Positions 1 through 64,000 of a stretch of DNA of 64,000 nucleotides are shown here, piece after piece. The position numbers and the translations under genes are program-made. The stretch comes from Gammaproteobacteria bacterium. Its GTDB lineage: Bacteria; Pseudomonadota; Gammaproteobacteria; DSM-16500. Location: assembly GCA_021156085.1 (NCBI GenBank), contig JAJNBC010000014.1, positions 310 through 64,309 on the forward strand, written 5' to 3'. Under the pieces are notes generated by a model that was given only the letters and a program-made list of their open reading frames with translations, was not told the origin of the DNA and made no database searches. How positions within the stretch are numbered: position 1 is the stretch's first letter; each line of letters begins with the position of its first letter.

Positions 1-121
1 TTTTAACTCTCTATTAACAGAAATTCGCACTTCGCATGAGCCCTCACCTCTTAACAGTAACATACTCACTCCTTGTCATCAGGAATTTTGAGTCCTCCTT
101 AGCAGGTTATTCATCTGCCTC

Positions 122-143
122 ATGTGAGAATAAATTCTCACAT
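122..143. promoter_or_regulatory. Perfect 10-2-10 palindrome ATGTGAGAAT-AA-ATTCTCACAT about 160 bp upstream of the XRE regulator gene; candidate operator
   Basis: Inverted repeat read directly in the sequence. It lies upstream of an HTH gene. Confidence 0.45.
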
Positions 144-304
144 AATAAAAACTAAGTCAACTCATTTTTATAAAATAAAAAAATTTAAAATAAACAGTAT
201 GAACTTAAAAATACAGTAAAAATAAACGATAAACAAGCGTAGACAACGAGAACTTATTCTCGTATCATAAAACCCTAATCAGATATTAAAAAGGAACCCG
301 CAAA

Positions 305-751
305 ATGAAATTACTACGCCTAGGCGCCCGTCTACGCGCCGCTAGAAAAGCCGCTGGATTTAAAACAGCGAAAGCTTTCTTGAAAAAACACCACGTCCCT
401 GCCTCAACCTACTCGCAGCACGAATCAGGTGCACGCACGCCGGATGATCAAGCATTAAAATTTTATGCCAAGGTCTTTGAAGTGGATTTCAATTGGTTAA
501 AGAAAGGTAAGGGACAGCCTTTCAAAAAAATCACGGCCTTTAAAAAAGAAACACTCGCAGAAGAATCAATTGAGTTAAGCCGCAAGAATCCGATTGATGA
601 AGCACTCTTAAAAAAAATCCTAACCCGCTATATTAAAATTCATGCATCCCCATTCTCTCTCAGCTCCATTCATGTTATCACCGAAGCATCAGCTAGAGCG
701 TATTGTCAGCATACAAACCCTATACGATTTAGAGTAAAAAATAAAAATTGA
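305..751 (+). CDS. XRE-family (Cro/C1-type) helix-turn-helix transcriptional regulator
   Basis: N-terminal LRLGARLRAARKAAGFKTAKAF...STYSQHESG matches the HTH_XRE signature. ORF of 148 aa. Confidence 0.6.
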   Translation: MKLLRLGARLRAARKAAGFKTAKAFLKKHHVPASTYSQHESGARTPDDQALKFYAKVFEVDFNWLKKGKGQPFKKITAFKKETLAEESIELSRKNPIDEALLKKILTRYIKIHASPFSLSSIHVITEASARAYCQHTNPIRFRVKNKN

Positions 752-989
752 ATGAAAAAATAATTAGATATTACATGAGGATAGCTTAATCATCCGGCGA
801 GACCAATAAATCTAAGCGTAGGGCTGAATGAAATTTAATCAGCCCATATTTACTAACAAGCTGGGCTATTTAAAAGATTTAAGTCTCTCGATAGCCCCCT
901 TTTTTTTCCGGAAGTTAACCTATCAAGCTGTTATAAGAAGAACCCTGTGAGGGGCATTGAGGAGCCCCCCGGTGTTAATATAATTTTAC

Positions 990-1937
990 TTAAACAGGTA
1001 ATACGGTAGCATAATATTGGGAACGGTTTGGGTAACTATGAAATTCCGAATTGTTCTTCCCTTTAAGGTCTCCCTGCTCTTTAGAAGAAGAAAACATACA
1101 AAATTTATTACCATAATAATAAAAAACAGCCACGGTAATCAAACCGGCTCCTACCAGTAAAGGGGCAAATACACTGGCAATAGAGGCAGCAAATAAAACG
1201 CTCCCGCCTGCAACCATTAACCAACCTACGCCTTTGACAAGAGAAGAGTACATGATTTGTTTCAGGTGCCTTACACGGGTAGCCCATTCCTCAGAATACT
1301 GATCTGACAAAGAGCCGCCCCCGGGCGACGCCCCCATGTAGGACTTTTGGTGCTGGTATTCCTTATACTGACAATACGCATCATGAAAAGCATTGAGTGC
1401 CAGTGCTAACGCAGCAAAAGCGCATGCAGGACTCAATCCTCCTGCAAAAGTAATAGCAGAATGAGGCACATGAACCACGGAGGTAGTCGCAATTACATCT
1501 GTAACATAAGCGCAACCTGCCAAGATGCCGCCACAGACAAGCTCGTGGTTTTCAACCAAATTATAGTGAGTACGTTCGCCAGACGAGATCCCACCCCACC
1601 AATTTTTGTGTTTCTCTCCCAACTGTATAGGCATTTTCTTTAGCCTATTCAACGTAAATGCATGAGTTAATTTGGCCAGAGCAGTTCCACCTAGTACGAT
1701 AACAGGCACTAACACCGGCAACAGAATAGCCGTACTTCCTACAAGAGTTGCAAAGGCGGTCAAGGCAAAAGGCGCTGTGATAGCACCAACCACTGCCATT
1801 CCCCCACCCGCAAATTCGGTCGTTTTAGCAATTCGAGTATTGTGTCTATCCCAGTTAATAGGCGCCCAATTTTCCCATGTTTTTTCTGCTCTGCGAAGAG
1901 CAGGAAAGCTCTCTGCACCGAATATTCTACTTAACAT
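990..1937 (-). CDS. Hypothetical polytopic membrane protein with Gly/Ala-rich TM segments
   Basis: 315-aa ORF with several hydrophobic helices. No recognisable family. Confidence 0.4.
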   Translation of the reverse strand: MLSRIFGAESFPALRRAEKTWENWAPINWDRHNTRIAKTTEFAGGGMAVVGAITAPFALTAFATLVGSTAILLPVLVPVIVLGGTALAKLTHAFTLNRLKKMPIQLGEKHKNWWGGISSGERTHYNLVENHELVCGGILAGCAYVTDVIATTSVVHVPHSAITFAGGLSPACAFAALALALNAFHDAYCQYKEYQHQKSYMGASPGGGSLSDQYSEEWATRVRHLKQIMYSSLVKGVGWLMVAGGSVLFAASIASVFAPLLVGAGLITVAVFYYYGNKFCMFSSSKEQGDLKGKNNSEFHSYPNRSQYYATVLPV

Positions 1938-2149
1938 TGTTTAATCCTCTTTGGGTATGCTTAATAAATACACAATTATAATCCTAAAAAATAAATTTGC
2001 AAATACGAGAGATACTCTCAAAGCGCTAGAAGTAGTGAGGGTAGTGAACTAACTAGGTGACCGGTTAGAAGCTATCCTTCATACGGAATAGGTCGCCTTA
2101 TCTTGCTGGGAGTATATGAGGTAAGACCCAGCTCATTTAGCTTTTTTTG

Positions 2150-2444
2150 CTATAAAAATCCTGTCAAAAAATCCAGTACCTTCGCATTCAATGACCACAT
2201 CAAACAAAACACAATCTGCTGTTCTGCTTCATATTCGGCAACTAATCGTAAGTTCAATTGCTTACGATTCATCTTCCGCCCATACCGATTTGCTATCCTT
2301 AACCACTCTTGAGCAATTTTTTCTGAAATACGCTTAGCTTGCGCTACATTTTTTAGTTGTCTAAATTCAAACTCTCTCACAGCTTGGGTAAGTAGAGCAA
2401 TTTTTTCTTAATGTCTAGCTGCGGAAACTTTACTATTTTTTCTT
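2150..2444 (-). pseudogene. Disrupted small HTH-type ORF, possibly a transposase OrfA-like fragment. An in-frame TAA separates MTQSRKNSKVSAARH from the 76-aa ORF.
   Basis: Reverse-strand translation shows ATG-15 codons-TAA followed by an in-frame HTH-like ORF (LKNVAQAKRISEKIAQEWLR). Family not assignable. Confidence 0.25.
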
Positions 2445-2590
2445 GATTGAGTCATTTGCATTATTCCTTTTATGCTTTAGTTGAGAGTTTATTATAGAAT
2501 AATTAAGTATAAATTGGTATATAAAAGTATGTCAATGAATTTTTTTATGGTAAGATACAGTTAATCAACCACCCGAGATGCAGGCGTTCA

Positions 2591-3232
2591 ATGACACATT
2601 CTCTAGCCATAAACAAGTCGGAAATTCATGAGATTTTGCAGCAGCTGATTCGATTTAAAGAAATCAGTGTCGCTGAACTCGCCAAACTAATCGGCCTACC
2701 TCAACCCACTATTCAACGTATTGCAGCCGGTGTTTATAAAAAACCCCATACTCGTACCCTAAAACCCATCGCGGATTTTTTTAATATCAGCATCAATCAG
2801 CTGAAGGGGTTCGAACCTATTCCATTTTTACTAACGAATAAAGTATTACATATGCTTCCTTTACTCACCCCAGAGCAAGCGCTTCAGCAGGCCGCTATAA
2901 AAGAAACAACGGAAAAAATTGCTTGTGATATTGTAATGGGCAATCGATCTTTTGCAATGTACATGCCCGATACCTCTATGGAACCCTTAATTCCCAAAGG
3001 TTCCACTTTATTAGTAGATCCCGATAGAACACCTCGGCATAGAAATTTCATTATTGTTAAATTGCATCATTATTCTGACATTCTTATCCGTCAGTTAATT
3101 ACGGATGGCAAAGAACTTTTTATTAAACCCTTGAGCCCTGACTTGCAATCTTTTAAAATGACCCTTCTTAATAAAAAAGATACTATTTTAGGCGTTATTG
3201 CTCAGGTCAGATTAAATTGCGAAGATTATTAA
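2591..3232 (+). CDS. cI/LexA-like repressor: N-terminal XRE HTH plus C-terminal S24 (LexA-type) peptidase domain
   Basis: HTH (VAELAKLIGLPQPTIQRI) at the N-terminus. C-terminal MEPLIPKGSTLLVDPD...IIVKL resembles the S24 autopeptidase fold. Confidence 0.6.
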   Translation: MTHSLAINKSEIHEILQQLIRFKEISVAELAKLIGLPQPTIQRIAAGVYKKPHTRTLKPIADFFNISINQLKGFEPIPFLLTNKVLHMLPLLTPEQALQQAAIKETTEKIACDIVMGNRSFAMYMPDTSMEPLIPKGSTLLVDPDRTPRHRNFIIVKLHHYSDILIRQLITDGKELFIKPLSPDLQSFKMTLLNKKDTILGVIAQVRLNCEDY

Positions 3233-3363
3233 AATAAGATGCATCGTTACAGGGAGTAAATATGTATAAAAATATATTAAATCTCAGCCTCTATTTCGAA
3301 TGGTTTTTAAAAAAATACCAAACACTGCAACAAGAAATTAAAAATATCAGCGCTTATCAAATA

Positions 3364-4100
3364 TTAGAAATAAACCAAAAAAGTAGACACGCTCGTTTCC
3401 ACTAGGTATTCATAATCTTTACTCAACCTGCGGTATTTATTAAGCCAAGCAAAAGTGCGTTCCACGATCCATCTTTTAGGCAGGACTTGAAAACCCTCCA
3501 TCAGCTTGATGCCACAACTCAGCAAGTAAGAATTAACGTCCTCTACTGCTTCCGGGACTCGATACCATTTTGACGGTCTTTTTACAATTTCAAGATTTCT
3601 ACCATAGTGTTTTACCATTGCTTGGGTCCGTTGACCGATGTACCCCATATCAGAAAAAATTAATTTTAAACGCTTCAAATGCCCATTTAATTTTTCTAAT
3701 ATATCTCTTAGTCCTTCTCTATCATTTCTATCTGCACTGGGACGGCTACTGACACCAAAAATCCTTGCGTATCCACTAAAATATGCCGCTTTCTGCCTTT
3801 AATCTTTTTAACGCCATCATACCCCTTGACCCCCCTTTTTCCGTTGTCTTAACGGATTGGCTATCGACTATCCCTACCGAAGGATCTTTCTTTTTCTTTA
3901 TCTTCAGCCGGATTTTCTCTCTTAGATAGTTTTCAAGCTCTACAAAAAAACCTCCATTTTTAATAGCCTGCTGCGCGTACCTGAGCTATTCTTAAACGGT
4001 CTTTTATGCCGCCTAGAAAGTCCTTGTAATTTTTATCCAAACGCCATGAGTCTTCTATTTTCTTAAGCTGTTTCTTCAGGAGCCTCTCCTTTTTTTATTT
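3364..4100 (-). mobile_element. Degenerate IS5-family transposase (DDE) remnant. The intact 104-aa C-terminal ORF carries the RWIVERTFAWLNKYRRLSKDYE motif. Upstream parts are frameshifted and stop-interrupted.
   Basis: ORF 3364..3678 has the IS5-family C-terminal signature. Reverse translation of 3680..4100 gives transposase-like pieces in several frames (…VSSRPSADRNDREGLRDILEKLNGH…). Confidence 0.6.
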
Positions 4101-4104
4101 GTTG

Positions 4105-4487
4105 AATTGCTACCACTTGAGCAGATTTTTGCGCTCCAATACACTTCAATAAATAATCGGTTATTGGCTGCATAGGCTTACGCAACCTCTCAAACGTCAG
4201 CGACGATATATCCTGCTGTAATGTCCCCATTCATTTTATGGTTAAGCAGCCTTTTCAACGCATAGGCAGGAATATCCCGGCTCTCAGCAACTGTTAGGAA
4301 CGTGCGGCGTGTGCGTCTTCATAAGGCGATGCGCCTTATTGCCTATATTTTTTTCAATCACAAAGCTTTTAGTGCCTGTAGCCGTCACACGCAGTGCAAA
4401 CCCCTTTAACTGGTCATCACGGTAAAATGCTTGGTCTTTATCAGTAGGAGCCTCAACCTTATTAACCCAGGCTTTTATTAGTTTCAT
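4105..4487 (-). pseudogene. Tyrosine integrase remnant (P4-type). N-terminal Arm-binding segment (KLIKAWVNK..TDKDQAFYRDDQLKGFALRVTATGTKSFV) fused out of frame to a C-terminal tail (…LNHKMNGDITAGYIVADVERLRKPMQPITDYLL). The catalytic core is deleted.
   Basis: 67-aa ORF matches the integrase DUF4102/Arm N-terminus. The downstream reverse-strand frame matches a typical integrase C-terminal tail. The catalytic domain between them is missing. Confidence 0.55.
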
Positions 4488-5436
4488 ATATCCCCTCTAT
4501 TTTTCATGTAGAACCAATGTCCAATGTAGAAAGACTGTTTAAAACCCATTAGAATAAATTAGAGCGGATAATAACACTTAATACTTTGAATATAAAAAGC
4601 TTTAATAATTAAATAGAAAAATGTAGAAACCATTAGAAGTATATATATTATAACTGTTAATCATTAGGCACTGGTTCGAGTAGTGAATACGTTTATTGTT
4701 TTCTTTAGGGCTACGATAACCGGTAACCATTCCTATTTTCGTTCTGTGAGCGTGTTGGATAGGCTCCCAGGTTAGAGTGTTATAAGAGAAATCAGAGGTG
4801 CTTTGCTTTCTCCCGCTGCTGCTTCTTGATTATTCTGCCGTGAGCCGTGATGATAAACCTAGCATAAAATTTTTTACTGAGGAAATAACCTATTTTATCT
4901 TTTTAAATTGCGCTATTATCATTTAATTTCTTTCAATTTGTCATTTAGCCAACTAATGGGACAAATTAAAATACCAAAATTAACGTATCAAATAGCTAAT
5001 ATTTTTGGTTAAATTTTACCTTATTTTAACTGATTATTTTTTTCTTCAACTTACTTCCTTTAAAATGCGCCCCTTCCCCCCAGCACTACGAAGCAATACA
5101 TTTCTAATCGATTGATTGCCGATGCTACGATTGATCGACCTAGAGATAATGTCTACAAGAATATTTTAGAGATGATCGTACTGACGAATAAAAATAAAGG
5201 AATAGTAAAAACTAAAAGTTAGTTTGAGAGGCTTTTGGCTATTTAAAAGTAACTCTTTTAGAACGCTGATTAACATACAATAATTAGCACATAATTTTTA
5301 TCTAAAAATTATATTATTAATATAAATTCTGATATTATTAATAAGTTAATATATAACTGTCACCATAAAAGTTTATTTTTAACTACGCTCAACATTGTAT
5401 TTTAATTCTATAATTTTTTGAAAAGAGGATAATAAA

Positions 5437-6165
5437 ATGAGTATCGCCGCAGAAGTAAAAAATGATAACCTCTTAGTTAGCAGCGTTGACTCATTGGAGA
5501 AATTTTTAGAGAAATGGGATGAAGAATATAGTAACAACATCTTATCTTTTCCCATATTTGATAAAGAAAAAACAAGTAAATGGACCATGGCTCAGCGGCA
5601 ATATTTCGTAAAAACGCTTTATCATGTTCGTGGACATTTCCACGATGTGCTTTGGTATATGGGAAATTTCGCGCCTAATAAGGAAATGAAAAATTTAATA
5701 CTCGACAATATTAAGGACGAGTTCAATGGAGATGGACTTTCTCACGAACTCTTATATTTGTTATTTGCTAAGGCGGTAAATGTAGATTTAACAGATGCTT
5801 CATTCACTGAAGAGGCTTATTTACCATTTATTAAAGAATTTAATCAAAGTCATTTAAAATGGCTGAGGAAACATGATTGGAATGAAAGATTATCTTTTTT
5901 TGCAGCCCTTGAAAGATTAGATAATACAGACTATGTACGGGGAAAAGAAATAGCAGAAAGTCTGGGATGTAAAAACAAAGATTTAGTTTTTTTTAACGTT
6001 CATATTCATGTTGAACACTTTAGCCGTATTTTAAATTACCTGAATAAAATATGGGTCGCTACACCAGAAAAAGTTAAAACACCCTTTTCTTTCATAAAAG
6101 AACACCATACTAAGATGTGGAAAAATCTTTCTGATACCATTTTTAATTATACAGGATTGAATTAA
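5437..6165 (+). CDS. Heme-oxygenase-like fold protein (TenA/PqqC/CADD-type 'iron-containing redox enzyme' family candidate)
   Basis: 242-aa all-helical-looking protein with spaced E/H pairs (…HVRGHFHD…, …DEFNGDGLSHE…, …NVHIHVEHF…) typical of HO-like di-iron/TenA proteins. Assignment is from motif pattern only. Confidence 0.35.
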   Translation: MSIAAEVKNDNLLVSSVDSLEKFLEKWDEEYSNNILSFPIFDKEKTSKWTMAQRQYFVKTLYHVRGHFHDVLWYMGNFAPNKEMKNLILDNIKDEFNGDGLSHELLYLLFAKAVNVDLTDASFTEEAYLPFIKEFNQSHLKWLRKHDWNERLSFFAALERLDNTDYVRGKEIAESLGCKNKDLVFFNVHIHVEHFSRILNYLNKIWVATPEKVKTPFSFIKEHHTKMWKNLSDTIFNYTGLN

Positions 6166-6171
6166 TAGCTC

Positions 6172-7467
6172 ATGTTAAAAAATATTCTTCATCTTGGAAA
6201 AAAAATAAAATTAAACATCGATAGAAGGGTAGAGAATTTTGGCGCACAATATATAGCTTTTGGAATATTTGGAATATTAAATTACCCTATTTATTATGCC
6301 ATTTGGAGTTATGGTGCCAAACAAACTTATGAAAGTTTATTGTTACGTGCTACAGCAACTATATTATGCTTGTTACTATTATTAAAGAATTATTGGCCAA
6401 GGAGGTTACAAACTTGGCTTCCCACTTACTGGTATATTACTCTCACATTTTGCATGCCTTTTTTCTTTACTTTTATGTTATTTAAAACTAATTTTGCACC
6501 AGTATGGCTAATGAGCACAAGTACTATCTTTTTCTGGCTTGTTTTGTTAGTAGATTGGGTAAGTTATATTGCTATTTTACCTTTAGGTATTTTTTTAGCC
6601 GGGGCATGTTATTATCTAGCTATTCCGCATCTTTTGATTAATGAAAATTATATGGACTATCTTGCTCAATATAGTGGCGCGCTTATCCTTGCTACTCTTT
6701 TTGCTTATAACAAAGAAAATTCAGAAAAATTAAAATTACAAGGTGTAAGAGCGGTCGGCGCTAGTATTGCACATGAATTACGAACACCATTAACTTCAAT
6801 AGATTTAGGGATTGCGGGTGCTAAAGAATACTTGCCTACGCTAATGGAAGCATACCTTACTGCAAAAGAACAGGGTATAGCTGTAAAACCCATTAAACCA
6901 AGCCACTATGAAACATTAACGACCTTACTAGATGACCTGCAAAAAGAGACGCAATATTCACACACGATTATTAATATACTACTAATGAATGCAAAACAAA
7001 ACTTGATCTCTGATAGTAATTTTAAATTATGCTCAATGAATGGGTGTATTAGTGACGCAATAAAACGCTATCCTTTTAAAGAGAAAGAACCAGAGCTTAT
7101 TCACTGGAACAGTCAAAATGATTTTATGTTTTATGGTGATCAGCTAGTCATGACACATGTCATTTTTAATTTGCTAAAAAATGCTCTTTATTTCATTGAA
7201 GCAGAAAGAAAAGGAGAAATTACGCTGTGGTATGAAACCAAAGAGGGTCATAATATTCTATGTTTTAAAGATACAGCCAAAGGTATTCCGGCTGCTGCTA
7301 TTTCTAAACTGTTTGATAGATTTTACAGTACTATTCCAAATGGTACTGGTTTAGGCCTATCGTTTTGTAAAATGGCTCTCAATAGCTTTGAGGGCGATAT
7401 CACTTGTAAATCTCGATATAGAGAATTTACTCAATTTGACATTAGTTTGCCGCAAATCAAAAATTAA
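6172..7467 (+). CDS. Six-TM sensor histidine kinase of CqsS/LqsS/LqsT type (HisKA + HATPase_c, no receiver domain)
   Basis: Six N-terminal hydrophobic helices with YY.IW.Y…QTYESL.LR and LPFFFTFM motifs resembling CqsS/LqsS. H-box ASIAHELRTPLTSI. C-terminal G-boxes (GTGLGLSFCK). Confidence 0.6.
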   Translation: MLKNILHLGKKIKLNIDRRVENFGAQYIAFGIFGILNYPIYYAIWSYGAKQTYESLLLRATATILCLLLLLKNYWPRRLQTWLPTYWYITLTFCMPFFFTFMLFKTNFAPVWLMSTSTIFFWLVLLVDWVSYIAILPLGIFLAGACYYLAIPHLLINENYMDYLAQYSGALILATLFAYNKENSEKLKLQGVRAVGASIAHELRTPLTSIDLGIAGAKEYLPTLMEAYLTAKEQGIAVKPIKPSHYETLTTLLDDLQKETQYSHTIINILLMNAKQNLISDSNFKLCSMNGCISDAIKRYPFKEKEPELIHWNSQNDFMFYGDQLVMTHVIFNLLKNALYFIEAERKGEITLWYETKEGHNILCFKDTAKGIPAAAISKLFDRFYSTIPNGTGLGLSFCKMALNSFEGDITCKSRYREFTQFDISLPQIKN

Positions 7468-7829
7468 CAAACAGGGCAAATCGGTGTAAAATATGAATTC
7501 GTCACAAAAATCTTTTAGGGTACTATCTTTGTTGGAAGAATAAATCGATTTTATAATAGGTAAATTTTCTTTATTCAGAATAGGCCTTTTCTCGGATGAT
7601 ACTTTTGGAGTTAAATCCCCTGTTTTTATACTTAAATATCTTGCAACAGTGCAGAAGAATGTACTAAAAAGCATTGCATCTCCTTTTTATAATTCTTTGG
7701 CAAGCAGTTTTAGCTCGTAGTTAAGCCACTATTTTATAAGGAGAAAATTCAAGAATATCCAGCATGACTATAATTTTTTGAACCGCTATAATAGGACATA
7801 GATGTTAACATTTATAAAGGAAGGCAAGC

Positions 7830-8822
7830 ATGAAGTGGTCTAAAGTCAGTCTGTGCTATTACCCAACTATTACTATTCTAATTGATGACAAGAAAAATTT
7901 TTTAAAAGAACTTGATTTAAAATTAAGCCATCAATTTTTCTACCGATTCTATACACAACCAGAAGAATTTATTGAATACATCAATCATCAATATTCATTT
8001 GATCCTTTCACTAACCGTTGTGTTTTCTTAGATAATGATGAGCTAGACCGTGGATCACAAAATATAAACATACGGATGATCCGTAATGAAGCCACTAACG
8101 AAAATCGTTTTTATCAAATATCAACATTAATATCCGATTATGCGATGCCAACTAAGAACGGTTTAGAATGCTGTCAATCCATCCCTGATAAATATGCCAT
8201 TACCAAAATATTATTAACAGGTCAAGCCGACAATAGCCTTGCGGTAGAAGCTTTCAATAAAGGTATTATCAATAAATTTATTCACAAATCGCCAAATGTG
8301 GCGCAATTAGTTAACTCCGCCATCTACGAAGCGCAAGTTAAATATTTCATAAATCTTTCCGAGAAACTATATGACATGCTCCCTGAAAGCACGACACAGT
8401 GTTTGACAGATCCAGCTTTTGCAGATTTTTTTTATAAATTATGTGAAGAAAAAAACATAGTTGAATATTATTTAACAGATGAGCGGGGTAGCTTTTTAAT
8501 GCTAGATATGCAAGGCAAACCTAGTTGGTTGGCAATAGCTAATGATGAGCAAATGGAAAGTTATTATGAAATAGCCCATGGCCATAAAAATGTATCGCCA
8601 TCGATCATGGATGGATTAAAAACCAAAAAAATGATAACTTATTTCTATACCGACGATGATTTAGATACCAGTGCAGCAGAATGGGAAAGTTACATGTATC
8701 CTGCCAAACAATTAACAGGGAAAGAAACTTACTATTACGCTTATATCGATAACCCGGATGCTTATGAGCTAGATCGTAATAACATTGTTTCTTATCAGCA
8801 GTTCTTACAAACAGAAAAATAA
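7830..8822 (+). CDS. Receiver-domain protein with C-terminal domain of unknown function (LqsR-like orphan response regulator)
   Basis: Receiver motifs ILIDD (acidic pocket), LISDYAMPTKNGLE (phospho-Asp about residue 103), ILLTGQAD and K-F-I-H-K-SP. No DNA-binding domain. Size (330 aa) and Asp position resemble LqsR. Confidence 0.5.
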   Translation: MKWSKVSLCYYPTITILIDDKKNFLKELDLKLSHQFFYRFYTQPEEFIEYINHQYSFDPFTNRCVFLDNDELDRGSQNINIRMIRNEATNENRFYQISTLISDYAMPTKNGLECCQSIPDKYAITKILLTGQADNSLAVEAFNKGIINKFIHKSPNVAQLVNSAIYEAQVKYFINLSEKLYDMLPESTTQCLTDPAFADFFYKLCEEKNIVEYYLTDERGSFLMLDMQGKPSWLAIANDEQMESYYEIAHGHKNVSPSIMDGLKTKKMITYFYTDDDLDTSAAEWESYMYPAKQLTGKETYYYAYIDNPDAYELDRNNIVSYQQFLQTEK

Positions 8823-8824
8823 AC

Positions 8825-9484
8825 TTAGCTTATTAATTCTGGTTTTCTTAACCAGATAATATAGGCCGCACTAAATAGCTGAACATTTTTAAGGGTAGAG
8901 AGTTTAGCGGATTGGTTAATGCCTATTAGCGTGTAGCAACCAGCTTGATCTCCTTTAGTCAATTGACGGACCACCGTTTCACCCGTTTTTAGTTGAATAA
9001 TGCAATTTAATCCCAACAATTTACTTATTTCCTGAGATTCAAAACAACGTGTCCCTGCGACGTGATCCCCTTTATTAAAACAAGGCTCCATACTGTTATC
9101 ATGAACAATCGTATCAATAGCATGAGGATGTAACTCGTAGAACAAAGCCAATTCTTGTGAAATGGTATTACCAGCTATATTTGGAAACACGTCTGCTTTG
9201 ATTTCGGGCAATTGTCCTTTACCGTATAATAGCCATTCCACGGTACAATTGATAACGCCTTCTTTTTTACAGGCGTTCACAATGCTTAAAGCGCCCTCGG
9301 CAGTCAAACCAGTATGACGCCCTTGCTCCCAGCTTTTTAAGGTAGAATCCTTGGTGTTGAATTTTTCACCAAATGCCCGTGAAGAATAGCGCAGAATTTT
9401 TCTTAAATATTTTATGCGGTTCCCTCGCTCTTTTTTTTCTAAATCAGTGACTTCCCGATGCTTCCTTCTCTTAATAATAGCCAT
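8825..9484 (-). CDS. Second cI/LexA-like repressor (XRE HTH + S24 peptidase domain)
   Basis: N-terminal HTH (IKYLRKILRYSSRAFGEKF…). C-terminal NSMEPCFNKGDHVAGTRC…IIQLKTGETVVRQL resembles the S24 peptidase. Confidence 0.55.
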   Translation of the reverse strand: MAIIKRRKHREVTDLEKKERGNRIKYLRKILRYSSRAFGEKFNTKDSTLKSWEQGRHTGLTAEGALSIVNACKKEGVINCTVEWLLYGKGQLPEIKADVFPNIAGNTISQELALFYELHPHAIDTIVHDNSMEPCFNKGDHVAGTRCFESQEISKLLGLNCIIQLKTGETVVRQLTKGDQAGCYTLIGINQSAKLSTLKNVQLFSAAYIIWLRKPELIS

Positions 9485-9662
9485 GTTTCTCCCTATTCTT
9501 TATATTTCAGATATAGCTAAAAGCTCACAACACATGGAGTTTTTAACGCCTATTCCAAAGACGATAATATCGTCTACCATGGCGAAAATGAGATAGAAAT
9601 CCATGGCGTTAGTATATCGAGCAGCCTGGACAAACAGCAAGCATCCCATCTAACAAGAGGTA

Positions 9663-10277
9663 ATGATTATGAATCGACCAAGACATCAATATGCTAATTA
9701 TATGTCGCTCAAGATAATAGAAAAGCTGGGCAACGAAGAGCCCACGGAGGCGCAAATTGCTTTCATGGAATCTATTTTAACAAAAATTACTCTTATTCGG
9801 CCTATTACTTTTCATCCACGACTTACTAATCAGGAAATAGTGTGCTTGTATTGGGCGGCACTCGGCAAGACCTCCAAAGAAACGGCGGCCTTGCTTAAGG
9901 TACAGCGAAGTACGGTAGAAAAACACCGTAAAGATATCAAGAAAAAACTACATTGCAAATCACTGGTGGAGGCTGTTTTTAAAGGCATTCAATTGGGATA
10001 CGTCGAACCCGCCCTGCAATGTGAATTGTCACAACAACCTACAGAAGATAGGAGCCATGATAACAACACAAATTATTTAACGTTAAGTCATTCACTCCGT
10101 ATACCGCTAACCGAAATTTTAGGCACGCTTGAATTGCTAGATCATCAGGATTTATCTCCTATGCGAAAAGAAGAAATCAATGCCATTCAGCAAGTAGGTA
10201 AACGATTGTTAACTATTGTTGACAAAATATTAGTGAGCAACAAAGGTGAAGATGAAAATCATTTTTTTATTTCTTAA
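9663..10277 (+). CDS. Chimeric regulator: LuxR/GerE-type HTH followed by a HisKA-like dimerisation/phosphoacceptor helix. No ATPase and no receiver domain.
   Basis: LTNQEIVCLYWAALGKTSKETAALLKVQRSTVEKHRKDIKKKL matches the LuxR HTH signature. LSHSLRIPLTEILGTLELL is H-box-like, with the His conserved. Confidence 0.45.
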   Translation: MIMNRPRHQYANYMSLKIIEKLGNEEPTEAQIAFMESILTKITLIRPITFHPRLTNQEIVCLYWAALGKTSKETAALLKVQRSTVEKHRKDIKKKLHCKSLVEAVFKGIQLGYVEPALQCELSQQPTEDRSHDNNTNYLTLSHSLRIPLTEILGTLELLDHQDLSPMRKEEINAIQQVGKRLLTIVDKILVSNKGEDENHFFIS

Positions 10278-10371
10278 CTAAGGGGCTATTCAATAAAAAA
10301 TTAAACTAAAAATCCTAAATTAAGGCCCCCCCTGAAATCGAAGAAAAATACTGTGTACTCCTCGCCTTAGA

Positions 10372-10544
10372 GGTAAGGTAGAGCGCTCTCATGGTCGTGA
10401 TAAAGAAGAATTTTATCAAATGATGCAATATAAAAATGATATGGATTTAGAGAAAAAATTCGTAAATGGGAAAATATTTACAACTACATCCGGCTTCAAA
10501 GGAAAAACACCTTATGAAGTTTTAAAACAAAAAATTTCAGGGTA
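10372..10544 (+). pseudogene. C-terminal fragment of an IS481/IS3-type (retroviral-integrase-like) transposase: GKVERSHGRDKEEFYQ…GKTPYEVL
   Basis: Translation of 10372..10544 gives the conserved GKVER(F/S)…KEEF…KTPYEV tail of rve-type transposases. No upstream reading frame remains. Confidence 0.4.
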
Positions 10545-10586
10545 GAATTACTTTATCAGTCAAGGTATAAATATACGCAAATTAAT

Positions 10587-11036
10587 ATGAATTTACCCAT
10601 AATTAAAGATTTGAATATATCTCAGCTTGCTAACGCCCTATCCGGATTAGCAACAAAAGGTAGGCTAGCCATATCTGATAACAATCTTGTTTATCTTGAT
10701 ATTTCTGATCATTATATTAATCGATTGTTTTTATTTTTAGAAAATCAGAAAATAAAAAAGCCTGATTACTTTGGTATTGGAGGGATTGGTGCACATATCA
10801 GTGTTATTTATCCAGAAGAAAATATTGGGATAAATAGGGATGATGTAGATAAGGAGCATGAATTTAAAGTTAAAAGCGCTTTTACAGCCGAGATCGGCCT
10901 CAAAAAATATTATGCGTTAAAAGTCGATGCTCCTTCCCTCCTCTTATTAAGAAGGAAATACCACCTATCTGATATGCTGCCATTCAAAGGATATTCCATT
11001 AGTTTTCATATAACCATAGGAGTGCAGCGCCTATAG
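10587..11036 (+). CDS. Small 2H-phosphoesterase-like protein (two H-x-S/T-x motifs: H70-I-S-V and H141-I-T-I)
   Basis: 149-aa protein with two HΦ[ST]Φ tetrapeptides about 71 residues apart. This is the LigT/CPDase/Acb1 superfamily hallmark. No signal peptide. Confidence 0.35.
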   Translation: MNLPIIKDLNISQLANALSGLATKGRLAISDNNLVYLDISDHYINRLFLFLENQKIKKPDYFGIGGIGAHISVIYPEENIGINRDDVDKEHEFKVKSAFTAEIGLKKYYALKVDAPSLLLLRRKYHLSDMLPFKGYSISFHITIGVQRL

Positions 11037-11086
11037 GCTGGTAAGAACAGGACATTATCACAAGATACATGCCCTGTTTTTTTACC

Positions 11087-11557
11087 TTATTTCTTGATAT
11101 TTAAGTTTTCAGGCAAAGCATAGAGATTTTGAGCATTTGAGGTGCTAATTTCTACAAGGGCAACCGGATAAGCACCATTATATTCATCTCCCGCTTTAGA
11201 GAAATCAAGGGAGTAAACACAATTGAAAGAATAAGAAGATGGGTCTACACGTGTAGCAGTAGGCTGCTGGCTCACAGCTACAGAAAGTGCATCTTTTACT
11301 TTTTGAAGAGCATTCTCTGGACCAGTCGCCTTCACCCCTCGAACATAAAAAGTATAATAGCTATCACTCTTAATTTGATATTCGGTGGAAACATTATATC
11401 TGTTTTTACCTGGAGCAGGTTCAACTTTTTTTAAAGCAAGATTTTGAATTTCGGCTAACGAGGGACATATACTGATTGCGTCATTATTAGCCATTGCAAG
11501 TGAGCTAACAGCTAATATACTTATAGCGAAAAGGCATGGACAAAATGTTTTTTTCAT
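11087..11557 (-). CDS. Secreted hypothetical protein (Sec signal peptide)
   Basis: N-terminal MKKTFCPCLFAISILAVSSLAMA signal sequence. 156 aa. Confidence 0.45.
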   Translation of the reverse strand: MKKTFCPCLFAISILAVSSLAMANNDAISICPSLAEIQNLALKKVEPAPGKNRYNVSTEYQIKSDSYYTFYVRGVKATGPENALQKVKDALSVAVSQQPTATRVDPSSYSFNCVYSLDFSKAGDEYNGAYPVALVEISTSNAQNLYALPENLNIKK

Positions 11558-11967
11558 ATATTCACTCCATAGTATTACTAATAATTTATGCCACCTACAA
11601 TATAAAAAAATCTTCCTCTAAAAGCAACCCCCTTGGCTCTTTTCCACATTGCCTCAGTTTTTATTTTATTATCTACCTATCATAACTTAATTAAAATTAA
11701 CCGCCCTATTTCTTACATTCCTATTTTATTAAAACTTATTTTTCTGCACATCAAGAAAATGCTGTGGAAGAAAGGCCACTGCACAGAGCTGCATATCTTA
11801 CCATTACATCCGAGAGTTCTAGAATCATCTTCTTCTCCCTTATCCTTATCTTTATAAATGATATAAAAAGAAGTACAATGAAACGACGTGCATTGAAAAA
11901 AGAATAAGCGTGATAAAATATTACCATAACGTATTTTCAATATATAAATAGTAGCAGAGGAGGTAAC

Positions 11968-12444
11968 ATGAATATATACACTTATCTGAAAAAAGACCAT
12001 CAGAAGGTTAAGCAGTTATTTAAAAAAATAATCTTAGCTAAAACATCCAAAGAAAGAGAAAATTATTTCTTAGAGATAAGAAAGGAGCTGGAATTGCACG
12101 CTACTTCAGAGGATGCTACTTTCTATAAAGCCATAAAAATTAATTCCAAAAATAACAAAATAGTAGAGCATGCTGAAGAAGAACATGCAGAAATCAAAAA
12201 ACTTCTCTCTAAATTAAGTAAAATTTCTTCTAAAGAAACAGCCATATGGCTGGTAAAATGTGGAGAATTAAAGTACGCTGTTGAGCACCACGTGAAAGAA
12301 GAAGAATCTAAAATATTTGAAAAATCCAAGGAAGTCCTGTCTGAAGAAGAAGCTGAGAAATTAGCAGTTAAAATAAAAGAATTAAAAAGTAATATGGCTA
12401 AATCCAGTCTTTTTCAGAAAAAATTTAAAAAGCTAAAAAAATAA
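11968..12444 (+). CDS. Hemerythrin HHE cation-binding domain protein
   Basis: Spaced H/E motifs (HQKVKQ…E, HATSEDATF, VEHAEEEHAEIKK, VEHHVKEEE) typical of hemerythrin-like proteins. Good RBS (ggaggtaacATG). Confidence 0.5.
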   Translation: MNIYTYLKKDHQKVKQLFKKIILAKTSKERENYFLEIRKELELHATSEDATFYKAIKINSKNNKIVEHAEEEHAEIKKLLSKLSKISSKETAIWLVKCGELKYAVEHHVKEEESKIFEKSKEVLSEEEAEKLAVKIKELKSNMAKSSLFQKKFKKLKK

Positions 12445-12583
12445 AAACATAGCTCTTAGCTCTAGAACATGGTAACGCTAAGAAAGAGTAGCACGGTAGA
12501 AAATTTTGCCTTTACTTAACTTTAGCAAAAAAGGAAGATATCTCTTTTCTTTCACATATAAAATTTCTTTAATAAATTTTAGT

Positions 12584-13048
12584 ATGAATAAAAAATTTAA
12601 TCCTGACAATTACCCATGGAAATCTAATATAAATTATCGTCTACATAAAAACTTATATAAAGTAGGTAAAGGCGAACAAGGGGTCTTATTATGTCAGCCT
12701 TACAAAAGCGAAATACTTTTATATTGGAAATTTCGGACGCCTCAGCTCGCGAAAATAAGTGCAGAAAAAATTTATTCCCTCTTTTTAGAGTATCTTGAAC
12801 AGGATGACTTTCCCGGCGCAGATATGGCACGTAAATTTTTACAAATGGGATTTACACGTGCCCGTCGTTACGCCAATTATAAAGGAGGAAAAAAATATGG
12901 AAAGGATAGAAATCATCTTTTACCTAAAGGAACAGGAGAACCCCTTAAAGCGCAAAGCGCTCGTATCTTTTATAAAGCTTGGCAGCAAGCAGAAAAAAAT
13001 AAAAAATACAGTTTAATGAAAGAAGAATGGAAAAAAATAATGGGATAA
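12584..13048 (+). CDS. Conserved hypothetical protein, DUF4385-like (VGKGEQGVLLCQPYKSEIL…ADMARKFLQMGFTRARRYANYKGGKKY)
   Basis: Motifs recalled for a widely conserved domain of unknown function. Start chosen at MNKKFNP inside the longer ORF 12506..13048. Confidence 0.45.
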   Translation: MNKKFNPDNYPWKSNINYRLHKNLYKVGKGEQGVLLCQPYKSEILLYWKFRTPQLAKISAEKIYSLFLEYLEQDDFPGADMARKFLQMGFTRARRYANYKGGKKYGKDRNHLLPKGTGEPLKAQSARIFYKAWQQAEKNKKYSLMKEEWKKIMG

Positions 13049-13306
13049 AAATTTTGGGAGTATGAGAAAGTAAAATTGCATCAGTGAATTTACCACAAGC
13101 TACATCCAACCTATTTTTGATTTCCTGACTTGAGGACAACAACTCTCCTTTTTGCGATTGAAGGTAGCTTCTGATTAATTTCCCTATTAAAAACCTAAGA
13201 TTAAAAGCTACCCAATTTATTATATTAAACCCACCCAGGCGTCATGACGCGCCTGCCCTTAATGCATGTTTTACTTTATTTTATGTCTCTGCTAGTAAGA
13301 TAAGCT

Positions 13307-14782
13307 TTAGCTATGGGTAAGTGTGGGCTTTTTATTAGCACTACCCTCCCCCTTCAGAGAATCTCCTACGGATTGCTCAGCCGATCTTTTACTGGTAGAT
13401 CTTTTACTATGCACTCTAGAAAATACCCCTGTTTCTTGGGTACTTGCTTGGGAAGAGTGCAGCCTTAGTTTTCTATTCATTTCTTTAAGGCATCCAGAAA
13501 ATTCTTCATCTATCTCCCTATGCAAACCTAATTTTTTAGTCAATCTTTGAATATTTCCTAGGGGATCTACACTAAAAAGGTTAAACCTACCTAATTCTAG
13601 TTCTCCTGTTTTAGACAACTTGAGCATTCGGACAAGATCAAAGCAATAAGAAGCAGGACCGCAGCACTGCCTTACGCAATTCAAACTCACTAAAATATCT
13701 GCTATTAATCGTTGACTTTTACACACGCCCGAGATACGAAGAGCGCGGTCTAAGTTGGCTTGAAAATCATTTTTCTGTAATGGCGACAGCTTTTCATTTC
13801 TAGCCATTATTTCTTTTAAGCTAGAATAAGATTCTTTTAATGCTTTGCGGTGTTCTATTAACTCTTCATCAGATACATTTTCTTTTTTAAAAGCATCGAG
13901 AACAGAAGAGTCTAATTTTTCATCGCCAGCTAATAATAATTCTTCCATTTTTCTACATTGTTTTGCTAATACCTTTTTATTCACTTCTTCGTGAAAAATT
14001 TCTTCATCATAATCTATTATTTTTTTCTGTAAATCATAGAAAATCGCTAACTGTTGACAGGTTTCTGGATAAAATTCTTTATCGAAGTTCGTCATCCAGG
14101 CATTGTCATCAAACAAATCCCCTTCTATGTAGGGTGTAATAGGGAGAGCAGATTTAAAAGCCGAATGAAATGCGCCATAGTAGTGCATTCTTATCGCACA
14201 TTCTACAAGAAATTTCTCTGACATGATTGCGGTAGAAAAATCTTTACCCTTTTCTTTTGCAAGGCTTAGGATGCTATTTCTGATTCCTTCTAAGCCACCA
14301 GCATTGCTGATGATCACATCACGATGATGATTATATAAATATTGGAGCGTTTTAGTGACATTTGCGGTGCCTTCATAATAAATGAGATCCATTTTTTTAA
14401 GCAGATCAGGTCTTCGTAGACCCACTTCATAAAGAACCATTTGGGGCGCCGTATCAGCCCATTCATCTATATTTTCTCTGTCTAGCATCTCAATGATAGC
14501 ATCAATGCGGTCAGCAGGGACTTTAGGAAGTGGTATTTCATCATGTTCTAATCCTAGATCAGCGCCCAGCAAATAACGCGGTCTGGGAAATTCTAAATAA
14601 TCCAACTTAGATTGAATGAAATTGTTATTTTCTTCTGCAGATAAAAGACCTGTAGTGCGGTTTGCTGTAGTGATAATGGCAACAAGAGATCCTTTAGTAA
14701 GGAAAACCATAGAGCAACCTTTATCATCTGATTCTCCATCCTGATGATGGACGACTCTCTTTTGACGCAAATTCATAAGCAT
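13307..14782 (-). CDS. Large hypothetical cytosolic protein (491 aa), effector-like, no recognisable domain
   Basis: Long ORF with a polar/Ser-Lys-rich C-terminus. AT-rich accessory context. Confidence 0.45.
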   Translation of the reverse strand: MLMNLRQKRVVHHQDGESDDKGCSMVFLTKGSLVAIITTANRTTGLLSAEENNNFIQSKLDYLEFPRPRYLLGADLGLEHDEIPLPKVPADRIDAIIEMLDRENIDEWADTAPQMVLYEVGLRRPDLLKKMDLIYYEGTANVTKTLQYLYNHHRDVIISNAGGLEGIRNSILSLAKEKGKDFSTAIMSEKFLVECAIRMHYYGAFHSAFKSALPITPYIEGDLFDDNAWMTNFDKEFYPETCQQLAIFYDLQKKIIDYDEEIFHEEVNKKVLAKQCRKMEELLLAGDEKLDSSVLDAFKKENVSDEELIEHRKALKESYSSLKEIMARNEKLSPLQKNDFQANLDRALRISGVCKSQRLIADILVSLNCVRQCCGPASYCFDLVRMLKLSKTGELELGRFNLFSVDPLGNIQRLTKKLGLHREIDEEFSGCLKEMNRKLRLHSSQASTQETGVFSRVHSKRSTSKRSAEQSVGDSLKGEGSANKKPTLTHS

Positions 14783-15141
14783 AGCCTCCGATTAGATTTT
14801 GATTTTCTAATATTTAGCATATTTTTCACACCTGGAACGCGCGCTTATGTACGTCTGTAAAACCACCTTTAAGTAGCGCCTTCCCTCTGACGGACTTAAT
14901 AATACTCTTATTTCTTAATTCAGCAACACCTAAAATTTTTTGAGAGCTGGTGAGTGTATTTTTTACTTGACTAGCATAATCAGAAGCAGATTCGAAAGGG
15001 AGAGCGTTGATTTCATCATAGAGAGACTCTCTTGTTTTTCATGTTTACTTCCGCTATCTTATTTTTTGGTAGAAAAAGACAATGCGAGCTAAATGCCATT
15101 TTTTATTTAATATTTTACTAAAATTAAAGAGGAGTAGAAAT

Positions 15142-15921
15142 ATGAACTTAAGAAAGATAGAAAAAGCATTAGGAAAGGGAAATGAATCAAATATGAGTGT
15201 GCAAGAGCCTACAGTTCATTTTAATATAATTAATTCGGAGAGTGGAGAAATCCAAAATTATAAATTTAGCGGCGCATTACGCGAAGAAAAAGAAGATATA
15301 GCAGACCAAGCAAAGGAGCTTTTAAGATTATATGATATTTTGTCAGATAAAGAGCGCTCCCATCTGCTCTGCGCTTTCCCCGCTAATTCTCTTCTCTTGG
15401 AAAAACTTGCTTTCTCTGCTGCTGAAAACAATGATATTAACCTTATTCAAAAGTTAGCAGAAGCACAGTTTAATTTTAATAGGCCCAGAGATTTCTACAA
15501 TAGAACACTTTTACATATCACTACTGAACGCAACGCTGAACTGGCTGTTAAAGAGTTACTTAAATATATGGACACAAATACTATTGAGGTAAAAGATGGA
15601 AATAGTCAAACAGCATTAGATCGTGCCGTTTTGTTATGCTATCCCTCCCTTCTTGAAGCACTCTCTGAAAAAGCAGCGCTACCTCAAATCCAGAAGGCAG
15701 CTTACTTTTTACCTCTATGCCTGCAAAGAAGCCAAGAAGCAGTTTTCCAAATGGTGACTCTACTTCATAAAAAGGGCGCTCAATTCAGTAAAGACATGCA
15801 GGATCAAGCCAAAGAGCTTGATCATAATGGATATATACTTGACGCTATAAAAAAAGCAAAAGAGATAGAGCAAGAAAAAGGCCCAGCCGACGAAGTACTT
15901 CTTCCACCAGCTCTACATTAA
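15142..15921 (+). CDS. Ankyrin-repeat protein (eukaryotic-like)
   Basis: Ankyrin-like repeats (NRTLLHITTERNAELAVKELLKY…DGNSQTALDRAVLL…). Start at MNLRKIEK inside ORF 15082..15921. Confidence 0.5.
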   Translation: MNLRKIEKALGKGNESNMSVQEPTVHFNIINSESGEIQNYKFSGALREEKEDIADQAKELLRLYDILSDKERSHLLCAFPANSLLLEKLAFSAAENNDINLIQKLAEAQFNFNRPRDFYNRTLLHITTERNAELAVKELLKYMDTNTIEVKDGNSQTALDRAVLLCYPSLLEALSEKAALPQIQKAAYFLPLCLQRSQEAVFQMVTLLHKKGAQFSKDMQDQAKELDHNGYILDAIKKAKEIEQEKGPADEVLLPPALH

Positions 15922-15960
15922 GATTAAGGATGAACAAAAAAGAGAAGATAGATCTGTCCC

Positions 15961-15992
15961 GGGGTTCCCTCCTAGAGGAACCCCTTTCTCTA
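15961..15992 (+). terminator. Rho-independent terminator after the ankyrin gene (GGGGTTCC-loop-GGAACCCC + T tract)
   Basis: 8-bp perfect stem followed by TTTCTCT. Confidence 0.5.
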
Positions 15993-16408
15993 AATGCTGC
16001 CAAACTAAGAGGTATAAAAATCCCCAATAAAACCAATCATTGAAAAAAACTCCCTCCCCTCCGTGGGTTTAGACAAAAAACACGGCTCTTTACTGCAACC
16101 AGAATACTGAATCAAACGAAGAAAACCATAACACCCTGATTATTAAACACATTAAATATCATAAATATTGTCTATACTGCTCATAAGCATCCTGTATTTT
16201 CCCCTGCATAAAAGAGAATGAGTATGCATGCACCTTATCCTAACAGCCGAAATTCAGCGAAGTTGCTTCTCTACAAAATGCCAAAATAACCTCCCCCTCC
16301 TATTTCCTTGATTATAGCCATATTATTGTTTATATATTTTACAAAACCTCGTCTATACTCCTATTTATGAACATCATTGTGATTAACCTATTTAAAGGAG
16401 AAATTGCC

Positions 16409-18133
16409 ATGAAACCTAGAAAATCTCTACGAGAAGCTGTCATTGAAGACTCCCCAATCCCCGAATATACGCCTGCTGAAAAAGAAAAAGCTAAGGAAGA
16501 ATTCCTGGACCAACATCGCCAACAAAGTTTTATGCAAGAATTCCTTCAACAATCTAGGGAATCTCTTGGTTATGTAGTAGAAACAACTACAGAAAAATTA
16601 AAAAACACTAAAGAAACAGCTTCAAAAAATATTGAAGAAGCTGCAAAAGTTGTCTCTGAAAGCAAAGATGCCGTTGCCGCTCCTTTCAAATTTGTATATG
16701 ACATGGCGAGTCAATCCACCGAAGAATTAAGAAATACCGCAGAAAAATTACTTGCACAAAATAATAAAGAAATGGCCTTTGCCTATTTTTCTGTGATTAA
16801 AGAACGTGGAGAAGATTTAGGAAATCAATTCTCTGGACCTATTAAAACAGAGTATCTTTGTGACGTTATCATACGTAACAGTCCTGAATGGCTTAAAAAT
16901 CACATAGGAGAAGAAAAAATTCTCGAATTTGCTGTCTCATTAATCGCTACACACGCATCCCCTACACCAGAAGAGATTAACCAGTTAAATTTACTTCGCA
17001 ATAAATGCCTAGAGATAGCTCATACTAATGCCGCTACATTTCACAAATTTTGTAGAAAAATAAATCCTCTTTATTTAGAAAGGGCGCTGGGCAATGTCTA
17101 TATGGTCCGCATCCAAGTGGAATTAGCTAGTGAAATATTAAACTATATGAATGCTAATGCGCCTCTCGACGCCTCAAGTGAAGAAGACACGATAGAACAA
17201 ATAAAATTTCCACTAATACGGCACAAATATCATGAAAATTATTTTATCAATATAAAATCTGTTATTATGCAGCTAAAAGCAGACAAAGAAAGAGATCGCC
17301 TAGAAAAAATTGCTCAAGCGGAGGAGCTTGCATTTCAAAGAAAAATAGAACGTCAAAAATGGAGAGATCATTCTAAAAAAGCATCTGAAAATAAACTAAT
17401 TAAAAAAACTAAAAAAGCACAACCCGCTAAAGAACAAGAGCAAGAAGAAGAAAAAAAAGAAGAATATCAAGAGGAAACCTTAGAACAAAGAAGAATAAAT
17501 GCACGAGAGAATATTATGGCTTATCAGGAGAAATTAAAACAAAAATATGCTGAAAAAATAGGAGAACACGAGCAACAAAGAATGGAGAGCACCAGATCCA
17601 ATCGACAAAATAAAATGGATAGAGAACACCGGGAAATTTTAAAGAACTTACAAGAATCTATCACGATACAAATGGAAGAACTCAGCGGAAAGACAGATCA
17701 AAGCTCACTTAAGACACTAGCAGCACTTCAAGAAATCCAAGAGGCTTTAAACATAAAAACACTTCCGGCACCGGGTGGAAAATTAGAAATCACCCTATCG
17801 CCTTACGATAGATTAGCCCTTGTCCAAAGAAAAATAATAGATGTCGATAAACGCTTATCTAGCGAGTTAGATCAGGCGGGACTTTCTCATTGGCAGACTT
17901 TCGGGAAAGTCACTGTAACTGCCCTGATCGGAAAGATAGCTACAGCAACAATGCCAACAGTAGGGATTCCATTAGCTGTGGGATTAGGAGGGATAATAGC
18001 ATATGCCAAAAATAAATTTGGTACTCATAAAATTTGGTCCCCTGGGGCATTAGCAACAGGTAAAGCGAAAAAATCAGTACAAGCACTTACTGAAAAAATG
18101 GAGGCTCCTAAAGAAAGTCCCAAAAATAAATAA
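16409..18133 (+). CDS. Long coiled-coil, Lys/Glu-rich protein with C-terminal hydrophobic segment (effector-like)
   Basis: 575 aa. Central EEKKEEYQEE/KQKYAEK low-complexity coiled coil. C-terminal TM-like ALIGKIATATMPTVGIPLAVGLGGIIAYA. RBS aaaggagaaattgccATG. Confidence 0.5.
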   Translation: MKPRKSLREAVIEDSPIPEYTPAEKEKAKEEFLDQHRQQSFMQEFLQQSRESLGYVVETTTEKLKNTKETASKNIEEAAKVVSESKDAVAAPFKFVYDMASQSTEELRNTAEKLLAQNNKEMAFAYFSVIKERGEDLGNQFSGPIKTEYLCDVIIRNSPEWLKNHIGEEKILEFAVSLIATHASPTPEEINQLNLLRNKCLEIAHTNAATFHKFCRKINPLYLERALGNVYMVRIQVELASEILNYMNANAPLDASSEEDTIEQIKFPLIRHKYHENYFINIKSVIMQLKADKERDRLEKIAQAEELAFQRKIERQKWRDHSKKASENKLIKKTKKAQPAKEQEQEEEKKEEYQEETLEQRRINARENIMAYQEKLKQKYAEKIGEHEQQRMESTRSNRQNKMDREHREILKNLQESITIQMEELSGKTDQSSLKTLAALQEIQEALNIKTLPAPGGKLEITLSPYDRLALVQRKIIDVDKRLSSELDQAGLSHWQTFGKVTVTALIGKIATATMPTVGIPLAVGLGGIIAYAKNKFGTHKIWSPGALATGKAKKSVQALTEKMEAPKESPKNK

Positions 18134-18151
18134 AATTTCCAATTAAAATTA

Positions 18152-18231
18152 GGGTCTGTTGACAATTCGCTAGGCGGAACACCGAAAATCAAAATCTTAT
18201 ACCTAGCCTAGTTAAGATCGTCAACAGACCC
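18152..18231. repeat. Palindromic MITE/REP-like element, copy 1 (about 24-bp imperfect terminal inverted repeats GGGTCTGTTGACAATTCGCTAGGC … GCCTAGTTAAGATCGTCAACAGACCC)
   Basis: Inverted repeats read directly. The TTGACAATTCGCTAGG core recurs at 63271..63290 in inverted orientation. Confidence 0.5.
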
Positions 18232-18593
18232 TAGGAGCAATTCTTATAATGAGTCGTCGTTAAGCAGATATTAGAATCGATTATTCGCAAACGCTTCCTA
18301 TCTCCTTTATCTTTTTCTTTTATCATAATCATTAACTAATCAGAAAAAATATTTCTGGGGCATTGAGCCCCCTATCACCCAAAGAAGTAAAAGACTATTA
18401 TAGATTTTCATATGCCACCTGCCCAAAAAAATCACTCAACGTATGCAATTCTTATTTACTATTTAAATTTTAATGGACAGTGATTAAAGAATTCAGCTAG
18501 GATAAGGGGGAATCTCATTTTGAGATCTTAAGCAAATGTTTAAATCGAGAAAAAATACTCGAAAATTTTCGTCAACTTAAAAAGGAGAAGAAT

Positions 18594-18977
18594 ATGAGAA
18601 ATTTACTACTAATAGCATCCATTGTTTTTTTATCTTTTCTCAATAGTGAGATGGTTTTTGCAGAAAATAATGGAGATTTATGTATTGCTTTATTTAATGC
18701 TGATAAAAATCCGGTGCAGTTTTCCCCAGGCATGGGCGATGAAAAAATTTATATTGTTCAACCCAATCAACACGTAACACTGTCTAGAAGGGATATGAAA
18801 ATGGCTTGTCCTTACACCCCCACCAGCTGCTATGTAGACATCTCTTCCCCCGGAGAAAATAACTATCGCACTATTTTTAATCTAAGCAGAGGCAGTCGCA
18901 TTATCTATAAAGGGTGGGATGGTAACCAGCATTACTATGACATAAATCCTCGCGCTACTGTACCATGTGTTTCTTGA
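18594..18977 (+). CDS. Small secreted Cys-containing hypothetical protein
   Basis: Signal peptide MRNLLLIASIVFLSFLNSEMVFA. 6 Cys. RBS aaaggagaag. Confidence 0.45.
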   Translation: MRNLLLIASIVFLSFLNSEMVFAENNGDLCIALFNADKNPVQFSPGMGDEKIYIVQPNQHVTLSRRDMKMACPYTPTSCYVDISSPGENNYRTIFNLSRGSRIIYKGWDGNQHYYDINPRATVPCVS

Positions 18978-18990
18978 GATAATTAAATAC

Positions 18991-19023
18991 TGTACAGGTT
19001 CTTCTCTGAGCAGAACCTGTACA
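18991..19023. terminator. Bidirectional terminator hairpin (TGTACAGGTTCT-9 nt-AGAACCTGTACA) between convergent genes
   Basis: 12-bp perfect stem seen in the sequence. Confidence 0.55.
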
Positions 19024-19063
19024 TAAACTTAAATAATCAGCAGAACTGGCAAGATCCCAGAAA

Positions 19064-20041
19064 TTAAGATAATTTACTCAATAACTCATTTTTCAATTTT
19101 TCCGGGACTACAGCCACAACAGGCAAATACCAGAACCGATCATCTGCAAATACTTCGCATTTCACTTTATCTTTTTCTGTCATTACAATCGGCAACTGAT
19201 CAGGAAAATTAAAATCTTTTTCTTGATAGAGATAATGATCAGGAAAAATATGTTCAATGATATCCAATCCACTCTCCCGCAAAGTAGTGAAAAATCGTTG
19301 GGGATTTCCGATCCCAGCCACAGCATGGATTTTTGTTTTGTTAAAATCCGTCAAAGCGCATCTCTTGTGCAAATCTATAATAGAAACAAACTCGTTTCCT
19401 TGCAACCGCATTTGAAAGTAGGCGCTCTCATGCCCGCCTCCTTGCTGAACAATAAAATCAACTCGGTTTAATCGGTGAGGGGCTTCTCGCAGTGGGCCTG
19501 CGGGCAACAAAAAACCATTTCCCCATTTTCGATCTCCATCTAGCACTGCAATTTCAATGCGACGCCCTAATCGATAATGTTGCAAACCATCATCTGCAAG
19601 TACCACATCACAATTTGTTTTATTTAATAATTCTTTTACCGCTGCGACACGATCAATACAAATAACCACAGGACACGTAGAATGCCGCGCTAATAAAAGT
19701 GCTTCATCCCCTACTCTTACCGGCTCTGCTTGTGCATCTACCCATAAAGGAACAACTTGTTTTTTACCACCACTACCTCGACTCACTATACCCGGGCGCC
19801 AGCCTTGGGCTTTTAAAAAATGGGCCAAACAAATCACTAATGGTGTTTTTCCCGTGCCCCCCACAGTAAGATTGCCGATTACTATTATTGGCACAGGGAA
19901 ATGGATTATTTTAAGGATAGTATGCTTATATAAAAATAAACGCAAGATTACAATAAAACGAAAAATATAAGAAAAAGGCAATAAAAAAAAGGTCAGCCAA
20001 GAAAGAGAGCGACGATACCAATGATGCTGTAGATCCCACAT
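19064..20041 (-). CDS. lpxK: Tetraacyldisaccharide 4'-kinase
   Basis: P-loop VGNLTVGGTGKTP and overall LpxK-like sequence. Immediately downstream of msbA, the conserved pairing. Confidence 0.85.
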   Translation of the reverse strand: MWDLQHHWYRRSLSWLTFFLLPFSYIFRFIVILRLFLYKHTILKIIHFPVPIIVIGNLTVGGTGKTPLVICLAHFLKAQGWRPGIVSRGSGGKKQVVPLWVDAQAEPVRVGDEALLLARHSTCPVVICIDRVAAVKELLNKTNCDVVLADDGLQHYRLGRRIEIAVLDGDRKWGNGFLLPAGPLREAPHRLNRVDFIVQQGGGHESAYFQMRLQGNEFVSIIDLHKRCALTDFNKTKIHAVAGIGNPQRFFTTLRESGLDIIEHIFPDHYLYQEKDFNFPDQLPIVMTEKDKVKCEVFADDRFWYLPVVAVVPEKLKNELLSKLS

Positions 20042-21807
20042 CAGGCGGCCTCAATATCTTTGAATTGCATTTTATATAATTTTGCATACAAACCATCGCA
20101 AGCTAATAAATCTGCATGCTTGCCTATTTCGACAATCCTGCCTTGATCTAATACAATAATTTTATCTGCTTGCTCTACCGTTGATAAACGATGGGCAATC
20201 ACAAAGGTTGTGCGATCACGCATTAGTTCTTGCAATGCAGCCTGTATATAGCGCTCTGATTCTGTATCTAATGCGGAGGTAGCTTCATCTAAAATTAAAA
20301 TGGGCGCATTTTTTAAAATCGCGCGTGCAATTGCAATACGCTGCCGCTGCCCCCCCGACAGCAATACGCCATTTTCCCCTATCAACGTATCTATCCCTTT
20401 GGGTAACTGCTGAATAAAATCGAATGCATAGGCAGCTTTAGCCGCTTTTATAATTTGTTCTTCAGTGACACTCGCTAAACGTCCGTATGCAATATTATTT
20501 GCAATAGTATCATTAAATAAAATTACATTCTGGGAAACCATAGCGAATTGGCGACGCAAATCTACAAGGCGATAATCGCGCACAGAAATGCCATCCAGTA
20601 AAATATCCCCAGAAAAATCTGCGTAGAAGCGCGGCAATAAATTAATGATAGTTGATTTTCCGCCACCAGAACGACCTACAAGCGCAACCACTTCCGCCGG
20701 TGAGACTTGAAAACTAATATCATGTAATACAGTTTTTCCACAATCATAAGAAAATGTAACATGCGAAAATTCGATATCTCCTTTTGCACGTTGTAATGTG
20801 TGAGTCCCTCCCTCGGATTCTGGTTCATGATCTAAAAATTCAAACACTGTTTGCGCACCCGCTAAGCCGCGATACAATTTATTTTGTACGCTGGTTAAAT
20901 CTTTCATCGGCTTGAGTAAAGCTAACATAGCCGCCACCATTGCTACAAAACCACCTGGCGAAAGAAGCGATTTAGCAATATCAAGCGTGGCTATGTAAAA
21001 TGTTGCGGAGAGAGCAAGCGCAGCTGCTAATTGCACCCCAGAAACACTTAATGAACGAGCAACAATAAGTTTCATTTCACGCCTACGGTTGTCCAGGGCT
21101 GCTACATTAAATTTTTCAATTTCACTCGCTTGTCCCTCAAATGCACGCACCACTTTATAGCCATCAATATTTTCTTCGGCATGATGAGTAATTGCTGTTA
21201 TCGTATCTTGAATGCTTAAGCTTAAACGGCGCACACGCAAACTTGCAATTCGCATAATCACTGTGATAAATGGGATAATAATGAAATAGATAAGTGATAA
21301 TTTCCAACTGATGGAGAACATCACAATCAATAATCCTAAGATTAAAAAAGAAGATTGAATTGCCGTTGTCAATACATCTGCCCCTGCATTAGCAACTTGA
21401 TCAACGCTGTATAAAATAACCGATAAAATTTGGCCTGAAGTAGCATGATCATAAAAACGAGCGGGTAAACGTTGTAGGTGTCCAAATATATTTTCACGCA
21501 AACACATAATAACATTGCGAGAAACAAGCGCGATATGATAAGTAGAAAAGAAATTCGCAATGCCCCGTGAAGCAAAAGCAAGAAACACTAAAAACGGCGC
21601 CCATTTTAAAAAATGCAGGTTTTTTTCCACCAAACCCTTATTCAATAAAGGCTTTAAGAAATAGACAAACCAAGAATCAATACCTGAATAAATCATGCTG
21701 GCAAGCATGGCAACAACAAGAGAGAACCAATAAGAACGCACGTACCTGAATAATCGCACATAAATAACAGCTGCATTGGCAACCGATTTGGGTTTAGACA
21801 TAGTCAC
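20041..21807 (-). CDS. msbA: Lipid A export ABC transporter ATP-binding/permease MsbA
   Basis: Six-TM domain plus ABC ATPase (GRSGGGKST, LSGGQRQR, ILILDEATSALD). 588 aa. Confidence 0.85.
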   Translation of the reverse strand: MTMSKPKSVANAAVIYVRLFRYVRSYWFSLVVAMLASMIYSGIDSWFVYFLKPLLNKGLVEKNLHFLKWAPFLVFLAFASRGIANFFSTYHIALVSRNVIMCLRENIFGHLQRLPARFYDHATSGQILSVILYSVDQVANAGADVLTTAIQSSFLILGLLIVMFSISWKLSLIYFIIIPFITVIMRIASLRVRRLSLSIQDTITAITHHAEENIDGYKVVRAFEGQASEIEKFNVAALDNRRREMKLIVARSLSVSGVQLAAALALSATFYIATLDIAKSLLSPGGFVAMVAAMLALLKPMKDLTSVQNKLYRGLAGAQTVFEFLDHEPESEGGTHTLQRAKGDIEFSHVTFSYDCGKTVLHDISFQVSPAEVVALVGRSGGGKSTIINLLPRFYADFSGDILLDGISVRDYRLVDLRRQFAMVSQNVILFNDTIANNIAYGRLASVTEEQIIKAAKAAYAFDFIQQLPKGIDTLIGENGVLLSGGQRQRIAIARAILKNAPILILDEATSALDTESERYIQAALQELMRDRTTFVIAHRLSTVEQADKIIVLDQGRIVEIGKHADLLACDGLYAKLYKMQFKDIEAA

Positions 21808-21905
21808 TCAGTATCGTTTGAAAAACGACTATGCTAGCATAAAGCCAATCAAACGTAACTAGCTAAAGTACGTGCTGATTCGTCCAATTTCTTAAGGAGG
21901 CCATT

Positions 21906-22826
21906 ATGATAGCGACTACAGATATCGTGAACCACGATCAAGCATTTGTTCAATTCTATCAAAGTCATCCTAACCTATTGGCCTTGCCTTTATCTAATCG
22001 AATCACCACCATTACCCAACAATTTCTTAACAGCCCTTACCAATTTGAGCCATTGGGAGAAGGCCACACGGGTATTTACTCTCATCTCCCCTTGTATCGG
22101 GCGGATGCATTTGATTGTGTCAGCTTTGTAGATACGACACTTGCATTATCCAATGCTGCTAATTTTGCTCAATTTAAAAAAAATATCATTGCGATTCGTT
22201 ATACCAATCAGAAAGTAGATTACACACAGCGTACAGACTGGTTTACTGATTACGAATGGAATCCCCATCTACAACAGTTAGGTTATATCCAAGATGTCAC
22301 TCCCAAATTCATGGACTCCAACAAAAAACCTATAGCAGAAGAAGCGAAGACTATCATTAATAAGCCAGAGTTTTATGCACAAAAAACACTCTCTAATTTA
22401 GAGCTACCCGACTTATCAGACGAAAAAAAACAACAGCGTTTAGCACAACTTAAAGCAGAAGGGGAAAATTTCACCGCTCAGCCCAGTACGTTATCTTATC
22501 TTCCCTTAACAAAATTATTTGATGCTCACGGCGAGCCTGTGCTTGCATTATGGAACCAATTTCCCCCTGTTGCTGTCATAGAAATAGTCCGTCCAAATTG
22601 GCGGCCTCTCAATCCCAAGGACCCCAGCATAGATTATGGGACAAATCTCAATGTGGCCCATGTAGGCATCGCTATTCATACTACCCATGGTGTTATGATT
22701 TACCATGCTTCAAGCGTCAGCCATAAAGTGGTTTGTCTTCCTTTGATAGACTATCTTCATTCTTTTTTGGAGGATTCCCGTTCGGCACCAGTCAAAGGCA
22801 TTCATGTAGAAGAAATTTTAAAATAA
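21906..22826 (+). CDS. DUF1460-like (amidase-like) protein
   Basis: FDCVSFVDTTLAL motif and length (306 aa) resemble the DUF1460 family. Assignment from memory. Confidence 0.35.
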   Translation: MIATTDIVNHDQAFVQFYQSHPNLLALPLSNRITTITQQFLNSPYQFEPLGEGHTGIYSHLPLYRADAFDCVSFVDTTLALSNAANFAQFKKNIIAIRYTNQKVDYTQRTDWFTDYEWNPHLQQLGYIQDVTPKFMDSNKKPIAEEAKTIINKPEFYAQKTLSNLELPDLSDEKKQQRLAQLKAEGENFTAQPSTLSYLPLTKLFDAHGEPVLALWNQFPPVAVIEIVRPNWRPLNPKDPSIDYGTNLNVAHVGIAIHTTHGVMIYHASSVSHKVVCLPLIDYLHSFLEDSRSAPVKGIHVEEILK

Positions 22827-22840
22827 TATAGGATAACCCC

Positions 22841-23659
22841 ATGAAAAAATTAAAATCTTTAATCGAATCCGCTTTTGAAGATTGCGGCACAATTTCACCG
22901 CAATCGGCTCCTGCTGATCTCAAACAAGCGGTAACACATTGCATAACATTATTAGATCAAGGCCAACTTCGTGTAGCGGAAAAAATAAATGGCCAGTGGG
23001 TAGTCCATGCATGGCTCAAAAAAGCAATATTGCTGTATTTTCGATTGCACGAGAATCAAGTGATTAACGGTGGCTTTACACATTATTTCGATAAAATACC
23101 CGTTAAATTCTCGCAGGAAGATCCTACTATGTTCAAAACAGCCGGTGTCCGCATCGTACCGCCCGCCCTGGCTCGTCAAGGTGCTTATATTGCACCCAAT
23201 ACCATCTTGATGCCCTCTTATGTGAACATAGGGGCCTATATCGATACGGGCACCATGGTTGACACGTGGGCGACCGTAGGCTCTTGCGCACAAATCGGAA
23301 AAAATGTACATCTTTCGGGGGGTGTAGGCATTGGCGGCGTATTAGAACCACTACAAGCTAATCCGACTATTATAGAAGACAATTGCTTTATCGGTGCTCG
23401 CTCCGAAATTGTGGAAGGGGTGATTGTAGAAGAAGGCGCGGTAATATCCATGGGTGTCTATCTTAGTCAAAGCACACGCATCTACCATCGTGACACTGAA
23501 AAAATCACTTACGGGCGAATTCCAGCAGGTGCTGTAGTTGTGCCGGGGAATTTACCCAGCGACGACGGAAGATACAGCTTGTATTGTGCTATTATTGTGA
23601 AACAAGTAGATGCAAAAACTCGGGAAAAAGTAGGAATTAATGAGTTATTACGATACTAA
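22841..23659 (+). CDS. dapD: 2,3,4,5-tetrahydropyridine-2,6-dicarboxylate N-succinyltransferase
   Basis: Hexapeptide-repeat C-terminal half. 272 aa. Followed by dapE. Confidence 0.8.
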
Positions 23660-23676
23660 ACGCTACGAGGATCACT

Positions 23677-24804
23677 ATGTCATCTATTCTTTCATTGCTC
23701 AAGGATCTTATTTATTGTCCCTCTGTGACTCCACAGGATGCAGGCTGTCAAGAAATTATTAGCCAGCGTTTAAAACTTTTGAATTTCCATATTGAATCCA
23801 TGCGTTTCAATGACGTAGATAATTTGTGGGCACGTTACGGTACACAAGCTCCTCTCATCGTATTTGCGGGGCATACCGATGTCGTGCCGCCAGGCCCCCT
23901 AGATGCTTGGGTCACCCCTCCTTTTGAGCCTCATATACGCGAAGAGTATTTGTATGGCCGTGGCGCAGCAGATATGAAAAGCGGTTTAGCAACAATGATC
24001 ATTGCAGTAGAAAATTTTCTAAAAAAAAATCCGCAATGTGCGGGCTCTATTGCTTTTCTTATTACTAGCGATGAAGAAGGCGTCAGCATTGATGGCACTA
24101 AACGCGTCGTGGAAACATTACTGCAACGTAATGAAAAAATGGATTACTGTGTAATAGGAGAAGCCACTTCTAATAACTTTATTGGTGATCAAATCCGAGT
24201 GGGAAGACGGGGCTCATTAAGTGGAAACTTAAAACTCTTTGGTAAGCAAGGGCATGTAGCATTTCCTCATCTAGCAGAAAACGTTATTCATTTAATTGCT
24301 CCTGCATTACAAGAATTAACCACCTTCACTTGGGATCAAGGTAATCAATATTTCCCACCTACTACTTTCCAAATTTCTAATCTCCATGCGGGCACGGGTG
24401 CGAATAATGTGATTCCTGGAGACCTCAACATGCATTTTAATTTTCGATTTTCTACGGCAGTAACTGCGGAGGAATTACAACACCGTGTAACCCAAATACT
24501 CGAAAAACATCATTTAAAATTTGATTTGCAGTGGAATTATTCGGGCCAACCTTTTTTAACGCACCAAGGCCAACTCATTAGGGCCGTAAAACAAGCAATT
24601 CAAGAAATAACAGCGTTAGATACGATCCTCTCTACGGGGGGGGGTACCTCAGATGGCCGCTTTATTGCTCCCACGGGAACAGAAGTCATTGAATTAGGCC
24701 CGTGTAATGCAAGTGTACATCAAGCTAATGAGCATGTACGAATCCCAGATTTAAATGTGCTTTCTGAAATCTACGAGAGGATATTAGAGTTATTACTAAA
24801 TTGA
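23677..24804 (+). CDS. dapE: Succinyl-diaminopimelate desuccinylase (M20 peptidase)
   Basis: HTDVVPPG, GRGAADMKSG and DEEG motifs of M20 DapE. 375 aa. Confidence 0.85.
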   Translation: MSSILSLLKDLIYCPSVTPQDAGCQEIISQRLKLLNFHIESMRFNDVDNLWARYGTQAPLIVFAGHTDVVPPGPLDAWVTPPFEPHIREEYLYGRGAADMKSGLATMIIAVENFLKKNPQCAGSIAFLITSDEEGVSIDGTKRVVETLLQRNEKMDYCVIGEATSNNFIGDQIRVGRRGSLSGNLKLFGKQGHVAFPHLAENVIHLIAPALQELTTFTWDQGNQYFPPTTFQISNLHAGTGANNVIPGDLNMHFNFRFSTAVTAEELQHRVTQILEKHHLKFDLQWNYSGQPFLTHQGQLIRAVKQAIQEITALDTILSTGGGTSDGRFIAPTGTEVIELGPCNASVHQANEHVRIPDLNVLSEIYERILELLLN

Positions 24805-24954
24805 TAGATGACATGTCTTAGGTTTACACGATAGCTTTAGGAAATTGTTGCACCCTACCGGATTGTGGTTTAGTCTTACACTCCATTAATTGCATCTCTC
24901 CGAGACTTATGGCTACGTGCATGAGGGTTTCATCTGTATGAGGAGAGAGGCGCA

Positions 24955-25045
24955 GGAGAGGTGTCCGAGCGGTTTAAGGAGCACGCCTGGAAAGTGTGTG
25001 TACGTTAATAGCGTACCGAGGGTTCGAATCCCTCTCTCTCCGCCA
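24955..25045 (+). tRNA. tRNA-Ser (anticodon GGA)
   Basis: Cloverleaf read by eye: acceptor GGAGAGG/TCTCTCC, anticodon stem CACGC/GTGTG with loop CTGGAAA, long variable arm, T-loop GGTTCGAATCC, discriminator G and CCA. Confidence 0.8.
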
Positions 25046-25048
25046 GGT

Positions 25049-25167
25049 TTGGTAATCAGTATTGGTCTCTTCGCGGCGATATGCCATAAACCCCGCCAGG
25101 TCCGGAAGGAAGCAACGGTAGTGGCAAACTCGAGCGCCGAAGTCAGGCTGGTACTGGTTGCCTCCAT
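25049..25167 (+). ncRNA. ffs: SRP RNA (4.5S RNA)
   Basis: Conserved domain IV CAGGTCCGGAAGGAAGCAAC. Terminal helix GGTAATCAGTATTGG…/…CTGGTACTGGTTGCC. Located directly upstream of dnaX as in many bacteria. Confidence 0.75.
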
Positions 25168-25185
25168 TTTTAGGATGAATAGCGA

Positions 25186-26727
25186 ATGAATTATCAAGTC
25201 CTCGCACGTAAATGGCGTCCCCGTAGTCTTAAAGAAATCGTAGGACAAGAACATATCTTGCGCATCCTCACTCATGCGCTTACTCAACAAGGTTTGCATC
25301 ATGCTTATCTTTTTACAGGCATTCAAGGCGTAGGAAAAACAACATTTGGACGCATACTCGCAAAATGTGTCAACTGTGAATCGGGAATAACTGCAGAATC
25401 ATGTGGCACATGCAAAAATTGCACGGCTATCGACACAGGTCGTTTTCTAGACTTATTGGAAATTGATGCGGCATCACGCACTAAAGTAGAAGATACACGC
25501 GAAGTATTAGATAACATTCAATACCAACCTACCCAAGGCCGTTATAAAGTTTATTTGATCGATGAAGTTCACATGCTATCCACACATAGCTTTAATGCCT
25601 TGTTAAAAACGCTAGAAGAACCCCCTCCGTATGTTATTTTTTTATTAGCAACCACAGACCCAAAACGATTGCCCGCTACTATTCTTTCGCGTTGTTTACA
25701 ATTAAATTTGAAACGCATCCCTACGGAGCAGATTACACAACATTTACAACATATTTGCACCGTGGAAAAAATAACATTTGAAATACAAGCCTTATCCCAC
25801 TTAGCCAGAGCAGCCGATGGTAGCCTGCGTGATGCGCTCAGCCTGCTAGACCAAGCCAATGCACTTTGCCATGGAAATATTACAATAACAGAAATCCAGC
25901 AAATGCTGGGCAGCATAGAACAAGATATGTTGTACCGATTATTGCAGGCACTCGCCAAACAAGATGGCAAGCAATTGCTGAGTGACATTGCAAAGCTTGC
26001 TGAGTTCGCTATTGATTTTAATCAAATATTAGAAGATTTATTATCACTATTACATCAAATCAGCATTGCCCAAGTAGTAGATAACACTGTTAACTCAAAC
26101 ACACCGATCTCTCAATTCGCAAAGGATTTTACTGCCGAAGATATTCAGCTTTATTATCAAATAGCTCTCATTGGTCGCCGTGACTTACCCTTGGCACCCA
26201 ACCCGCAATTTGGATTTGAAATGGTGATGTTACGCATGTTAGCTTTTAAGCCTGCTATTGAAAAAGCGAGGCAAAAAAAAGTGACAAATCTACAAGCAAC
26301 TCCGCCTAATACATTTCTTCCAACAGAAAAAGCTACCCCTGAAGTTTCGCAAGTTAGGGCTTGGGCAGATATTCTAGCCAAACTTGAATTAACTGGTATG
26401 GCCCAAGCTTTGGCTGCAAATTGTACTTTGCTGGAGCTAAAAGACACTCAAATCGTGCTTTCTCTCTCAAAGCAGCATGAAGCCATGTTCAATAACAAGC
26501 TCCTTACTCGGATTGAGGAAGCTCTGGCTAAATTTTTTAATAAACCAATGAAGCTAGACATCCAGCTGACTTCTACAGAAATTAATACTCCTTCAAAACT
26601 ACAGCACCAAAAACAAGCTGCATTACAAGCTACTGCAGTTGAAGCAATTAAGAATGACAGCGAAATTCATAAGATGATGACGCTATTTGAAGCAAAATTG
26701 GATATAGATTCTATTGAAGCTGTCTAA
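25186..26727 (+). CDS. dnaX: DNA polymerase III subunits gamma/tau
   Basis: ARKWRP…GTGKTT Walker A and Zn module CxxC…CxxC. 513 aa. Confidence 0.9.
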   Translation: MNYQVLARKWRPRSLKEIVGQEHILRILTHALTQQGLHHAYLFTGIQGVGKTTFGRILAKCVNCESGITAESCGTCKNCTAIDTGRFLDLLEIDAASRTKVEDTREVLDNIQYQPTQGRYKVYLIDEVHMLSTHSFNALLKTLEEPPPYVIFLLATTDPKRLPATILSRCLQLNLKRIPTEQITQHLQHICTVEKITFEIQALSHLARAADGSLRDALSLLDQANALCHGNITITEIQQMLGSIEQDMLYRLLQALAKQDGKQLLSDIAKLAEFAIDFNQILEDLLSLLHQISIAQVVDNTVNSNTPISQFAKDFTAEDIQLYYQIALIGRRDLPLAPNPQFGFEMVMLRMLAFKPAIEKARQKKVTNLQATPPNTFLPTEKATPEVSQVRAWADILAKLELTGMAQALAANCTLLELKDTQIVLSLSKQHEAMFNNKLLTRIEEALAKFFNKPMKLDIQLTSTEINTPSKLQHQKQAALQATAVEAIKNDSEIHKMMTLFEAKLDIDSIEAV

Positions 26728-26832
26728 TAGAAACCAAGACAAGCCCTAATTTTTTATATCCTTTGCTGTCCCCATTTGTTACAATGCCCACAGTTTTTAT
26801 TTACCTATTAACATTCACTGGGAGTGCGGCAG

Positions 26833-27180
26833 ATGGTTAAATCTTTTACTGACAAGCCTGGCTTAGGCGATTTAATGAAAAAAGCACAAGAAATGCAGAA
26901 AAAAATGCAAGATATTCAAAAGCAAGTCACAGAAATGAAAGTGACAGGTCAAGCTGGTGGCGACCTTGTTAAAGTTTTGATGAACGGTCAACATAAAGCA
27001 GAAAAAACCACTCTTAATCCCACTATACTGGAAGAAGAAATCTCAATCATTGAAGACTTAATAACAGCTGCAATTAATGATGCATCAACTAAAGTCGAAA
27101 AAGGCACACGAGAAAAAATGTCTAGCTTAACTGGTATTAAATTACCCGATGGTTTCAATCTCCCAGAAGACAATGGTTAA
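26833..27180 (+). CDS. ybaB: Nucleoid-associated protein YbaB/EbfC
   Basis: [17 protein letters not shown]…[10 protein letters not shown] signature. dnaX-ybaB-recR synteny. Start at MVKSF within the ORF. Confidence 0.85.
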
Positions 27181-27185
27181 AGCTC

Positions 27186-27782
27186 ATGCAGTTTACTCCC
27201 CTGCTCACTCAACTCATTGAAGCCTTACGTTGCCTTCCTGGAGTAGGACCTAAGACAGCGCAACGTATGGCATTTCAATTACTAGAACATCATCGAGAAA
27301 AAGGGAAATATTTAGCTAAAACATTGCATGAAGCCATGCAACAAATAAATCATTGCACCTACTGCCGCACTTTTAGTGAAGCTGAGCTTTGCCATCTTTG
27401 CAGCTCAGCACGCCGCGATCACTCTCTCTTATGTATTGTTGAAAGCCCCTCAGATATTGTCGCCGTAGAGCAAATGGGCAGTTATCGCGGTTTATATTTC
27501 GTACTGATGGGGCATTTATCACCTTTAGATGGTATAGGGCCAGAACAATTAGGCATCAAAGAACTCACTCTCTTATTTGCACGAAACACTATAAAAGAAG
27601 TCATTTTGGCGACGAACCCCACAGTAGAAGGCGAAGCAACCGCACATTATATTTCCGAACTCGCCAAGCAATATCCTATTACAGTTACTCGCATTGCTCA
27701 CGGCGTGCCGCTTGGGGGGGAACTAGAATATATTGACAGTGGCACATTAGCCCATGCTTTTGCCGGAAGAGGAATGCTTTGA
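27186..27782 (+). CDS. recR: Recombination protein RecR
   Basis: [14 protein letters not shown] HhH, C4 zinc finger and Toprim. 198 aa. Confidence 0.9.
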
Positions 27783-28723
27783 AAAAATGTTTTAAAAATA
27801 TAATACTGCTCTTTTTTTTCTTTAGTTACTCCATTTTCTGTTTAGCTGATCGACTGATCATTGAGCCGGATGAAGGGCGAGCACCTATTTTGACAGCCAT
27901 AGCACATTCAAAATCATCTCTGGACCTTGCTCTGTATGGTTTAACAGATACAAACTTAATACAAGCACTGATTCAAGCAAAAAAAAGGGGCAAGCTTGTT
28001 CGAATTCTACTCGAACCACAACCTTACCAAGCAATCCATGAAAATACACCAGCAATTCAATTTCTTCAAAATGCACACATTGCTTTGCATTGGCCAAATC
28101 CAAAATTTAAATTCTTACATCAAAAAACTTTTTTATTTGATAATACCTCTGCTCTGGTGATGACCTTCAATCTGACGCACTCTTCTTTCAAAAATGAGCG
28201 TAATTTTGCATTATTTATCACTCATCCTGATCAGATAAAAGAAATTCAAGAAGTATTCGATGCCGATTGGAAACAGCAACAAGCAAAGGTGAAAAATCCT
28301 AATTTGGTTTGGAGTCCCAACAATAGCCGAAAAAAAATAGTAGACTTTATTCAACAAGCGCGATCTGAGATAAAAATCTATGCCCAAAATATAAGTGATC
28401 CTCAAATTATCGAAGCATTAGCTAAAGCCGCCCAAGCTAAAGTAAAAGTAGAAGTTTTAATTTCCTCACCCCCAACAAAAAATTGTTTGCATTATTTAAC
28501 ACAAGCAGGAGTGATAATACATATTAGCCATGGCTATCTCATTCATGCAAAAGTTATTTTAGTTGATGAGAAAAAGGCTGTATTGGGCTCTATCAACTTG
28601 ACGCGGACATCCCTAGATGACAATAGAGAACTCTCTGTCATCACGGATGATAAAAAAATAGTACACACCCTGCTTGATACATTTAAGCAAGATTCAATGG
28701 CTCTCGTGGGCTTTATGCAATAA
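27779..28723 (+). CDS. Secreted phospholipase D superfamily protein with two HKD motifs
   Basis: Signal peptide. HQKTFLFD and HAKVILVD (H-x-K-x4-D) motifs. Confidence 0.7.
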
Positions 28724-28752
28724 GAACATATAAATAAAGGAAGACAACTGCA

Positions 28753-30075
28753 ATGACTTTAAAAAATTTACTCCTACGGGTGGACCGTTTCTTTGAACTT
28801 ACTCAACATACAACAACTGTACGTATTGAATTACTTGCAGGCATGACTACGTTTTTAACCATGGCTTACATCTTATTTGCTAACCCCGCTATTTTAGGAA
28901 GCGCCGGCATGAATAGCCAATCTGTTTTTGTTGCCACTTGCTTAGTCAGCGCTATCGGTAGCTTACTAATCGGTTTATCTTCAAATTATCCCATTGCCAT
29001 TGCCCCCGGCATGGCACTGAATGTTTATTTTTCTTATACGATCGTTCAAAGCTTAGGTTACTCTTGGCAAAGCGCCCTAGGCGCTGTTTTTATCTCTGGT
29101 ATTTTATTTTTGGTAATGAGCTTAACTCATATCCGACGTCTTATTTTGCAATCTTTACCAGAAAATTTATGCATAGCGGTTACAACAGGCTTAGGACTCT
29201 TTATTGGGCTTATTGCTTTAAAATCGGCGGGGATTATTATTGCTAATCCCAATACTATGGTTACTCTAGGGCATGTGGGTTCTTTACAAGGATTATTATT
29301 TCTATTTGGGTTCTGCCTCATTACGGTATTAGAACATTACCGTATTCCAGGATCGATTATCTTCAGTATTTTAGCGACTACCTGTTTGAGCATTCTATTC
29401 AAGCTCAGTGTATTTCATGGTATTCTTTCTTTGCCGCCTATCCATAATCTAGCATTATTTGCTTTTGATATAAAAAACTTATGGACTCACCAAGGCATCG
29501 CTATTATTTTAACTTTCTTGCTCGTTGCATTATTTGACAGTACTGGCACGTTAGTTGGTTTGCTACAATTTTCGGGACTTTCTAAAGATGCTAAAAAAAC
29601 AGAACGTTTATCTCATGCGTTAGCTGCAGAAAGCATTGCCACCATTACGGGTTCCCTATTAGGAACATCCAGTACCAGCCCTTATATTGAAAGCTCCGCG
29701 GGTATTAAAATGGGAGGGCGTACTGGCTTAACTGCAGTCACAGTGGCTATCCTTTTTTTATGTTCTTTATTTTTTTCTCCTTTGGCACAAACGATACCGA
29801 CTTATGCCACCTCCGCAGCCCTTCTCTTCATTGCTTGCTTAATGATACGAAATTTAACTCATATTGACTGGAATAATCTCACGGAAAGCATACCTAGCTT
29901 GCTCACCGCCTTAATGATTCCTCTTACTTTTTCCATTGCAGATGGTTTTGGGATTGGTATTATTTCGTATGTTATTCTTAAATTTTGCTGCAAAAAAATA
30001 TGCGACCTTAATCCTATTCTTATTCTCCTCGCTCTTATTTTTATAGGTTATTTTATTTACCGGGCCCATTCTTAA
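28753..30075 (+). CDS. NCS2/AzgA-family purine (adenine/guanine/hypoxanthine) permease
   Basis: N-terminus …FFELTQHTTTVRIELLAGMTTFLTMAYILFANP… typical of AzgA/PurP permeases. 12+ TM. Confidence 0.7.
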   Translation: MTLKNLLLRVDRFFELTQHTTTVRIELLAGMTTFLTMAYILFANPAILGSAGMNSQSVFVATCLVSAIGSLLIGLSSNYPIAIAPGMALNVYFSYTIVQSLGYSWQSALGAVFISGILFLVMSLTHIRRLILQSLPENLCIAVTTGLGLFIGLIALKSAGIIIANPNTMVTLGHVGSLQGLLFLFGFCLITVLEHYRIPGSIIFSILATTCLSILFKLSVFHGILSLPPIHNLALFAFDIKNLWTHQGIAIILTFLLVALFDSTGTLVGLLQFSGLSKDAKKTERLSHALAAESIATITGSLLGTSSTSPYIESSAGIKMGGRTGLTAVTVAILFLCSLFFSPLAQTIPTYATSAALLFIACLMIRNLTHIDWNNLTESIPSLLTALMIPLTFSIADGFGIGIISYVILKFCCKKICDLNPILILLALIFIGYFIYRAHS

Positions 30076-30153
30076 TACTTTTTTGTCTTTAAAATATAAC
30101 TTATTTCGATCCGAACCGCTGAGTCTTCTCATAACATACGTACAGTTAACATC

Positions 30154-30543
30154 TTAATGCAATAAAGTACGTGCCCCCGCAGACATGGGAGAAATTAAAA
30201 TAAATTTAGGAATTTGAACCGTAAAACGCTCTTCATCCAATGTTTGCATTTCGTAACTCCCTTCCATGGAACCTTGTGGCGTTAATAATTGACAAAAACT
30301 AGCATAAGAAAAAGATTTACCTACTTTAATGAGGGGTTGCAACCCAATGACACCCGGACCCTGCACCTCTTCTATATGGCCCGAGACATCCGTAATACGC
30401 CAACATCGATTTAACAATTGCACAATTTGGTCACTTTGATTGAGAATAGTGATTTCATACGACCATAAAAAACGATGCTCCTCCGCAGACGATTGGTCAG
30501 GTAAATACACTGCTTTAGCTGTCACACTGATGTTCATTTTTTT
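30154..30543 (-). CDS. apaG: ApaG (DUF525) protein
   Basis: …FLWSYEITILNQSDQIVQLLNRCWRITDVSGHIEEVQGPGVIGLQP… matches ApaG. Start position uncertain (ORF extends to 30561). Confidence 0.75.
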   Translation of the reverse strand, partial: KKMNISVTAKAVYLPDQSSAEEHRFLWSYEITILNQSDQIVQLLNRCWRITDVSGHIEEVQGPGVIGLQPLIKVGKSFSYASFCQLLTPQGSMEGSYEMQTLDEERFTVQIPKFILISPMSAGARTLLH

Positions 30544-30547
30544 CATA

Positions 30548-31900
30548 TTAACCCAATGCATCTAATAATTTCTGATGAATACCGCCAAAACCTGAGTTAC
30601 TCATGACAACCACATGGTCCCCCGATTTTAATTTTTTCCTTAGATCTGCCACCAAATTGTCTACCGCATCAAACAAGAAGGTAGGCTGTGTAAAACTTTG
30701 TAATATTTTTTCTAATCCCCAATTATCCTGCTCGGGACGCTTACATATCACCATATCTGCCATTTGCAAGGCATTTTTAATTGTATGTTTATGTACACCA
30801 GAGCGCATTGTATAGGAAACAAATTCTAATACAACCACTATCCGAGCATTCCCAATTTTTGCCCGTAGGCCGGCCAGCGTCACTTCAATAGCCGTAGGAT
30901 GGTGCGCGAAATCATCATACACTATAATTCCTGCCTTTTCCCCTTTCACTTCCATACGGCGCTTCACATTCTTAAAAAGAGGCAACGCTTCCAATGCTGC
31001 CGATATTGTTACGCCCGCCTGATAAGCTGCTGCAATGGCAGCTAACGCATTGTCTACATTGTGCCTGCCTGATAAATGCCACTTGACTTCGCCCACTTCA
31101 ATCCCATTATGAACCACAGAAAAGCAACTGCCATCTGCTTTCAACAACTGTGCTTGCCATAGGCTTCCTTTGCCGCCAAAAGTGACCACCGGCGTCCAAC
31201 ACCCTTTTTCCAAAGTAGCCTGCAAATTCAAATCCTGATGATGCCGAACAATCAAGCCATGACTAGGTACCGTACGCACTAAATAATGGAATTGTTGTTT
31301 AATCGCCTCCAGATCAGGAAAGATGTCCGCGTGATCATATTCAAGATTATTTAAAATTAAAGTCTTAGGGCGATAATGAATAAATTTAGAACGTTTATCA
31401 AAAAAAGCGCTATCATACTCATCGGCTTCAATTACAAAATAAGGTGCAGTACCGATACGCGCTGAAATACCCAAATTTTCCGGGACACCACCAATCAGAA
31501 AGCCAGGGGCTTTTTTCGCGTACTCTAATATCCAGACCAATAAACTCGTCGTTGTGGTTTTACCATGAGTGCCTGCTACAGCTAGCACCCAGCGATCCCG
31601 CAAAATATGCTCCGCTAGCCATTGTGGCCCGGAGACATAGGGCAAATTCTTTTCCAACACATATTCCATTGCCGGATTACCACGCTTAATAACATTGCCT
31701 ACAATTACACAATCCACATTAGGATCAATATGCTGCGCTTCAAACCCATTAAAAAGCTTAATTCCATGTGCTTCCAATTGCGTACTCATGGGCGGATAAA
31801 CATTCATATCTGATCCCATCACATCATGTCCTGCCTGTTTCGCAATTTGGGCTATCCCTGCCATAAAAGTGCCGCAAATCCCTAAAATATAAATACGCAT
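30548..31900 (-). CDS. mpl: UDP-N-acetylmuramate:L-alanyl-γ-D-glutamyl-meso-DAP ligase
   Basis: Mur ligase family (GTHGKTTTTSLL). 450 aa. Mpl-like N-terminus MRIYILGICGTFMAG. Confidence 0.8.
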   Translation of the reverse strand: MRIYILGICGTFMAGIAQIAKQAGHDVMGSDMNVYPPMSTQLEAHGIKLFNGFEAQHIDPNVDCVIVGNVIKRGNPAMEYVLEKNLPYVSGPQWLAEHILRDRWVLAVAGTHGKTTTTSLLVWILEYAKKAPGFLIGGVPENLGISARIGTAPYFVIEADEYDSAFFDKRSKFIHYRPKTLILNNLEYDHADIFPDLEAIKQQFHYLVRTVPSHGLIVRHHQDLNLQATLEKGCWTPVVTFGGKGSLWQAQLLKADGSCFSVVHNGIEVGEVKWHLSGRHNVDNALAAIAAAYQAGVTISAALEALPLFKNVKRRMEVKGEKAGIIVYDDFAHHPTAIEVTLAGLRAKIGNARIVVVLEFVSYTMRSGVHKHTIKNALQMADMVICKRPEQDNWGLEKILQSFTQPTFLFDAVDNLVADLRKKLKSGDHVVVMSNSGFGGIHQKLLDALG

Positions 31901-32002
31901 CGCCTCCCCCCTGACCTGATGGCCACATTTATGGTACTATGGCCTGAGTTTTACCTAAGTGCAGAATATATTAAGCTAAACCTAAAGGAAGAGAAAGTTG
32001 AT

Positions 32003-33580
32003 ATGAATATGGATACCCTGCAAAGCTTATTTGATGCCTTGCCTGAAAGTGCTGTTTTACTGGATAAAACAGGACGGATTATTGATTGGAACCCAGGCGC
32101 TACATCGTTGTTTGGTTATTTCAAAAAAGAGGTTTTAGGCAAATCACTCAATTTAATTTATCAGCATAATTATCCTTTTCATAAAATCATTCAAGAAACG
32201 TTGCCCCAACAAAAAAAATGGACATCTGAAACACGTTATATTCGCAAGAATGGTATAAAAGGTCTTTGCAAAACGTGCGCAAGCTTGATCAGCCCCTCTT
32301 CTCACTATAAAGCAGCGGCGATTATCATCCATCAGGATATTTCTACTTATAAAGCTATAGAAACAGATTTGCAAAATAATATAGAAAAATTAAGTCGCCT
32401 CTTACAAGAACAAATAGAATCCTATCATATAGTCAATAATCTATTTTTAAAATCGTTTCATACACTTCAAAATAATCAAAAAATACTCCATGAAAATAAA
32501 TTATTATTTGATTTACTAGTAGAGAACACTACGGATGTTATTTCTCGTCATGCACCCGACGGTACCTATCTGTATGCATCGCCCTCCTCCAAAACACTTT
32601 TGGGCTATAAGCCAGAAGAATTATTAAATTGCAATTTATATAAATTTATCCATTACGATGATGTCAAAAAATTAAAGAAAATATTTAACCAACGCAAAGG
32701 AAATTCCAACCATCAAATTGTCGCCTACCGCTTAAGGCGCAAAGAAGGCGACTACCGCTGGTTTGAAAGCAATATTCGCATGCTTTACGACACCACCAAA
32801 AAATCTATCCATGAAATTCAGGCAGCGTCTCGTGATATTACTGATCGCATTCTCGATAAAAAAGCGCGGCTACGAGGCCAACAACTCGCCCATGTATCTC
32901 GTCTCAGTAGCCTCGAAGAAATGGCTTCAGGGATGGCGCATGAAATAAGCCAGCCGCTCGCTGCCATTGTCAATTATACGCAAGGCTGCGTCCGTTACTT
33001 ACAAAATAAACAACATGACCCCACACAAGTCATTGAAATCATGAAAAAAGCAGTTATTCAAGCTCAGAGAGCGGGCGAAGTCATTCATCGTTTAAAGAAT
33101 TTTTTCTGCAAAGGCCAAATACTTAAAACACCTTGTAAAATTAACAAACTAATACGCGAAACAGTGACTTTAATTCGTAATGATCTCAATACATCAAAAA
33201 CAAAAATCGAGTTTGGTCTTTCTAAAAATGTACAAGTCATTTCTGCAGATAAAATTCAAATGCAGCAAGTGTTATTAAATCTGATTCAGAATTCCATAGA
33301 TGCAATGCAAAAAATCGATTACAAACTACGAAAAATTCACATACAAACTCAAGCACTCGATGCAAATTCCATAGAAGTTACTGTGCATGATACAGGTCCC
33401 GGTTTTTCAAAAGATATGATATATAAAGTATTTGAGCCTTTTTTTACAACAAAAGCCCATGGCCGTGGCATAGGATTAGCCATCTGCCGTTCCATTGTAG
33501 AAGCACATGGCGGGCAATTCATTATTAACCCAAATACCAATAACCATAGCTGGATACGATTTATTTTACCTATCAATTAA
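32003..33580 (+). CDS. Cytoplasmic PAS-domain sensor histidine kinase (PAS-PAS-HisKA-HATPase)
   Basis: H-box MAHEISQPLAAI, G-boxes (DTGPGF, GRGIGLAICR) and two PAS-like segments. No TM. Confidence 0.75.
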   Translation: MNMDTLQSLFDALPESAVLLDKTGRIIDWNPGATSLFGYFKKEVLGKSLNLIYQHNYPFHKIIQETLPQQKKWTSETRYIRKNGIKGLCKTCASLISPSSHYKAAAIIIHQDISTYKAIETDLQNNIEKLSRLLQEQIESYHIVNNLFLKSFHTLQNNQKILHENKLLFDLLVENTTDVISRHAPDGTYLYASPSSKTLLGYKPEELLNCNLYKFIHYDDVKKLKKIFNQRKGNSNHQIVAYRLRRKEGDYRWFESNIRMLYDTTKKSIHEIQAASRDITDRILDKKARLRGQQLAHVSRLSSLEEMASGMAHEISQPLAAIVNYTQGCVRYLQNKQHDPTQVIEIMKKAVIQAQRAGEVIHRLKNFFCKGQILKTPCKINKLIRETVTLIRNDLNTSKTKIEFGLSKNVQVISADKIQMQQVLLNLIQNSIDAMQKIDYKLRKIHIQTQALDANSIEVTVHDTGPGFSKDMIYKVFEPFFTTKAHGRGIGLAICRSIVEAHGGQFIINPNTNNHSWIRFILPIN

Positions 33581-33594
33581 CAAGGAGAGTTCTT

Positions 33595-34224
33595 ATGTCA
33601 ATAGATGCAATTGTCTACGTGGTAGATGATGATGCGGCGATGGTGGAATCATTGTCATGGATTATTGAATCAGTGGGCTTAAAAGCTAAAATTTTTACCC
33701 AAGCTCAAGATTTTTTAGATGAATATAAGCCCGACCAACCGGGTTGTTTATTACTCGATGTACGCATGCCAGGCATGAGCGGTCCTGAATTACAAACTAA
33801 ATTATTGGCCCTCAGCGCAACATTACCCATTATTTTTATTAGCGGTCATGGTGATGTGCCATTAGCGGTACGCGTGATGAAAGCAGGTGCCATCGATTTT
33901 CTTACTAAGCCTTTCAATGATCAAGTATTATTAGAAAGTATTAATAGGGCATTACGATTTGATAAAATAACTCGCGAAAAACAACAAGAAAATGCCCAAG
34001 CCGAAGCAAAATTCGCCCTGTTATCGCCCCGCGAAGTGCAAGTCTTACAAGGTATTGTATCGGGCAAACAGAATAAAGTGATCTCCTCTGAATTAATGAT
34101 TTCCCTAAAAACAGTAGAGGCCCACCGCGCCAGTGTAATGAAAAAAATGAGCGTCAGGTCGGTGCCTGAATTAGTTAAATTAGTGCTGACGAATGGCGTC
34201 CAAGAACATGCTACCCAAGACTAG
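33595..34224 (+). CDS. NarL/FixJ-family response regulator (REC + LuxR HTH)
   Basis: VYVVDDD…LLLDVRMPGMSG…KP receiver. C-terminal LSPREVQVL…KVISSELMISLKTVEAHRASVMKKM LuxR HTH. Confidence 0.85.
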   Translation: MSIDAIVYVVDDDAAMVESLSWIIESVGLKAKIFTQAQDFLDEYKPDQPGCLLLDVRMPGMSGPELQTKLLALSATLPIIFISGHGDVPLAVRVMKAGAIDFLTKPFNDQVLLESINRALRFDKITREKQQENAQAEAKFALLSPREVQVLQGIVSGKQNKVISSELMISLKTVEAHRASVMKKMSVRSVPELVKLVLTNGVQEHATQD

Positions 34225-34450
34225 TCTTTAACCAAAAAAACTGAAAAATCGTTATTTTATGCCGGATTACCTCTAAAGTGTAGGTGAAAACCCTCAATTT
34301 CTACAGGGAGATTGAGCATCTACTCCTTGGTTTTTGCTAATTTCGCTAAGCAAATAATCATGAGATGATGGCGATCCATTATTAAAAAGTTATTAGGAAA
34401 AAGCTACTAGCAGATAGTAGGACACCGAATATATGTTAGGGAGAGAGACC

Positions 34451-34894
34451 ATGGATGCGTCAAAAAATGTTTTATTAATCACGAATGCGACGACAGATGC
34501 TGAGATAGTAAAAATTAAAGAAGTCATCGCACAAGCTTCACAATCTCATTTATCCATCCGACTCAGCCTAGCCCATGTAATACCTGCTCTGCCCACATGC
34601 TACTTCAATATTCCTTCGATGGTATTATTGGCAGAACGTTGTTATGAAGAAGCAAAGCAATCCTTAACCTATGCGGGTGAATTTCTAGGCATTGAACAAA
34701 GCAACCAATGGTTAATCACAGGGCGGGCTCGATCTGAAGTATTGCGGCTAGCTAACAAATTAAACACACATTTTATTTTAGCGAGCAGCACCACCATTCC
34801 AGAATTACGTAAATTATTTATATTTAGCAAGAAAGAACAATATCCTACGCTTATCAGAAGCATTGGCCAAGTCAATTTATTTGACACAAATTAA
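34451..34894 (+). CDS. Hypothetical protein, possibly universal-stress-protein-like α/β fold
   Basis: Weak UspA-like pattern (NVLLITNATTDAE…, …THFILASS). Low confidence. Confidence 0.3.
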   Translation: MDASKNVLLITNATTDAEIVKIKEVIAQASQSHLSIRLSLAHVIPALPTCYFNIPSMVLLAERCYEEAKQSLTYAGEFLGIEQSNQWLITGRARSEVLRLANKLNTHFILASSTTIPELRKLFIFSKKEQYPTLIRSIGQVNLFDTN

Positions 34895-35108
34895 TATTAT
34901 CTAATTTTTTTCTCAGTTACTGCAACCACTCAGGCCGCCGAGAAGGACCTTTTTCTCGGTGGAATGAGACATCCAGCATTTCTACAAAAACAGCATACAT
35001 AAAATTTTCCCCTATCCTCTTGATAGAAATTCGTATGAAACACTAAATTTCTTGCGCATGTAATGCAATAAGACCTAGAATACAGAAAAAATTTTAAAGG
35101 AAGCTTCC

Positions 35109-36368
35109 ATGCCTCAATATAATGCCCTATACGCCCAGTCCGGGGGCGTTACTTCTGTAATTAATGCGTCGGCTTGCGGCGTCATTCAAACAGCTCGAAA
35201 ACACAGTGATCAAATTGGAAAAATCTTCGCTGCCCGTAACGGCATTATCGGCGCACTAACCGAAGATTTAATTGATACGACCCATGAAACTGAAGCAGAT
35301 ATCGCAGCGCTTCGCTACACCCCTGCAGGCGCATTTGGTTCTTGCCGTCACAAACTAGGCTCATTAGAAAAAAATCGTGGGCAATATGAGCGTCTCATTG
35401 AAGTTTTTTCTGCGCATGCTATTCGCTACTTCTTCTACAATGGAGGAGGCGATTCCCAAGACACTGCTTATAAAGTTTCACAAATCGGCCAAGCATTAGG
35501 CTACCCCATCACATGCATAGGTATTCCTAAAACCGTCGACAATGATTTGCCATTCACCGATAACTCTCCGGGGTTTGGCTCAGTAGCTAAATATGTTGCT
35601 GTCTCTATTCGGGAAGCTGGCCTCGATGTCGCCTCCATGGCATTGACTTCTACCAAAGTCTTTATTTTAGAAGTCATGGGACGTCATGCCGGCTGGATTG
35701 CAGCAGCGGGTGGGTTAGCCGCGGAAAATGCAGCGGATGCGCCGCATATTATTTTATTTCCAGAAATCCCTTTTGCACCGGATGCATTTCTAAAACGCGT
35801 CGCTGAATGTGTCAAAAATTATGGCTCATGCTCTATCGTGGCATCCGAAGGTTTGCATAATCAAGATGGAACATTTGTTTCTGAATCAGGACTAGTGGAT
35901 GCTTTTGGGCATAAACAATTAGGCGGGGTCGCCCCGCTGCTTGCCAAGCTCATCAAAGAAAATTTAAATTTCAAATACCATTGGGCACTAGCAGATTATT
36001 TACAACGCTCTGCACGGCACATCGCTTCTAAAACAGATGTAGACCAAGCCTATGCGGTCGGCAAAGCTGCTGTCGAATTTGCTTTAAGTGGAAAAAACGC
36101 AATCATGCCCATCATTGTGCGTGAATCAAACCATCCTTATCATTGGGTCATCGGCGAAGCACCTCTTGAAAAAATCGCCAACGTGGAAGTCAAGATGCCA
36201 CGTGATTACATTACAGAAGACGGTTTTAATATTACAGAAAAATGTCGTCATTATTTAGCACCGCTTATTCAAGGAGAAGATTATCCTGCGTATCAAAATG
36301 GGCTGCCCTCCTATGTCAGCTTAAGAAACATCGCTGTTGAAAAAAAGCTGGGAGAATTTCAAATTTAA
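35109..36368 (+). CDS. pfp: Pyrophosphate-dependent 6-phosphofructokinase family protein
   Basis: PFK family motifs (GGVTSVINAS, GIPKTVDNDL, MGRHAGW). 419 aa. Confidence 0.75.
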   Translation: MPQYNALYAQSGGVTSVINASACGVIQTARKHSDQIGKIFAARNGIIGALTEDLIDTTHETEADIAALRYTPAGAFGSCRHKLGSLEKNRGQYERLIEVFSAHAIRYFFYNGGGDSQDTAYKVSQIGQALGYPITCIGIPKTVDNDLPFTDNSPGFGSVAKYVAVSIREAGLDVASMALTSTKVFILEVMGRHAGWIAAAGGLAAENAADAPHIILFPEIPFAPDAFLKRVAECVKNYGSCSIVASEGLHNQDGTFVSESGLVDAFGHKQLGGVAPLLAKLIKENLNFKYHWALADYLQRSARHIASKTDVDQAYAVGKAAVEFALSGKNAIMPIIVRESNHPYHWVIGEAPLEKIANVEVKMPRDYITEDGFNITEKCRHYLAPLIQGEDYPAYQNGLPSYVSLRNIAVEKKLGEFQI

Positions 36369-37187
36369 ATGAATGCCCTTCCTAATATAAAACATATTAT
36401 TGCTATTGCTTCCGGCAAGGGCGGTGTTGGAAAATCCACTACCGCAGTGAATCTGGCTTTGGCTTTTGCCAAAGAAGGCGCACGCGCCGGTATTTTAGAT
36501 GCAGACATTTATGGCCCTAGTCAGCCCTTGATGCTTGGGGTCAAAACACGTCCCGAAATAAAAGATAAAAAAAGCTTATTACCTATCATGGCGCATGGCA
36601 TTCAATCCATGTCTATTGGCTATCTGATTGATGAAACATCGCCAATGATATGGCGCGGCCCCATGGTAAGCATGGCGTTGCAGCAATTACTGCATGATAC
36701 GCAGTGGGATGCTTTAGATTATCTCGTTATTGATTTGCCTCCGGGGACTGGCGATATCCAACTCACGCTCGCGCAGAAAATTCCTGTTACAGGCGCTGTC
36801 CTTGTCACTACCCCGCAAGACTTAGCCCTATTAGATGTCAAACGTGCGTATGAAATGTTCCATAAAGTCAATGTCCCTATTTTAGGCATCGTTGAAAATA
36901 TGAGTATTCATATTTGTACTCAATGCGGCCATCAAGAATCAATTTTTGGTACGCAGGGCGGTACGCAGCTAGCAAAACAATATGATATTGAATTATTAGG
37001 TAAATTACCGCTCGATATGCATATTCGCGAGCAAACGGACAACGGCAAACCTACTGTTGCAGCGGATCCAGACATGGCGAACGCTCTACTCTACCGCGCA
37101 ATTGCGCAGCGTCTTATAGCGAAACTTGCCTTGCAAGCGCAGAGTGAATCAGGTAAGTTTCCCAAACTTGTGATCAAAAACGATTAA
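36369..37187 (+). CDS. apbC: Fe-S cluster carrier ATPase Mrp/ApbC
   Basis: [20 protein letters not shown] deviant Walker A. CTQCG motif. Confidence 0.85.
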
Positions 37188-37197
37188 GAGAATTGAT

Positions 37198-37764
37198 ATG
37201 CCAATTAAAGCTGATCAATGGATACGCCGTATGGCAGAAGAACATCAAATGATTTCTCCCTTTGAACCGCGGCAATTACGTGCAAGTTCTGAAGGGGCCA
37301 CCATTTCTTATGGCACTTCCAGTTATGGTTATGATATCCGTTGTGCTGAAGAATTTAAAGTGTTTACCAATATTAATTCAGCCATTGTCGATCCTAAAAA
37401 TTTTTCTAACCGCAGCTTTGTCGATATCACCGCTAAAGAATGTATTATCCCTCCGAATTCGTTTGCATTAGCACGCAGTGTTGAAATCATCAAAGTGCCA
37501 CGTAATGTTCTTGTTATTTGCGTAGGCAAATCTACTTATGCACGATGCGGCATCATTGTCAACGTTACACCGCTGGAACCTGAATGGGAAGGCCATATCA
37601 CTTTAGAATTTTCAAACACCACCCCCCTACCCGCTAAAATCTATGCGAACGAAGGCGTCGCCCAACTCCTTTTTTTAGAATCAGATGAAATTTGTGAAAC
37701 CTCTTATAAAGATCGCCAAGGAAAGTACCAAGGCCAGCAAGGCGTAACTTTGCCAATTGCATAA
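37198..37764 (+). CDS. dcd: dCTP deaminase
   Basis: [15 protein letters not shown]…ISPFEP N-terminus and length (188 aa) typical of Dcd. Confidence 0.8.
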
Positions 37765-37861
37765 ATGTTAATATTTCCTTAAGGTTATTCGGTTATTATT
37801 TTCTTGTAGTTATTATAAAATACATAAATTTTTTATCTTACAGGTAATTGAGGAGCTATAT

Positions 37862-39358
37862 ATGCTACATAACGCCCAAGGCAACGAGGACAAAGACGCA
37901 GAGGCAGAAGCGGCGGCGATTAAGAAGCTGCCTGCTGATCTACAACGTTATATAACAGCAGAATATAAAAGAAACATTCAATACGCGGATAATTTATATG
38001 AAATGACTTGGGGAAGAGCTTTACTTTCTACGCTTTCCTTCTTTATTTCCTTTTTTCGCATTCGCCTAATAAAGCAAGGGGAAGTAGGTTTAATTATGGA
38101 TAATGGAAAACCTAAAATAGTCTCCCCTGGGTGGTACGTCATTTTTAGTCCCTTTATTTCTTTTATAGAAACCAAGAATATAAATGATGAGTTAATTGAA
38201 TTAGGCTCTACTAAAATTATCAATGTGCCCGCAGGAAAATATGCCAGCATTAATGATACCAAAACAGGAGAATATAAATTATTAGGCGCAGGCAAACATT
38301 TTATTGATTCCCCCGATATAAGAGTAATAAAAAATGCAGATTATTCTATTCGTTTTATTAATTTAGATGATGAGTTAACAGAATTAGGAACCAATAAAAT
38401 TGTCAGAATTAAGCCGGATAAAAAAGGAGTTGTATATCGCATGCATGAACATGACGAGTTAAAACCCGAAATACTTAACCCTGGAATTTATATTATATCG
38501 CCTCCCGACGAATACGTTACTTCTTTAAGTAGTCGTCAACAAGTAATAAAACTTCCTGCAGTAAAAAGTATGTCAGGCGATCAACTTCCATTAGAAGTTC
38601 ATGCAGATATTTTCTATAAAATTACGGATCCAAACAAAACTATTAATGAATTAGATCCAAGAGAAGTAAATACCTATATTAGAGAAACTGCAACTGCCAC
38701 TTTAGGAGAGATTATTCGTTCATCCACTTATTCCCGGGGCGAAGTAGGAAATAGCACCCATGCTGCCAGCAACATACAGGCAACTCTCGATAACGTATCC
38801 CAAACCCCGACAGCTGCAACAGTAGAAGAAAAAGAACAATGTCAGCCACCTGAAGGTCAAAACTCATTTGTCTTAAATATACATGCACAGTTTGTAGAAA
38901 AGTGTAATAAGACATTATCCAACATTGGAGTTAGGATAGATATCCGTATCAATGAGTCTAAAATTACTGACCCAAAAACTGCCCACAAACTTACTGAAAC
39001 TGCCTTGCAAATTAGTCAATCGCGTGCTCAAGCCCAATATGTTCAAACTCAAGCTATGATTAGTATGATTACGGCTCAAAACGAGGCTGCTATGGTTAAA
39101 GTTGCTGCACAAGGAAAAGCAGAGGCCCTACTGGTAGCAGCGGAGGCTGAAAAACAAGCTGCTATTAAAAAAGCGCAGGGGGAAAAAGAGGCTGCTGACT
39201 TATTAGCTCAAAATGAGCTAGCTACTGCATTAAAAAAACTAGGGCTCTTTGCGGAAGCCTTGGGGCCTCGCTCTCAAATTATTTTTGGCAGTGATCACTT
39301 AAGTCCACTCGCAGGAATGGCGGCTCTTTTAAGAGAAAACGTGACGGCAAATTTTTAG
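37862..39358 (+). CDS. SPFH/band-7 (flotillin/YqiK-like) membrane protein carrying an inserted internally duplicated segment
   Basis: TM plus IKQGEVGLIMDNGK…PGW start of SPFH. Conserved …VHADIFYKITDP… SPFH core and coiled-coil C-terminus. An ~200-aa insertion with tandem repeat (DELIELGSTKII… / DELTELGTNKIV…) sits between them. Confidence 0.6.
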   Translation: MLHNAQGNEDKDAEAEAAAIKKLPADLQRYITAEYKRNIQYADNLYEMTWGRALLSTLSFFISFFRIRLIKQGEVGLIMDNGKPKIVSPGWYVIFSPFISFIETKNINDELIELGSTKIINVPAGKYASINDTKTGEYKLLGAGKHFIDSPDIRVIKNADYSIRFINLDDELTELGTNKIVRIKPDKKGVVYRMHEHDELKPEILNPGIYIISPPDEYVTSLSSRQQVIKLPAVKSMSGDQLPLEVHADIFYKITDPNKTINELDPREVNTYIRETATATLGEIIRSSTYSRGEVGNSTHAASNIQATLDNVSQTPTAATVEEKEQCQPPEGQNSFVLNIHAQFVEKCNKTLSNIGVRIDIRINESKITDPKTAHKLTETALQISQSRAQAQYVQTQAMISMITAQNEAAMVKVAAQGKAEALLVAAEAEKQAAIKKAQGEKEAADLLAQNELATALKKLGLFAEALGPRSQIIFGSDHLSPLAGMAALLRENVTANF

Positions 39359-39373
39359 AAGGATAAATTAAAA

Positions 39374-39412
39374 CCCCTCCCTCATTTCACCATGGTAAAA
39401 TGAGGGGGTGGT
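39374..39412. terminator. Bidirectional terminator hairpin between the SPFH gene and ihfB
   Basis: ~14-bp stem CCCTCATTTCACCA/TGGTAAAATGAGGG with 1 mismatch. Confidence 0.5.
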
Positions 39413-39452
39413 TAGAAAAAGAAAAGCTGTAACATGGGGGGCGAGTTTGAAT

Positions 39453-39788
39453 TTATTCTTCGCCTTCATCCGCATCCTCTAACGTTTCCGTTAAAGGAAT
39501 ATGTCGGCTGGCATTAACTTGCTCACGTAGTTCTTTGCCGGGTTTAAAATGAACAGCGTATTTGGGCTGTGTCACCAGTTTTTCGCCTGTTTTGGGGTTA
39601 TGGGCTCTGCGAGGGGGGCGATAGTGAAGAGAAAAGCTGCCAAAACCACGGATTTCGATGCGGCCGCCTTCACTAAGCACATCGCCCATTTTTTGAACGA
39701 TCTGATTAATGCTGAGGGCTATGTCTCTCTCAGGAAGATGAGGTAATTTCTTGCTAACTTCAGCAATCAATTGTGATTTTATTAACAT
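39453..39788 (-). CDS. ihfB: Integration host factor subunit beta
   Basis: IKSQLIAEV…IEIRGFGSFSLHYRPPRRAHNPKTGE signature. Confidence 0.85.
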   Translation of the reverse strand: MLIKSQLIAEVSKKLPHLPERDIALSINQIVQKMGDVLSEGGRIEIRGFGSFSLHYRPPRRAHNPKTGEKLVTQPKYAVHFKPGKELREQVNASRHIPLTETLEDADEGEE

Positions 39789-39977
39789 AGTGATCAGCAG
39801 TAATGCTGCCTCCGTTTGGTTAGACGTAATAAACTTTCAAAAAACTATATCTCTTTGAACAATATAGTGTATCTTCAAAAAAAAATCCAGAACATACCGC
39901 ATGACTTAGGGCTATTCCTATGACAAACTAGGCCTTTCTCATGTAATATAAGGGTTTTAATGGATGGTAGGATTTCT

Positions 39978-41036
39978 ATGCGAGCGACAGGGTTAATAGG
40001 GTTGAATCTTTTTTTGCTGCTTATGACATTACCTGCATTAGCAATGAAAGTCGATTCACTCTATAAAAGTACCGTCCCAGTGACTACACAAGGAGCAACT
40101 GAGCGTAGCCATGCTGTTCAAGAGGCTCTTTCTCAAGTATTAATCAAGGTGAGCGGAAGCACCCAAATTTTGAGCAGCTCTAACTTAAAAGCACGTCTGG
40201 GTACAGCAGACACGCTTATTCAACAGATGGGCTATATCACGCCTCCCTCAAATAAAAATCGCGTCCCTTATTTATTAGAAGTACAATTTGACCCAATGGG
40301 TATCCATCAATGGTTACGAGATGCTGGGATAGCCGAGTGGGACCAAAACCGTCCACTCATTATTGCTTGGATTGCTTATGAAGCCCCTGGACATCCTAGT
40401 GAAATAGTAAACAACGATCTTACTCCCGAAATCGCTACCTTATTCAAACAAAATGCAGAACAATACGGATTGCCGTTAATATTGCCTCTGATGGATATGA
40501 CCGACTTTCACCAAATTTCTACTACAGATGTTATAGACGGTACCTTAGCCAACTTAACTAACGCAGCAAAACGTTATGCAAGCGATGCAATGTTGATAGG
40601 ACAAGTAACACAAGCAAGCCATAGCTTAGTATCCCGATGGAAACTGGTGCTAGGTGATCAACAATGGGAGTGGAACCTGGCTGGCCAAAGCATAGCTGAT
40701 ATTGCACCTCCACTGATGACTCATATTATGACTACTCTCGCTACCCGTTTTGCTATCATCACCACCAATACTATACAAAAAGATTTACTACTGAAAGTAA
40801 CGGGCATTACTCATTATCCTGATTTTGCGCAATTAACGCGTTATCTCACTCATTTACCCCCTGTCGCCAATGTAGAAATCATTAAAATATCCCCAGATAA
40901 TGATGTGATACTCAAAGTAAGTTTGCGCAGCAATCAAGAATCTTTTATTCAAGCTCTTTCGGTAGGGCAAAGACTCATAAAGACATCCCCCACAACTTCC
41001 TCAAATACGATGGTGGTTTACCAATGGAACCCTTAA
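39978..41036 (+). CDS. Periplasmic DUF2066-like protein (signal peptide)
   Basis: Signal peptide. Position upstream of perM-hda as in other gammaproteobacteria. Family by synteny and memory. Confidence 0.45.
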   Translation: MRATGLIGLNLFLLLMTLPALAMKVDSLYKSTVPVTTQGATERSHAVQEALSQVLIKVSGSTQILSSSNLKARLGTADTLIQQMGYITPPSNKNRVPYLLEVQFDPMGIHQWLRDAGIAEWDQNRPLIIAWIAYEAPGHPSEIVNNDLTPEIATLFKQNAEQYGLPLILPLMDMTDFHQISTTDVIDGTLANLTNAAKRYASDAMLIGQVTQASHSLVSRWKLVLGDQQWEWNLAGQSIADIAPPLMTHIMTTLATRFAIITTNTIQKDLLLKVTGITHYPDFAQLTRYLTHLPPVANVEIIKISPDNDVILKVSLRSNQESFIQALSVGQRLIKTSPTTSSNTMVVYQWNP

Positions 41037-42078
41037 TATTACACCGCTGGAATAAATTTTATATTTTTTTAACTGTTCTTTTTTTGGGTTGGTTATTTCA
41101 TTTGCTCGCTCCTATTTTAACACCTTTCTTAATAGGAGCCTTATTAGCCTATTGTGTGGACCCTTTGGTAACACAATTAATGCGATTACGTCTATCACGT
41201 TTGCTCAGCGTTATTATTATATTTTCGCTTTTATTCTTAGTCATCGCTTTATTTTTTTTATGTCTTACCCCTGTTATTCAAACTCAAATTCAAAATCTCT
41301 CTAACGCACTTCCTAATATGATTACGTGGATACAACAAACATGTATGACTTGGCTAGCCAATCTGGGAATACATGAACCCAATGTGGGCACCCTCAAGAC
41401 TACCTTGGTTGAACATTTGACCCAACCCGGCAGTGATGCCGCAGGAAAATTTTTTGATACTATTTTACATTCGGGTTTTGTGTTGATGGAATGGCTTGTT
41501 CATTTAATTCTTATCCCTGTAGTAACATTTTATTTATTACTCGATTGGAAAAAAGTCATCATCGGCATACATCATTTAATACCGCGTCGAATTGAGCCTA
41601 CCGTAATAAGATTGATGAAAGAATGCAATGCCGTATTAAGTGCCTTTTTTAGAGGACAATTAATAGTAATGGTAGCCCTAAGCGTGCTTTATTCAACGGG
41701 TTTAACTTTAATTGGCTTACGAATCGGTTTAATTTTAGGTTTGATCATTGGCACTATCAGTATCGTGCCTTACCTAGGCGTCATTATAGGAGTGACAGCC
41801 GCAAGTATTGCAACTTATATACAATTTAATACTTTTTCATCTGTTTTATTAGTGTGGTTACTCTTTGGTGTGGGGCATTTGTTTGAACATTTATATTTAA
41901 CCCCTAAGTTAGTAGGCGATCGCATTGGTTTGCATCCTGTCGCAGTGATTTTTGCTATTCTAGCAGGAGGTAAATTATTTGGATTTTTTGGGGTATTGTT
42001 AGCTTTACCTGCTGCGGCAGTCATCATGGTATGGCTACGTTATTTAATCAAACGTTATCACGCGAGCTCGCTATATAG

Positions 42079-42082
<4 letters not shown>
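41024..42082 (+). CDS. perM: AI-2E family transporter (PerM/YdiK-like permease)
   Basis: 8-TM protein of ~350 aa adjacent to hda. AI-2E-like TM pattern. Confidence 0.65.
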
Positions 42083-44113
<2,031 letters not shown>

Positions 44114-44114
<1 letters not shown>

Positions 44115-44407
44115 TGATTCCTTTCGGTCAAATCCAATTTAAATTACTGCCTATTATTTTGGTGCTATTGTTGGTATTTTTGCAATATAAACTTTGGTAT
44201 GGCACTGGGGGAATAAAAAATATGGTAGCGTTGAAAAAACAACTTACCAGTCAAACCCAAATCAACGATGTCTTAAAAAAACAGAACCACGAATTACTGC
44301 AGCAAGTGCGCTATTTACGCACCAATAAAGATGCAATTGAAGCGCGGGCAAGACAAGAATTAGGCATGATAAAAAAGGGTGAAACGTTTTATCAGATCAT
44401 CAAATAA
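44114..44407 (+). CDS. ftsB: Cell division protein FtsB
   Basis: Small TM + coiled-coil protein directly after eno. 97 aa. Confidence 0.75.
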
Positions 44408-44419
44408 AGAAGGAACGCT

Positions 44420-45178
44420 ATGAAAATATTAATTAGTAATGATGATGGAGTTTTGGCACCAGGCTTAGCCATTTTAGCCAAAACATTAAGTGAAATTGCT
44501 GATGTTACCGTAGTCTCACCTGATCGTAACCGTAGTGGAGCCAGTAACTCTTTATCGTTAGTCAATCCTCTTCGGGTAACAACAGCAGAAAATGGTTTTT
44601 ATAGTGTCAATGGAACGCCCACCGATTGTGTACACTTGGCCGTGACGGGTTTACTAAAAGAAATGCCTAATATGGTTGTCTCGGGAATTAATGAAGGATC
44701 TAACTTAAGTGACGATGTGTTGTATTCCGGCACAGTGGCCGCTGCTATGGAAGGACGTTTCTTAGGCGTATCCTCTATTGCGGTATCCCTCGCAGGACCT
44801 AAATGTCTACATTATGAAACAGCTGCACATATTGCTAAATTAATGGTCATTCGCTTAAAACAAGATCCTTTACCTAAAAATACTATTTTGAATGTGAATA
44901 TACCGGATGTGTCATTGAATGATCTACGAGGAATCCAAGTCACTCGTCTGGGCACCCGTCATGTTGCAGAACCTACTATTAAAACAGTCGATCCCCGTGG
45001 GCGTCGCATTTACTGGATAGGACAACCAGGGCCAGAAGAAGATGCAGGGCCGGGCACAGATTTTTATGCTGTTAGTTCAGGTTTTGCTTCTATTACACCT
45101 TTGCAGCTTGATTTAACTCATTATGAAGTTTTTGAACAATTATCGGGGTGGATAAAAGCACTTAATATAGGGGAATAA
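44420..45178 (+). CDS. surE: 5'/3'-nucleotidase SurE
   Basis: MKILISNDDGV…DRNRSG…NGTPTDCV motifs. surE-nlpD-rpoS synteny. Confidence 0.9.
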   Translation: MKILISNDDGVLAPGLAILAKTLSEIADVTVVSPDRNRSGASNSLSLVNPLRVTTAENGFYSVNGTPTDCVHLAVTGLLKEMPNMVVSGINEGSNLSDDVLYSGTVAAAMEGRFLGVSSIAVSLAGPKCLHYETAAHIAKLMVIRLKQDPLPKNTILNVNIPDVSLNDLRGIQVTRLGTRHVAEPTIKTVDPRGRRIYWIGQPGPEEDAGPGTDFYAVSSGFASITPLQLDLTHYEVFEQLSGWIKALNIGE

Positions 45179-45949
45179 ATGATAAAAATCTTTTCGCACC
45201 TTCTTCTCCTCTTCTTGCTACAGCTAGGATTAAACGCCTGTACAAATAGTAGGATGGACGCTGCACCTGTTACGGATGTTAATATGATAGAACCCGTACC
45301 TAAGAATGGTATCTATCATGTGGCTGCAGGTGAAACCCTCTACTCTATCGCGTGGCGATATGGCGTAGACTATCGTGAATTAGCCCAACGTAATCATTTA
45401 ACCCGTCCTTATACGGTAAAAGCAGGTCAACTTATTTATTTAACCTCCTCTTCACCGACACCCAAAACAAAATCTATTACCCCGCAATTCCTCAACTCCA
45501 CTCCACCCGCTATAGTTGTTTCAACACATCCTGCTAATAAACATGCCAGTGTTACTCCTCCTGACCAAGAACCTCATCATTCCATTTCTTTTTGGGGTTG
45601 GCCAGCCCAAGGTCGAATTGTAGATGCTTTTTCTTCTATTAATAAAGGCATTAATATTGCGGGCTACGTGGGGAGTCCTATATTCGCAGCAGCGGCGGGT
45701 AAAATTGTTTACAGTGGGCATGGGTTACGCGGTTATGGGAACTTAATTATTATTAAACACAATAGCAAATTTTTATCTGCTTATGCACATAATAAGAAAA
45801 TACTTGTCAAAGAAGGAGATTGGGTAACAAATGGTCAAAAAATTGCAGAAATGGGTAACACGGGCGCACACCGTACTCTACTGCATTTTGAAATACGACG
45901 TAATGGCCAGCCGGTGAATCCCCTCATTTATTTAACGCATAAAGTTTAA
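45179..45949 (+). CDS. nlpD: Lipoprotein NlpD (LysM + M23 peptidase domain)
   Basis: Lipobox LNAC. LysM ([27 protein letters not shown]). C-terminal M23 (GINI…GNLIIIKH…HFEIR). Confidence 0.85.
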
Positions 45950-45998
45950 TATAATGTTTTTAGGATCAAAGACTGTATCCTACGAAAAGGACAAAGGA

Positions 45999-47063
45999 AT
46001 GCCTAAAAAAAGAATTCAGAAGAGTAGTAAGCCACGTTTATCTCTTAAGGCAAAAAATAAGAAGAAACCACTTACTGTTAAAAAAACAAGTTTAAAAAAT
46101 GTAAAGCCGCTTTTACCCCTTCAAGTAAACAAAAAAAAGACACCAGACAAGAAGCTTACCTCCAATTTGCTTCAAGAAAAGCAAAATAATAAAAACAGCA
46201 AACAAAAAGATGAAGCCTTTACAGAAGTCAGCACATCGACTGATCCCACACAAATTTATCTTGCCGAAATTGGTCATTCTCCGCTTCTTTCTAATGAAGA
46301 AGAAATTTATTATGCGAGACTTATTCAGCGGGGGGATCAATCAGCTCGCGCCAAAATGATAAAAAGTAATTTACGACTAGTCGTGAAAATTGCCCGACAT
46401 TATTATAATCGTGGACTTGAATTTCTTGATTTGATTGAAGAGGGAAATTTAGGCTTATTACGTGCGGTAGAAAAATATGATCCTGAACGTGGCTTCCGAT
46501 TTTCGACGTATGCCACTTGGTGGATACGGCAAACAATTGAACGAGCTATTATGAATCAAAGTCGTACCATCAGATTACCCACTCATGTGATCCGGGAATT
46601 GAATATGTATTTATCTGCTGCGCGTGAAATTCTACGCACCGAAAACCACGAACCCAGCTATCAAGAAATTGCTGATAAACTTGATAAGCCTGTGAAAGAA
46701 GTTAAAGAAATGTTAGAACTGAATGAGCATGTACTATCATTAGATATGGTAGTAGGCGGTGACCCAGATACAAGCAAGCCCTTAGTGGATACCATTGCAG
46801 ATAAAAATAAAACAGATCCCGCGGAAATATTAGCTGAGGAATATCTTTCGCATGATATTGAAGATTGTTTGCAAGCATTGACAAAAAAGCAACGTGAAGT
46901 ACTCTGCCAGCGCTTTGGTCTCATGGGGTTTGAACGAGAAACCTTAGATGAAGTAGGTCGATCGATTGGATTGACACGAGAGCGAGTGCGGCAAATTCAA
47001 ATGAGTGGGTTAAAAGCATTGCGAGAATTGATGAAAGCGAAAGGAATCACAAAAGAAAATTGA
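45999..47063 (+). CDS. rpoS: RNA polymerase sigma factor RpoS
   Basis: σ70 regions 2-4 (YLAEIG…, [37 protein letters not shown]). Downstream of nlpD. Start at MPKKRIQ within the longer ORF. Confidence 0.85.
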
Positions 47064-47214
47064 ACATATATTATCTACCCCCCGAATTAAGTGCGTTACT
47101 TCAAATAAAAATCTTAATTAACTAACTCATTTTACCCCCTCCTAACCCTTTAGTGACAGTATGGGATAGCTAGAGTATAATTTAGGCTTTTATAAAATAA
47201 TTAACTAGGCTCGT

Positions 47215-48867
47215 ATGCAAAAGAAAACACGCAAAATGCTGGTAACTTATGCTTTACCTTACGCCAATGGCTCTCTGCACTTAGGTCACTTGGCTGGATT
47301 TATTCAAACAGATATTTGGGTGCGCTTTCAAAAAATGCGAGAAGTAGAATGCTTATTTATTTGTGGTTGCGATGGTCACGGCACCCCTATCATGATTCAA
47401 GCGGAAAAACTTAAATTAGCGCCTGAAAAATTAGTTGGGCAGGTTCGCGCTGAGCATCAAAAAGATATAAAAGGATTTCTCATTGGATTGGATAACTATC
47501 ACACTACCCATTCAAGTGAAAATCAAGCATTGGTTAATATAATTTTTCAGCGCCATGTGGAAAAAGGCAATATTAATAAGCGTGTGATTAAGCAAGCGTA
47601 TGATCCTGAAAAAAAAATGTTTCTGCCTGATCGTTATATTAAAGGTGAATGCCCTCGCTGCCAGGCGCAAGATCAATATGGCGATAATTGTGAAGCTTGT
47701 GGCGCTACTTATGCGCCCATGGAGCTAAAAAATCCTTACTCTACTTTATCTGGTATTAAACCTATTGAAAAAGAATCTGAACATTATTTTTTTAAATTAC
47801 AAAATTATGCTGCCTTGTTGCAGGAATGGACCCGGGAAGGACATTTACAAGAACAAGTGACTCATAAGCTCGATGAATGGTTTCAAGTAGGTCTGCAAGA
47901 TTGGGATATTTCACGCGATGCCCCTTATTTTGGCTTTAAAATTCCTGGTGAGAATGATAAATATTTTTATTGCTGGCTCGATGCGCCTGTAGGTTATATT
48001 GCGAGCTTTCAGAATTATATATCCTGTCATTCTGAATATCATTTTTCTCAGTATTGGGAAGAAAAAAATAAAATTGAGCTATATCATTTTATAGGTAAAG
48101 ATATTCTTTATTTTCATACGCTTTTTTGGCCTGCTGTTTTAAGCGGCGCTGGCTTTCGCACGCCGACTGCCATATTTTGCCATGGTTTCTTAACCATTGA
48201 TGGTTATAAAATGTCTAAATCACGCGGGACCTTCATCAAAGCTCAAACTTATCTCTCACATTTACAGCCCGAATATTTTCGTTATTACCTGGCCACTAAA
48301 TTGAACGATCAAATAGAAGATATGGATGTTAATTTTGACGATTTCATGCAGCGCGTCAACTCTGATTTGGTTGGAAAGTTTGTTAATATTGCTAGCCGCT
48401 GTGCCAGTTTCATTAATAAGAATTTTTCGAATAAATTAGCAAAAAATATGGCTAAACCAGAATTATATAAAGCATTTTCCCAAGAAGGGGATGACATTGC
48501 TAAAAAATATGAAAAGCGTGATTTTAACCAAGCAATTCGACAAATCATGGCATTAGCCGATCGTGCCAATCAATATATTGATGAAAGAAAACCCTGGTCC
48601 ATGATTAAAGACATTCAACTACAACCAGAAACGCACGAAGTCTGTACGTTAGGTATTAACTTATTTTGCTTATTAGCTATTTATCTCAAACCAGTTTTAC
48701 CTGCGATTGCAGAGAAAGTAGAAGCTTTTCTCAGCGTCGCGCCTTTTAAATGGGCTGATAAAAATAAGCCTCTGCTTAATCACACTATTCAAATCTTTCA
48801 ACCACTCGCGCAACGCTTAGAAAAAACGCAAATTGATGCCCTCAAACAGGCAGCTCAGAATGAATAA
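47215..48867 (+). CDS. metG: Methionyl-tRNA synthetase (short form)
   Basis: HLGH and KMSKS motifs. Zn knuckle CPRC…CEAC. Confidence 0.9.
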
Positions 48868-49249
48868 TTTTAAGCCCCGTATGCTCGCTATCATTCGGGA
48901 AGCAGACTGCATTGGCTGCACTCGGTGCATTCAAGCTTGCCCTGCAGATGCTATTTTAGGCAGTGCCCAATGGATGCATACTGTTATTGCAGAGGAATGT
49001 ATTGGTTGTCAATTGTGCATTCCTCCCTGCCCCGTTGATTGCATTGAAATGGTACCGATCCTGGAACCCACAGAAAATAAATCAGTTCGTAAGCAAAAAG
49101 CTGTACATTTTCGCAAGCGCTATCATGCTCGCCAGGCGCGATTGCTCCATGAAGCCCAATCACAACCTGTAACTCTACACGAAAAGGGTGATAAAAAAGC
49201 CTATATTCAAGCTGCAATAGAACGAGCAAGGTTGAAGAAAATTAGATAG
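48860..49249 (+). CDS. 4Fe-4S dicluster ferredoxin-like protein
   Basis: Two CxxCxxCxxxCP motifs ([24 protein letters not shown]). Start uncertain (ORF from 48833). Confidence 0.6.
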
Positions 49250-49260
49250 AATAACTCATA

Positions 49261-49905
49261 TTATTTTTTTAAAGAAATTTTGAAGAGCTTTAATTTAGAA
49301 CCTCTTAAAACTGGCTCTTCCCCCTCTGGAGAGTCGGGAGTGAAAAATTGCAAGGAAGAAGTCACTTTTCTCTTTTCTTTGGCAAGTTTTTTTAGTGTTT
49401 CTAATTTTCCAAGGAGCGCCTCAAATTTATTATGGGCCGAGAAAAAATCTCGCATGTTATCGAAAATATTTTGAAAAGTGCTTTTTCTAAGCGAGCTAAA
49501 AATTTGTTCCTTTTCTGAATGCATACTCATTTTGGCTTTAGAAAGAGTGGATTTTGCTTTATTAATTTCCTTATTTACAGCAGAATCACATGCTACCTGT
49601 AATTTATAAAAGATTTTTAAGATATCGTTTAAGCGTGCTTCTGCTTCACCATAATGGTTATTCTGCGCATAATCTCGCATTGCTTGCAGCTGGATAATAG
49701 CTTCACTTATCTCTGTAGATATTTTTTTAAACTCTCCTGCTAGGGCATTTTTACTCCGCTTTTTTTCATCCACATGGCGAAACATAGCCTTCACCTCAAA
49801 TAAAAATAGAGCAATGCTTTTCATTAGCTTAAGTATAGCAAGTATAATAAATTTTTCTAAAACCCAATAAAAACAACCCATTAAAATCAGCAAAAAACAA
49901 GACAA
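49261..49905 (-). CDS. Hypothetical coiled-coil protein with N-terminal hydrophobic segment
   Basis: ORF only. No family recognised. Confidence 0.35.
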   Translation of the reverse strand: MSCFLLILMGCFYWVLEKFIILAILKLMKSIALFLFEVKAMFRHVDEKKRSKNALAGEFKKISTEISEAIIQLQAMRDYAQNNHYGEAEARLNDILKIFYKLQVACDSAVNKEINKAKSTLSKAKMSMHSEKEQIFSSLRKSTFQNIFDNMRDFFSAHNKFEALLGKLETLKKLAKEKRKVTSSLQFFTPDSPEGEEPVLRGSKLKLFKISLKK

Positions 49906-50019
49906 GAATAGAGCTAAGAAAAAATCCTAGCCATAGGCTAGTGTAGTCGCTTCAATGCAGCAGGACCATGCCTATCACTCACCTACAGCCTACTGTTAAA
50001 AGATTGTAATTTCTAACAG

Positions 50020-50757
50020 CTAGTCGCTCCCCTTCCCTCTTGCCGGTGGGGATGGAACCTCTGCGGAGTTTCCAAGCGCCTCCTTAACTTTTTTCTTATC
50101 CTGCAAGTAAGGAGGTAAAAAAATAGATGCATGTACCACGCTTAAAGCTGCAGTGGTCCCCCCTGCAAGCATCATTATAGGCACTACCGCAGGAAAAATA
50201 GGTGCACTTGCTACTAGGAAGGTTGATATTACAAGACTAGCAGCTAAAGCAGCCGCAGATTTTTTTAAGCTGCTAGACATAGGTAAATTTCTCACTACTT
50301 TCTCAAACTCTTCTACTTGAACCACTAAAAGATTCGTGCTCCTAGTACGCACAAGGAAGTCTGTTAGATATCGTTTCGAGGCAGCAGTAATTTCTGAATT
50401 GTTTACTACCAACCCCTCGAGCGCCGCCCTTTTTTCTTCTAAATCTTTCATCACCTTTTGAGAAAGATCTTGATATTGAACTTGCGTGATTAAAAGAGAC
50501 CAACTATCCGTCTCGTGCGGAGAAATCAGAAATTCCGATGGGCCTGTAAGGGAAGAGAAATATTGACCGAGTTTTTCAGCGAGGTGCTTTGCATCCTTCT
50601 CTTGAGTAAAAATTATTTTCAGACATACGTCTCCTGTTTTTTGTTCTCCCTGAGTTACAACACACTTTCTCCCACACAACCATTTTATTGCAGCTTCAAC
50701 TTCGGATAAATTTGGGGCTGCGTGTTTCTCTTCTGATGATTCGGAATTAACTGTCAT
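50020..50757 (-). CDS. Hypothetical protein with C-terminal TM hairpin (tail-anchored)
   Basis: ORF only. C-terminal AALAASLVISTFLVASAPIFPAVVPIMMLAGGTTAALSVV hydrophobic region. Confidence 0.4.
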   Translation of the reverse strand: MTVNSESSEEKHAAPNLSEVEAAIKWLCGRKCVVTQGEQKTGDVCLKIIFTQEKDAKHLAEKLGQYFSSLTGPSEFLISPHETDSWSLLITQVQYQDLSQKVMKDLEEKRAALEGLVVNNSEITAASKRYLTDFLVRTRSTNLLVVQVEEFEKVVRNLPMSSSLKKSAAALAASLVISTFLVASAPIFPAVVPIMMLAGGTTAALSVVHASIFLPPYLQDKKKVKEALGNSAEVPSPPARGKGSD

Positions 50758-50915
50758 ATTTGGTTACCTCTCTCTACCTTTAGGATTTTTAATTAATGAC
50801 TTTCTTTATGTATGTTTTATAAGTATAAGCTATTTTATTAATTTTTCAGCATATTTTATCCGTTATTTAGTAACAAAATGAGGTTAATCAAAATATTAGC
50901 CGGGGTTTTTTAATT

Positions 50916-53900
50916 TTAGTGAATTTGTTGTATTTTTAAGGGAGGGGTTGTATGGTTTGACCAGGAACCACTAACAAGATAATGATAAGTAGTCACTTTA
51001 GAGACTGCACTACTTGCTAATTTTTCAATGAACCATGTCACCGCACCGACTACCGGCCCCCCTGCTAGGGTAGCAACCACTGGGATACTACCGGTCACAT
51101 AAGGGGTCACACTCAAGATAAGATCACAATTTTTTTCCGCCAGATCCATTTTCCCTTTAATTTCAATGCGCGCAATAGGCCCATCAAAATAAGTATTTTT
51201 TGTGATAGCAGTGCTTTGTTTTAAAATAAAATAACCTTTCATCATATCAAAGCTATATCCTTTTTCGAATAAGTCGGTGAAATCCAAACTCAAGCGGCGT
51301 GGTAAGGTTTGTAAACTCAATATATTTAAGATACGGCCAAAGCCCATTTTGGCATCCGTTGAATCTCCTAAATTAATGATCCTACCTTTCCCTAATCTTA
51401 ATGTAGCATTACCAGAGATGCTAGCAAGCACAGGTTTGTAAGGCACATCAAACCAATTTAAATTGAAATCTACACTACCTTTACCCGCGATTAAATTGGC
51501 AGAATTAAATCCCCAATGATTCAATAATTGGCTCATATTTTGAGTGGTGAGATTGCCTTTTAATTCCGTTTTATTCTTATTTTTCTCAGACATCCATGTG
51601 CCAGTGGCATTTAAATTAGAAGAATCTAAGGTAATATTGAGCTTTTTTATTTGCAACCCCGTTTTGATAGGCATCGCATCTAATGCAACGCGCCCAAGAT
51701 TTATATCTTGATAATGCACTTCCTCTCCTACAAAGGAAAAAGAGGGGATTGTTTTAGGATCTATCTGTTCTGCATGCTCTTCCGGTATAAGATAAAAACG
51801 ACTAAATTGAGCTTTTATAAGGGAGGGGGGGGTCTGCATGGGCAACCAAATTTGCCCCGTCATTTCTCGACTGATCACCCCTATTTTCCAATTCAAGTGA
51901 TCTTGTGTAATTTGAATATGTGCTTGGGTTAAATGTTGCCCCATAATAGGAACTTGTTTAGCTTGAATATTAACACTCCGTAAAAGATGAATTACTGAAT
52001 TAGAATTTATTTGTTCCCTATTTTCATTCAAGGATAAATTATCAAAATAAGTACGCCACATTTTCCAATCTAATTTTTCTACTTGTCCCGTCACTAACAA
52101 ACCCGGTTGAACTTGCCAATTTGCTGTGCCATTGCTGCCTAAGCGTAATTCACCACTTTGAAAATGCCAACCCTGTATCGATTTGTCATACGTTAAAGCT
52201 GTCGTCAATAATTTTCCGTAGGTTATCTTAGCTTGGAAGGGATGGTTTTGTTTAAGAATCGCCATGAATTGAAAATCACGAGCTTCTTCGGCTTTCTTAG
52301 CATACACTTCAGGTAAATTAATCGTTAAACCTTTTAAATCTGAATGAATCAGCAATTGGCTGGGCTGGGGATAGTGGTGAGAAATAATATCAAGTTCCGC
52401 CGTGTACGAAGTTGTTCCTTTAAGAAATAATGTCAATGGCATAGTTAACCATTGCTGCAAGGTGGGAGATGAAATTTTACTTTGCAATATGGCTTTCATC
52501 ACGGGTGGGGCATTCGACGCGCGGACTGTATTAATCGTTAACTCGACAGGTTCACCCAATAACCGTGCTTTCATTTGCGTCGTGTGGATAGTACTCTCAG
52601 TAAAATGTAGAATACCTGCAATCTGATCAAGGACCAGGTTTCCGGCAGGTAAGTGCAACCTACCCGAAGCGATATTCACATCTGCTCTGGCTTTACTTTT
52701 TTCCGGCGTTTTGACAGGAATAGTCAAGGCTAAATTTAAGTTCATTCCTCCTGATAATTGCATTCCTTCTAAATCTTTCCCTATTGTATTATGCAACGGG
52801 CTTTCTTGAATAAAATGTAGGCCTTGCATTAGATCGGCGTTGACTTTTGCTTGTAAATTAAGAATTTGCGGATGTGCTGGACCAATATAAGGAATGTTAC
52901 CCTCGGCCATAGCAAGAGGTACATTAAAAATTTGCGCTGACTCCATTTCTGCCCTCATGGAATGACCCGAAAACACGAGTGTGCCATACAGATGGTGTAT
53001 AGCGGGCCACCGTGGCGCGTATTCAAACTCTAAATCTTTGACAGGCGCAGTAATAAGAAATTTCCCAGAGCCATTATCAAAAGGAAAATCACTCACTTTC
53101 CCTTGCACTAAAACTTTCCCCTCTACCACCTGGCCACCGTGGAAACGATGGTGTAACCATTTAACGAAAGGAGGCTCTAATATTTTCACGGGTAAATAAT
53201 TTTCAATTTGCGCTACATGAGGAATAGAAAATTTCCCAGATAAATTTAACAAAGGTGATTCATTTTGAGGACTGAGTAAAGTCATGTCTGTATTCAGAGA
53301 AATGTCTGAATTAGTTGCGTGAAAATTTTTTGCTTCTATTAACCAAGCATTTTTTTCATTTTTACGCCATTGCATTTCTCCTGCAACAGTGTCAAATCGA
53401 AGTGGTTTGGAAAAAAGGGAATTCAATTTTATAGTGGTTTGGTGGCCATTCAATATTAATTGACCTTCTTTACCATTCCAAGCAATGGAACCGCTTATAT
53501 TCATTAAACCAGGTAATTTTTTATAGGGATCCACACTAAAATCAGAAAATTCTGCGGAAGATAAATTATTTTCTGGCTCAGCTACATTATCTAACTGCAT
53601 TTTTAATGAGTGCACTTGGCCCTTCATATTGAGATCTACTAATAGTTTTTGCATCGATCTAGGCAATAAACCACTGGCCAATGCTAATTCCTCACTATCT
53701 GCAAGATCAAGATAACCTATTTGCAGCCTATATCCCCCTCTTTTCCTTCTAAGCGGAGGCACTGGCGTTTGAGTGTCGGATAATAGAGTAAGTGAAAATT
53801 GGGTCTTTGGCCAAAGATGGTGAGGGAAATCAATGAATAGATCTTCGCCGGAAAATATTTGATGCTCTCCTTCTCGTCTCCAACCTATTTTACCATTGAT

Positions 53901-54809
53901 ACGTGGAATAAGGACGATTTTTTGAGTAATAAGAGATTGTAACTGTATTTCATATAGTTGAAATTGGCTTTGTATTTTTTGTAATTTTCCATGGTCCCAA
54001 ATCACCCAAAATTTCCCGCTGCCCACCCCCCTTTTAATCTGCAATTTCTGCCAATCTTGTTGGCCTATCCATTGAGGCAATGAAACACTTTCCAAATAAA
54101 GATACAGATGAGCACCATTACTATGCATAATGTCGAACGTATTGCCTTGCCACTGTAGATGAACTTTCATTTTCATTGGCATAACTTGATTGAGGATAGC
54201 TGACCCTCTTAATTCATGGTTGGTAGGAGTATTACGTAAATTCAGTGATATTAAAGTCACTGCTCTTTTGGGCCCTTCTTCCGGAACAAATTGAATTTTA
54301 ATATTGCGCAATCCTAGATAAGGCTGGGAAAAAATCCAGGCCCCCATAGCATTGCCAGCGATAGAACTACCTGTAAAATTATCGGTGAACACTAAATTAT
54401 TTAGACCTTCAATATGCAATTGTCCTGATTTTTTTTGATAGAGGGTCAAGTGAACACCGTAAATTCTAATATCTTGCGGTAAAAGTTTTTTTTGCCAGAC
54501 GCTTTGAATTATTCGTAAATTAATTTTGAGTAATTGAATTTCAAAAGTAGGTTTGCGTGTTTGTTTATCTAAAACGGCCACTTTCTGAAGAACCAGCTCT
54601 GGTTCACAACGTCTCCAAGCAATATGTACTTGATGAATAGTAATAGGTATATTAAGTAAATCACTTGCCCACTTTGCAAAATCAGCACGATGCTCATTTA
54701 AATAGGGGGTTAATAATTCGCTAAGACTTACTGCTGTGGCTGCTAGGATGACCCATGCAGCAACGCAATAAATCATCCCTCGTATAAATTTTCCTATCCA
54801 ATTTGTCAC
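50916..54809 (-). CDS. yhdP: YhdP/AsmA-family large inner-membrane protein (phospholipid transport)
   Basis: 1297 aa. N-terminal TM. Located downstream of rng as in E. coli mreBCD-rng-yhdP. Confidence 0.75.
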   Translation of the reverse strand: MTNWIGKFIRGMIYCVAAWVILAATAVSLSELLTPYLNEHRADFAKWASDLLNIPITIHQVHIAWRRCEPELVLQKVAVLDKQTRKPTFEIQLLKINLRIIQSVWQKKLLPQDIRIYGVHLTLYQKKSGQLHIEGLNNLVFTDNFTGSSIAGNAMGAWIFSQPYLGLRNIKIQFVPEEGPKRAVTLISLNLRNTPTNHELRGSAILNQVMPMKMKVHLQWQGNTFDIMHSNGAHLYLYLESVSLPQWIGQQDWQKLQIKRGVGSGKFWVIWDHGKLQKIQSQFQLYEIQLQSLITQKIVLIPRINGKIGWRREGEHQIFSGEDLFIDFPHHLWPKTQFSLTLLSDTQTPVPPLRRKRGGYRLQIGYLDLADSEELALASGLLPRSMQKLLVDLNMKGQVHSLKMQLDNVAEPENNLSSAEFSDFSVDPYKKLPGLMNISGSIAWNGKEGQLILNGHQTTIKLNSLFSKPLRFDTVAGEMQWRKNEKNAWLIEAKNFHATNSDISLNTDMTLLSPQNESPLLNLSGKFSIPHVAQIENYLPVKILEPPFVKWLHHRFHGGQVVEGKVLVQGKVSDFPFDNGSGKFLITAPVKDLEFEYAPRWPAIHHLYGTLVFSGHSMRAEMESAQIFNVPLAMAEGNIPYIGPAHPQILNLQAKVNADLMQGLHFIQESPLHNTIGKDLEGMQLSGGMNLNLALTIPVKTPEKSKARADVNIASGRLHLPAGNLVLDQIAGILHFTESTIHTTQMKARLLGEPVELTINTVRASNAPPVMKAILQSKISSPTLQQWLTMPLTLFLKGTTSYTAELDIISHHYPQPSQLLIHSDLKGLTINLPEVYAKKAEEARDFQFMAILKQNHPFQAKITYGKLLTTALTYDKSIQGWHFQSGELRLGSNGTANWQVQPGLLVTGQVEKLDWKMWRTYFDNLSLNENREQINSNSVIHLLRSVNIQAKQVPIMGQHLTQAHIQITQDHLNWKIGVISREMTGQIWLPMQTPPSLIKAQFSRFYLIPEEHAEQIDPKTIPSFSFVGEEVHYQDINLGRVALDAMPIKTGLQIKKLNITLDSSNLNATGTWMSEKNKNKTELKGNLTTQNMSQLLNHWGFNSANLIAGKGSVDFNLNWFDVPYKPVLASISGNATLRLGKGRIINLGDSTDAKMGFGRILNILSLQTLPRRLSLDFTDLFEKGYSFDMMKGYFILKQSTAITKNTYFDGPIARIEIKGKMDLAEKNCDLILSVTPYVTGSIPVVATLAGGPVVGAVTWFIEKLASSAVSKVTTYHYLVSGSWSNHTTPPLKIQQIH

Positions 54810-54812
54810 TCT

Positions 54813-56255
54813 TCATTCCTTTTCTGACATAGGCAAAATATCATATTGCTCTTGTACATAAGAGGAGTCTCCTCGTACTTTAATAGGCTTACCAAGTAGC
54901 AGCTCTATTTCAGATAGCATTTTTTCCCCTTTACCAAGAAAATAATCTGCTATCGCGAGGGATACTACAATAAAAAAGCCGGGCCACGGAAAATTTTTAG
55001 CTGTTTGTTGCAACTCTCGTAAAATTTCATAACTCATGGTGTCTATCGATTTCACCGTACCTCGATGCTGACACACAGGACAGGACACACATAAAATCCG
55101 CTCTAGACTTTCGCGAGTGCGTTTACGAGTCATTTGTACTAAACCCAAGCTGGATAACTCGCTGACTTCTATTCTAGCGCTGTCTTTGGCCAAAGCGGCT
55201 GTCAATAGCTGTAATAATTTTGCTTTATGTTCCGAATCGGACATATCAATGAAATCAATAATGATAATTCCACCTAAATTTCGTAATCGAATCTGATGCG
55301 CAATCACGCTAATGGCATCCCTATTAGTTTTGAATATAGTTTCTTCTTGGTTACTACGTCCCAAGAAAGAACCTGTATTCACATCAATCGTTGTCATTGC
55401 TTCAGTTTGATCAAAAATGAGATAGCCGCCAGACTTTAAATATACTTTGCGGTGTAATGCTTTTTGTAACTGTGTTTCTACTGAATAAATATCAAAAATC
55501 GGTTGGTCACTCGCATGATATTCAATGCGGCTCACTAAGCGGGGTACATGCTGCTTGGCAAACTCGCATAATTGAGACACCGCAGCTAATTGATCAACTC
55601 GAATTCTTGCAATAGAATCTGGGACAGTATCACGCAATAAACGTAATTCCATAGGGATTTCCGCATACACCAATTCACCCACCTTGGCTTGTTGGCTACG
55701 AGCTACAATTTGCGTCCATTTAACCGGTAATAATTTTCCTTCCATTATAATATCCTCTGACGCGGCTGAGGCTGCTGCAGTACGGAAGATATAGCCCCCT
55801 GCTGCATCAGGCATCAAGATCTGCATCAAGCGGGCACGTTGAAATTCATTGGTAATTTTTTGAGAAATAACAAGCTGCTGGGTGCCGGGGACAAACACCA
55901 GATAACGCCCAGGCAAGGAAAACTGAGTAGTCACACGCACCCCTTTAGAGCCTAGCGAATCCTTATAAACTTGAACTAGAATTTCTTGGCCTTGTTTCAA
56001 TACATCCCGAATATCTCCCTTAGCTGCTGGATTTTGTATATCACTCACATGTAAAAATGCGGCTCTTTCTAATCCAATATCAATAAAGGCTGCTTGAATG
56101 CCAGGCAATACACGATGCACCTTACCTTTATAAAAATTGCCTAATAATCCCTGTTTTAAGCGACGTTCAATATGAATTTCCTGGAGAATACCCTCTTCTA
56201 TAAGGGCAGCTCGTACTTCGTGAGGGGTGATGTTAAGAAGGATTTCTTGTGTCAT
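54813..56255 (-). CDS. rng: Ribonuclease G
   Basis: RNase E/G family S1 + catalytic domain. Start set at MTQEILLNITPHEVRAAL (the ORF extends 28 codons further upstream, overlapping mreD). Confidence 0.8.
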   Translation of the reverse strand: MTQEILLNITPHEVRAALIEEGILQEIHIERRLKQGLLGNFYKGKVHRVLPGIQAAFIDIGLERAAFLHVSDIQNPAAKGDIRDVLKQGQEILVQVYKDSLGSKGVRVTTQFSLPGRYLVFVPGTQQLVISQKITNEFQRARLMQILMPDAAGGYIFRTAAASAASEDIIMEGKLLPVKWTQIVARSQQAKVGELVYAEIPMELRLLRDTVPDSIARIRVDQLAAVSQLCEFAKQHVPRLVSRIEYHASDQPIFDIYSVETQLQKALHRKVYLKSGGYLIFDQTEAMTTIDVNTGSFLGRSNQEETIFKTNRDAISVIAHQIRLRNLGGIIIIDFIDMSDSEHKAKLLQLLTAALAKDSARIEVSELSSLGLVQMTRKRTRESLERILCVSCPVCQHRGTVKSIDTMSYEILRELQQTAKNFPWPGFFIVVSLAIADYFLGKGEKMLSEIELLLGKPIKVRGDSSYVQEQYDILPMSEKE

Positions 56256-56728
56256 TATGCATACGTCCAACCACGTAAAATACTGCAAACCCAAGGCCAC
56301 AATAACATGCTCGTCAATGAGCAAGACCAATACAGCCAACTAGAAGGAAGTATGCCTAAAAAACCCTGGATACAAAATAAAATACCTTGATATAGCAAAA
56401 CAAAAAGAAAAATTATCATGCTTTGTTGCAATAAAGCGAACATCCTTAAACGGCTATGTACTCTTGTCACAAGATAAATAACAAGAATTAAAGCCAGCGC
56501 ATGCTCGCCTAGTAATGTGCCTTGTAGCACATCTAAAAAAATACCCGCAATACAAGCACAACCTATGTTAATACGCTCGGGCGCAGCAATGACCCAATAA
56601 ACCAGAATCATTAACACCCATGCAGGACTTAACCAAACTGCCCAACTGGGTAAAGGTAATAAAGTCAAAATGAATGCTATCAGAAATGAGATAAGAATAA
56701 TAAATCCCTTTCTATGCACTTCTATCAT
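56255..56728 (-). CDS. mreD: Rod shape-determining protein MreD
   Basis: 157-aa polytopic membrane protein following mreC. Confidence 0.75.
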   Translation of the reverse strand: MIEVHRKGFIILISFLIAFILTLLPLPSWAVWLSPAWVLMILVYWVIAAPERINIGCACIAGIFLDVLQGTLLGEHALALILVIYLVTRVHSRLRMFALLQQSMIIFLFVLLYQGILFCIQGFLGILPSSWLYWSCSLTSMLLWPWVCSILRGWTYA

Positions 56729-57507
56729 AATTTGACTCGATTAGTTGGCCATACTAATAATACACCCCGACTTCTATCAAGATGAGCTGCAGGCGCGACG
56801 GCAATCATTGCAAACTGCAATCCAGGATCTTTGTTGACAGTCGTCACTTGCCCTACGGGGTAACCTTCTGGAAAATGTTCTCCTAAGCCCGACGTCATCA
56901 AGATATCGCCACTACGAATATCTGCTGTTTGGGGAACGTTCAGCAACCGTAATTTATCCGAATAAGCATCTCCCACCGCAATAGCACGCACACCATTGCG
57001 TGCAACTTGTACTGCTATTCCACTATGAACATCATTAATTAATAAGACCCGACTAGTTAGTAAATCTACTTGAGTAACTTGACCCATTACTCCATTCGCA
57101 TCTAATACAGGCTGCCCTACAAATACATTATCACGGCTTCCTTTATCTACGATCACCTGTTTAAGAAAAGGGTCAGCAGAAACCGCTAGCAATTGTGCAA
57201 TAATAATTTTATTTTGAAATTGAGTAGCCGAACGCATCAATGCCTTGAGCTGATTATTTTCGAGTTCAATAGCTAATAAACGCTGGACTTGGGCACGAAG
57301 CCTAAGTTGTTCCACTTTTAAATCTAAGTTTTCTCGTACAAGTGAATCATGGGTATTCAGGGTGTCATGCAGCTTATCAAATAACTCAATAGGCCAACTA
57401 ACGACATATTGCAAAGAAGCAAGGGGCACCGAAAGAACAGTGCGGATTTGAGTAATTGCAGCCACATGCTTATCAAAAACCATAAGGGCGATAGCAAATA
57501 CCAGCAA
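56725..57507 (-). CDS. mreC: Rod shape-determining protein MreC
   Basis: N-terminal TM + coiled coil + β-rich C-terminus. Between mreB and mreD. Confidence 0.8.
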   Translation of the reverse strand: MLVFAIALMVFDKHVAAITQIRTVLSVPLASLQYVVSWPIELFDKLHDTLNTHDSLVRENLDLKVEQLRLRAQVQRLLAIELENNQLKALMRSATQFQNKIIIAQLLAVSADPFLKQVIVDKGSRDNVFVGQPVLDANGVMGQVTQVDLLTSRVLLINDVHSGIAVQVARNGVRAIAVGDAYSDKLRLLNVPQTADIRSGDILMTSGLGEHFPEGYPVGQVTTVNKDPGLQFAMIAVAPAAHLDRSRGVLLVWPTNRVKL

Positions 57508-57589
57508 AAGAAATAATCGAAAACTCGATTGGGAATCCTGAGTGAAAATAGGTTTGATGGCAGACCCTCCTCTATAAAATACCTAGGGC

Positions 57590-58726
<1,137 letters not shown>

Positions 58727-58803
58727 CTAGCAGTAGCATAATAAAGCCCGTCGGCATTATAATTGTCCCCCTTCGACATTCGGATAATTTGGAGTCCCCT
58801 TAC

Positions 58804-59112
58804 ATGTCACTCACTGCAGACGATGTAAAAAAAATTGCACATCTTGCTCGATTAAGCCTACCTGAAGAAGAAGTAGCTCTTTATATGCAGCAACTCTCTC
58901 CCATTTTGCATTTTGTTAAACAAATGAACCAAGCTGACACTAGCCAAGTTGAGCCTTTAAGCAACCCTTTAGATCTCAGCCAACCCTTGCGTCCTGATAA
59001 AGTCACGGAACCCAATCAGCGTACCGCTTTCCAAGCTATTGCGCCCCAAGTGGAAGCTGGGTTGTATTTAGTACCTCAAGTTATGGAAGGTGAAGATAAT
59101 TATGTTGAATAA
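58804..59112 (+). CDS. gatC: Glu-tRNA(Gln) amidotransferase subunit C
   Basis: Small protein preceding gat[14 protein letters not shown] typical. Confidence 0.8.
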
Positions 59113-60553
59113 AAGTATCGCTGAGTTAAACCATGCCTTACACACAAAAAAAATATCAAGCGTTGAATTAACGCAATTTTTTCTTGGACGTATCAAACAA
59201 TTTGATACAGAGCTCAATAGCTTTATTACGGTGACTGAAGAGCAGGCATTACAAGCCGCGGCAAGAGCAGATGCGCAATTGGCCCAAGGTACAGCGGGCC
59301 CTCTCGCCGGTATTCCCATTGCGCAAAAGGACATTTTTTGCACACAAGGTGTTAAAACTAGTTGCGGCTCTAAAATGCTCGATAATTTTATTGCACCTTA
59401 CGATGCAACAGTAGTTAAGCGCTTTAATGCCGCAGGGATGGTGATGCTCGGCAAAACCAATATGGATGAATTTGCAATGGGTTCATCTAACGAAAATAGC
59501 TATTACGGACCTGTAAAAAATCCATGGCACTTAGGCTATGTACCCGGCGGCTCCTCAGGCGGATCGGCGGCCGCAGTGGCTGCTCAGTTAACACCTGCCG
59601 CCACAGGCACAGATACAGGCGGCTCCATTCGACAACCTGCTGCACTCTGCGGCATTTCAGGTATCAAACCCACTTATGGCCGTGTATCACGGTATGGCAT
59701 GATCGCATTTGCTTCTAGCTTGGATCAAGGCGGTCTTTTTGCAAAAACAGCAGAAGACCTCGCTTGGCTTTTAAATGTAATGGCAGGATTTGATGAGAAT
59801 GATTCAACAAGTGTGGCCCACGATGTGCCCGATTATACCCTCACATTAAATGATTCATTAAAGGGATTGCGCATTGGTTTACCTAAAGAATTTTTCAACC
59901 CATCCTTAGATAAAGAAATTGCTAATGCCATTCAAGCAGCAATTAAAGAATATGAAAAATTGGGTGCAACTTTTCATGAAATTAGCTTGCCTAATACCGC
60001 GCTTTCCATTCCTGCCTATTATGTTATTGCACCTGCGGAATGTTCTTCAAATTTAGCGCGGTTTGATGGCGTACGCTATGGGCATCGCTGCAAAAATCCC
60101 CACGATTTGGAGGATCTTTATAAACGTTCACGCAGTGAAGGATTTGGCAAAGAAGTCGTGCGCCGTATCATGATTGGAACGTATGCTTTATCTACTGGAT
60201 ACTACGATGCTTATTATATTAAAGCACAAAAAATCCGCCGTCTGGTACGCCAAGACTTCGATGATGCTTTTAAAAAAGTGGATGTCATCTTAGGTCCAAC
60301 CACACCTACACCGGCATTTAAATTGGGAGAGAAAACCAGCGATCCCCTCAGCATGTATTTGTCGGATATTTATACGATCGCAGTGAATCTTGCGGGATTA
60401 CCTGGTATATCTGTTCCGGTAGGCTTTATACAAGGGCTACCTATTGGCATGCAATTAATAGGCCATTCTTTTAAAGAAGCGCGATTACTCAATACCGCAC
60501 ATGTTTATCAAAAAGCAACGGATTGGCATACTAAAAAACCGGAGGGCTTTTAA
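59090..60553 (+). CDS. gatA: Glu-tRNA(Gln) amidotransferase subunit A (amidase)
   Basis: Amidase signature [13 protein letters not shown]…[12 protein letters not shown]. Confidence 0.9.
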
Positions 60554-60554
60554 T

Positions 60555-61988
60555 ATGGAATGGGAAACCGTCATTGGCTTGGAAGTGCATGTACAGCTCG
60601 CCACTCAAAGTAAAATTTTTTCGGGAGCATCTACTGCCTTTGGTGCAGAGCCGAATACCCAAGCTTGCGCTATTGATCTGGGTTTTCCAGGAGTATTACC
60701 AGTATTAAATGCTGAAGTGGTCACGATGGCTATTAAACTAGGCTTAGGCATTCAGGCTGAAATTGCCAAACAGTCTGTATTTGCACGTAAAAATTATTTT
60801 TATCCTGATTTACCTAAAGGTTATCAAATTAGTCAACATACTATACCTATTGTGAAAGGAGGCCATTTAGATATTTCACTAGAAGATGGCTCGACTAAAC
60901 GCATACGTATTACGCGGGCCCATTTGGAAGAAGATGCTGGTAAATCTTTGCATGAAGATTTTCATGGTATGTCAGGTATTGATTTAAACCGAGCAGGTAC
61001 CCCTTTGTTAGAAATTGTTTCGGAACCCGATATACGCTCTGCTAAAGAAGCCGTGGCTTACTTAAAAAACCTTCATTCTCTCGTGCGTTATTTAGGTATT
61101 TGTGATGGTAATATGCAAGAAGGTTCTTTTCGTTGCGATGCAAATGTATCTATACGCCCCCAAGGCGATTTACATTTTGGCACGCGCACCGAATTAAAAA
61201 ATATTAATTCTTTCCGCTACGTAGAACGGGCCATTCAATATGAAGTGGAACGTCAAATTGCTTTAGTGGAAAGCGGCGGTAAAGTGAAACAAGAAACCCG
61301 TCTCTTTGACCCTGCTAAAAATGAAACGCGCGCCATGCGTAGCAAAGAAGAAGCAGATGATTACCGTTATTTTCCTGATCCTGACTTATTACCTGTGCGC
61401 ATCACAGAAAAACAAATTGAAGAAATACGCCAGCATTTGCCGGAGCTTCCTCAACAGAAACACCAACGCTTCATGGAGCAATATGGCTTAAACACCTATG
61501 ATGCCACTGTACTCGTTAGCTCCGGCGCTCTTGCTGATTATTTCGAAGCAGCCGTTATTGCTTCTGGGAACCAAACCAAATTAACAGCTAATTGGGTAAC
61601 AGGGGAATTATCTGCCGCACTCAATAAATTTGATATGGAAATTACACAGAGCCCAGTGATTGCCACAGAATTAGGTAAGTTGGTATTACGTATTGCCGAC
61701 AATACCATTTCTGGAAAAATTGCCAAAACTATTTTTGAAAGCCTATGGAACCAGCAAGGCACGGTAGATGACATTATTGAAAAACAAGGATTAAAGCAAG
61801 TGACAGATAGCGCTGCCATTGAAGCATTGGTGGATAAAATCCTCGCTGCCAATCCAGATCAAGTTGCTGACTACCGTTCAGGCAAAGATAAATTATTTGG
61901 ATTTTTTGTAGGGCAAGCAATGAAAGAATCAGGAGGAAAGATTAACCCCCAACAGTTAAATGAGTTGCTGAAGAAAAAACTTCAATAG
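60555..61988 (+). CDS. gatB: Glu-tRNA(Gln) amidotransferase subunit B
   Basis: [16 protein letters not shown]-terminus. GatB/YqeY C-terminal domain. Start immediately after the gatA stop. Confidence 0.9.
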
Positions 61989-62123
61989 ACTTAGATTTTA
62001 AAAACCCATATGATATATTGAATCCAGCACTAGATAGAATAGCTATTTTAAAAATCTAGTTAGGTAGTGTAAAAAGATGATGCGTTTTAATGAACTTTTT
62101 ATTAATTATTAAGGAATTTAAAA

Positions 62124-62822
62124 ATGAAAAAATATCGGTGCTCCTTATTGTTTTTACTCTTTTTAATTTCTCCTTTGACACATTCAGCCTCAGAAAAGAA
62201 TGCAATGCCTAAATTCATAGGAGAGATTACTCCCATTCCCGCAAATACCCAAGAAATCATGAAAAAATATACTTGGAAACCAGGCTGTCCTGTTCCATTG
62301 AATGATCTAGCCCAAGTCAAATTATCTTATTGGGGCTTTGATCAAAAAACTCATCAAGGTATTTTAATTGTAAATAAAGTGCTAGCAGCTGAAGTGGTAA
62401 GTATATTTAAGGCAGCTTATTACCGTAAATTCCCCATTGAGCGAATGGAGCTCATGGATGAATTTAAAGGTGATGATGACGCTGCAATGGCGGTCAACAA
62501 TAGCTCGGCATTTAATTGCCGGCCTATAACAGGAAAACCAGGTGTTTTTTCTCAGCATAGCTATGGTCGAGCAATTGACATTAATACATTAATTAATCCC
62601 TATGTGAAAGGTGAAAAAATATTACCGCCAGAAGGGGAAAAATATGTTGATAGAACTCAACCTTACCCAGGAAAAATTACAAAAGAGGGCTTCCTTTATA
62701 ACGAATTCACCAAACGGGGTTGGGATTGGGGCGGAAATTGGCATGATCTACAGGATTATCAACATTTCGAGAAAAGAGCAAATAACGAAAGAAGAAATCC
62801 AGATGGCGGTGATTCACCCTAG
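62124..62822 (+). CDS. Secreted M15-family (VanY-like) D-Ala-D-Ala carboxypeptidase / peptidoglycan peptidase
   Basis: Signal peptide. SQHSYGRAIDIN zinc-binding motif. Confidence 0.6.
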   Translation: MKKYRCSLLFLLFLISPLTHSASEKNAMPKFIGEITPIPANTQEIMKKYTWKPGCPVPLNDLAQVKLSYWGFDQKTHQGILIVNKVLAAEVVSIFKAAYYRKFPIERMELMDEFKGDDDAAMAVNNSSAFNCRPITGKPGVFSQHSYGRAIDINTLINPYVKGEKILPPEGEKYVDRTQPYPGKITKEGFLYNEFTKRGWDWGGNWHDLQDYQHFEKRANNERRNPDGGDSP

Positions 62823-63164
62823 CTTATGCAAAAAGCTGTCATCCTGAGCGCCAGCATTCTCCTGCTGGCCGGTTTTAATCGGGTTAAATTATTGAACGTC
62901 CTTGAGGAAGAGAGAGTGCGTTTATCAAACCCGATTGACCGGTGGCTCACGACCCAATGTTTGGCCAAGAGCGATTACGGAAGTCATTTCTCCGAGAGAA
63001 TCACTACATTCAACCCCACCTGACTACTTTCAAAACCTTTTGGAGAGTCGCATTACGCGCAAAAGTCAAAATACGGCCTGGGGGGCGGGGCTAGCTAGAT
63101 AAGATAAAATGGGAAAACCTAAACAGCACTCTACTTTTAGGAAAATTTGTTAAGGATTTTCCTG

Positions 63165-63295
63165 AGGATCAGTTGACAATTCTAGTATGCCGGCTGTAAC
63201 CCTTTGATTTTTTGTGCTCCGATGCTCATTGACTTACAGCGCTGCTCAAAAATCAAAGCGTTTCCTCTCGGCCTAGCGAATTGTCAACTAATCCT
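63165..63295. repeat. Palindromic MITE/REP-like element, copy 2 (terminal inverted repeats GGATCAGTTGACAATTCTAG … CTAGCGAATTGTCAACTAATCC with nested hairpin CTTTGATTTTT…AAAAATCAAAG)
   Basis: Shares the TTGACAATTC(G/T)CTAG core with the element at 18152..18231. Confidence 0.5.
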
Positions 63296-63440
63296 AAGTT
63301 AATATCCTGGCATGAACGATTACAAATTTTCCACACATTTTAAGCAAAAAATGGTATAATTTGGCCCGCACGGCTGGCTAAAACGTTAAATTATTGAACA
63401 AATCGCAGGAGCAAAATTACAAAATGAGAGGAACGCATCT

Positions 63441-64000
63441 ATGCTGAGCTCATCTGCCTCCCCCGACGAGGCGAGCGAAATATATGCTTTGCGCATACGA
63501 GAACTCGTAAGTAAAAATGAAGATATTGAGGGGGCTAAAAAAGCTATACAGATTATCGTCTTTATAATTAACCATATTGAGTCGATTACTTCTTCGCGAC
63601 CTGCAGATCAATATTGTCTTCCTGAAGCGCTAGCCCAATCACCCTCTCTCAGCTATTTAGAACAATACTCAAAAAAGCTGAATTTTTTTAGAATAAATAT
63701 CGAATCTTCACAGAATTATAAAGAAGGCTGCGAAACTCATATACACTTCACTTGTTCACAGAATTATCTGGAAATTAGAACTCCATTAAAAAATCGCTTG
63801 CTGGTATTTCTAGAACACTTTTACTTCTTTATTCCAAATGAAACTTTATCTCTCCTAGGGCTACCGAACGTACTACTAGATATCATTAGAGGGTATGCTA
63901 GCTACAATGGCATTCGGTTAAGCATTGCTGCTTCTCCATTTAGTGTAAATTTTATTAGAGCATCTTGGAAAATGGCGGCCAGGCCTTATTTTTTGTCTCA
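63441..64000 (+). CDS. Hypothetical protein, 5' partial (runs off the window end)
   Basis: Open frame from ATG 63441 with no stop to position 64000 (manual translation). Confidence 0.4.
   Translation, partial: MLSSSASPDEASEIYALRIRELVSKNEDIEGAKKAIQIIVFIINHIESITSSRPADQYCLPEALAQSPSLSYLEQYSKKLNFFRINIESSQNYKEGCETHIHFTCSQNYLEIRTPLKNRLLVFLEHFYFFIPNETLSLLGLPNVLLDIIRGYASYNGIRLSIAASPFSVNFIRASWKMAARPYFLS

Follow-up and report, generated by a model that had tools for sequence, protein, structure and literature searches.

The 2H superfamily is characterized by two strands bearing an HxT/S motif, which together make up an active site that works without a metal. This site resolves the 2',3'-cyclic phosphates of RNA ends, nucleotides and ADP-ribose>p, and some 2H lineages instead cleave 2'-5' oligoadenylates or cyclic oligonucleotides (PMC9503650). 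The described systems considered here are phage Acb1 (T4 gp57B; PDB 7t27 and 9q2y), the LigT/ThpR proteins (E. coli ThpR, PH0099 1vgj, drCPDase 5h7f and YjcG 2d4g), MHV ns2 (4z5v), rotavirus VP3 (4rpt), AKAP7 (2vfk) and the penguinpox cGAMP PDE (9bkq). A further member of the superfamily, the 2H-SAK domain, was reportedly defined computationally by Burroughs and Aravind in NAR in 2016, and its name derives from multidomain RNA-repair proteins.

We analysed a gene for a 149-aa protein located in a 64,000-nucleotide stretch of gammaproteobacterial DNA, the whole of which is referred to as the window. The gene had been described from the sequence as an orphan 2H-phosphoesterase-like gene of Acb1/LigT size, with a possible role in degrading host or phage-defence signalling nucleotides, lying beside an IS481-like remnant in an AT-rich island and possibly acquired horizontally. 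Judged by its sequence, the gene is predicted to encode a genuine small 2H phosphodiesterase that belongs to an already catalogued family, Pfam 2H-SAK.

Identification of the 2H-SAK Protein

The coding sequence of the 2H-SAK phosphoesterase occupies positions 10587..11036 of the forward strand, from an ATG start to the stop codon (included), and encodes a standalone protein identical to MCD6040033.1 from a Gammaproteobacteria MAG. A search of Pfam using hmmscan gave a single match, PF22547 2H-SAK "Swiss Army Knife 2H phosphoesterase domain" (E 9.6e-14), with a score of 52.1 bits against a gathering cutoff of 27. The match covered aa 36–147, with both predicted catalytic motifs inside, and spanned profile positions 2–119 of 124, which indicates that the full domain is present. 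A word-seeded search gave 111 homologues at E <= 1e-3, all of which were precomputed as PF22547. A profile search of 1.84 billion cluster representatives gave 1291 at E <= 1e-3 and 746 at E <= 1e-10, and among the matches listed from this search 120 of 120 were precomputed as PF22547. With this family match and these homologues, the label of orphan does not apply. The orthologues of Legionella fallonii and L. beliardensis carry the UniProt label 'Swiss Army Knife 2H phosphoesterase domain-containing protein'; the annotation itself is thus unremarkable, since databases already label the family in Legionella, and its value is that of a pointer.

The 149-aa protein had no match in NCBIfam and none to the Pfam LigT family even at E <= 10, and searches of PDB sequences with the single sequence and with the family profile returned only noise, such as adenosylhomocysteinase and VP1. 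Literature searches on SAK, 2H-SAK and PF22547, on 2H or Acb1 with Legionella, and on protein accessions gave nothing on the 2H-SAK family, and no enzymatic data for any 2H-SAK member were found in the searchable literature.

The two motifs reported in the original prediction, HISV near residue 70 and HITI near residue 141, were confirmed exactly by a regex scan, which found the pattern H-Φ-[S/T]-Φ only twice in the protein, at residues 70 and 141. The first predicted catalytic motif, H70-I-S-V (10794..10805, forward strand), lies in the conserved block G68-A69-H70-I-S-V-I-Y75..E78. The second, H141-I-T-I (11007..11018, forward strand), lies in the context F-H-I-T-I-G, and the protein stops 5 residues past it. 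When the protein was shuffled 100,000 times, just 0.2% of the shuffles had two or more such motifs. A lack of conservation of the two histidines among homologues would have refuted the original prediction, but both H70 and H141 were invariant in an alignment of 45 sequences with identities down to 32%; the motif pair is therefore not a product of chance. The other invariant residues of this alignment were G25, P59, G68, A69, I71, I74, Y75, E78, F93, L118 and R122, and I142-T143-I144-G145 were at least 90% conserved. In a wider alignment of 62 sequences, to which the jumbo-phage and extra chlamydial members were added, G68, H70 and R122 were still invariant and H141 was at least 90% conserved. 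R122, encoded at 10950..10952 of the forward strand and located in helix 116–124, was thus invariant in both alignments.

Of 380 domain copies, a regex count recognized motif 1 in 365 and motif 2 in 366. Part of the shortfall stems from the position cut-off, and part reflects genuine loss from the first copy of tandem proteins, such as that of the second His in P0269 (NFSIRIG) and in P0270 (NFCIRIG), a change in sequence that suggests a degenerate regulatory or binding copy.

Predicted Structure

The fold was predicted from the alignment using AlphaFold2 with a pLDDT of 93.6 and a pTM of 0.88. The model shows a strand-strand-helix…strand pattern twice, and the last strand of each repeat opens with a predicted catalytic His (E70–74 and E141–148). 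The protein is thus modelled as the duplicated alpha+beta fold of the superfamily with one HxT/S strand per lobe, each of which would face a central cleft, and its two H-x-T/S-x motifs, one per domain half, are conserved among homologues. No similarity between the two halves was detected at the sequence level. In regards to the original prediction, its core inference of a 2H fold was right. The assignment to this fold is solid in the model, with a similarity that is moderate and with no subfamily prominent, and the two histidines would be apposed.

A Foldseek search against the PDB gave no significant match (E >= 0.1, with Mediator and lipocalin noise). Against BFVD, three matches were significant (E 2.7e-5 to 4e-4), and all three were uncharacterised proteins of amoeba giant viruses, namely Orpheovirus A0A2I2L4M2, Pandoravirus A0A2U7UH36 and Yasminevirus A0A5K0UAJ9. 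The phage "SAK 2H" and Acb1 models in BFVD matched weakly, the Acb1 models with E values of 0.08 to 0.5. That the giant-virus models outscored any phage Acb1 model hints at gene sharing in the amoeba 'melting pot'.

Comparison with Described 2H Systems

We compared the family profile with T4 gp57B (Acb1) and E. coli ThpR, both taken from annotated records, using hhalign. The probabilities were 1.4% for T4 gp57B and 0.2% for ThpR, and the short alignments paired an HxT strand with the HxT strand of the opposite lobe. These results indicate that the likeness to Acb1 and ThpR is limited to the fold and the catalytic motifs and that the window protein is a member of neither group. 2H-SAK is the sole Pfam match, and there is no specific tie to anti-defence enzymes such as Acb1.

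The window protein differs from phage Acb1 in having an identity of 15% and no sequence-profile relationship to it, and the gene is located on a bacterial chromosome, in contrast to the phage-borne Acb1 genes, and not on a mobile element. In comparison with the LigT/ThpR proteins, it is 20–35 residues shorter and its family is taxonomically restricted and patchy, with the negligible profile similarity given above. The Pfam search revealed no sequence-level relationship to MHV ns2, rotavirus VP3, AKAP7 or the penguinpox cGAMP PDE. Acb1, LigT, ns2 and the poxvirus PDE resemble the window protein at the superfamily level only. Unlike the eponymous multidomain SAK repair proteins, the window protein is a bare, unlinked single domain.

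Distribution of the Family

Loci were collected by a GTDB scan seeded with the peptide [IAV]GAHI[ST]VIY, which biases the sample towards the clade of the window protein and misses divergent members elsewhere. The 52 loci comprised 16 from Chlamydiae, 10 from the Legionellales lineage, 14 labelled only as Gamma- or Proteobacteria, 3 from Verrucomicrobia, 1 from a "Rickettsia typhi" MAG and 1 from Acidobacteriaceae, the remaining 7 being without a taxon label. The Legionellales loci were from Legionella brunensis, L. worsleiensis, L. moravica, Tatlockia, Legionellaceae, Legionellales and Coxiellaceae, and the chlamydial loci included Parachlamydiales, Simkaniaceae, Rhabdochlamydiaceae and Waddliaceae. 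In the wider profile search, all six source names that gave an organism were Chlamydiales, Parachlamydia or Protochlamydia, and most of the metagenomic homologues were nameless. The named close relatives thus come nearly all from intracellular bacteria that associate with amoebae and belong to two unrelated phyla.

Identity clustering separated two large groups, one of 165 domains that includes the window protein and one of 164 domains with the chlamydial forms. In the cluster of the window protein, 164 of the 165 domains had no signal-like N-terminus, as judged by a signal flag that is stricter than the hydrophobicity heuristic and undercounts relative to it. By that heuristic, 119 of 358 homologues had a Sec-like N-terminal signal, and nearly all of these were 160–220 or 320–380 aa long. 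A signal peptide from Parachlamydia, MLKSFIQKLFVLVVLTTSLVSPAFA followed by AVDYQ…, is an example. The chlamydial proteins P0097, P0101 and P0318 (~199 aa) and P0255–P0270 and P0112 (343–527 aa) combine a classical Sec signal peptide with an acidic C-terminal tail, and in many chlamydial relatives the whole 2H domain is present in two or three tandem copies. The Legionellales-type proteins, on the other hand, start at the first strand of the fold, with 0–8 residues beyond the matched domain among the examples listed, and the window protein is likewise a bare domain with neither a signal peptide nor a C-terminal tail. The relatives from intracellular bacteria thus contrast in predicted export in one phylum and a bare domain in the other. 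Since the chlamydial relatives are predicted to be Sec-exported, the 2H-SAK family would not be intrinsically cytoplasmic.

Conservation of the Gene Neighbourhood

We clustered the ORFs within ±5 kb of the gene at 56 loci, which consisted of the window, three contigs (L001–L003) that an exact look-up of the protein had retrieved, and the 52 GTDB loci. The 2H gene was the sole family common to the 56 loci, and the next most frequent was a generic ABC ATPase found at 6 of 56. The contexts of L001–L003 were unrelated, as were the neighbours in the window. Since no neighbour was conserved across the 56 loci, the gene lacks a partner of the ligase, kinase or CD-NTase kind; in particular, genes for RNA ligase, polynucleotide kinase, KptA and RtcB were not linked to it. 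In the longer relatives (340–670 aa), Pfam recognized only the 2H-SAK domain, in two or three copies, and neither a fusion nor an operon with a ligase, kinase or phosphatase, as in SAK-type RNA repair, was found.

PADLOC gave no defence-system match at the 2H gene. Among its four neighbours there was one weak match, to CARF3 (E 0.005), on a 204-aa GerE/HisKA protein. With conserved partners and an adjoining defence gene both lacking, an RNA-repair operon, a CBASS-type system and a toxin-antitoxin pair are all disfavoured. In several species the gene is situated between housekeeping genes on the bacterial chromosome, and tblastn searches of GenBank phages and PLSDB plasmids gave no match to the window protein.

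Distant Branch in Jumbo Phages

Ten IMG/VR contigs of 5–494 kb (L056–L065) encode proteins 27–33% identical to the window protein, with the 2H gene at about 4833..5480 of each locus. At 9 of the 10 loci, the 2H gene and the large terminase gene form part of one co-directional block, in which the terminase lies five ORFs upstream (counting ORFs of at least 120 aa); in L062, the locus whose genes were scanned, the terminase carries a LAGLIDADG intein. The genes between the terminase and the phage 2H gene had no Pfam or PHROG match, and the sole PHROG match was phrog_12204, labelled unknown function (E 3e-4). This branch shows that the 2H-SAK family also occurs, as a distant branch, in viral conflict settings.

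Proposed Function

The preferred reading, which we consider likely, is that the gene encodes an intact standalone 2H-SAK enzyme that is probably active, is cytoplasmic and acts alone, with a role tied to protist life. We infer the catalysis, substrate, cellular location and biological role of the protein as follows. Since all the catalytic hallmarks are intact in the sequence, an active enzyme would be expected. H70-I-S and H141-I-T would each provide the H-x-T/S strand of one domain half, and a ribose-linked phosphodiester would be attacked without a metal, with the two histidines as general acid and base. R122, to judge from its invariance, may hold the phosphate or contact the substrate. 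Most likely, the enzyme would open a 2',3'-cyclic phosphate, carried either by a nucleotide or by the 3' end of an RNA; less likely, it would cut 2'-5' or 3'-5' bonds in oligonucleotides that are short or cyclic. We rank 2',3'-cyclic phosphates above signalling oligonucleotides because their resolution is the commonest 2H chemistry, because no ligase partner was found, and because the exported relatives stand outside ATP-dependent repair. The protein would act alone in the bacterial cytoplasm; this is the most likely setting because signal peptide, C-terminal tail and partner genes are all lacking, the location being read only from the absent signals. The role is probably tied to life inside protists, because the clade is common to Legionellales and environmental Chlamydiae.

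Nucleotide salvage or clearance is a possibility that we put forward tentatively. The enzyme would convert RNase-derived 2',3'-cNMPs or short RNA>p to linear monophosphates, in the periplasm of Chlamydiae as an analogue of CpdB and in the cytoplasm of Legionellales. Such a role is consistent with the intracellular, nucleotide-scavenging life of the carrier lineages, with the exported chlamydial forms, which can have no place in ATP-dependent RNA repair, and with the lack of ligase or kinase partners at the 56 loci. However, the patchy occurrence even within Legionella would be unexpected for core metabolism, and no nucleotidase or transporter was conserved beside the gene at these loci. If the substrate is a 2',3'-cNMP or RNA>p, a salvage or repair enzyme would be added to the biology of Legionellales and Chlamydiae.

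It is unlikely that the enzyme, or at least its clade, is directed at the host, that is, delivered outside the bacterium to destroy a nucleotide signal or RNA of the protist as a counterpart of ns2/VP3, the poxvirus cGAMP PDE and Acb1. The concentration of the clade in phylogenetically distant protist-associated intracellular bacteria points in this direction, as do the top viral structural matches in the amoeba giant viruses and the Sec signal peptides of the chlamydial members. The neighbours are also effector-like: the window contains an ankyrin-repeat protein (15082..15921) and large orphan ORFs of 491 aa (13307..14782, reverse strand) and 588 aa (16367..18133, forward strand), both without a Pfam match, and LRR and Pkinase-like proteins are encoded in L001 and L003. 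The window protein itself, however, has no Sec signal or C-terminal extension, and its end, 5 residues past HITI, is too close for a disordered C-terminal Dot/Icm signal of the canonical kind. It was not a named effector in the literature or databases searched, and we know of no 2-5A or cGAMP pathway in Amoebozoa.

A role of the window protein in degrading host or defence signals is speculation to which the present results lend no support. In an extended form, which we regard as decidedly unlikely, the clade would be a lifestyle-specific tool traded among Legionellales, environmental Chlamydiae and perhaps giant viruses, which destroys a host nucleotide in or around the replication vacuole. 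Candidate targets there would be a second messenger of host immunity or the 2',3'-cyclic nucleotides that RNases produce. If this were true, a vacuole-directed enzyme would be a bacterial analogue of viral Acb1, poxin and ns2 and would point to an unrecognised nucleotide-based defence of amoebae; a host signalling nucleotide as the substrate would define a new axis of host-microbe conflict in protists.

We give a low probability to RNA end-healing, in which the enzyme would open the 2',3'-cyclic phosphate ends of toxin-cut tRNAs or rRNAs before religation. The family name and the Pfam description favour this function, and the jumbo-phage branch fits the theme of phage tRNA repair. Furthermore, 2H enzymes are the usual route by which 2',3'>p termini are resolved ahead of KptA or ligase steps (PMC9503650). 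Nevertheless, the RNA ligase, polynucleotide kinase, KptA and RtcB genes that would accompany it were neither present at the 56 loci nor fused in the longer relatives, and Sec-exported relatives cannot repair cytoplasmic RNA.

An Acb1-type protein that counters CBASS or other cyclic-oligonucleotide defence from a mobile element is highly improbable: the size is similar to that of Acb1, an IS remnant adjoins the gene and distant relatives lie near packaging genes in jumbo phages, but against it stand the hhalign result for T4 gp57B, 2H-SAK as the sole Pfam match, phrog_12204 as the sole PHROG match, the lack of matches in GenBank phages or plasmids, the chromosomal position among housekeeping genes in several species with no prophage structural genes nearby, and the lack of defence or counter-defence neighbours (56 loci; PADLOC).

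Genomic Region

The 2H gene has no paralogue within the window. Downstream, it is convergent with a reverse-strand gene (11087..11557) whose 156-aa product begins with a signal peptide (MKKTFCPCLFAISILAVSSLAMA) and was matched by neither Pfam nor PADLOC. Between the two genes lies a hairpin followed by a U-run (11040..11086, forward strand), a probable intrinsic terminator according to RNA folding. The hairpin, which follows the 2H stop codon and speaks for the preferred reading, has a folding energy of -17.5 kcal/mol and a z of -3.6, and 0 of 200 shuffles folded as well; a simple terminator scan did not call it. We also considered the 156-aa secreted protein as a partner of the 2H gene and rejected it, as it was not co-conserved at the 56 loci. 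A promoter scan gave a candidate, TTTAAA-16-TAGAAT at 10521–10548, that was no better than chance.

Upstream, the C-terminal remnant of an IS481-family transposase (10336..10545, forward strand), which is not part of the enzyme, was identified from its translation and by tblastn. The translated stretch (…GKVERSHGRDKEEFYQ…GKTPYEVL) showed 52–55% identity to annotated IS481-family transposases (E 2e-12), and the 69-aa fragment had no Pfam match; the transposase remnant comprises 62 aa. The neighbouring IS481-like remnant described previously is therefore real, and it marks a past insertion or deletion just upstream of the 2H gene. Ahead of the remnant, the domain search identified a gene (9663..10277, forward strand) for the above-mentioned 204-aa protein with a GerE/LuxR HTH and a HisKA domain and without HATPase_c; this gene ends about 60 bp before the remnant.

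The GC content was 0.34 for the 2H gene, 0.358 for region 1–19000 and 0.401 for the rest of the window. In regards to the proposed AT-rich island, the lower GC content of the gene and the region stands, but the contrast with 0.401 is modest. Horizontal acquisition, which had also been proposed, is plausible because the region is flexible and contains two transposase remnants and because occurrence across Legionella species is patchy, although the contrast in composition is modest. The second transposase remnant, DDE_Tnp_1_2, is located at about 3364..3678 on the reverse strand. The 2H gene is probably an accessory gene transcribed on its own, within a flexible part of the chromosome of ~19 kb.

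This region also encodes two cI/LexA-like repressors. One, at 2591..3232 on the forward strand, has HTH_3 and Peptidase_S24 domains according to the domain search; the other, at 8825..9484 on the reverse strand, has a weak HTH match and an S24 'DNSMEP' motif recognized by eye only. No prophage structural genes were found near the 2H gene or near either repressor. A co-directional trio at 5437..8822 on the forward strand encodes a haem-oxygenase-like iron redox enzyme (PF14518), a histidine kinase and an atypical 330-aa response-regulator-like protein, and may be a redox- or iron-sensing module. The GerE/HisKA gene looks like an unusual sensor/regulator truncated by an IS event. A hemerythrin and a DUF4385 protein are also encoded in the first ~19 kb, and the contents of region 1..19000 are typical of the effector islands of Legionellales-like bacteria. 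From lpxK/msbA onward, the window is ordinary chromosome with dnaX, a Mur ligase gene, metG, yhdP, RNase G and gatAB.
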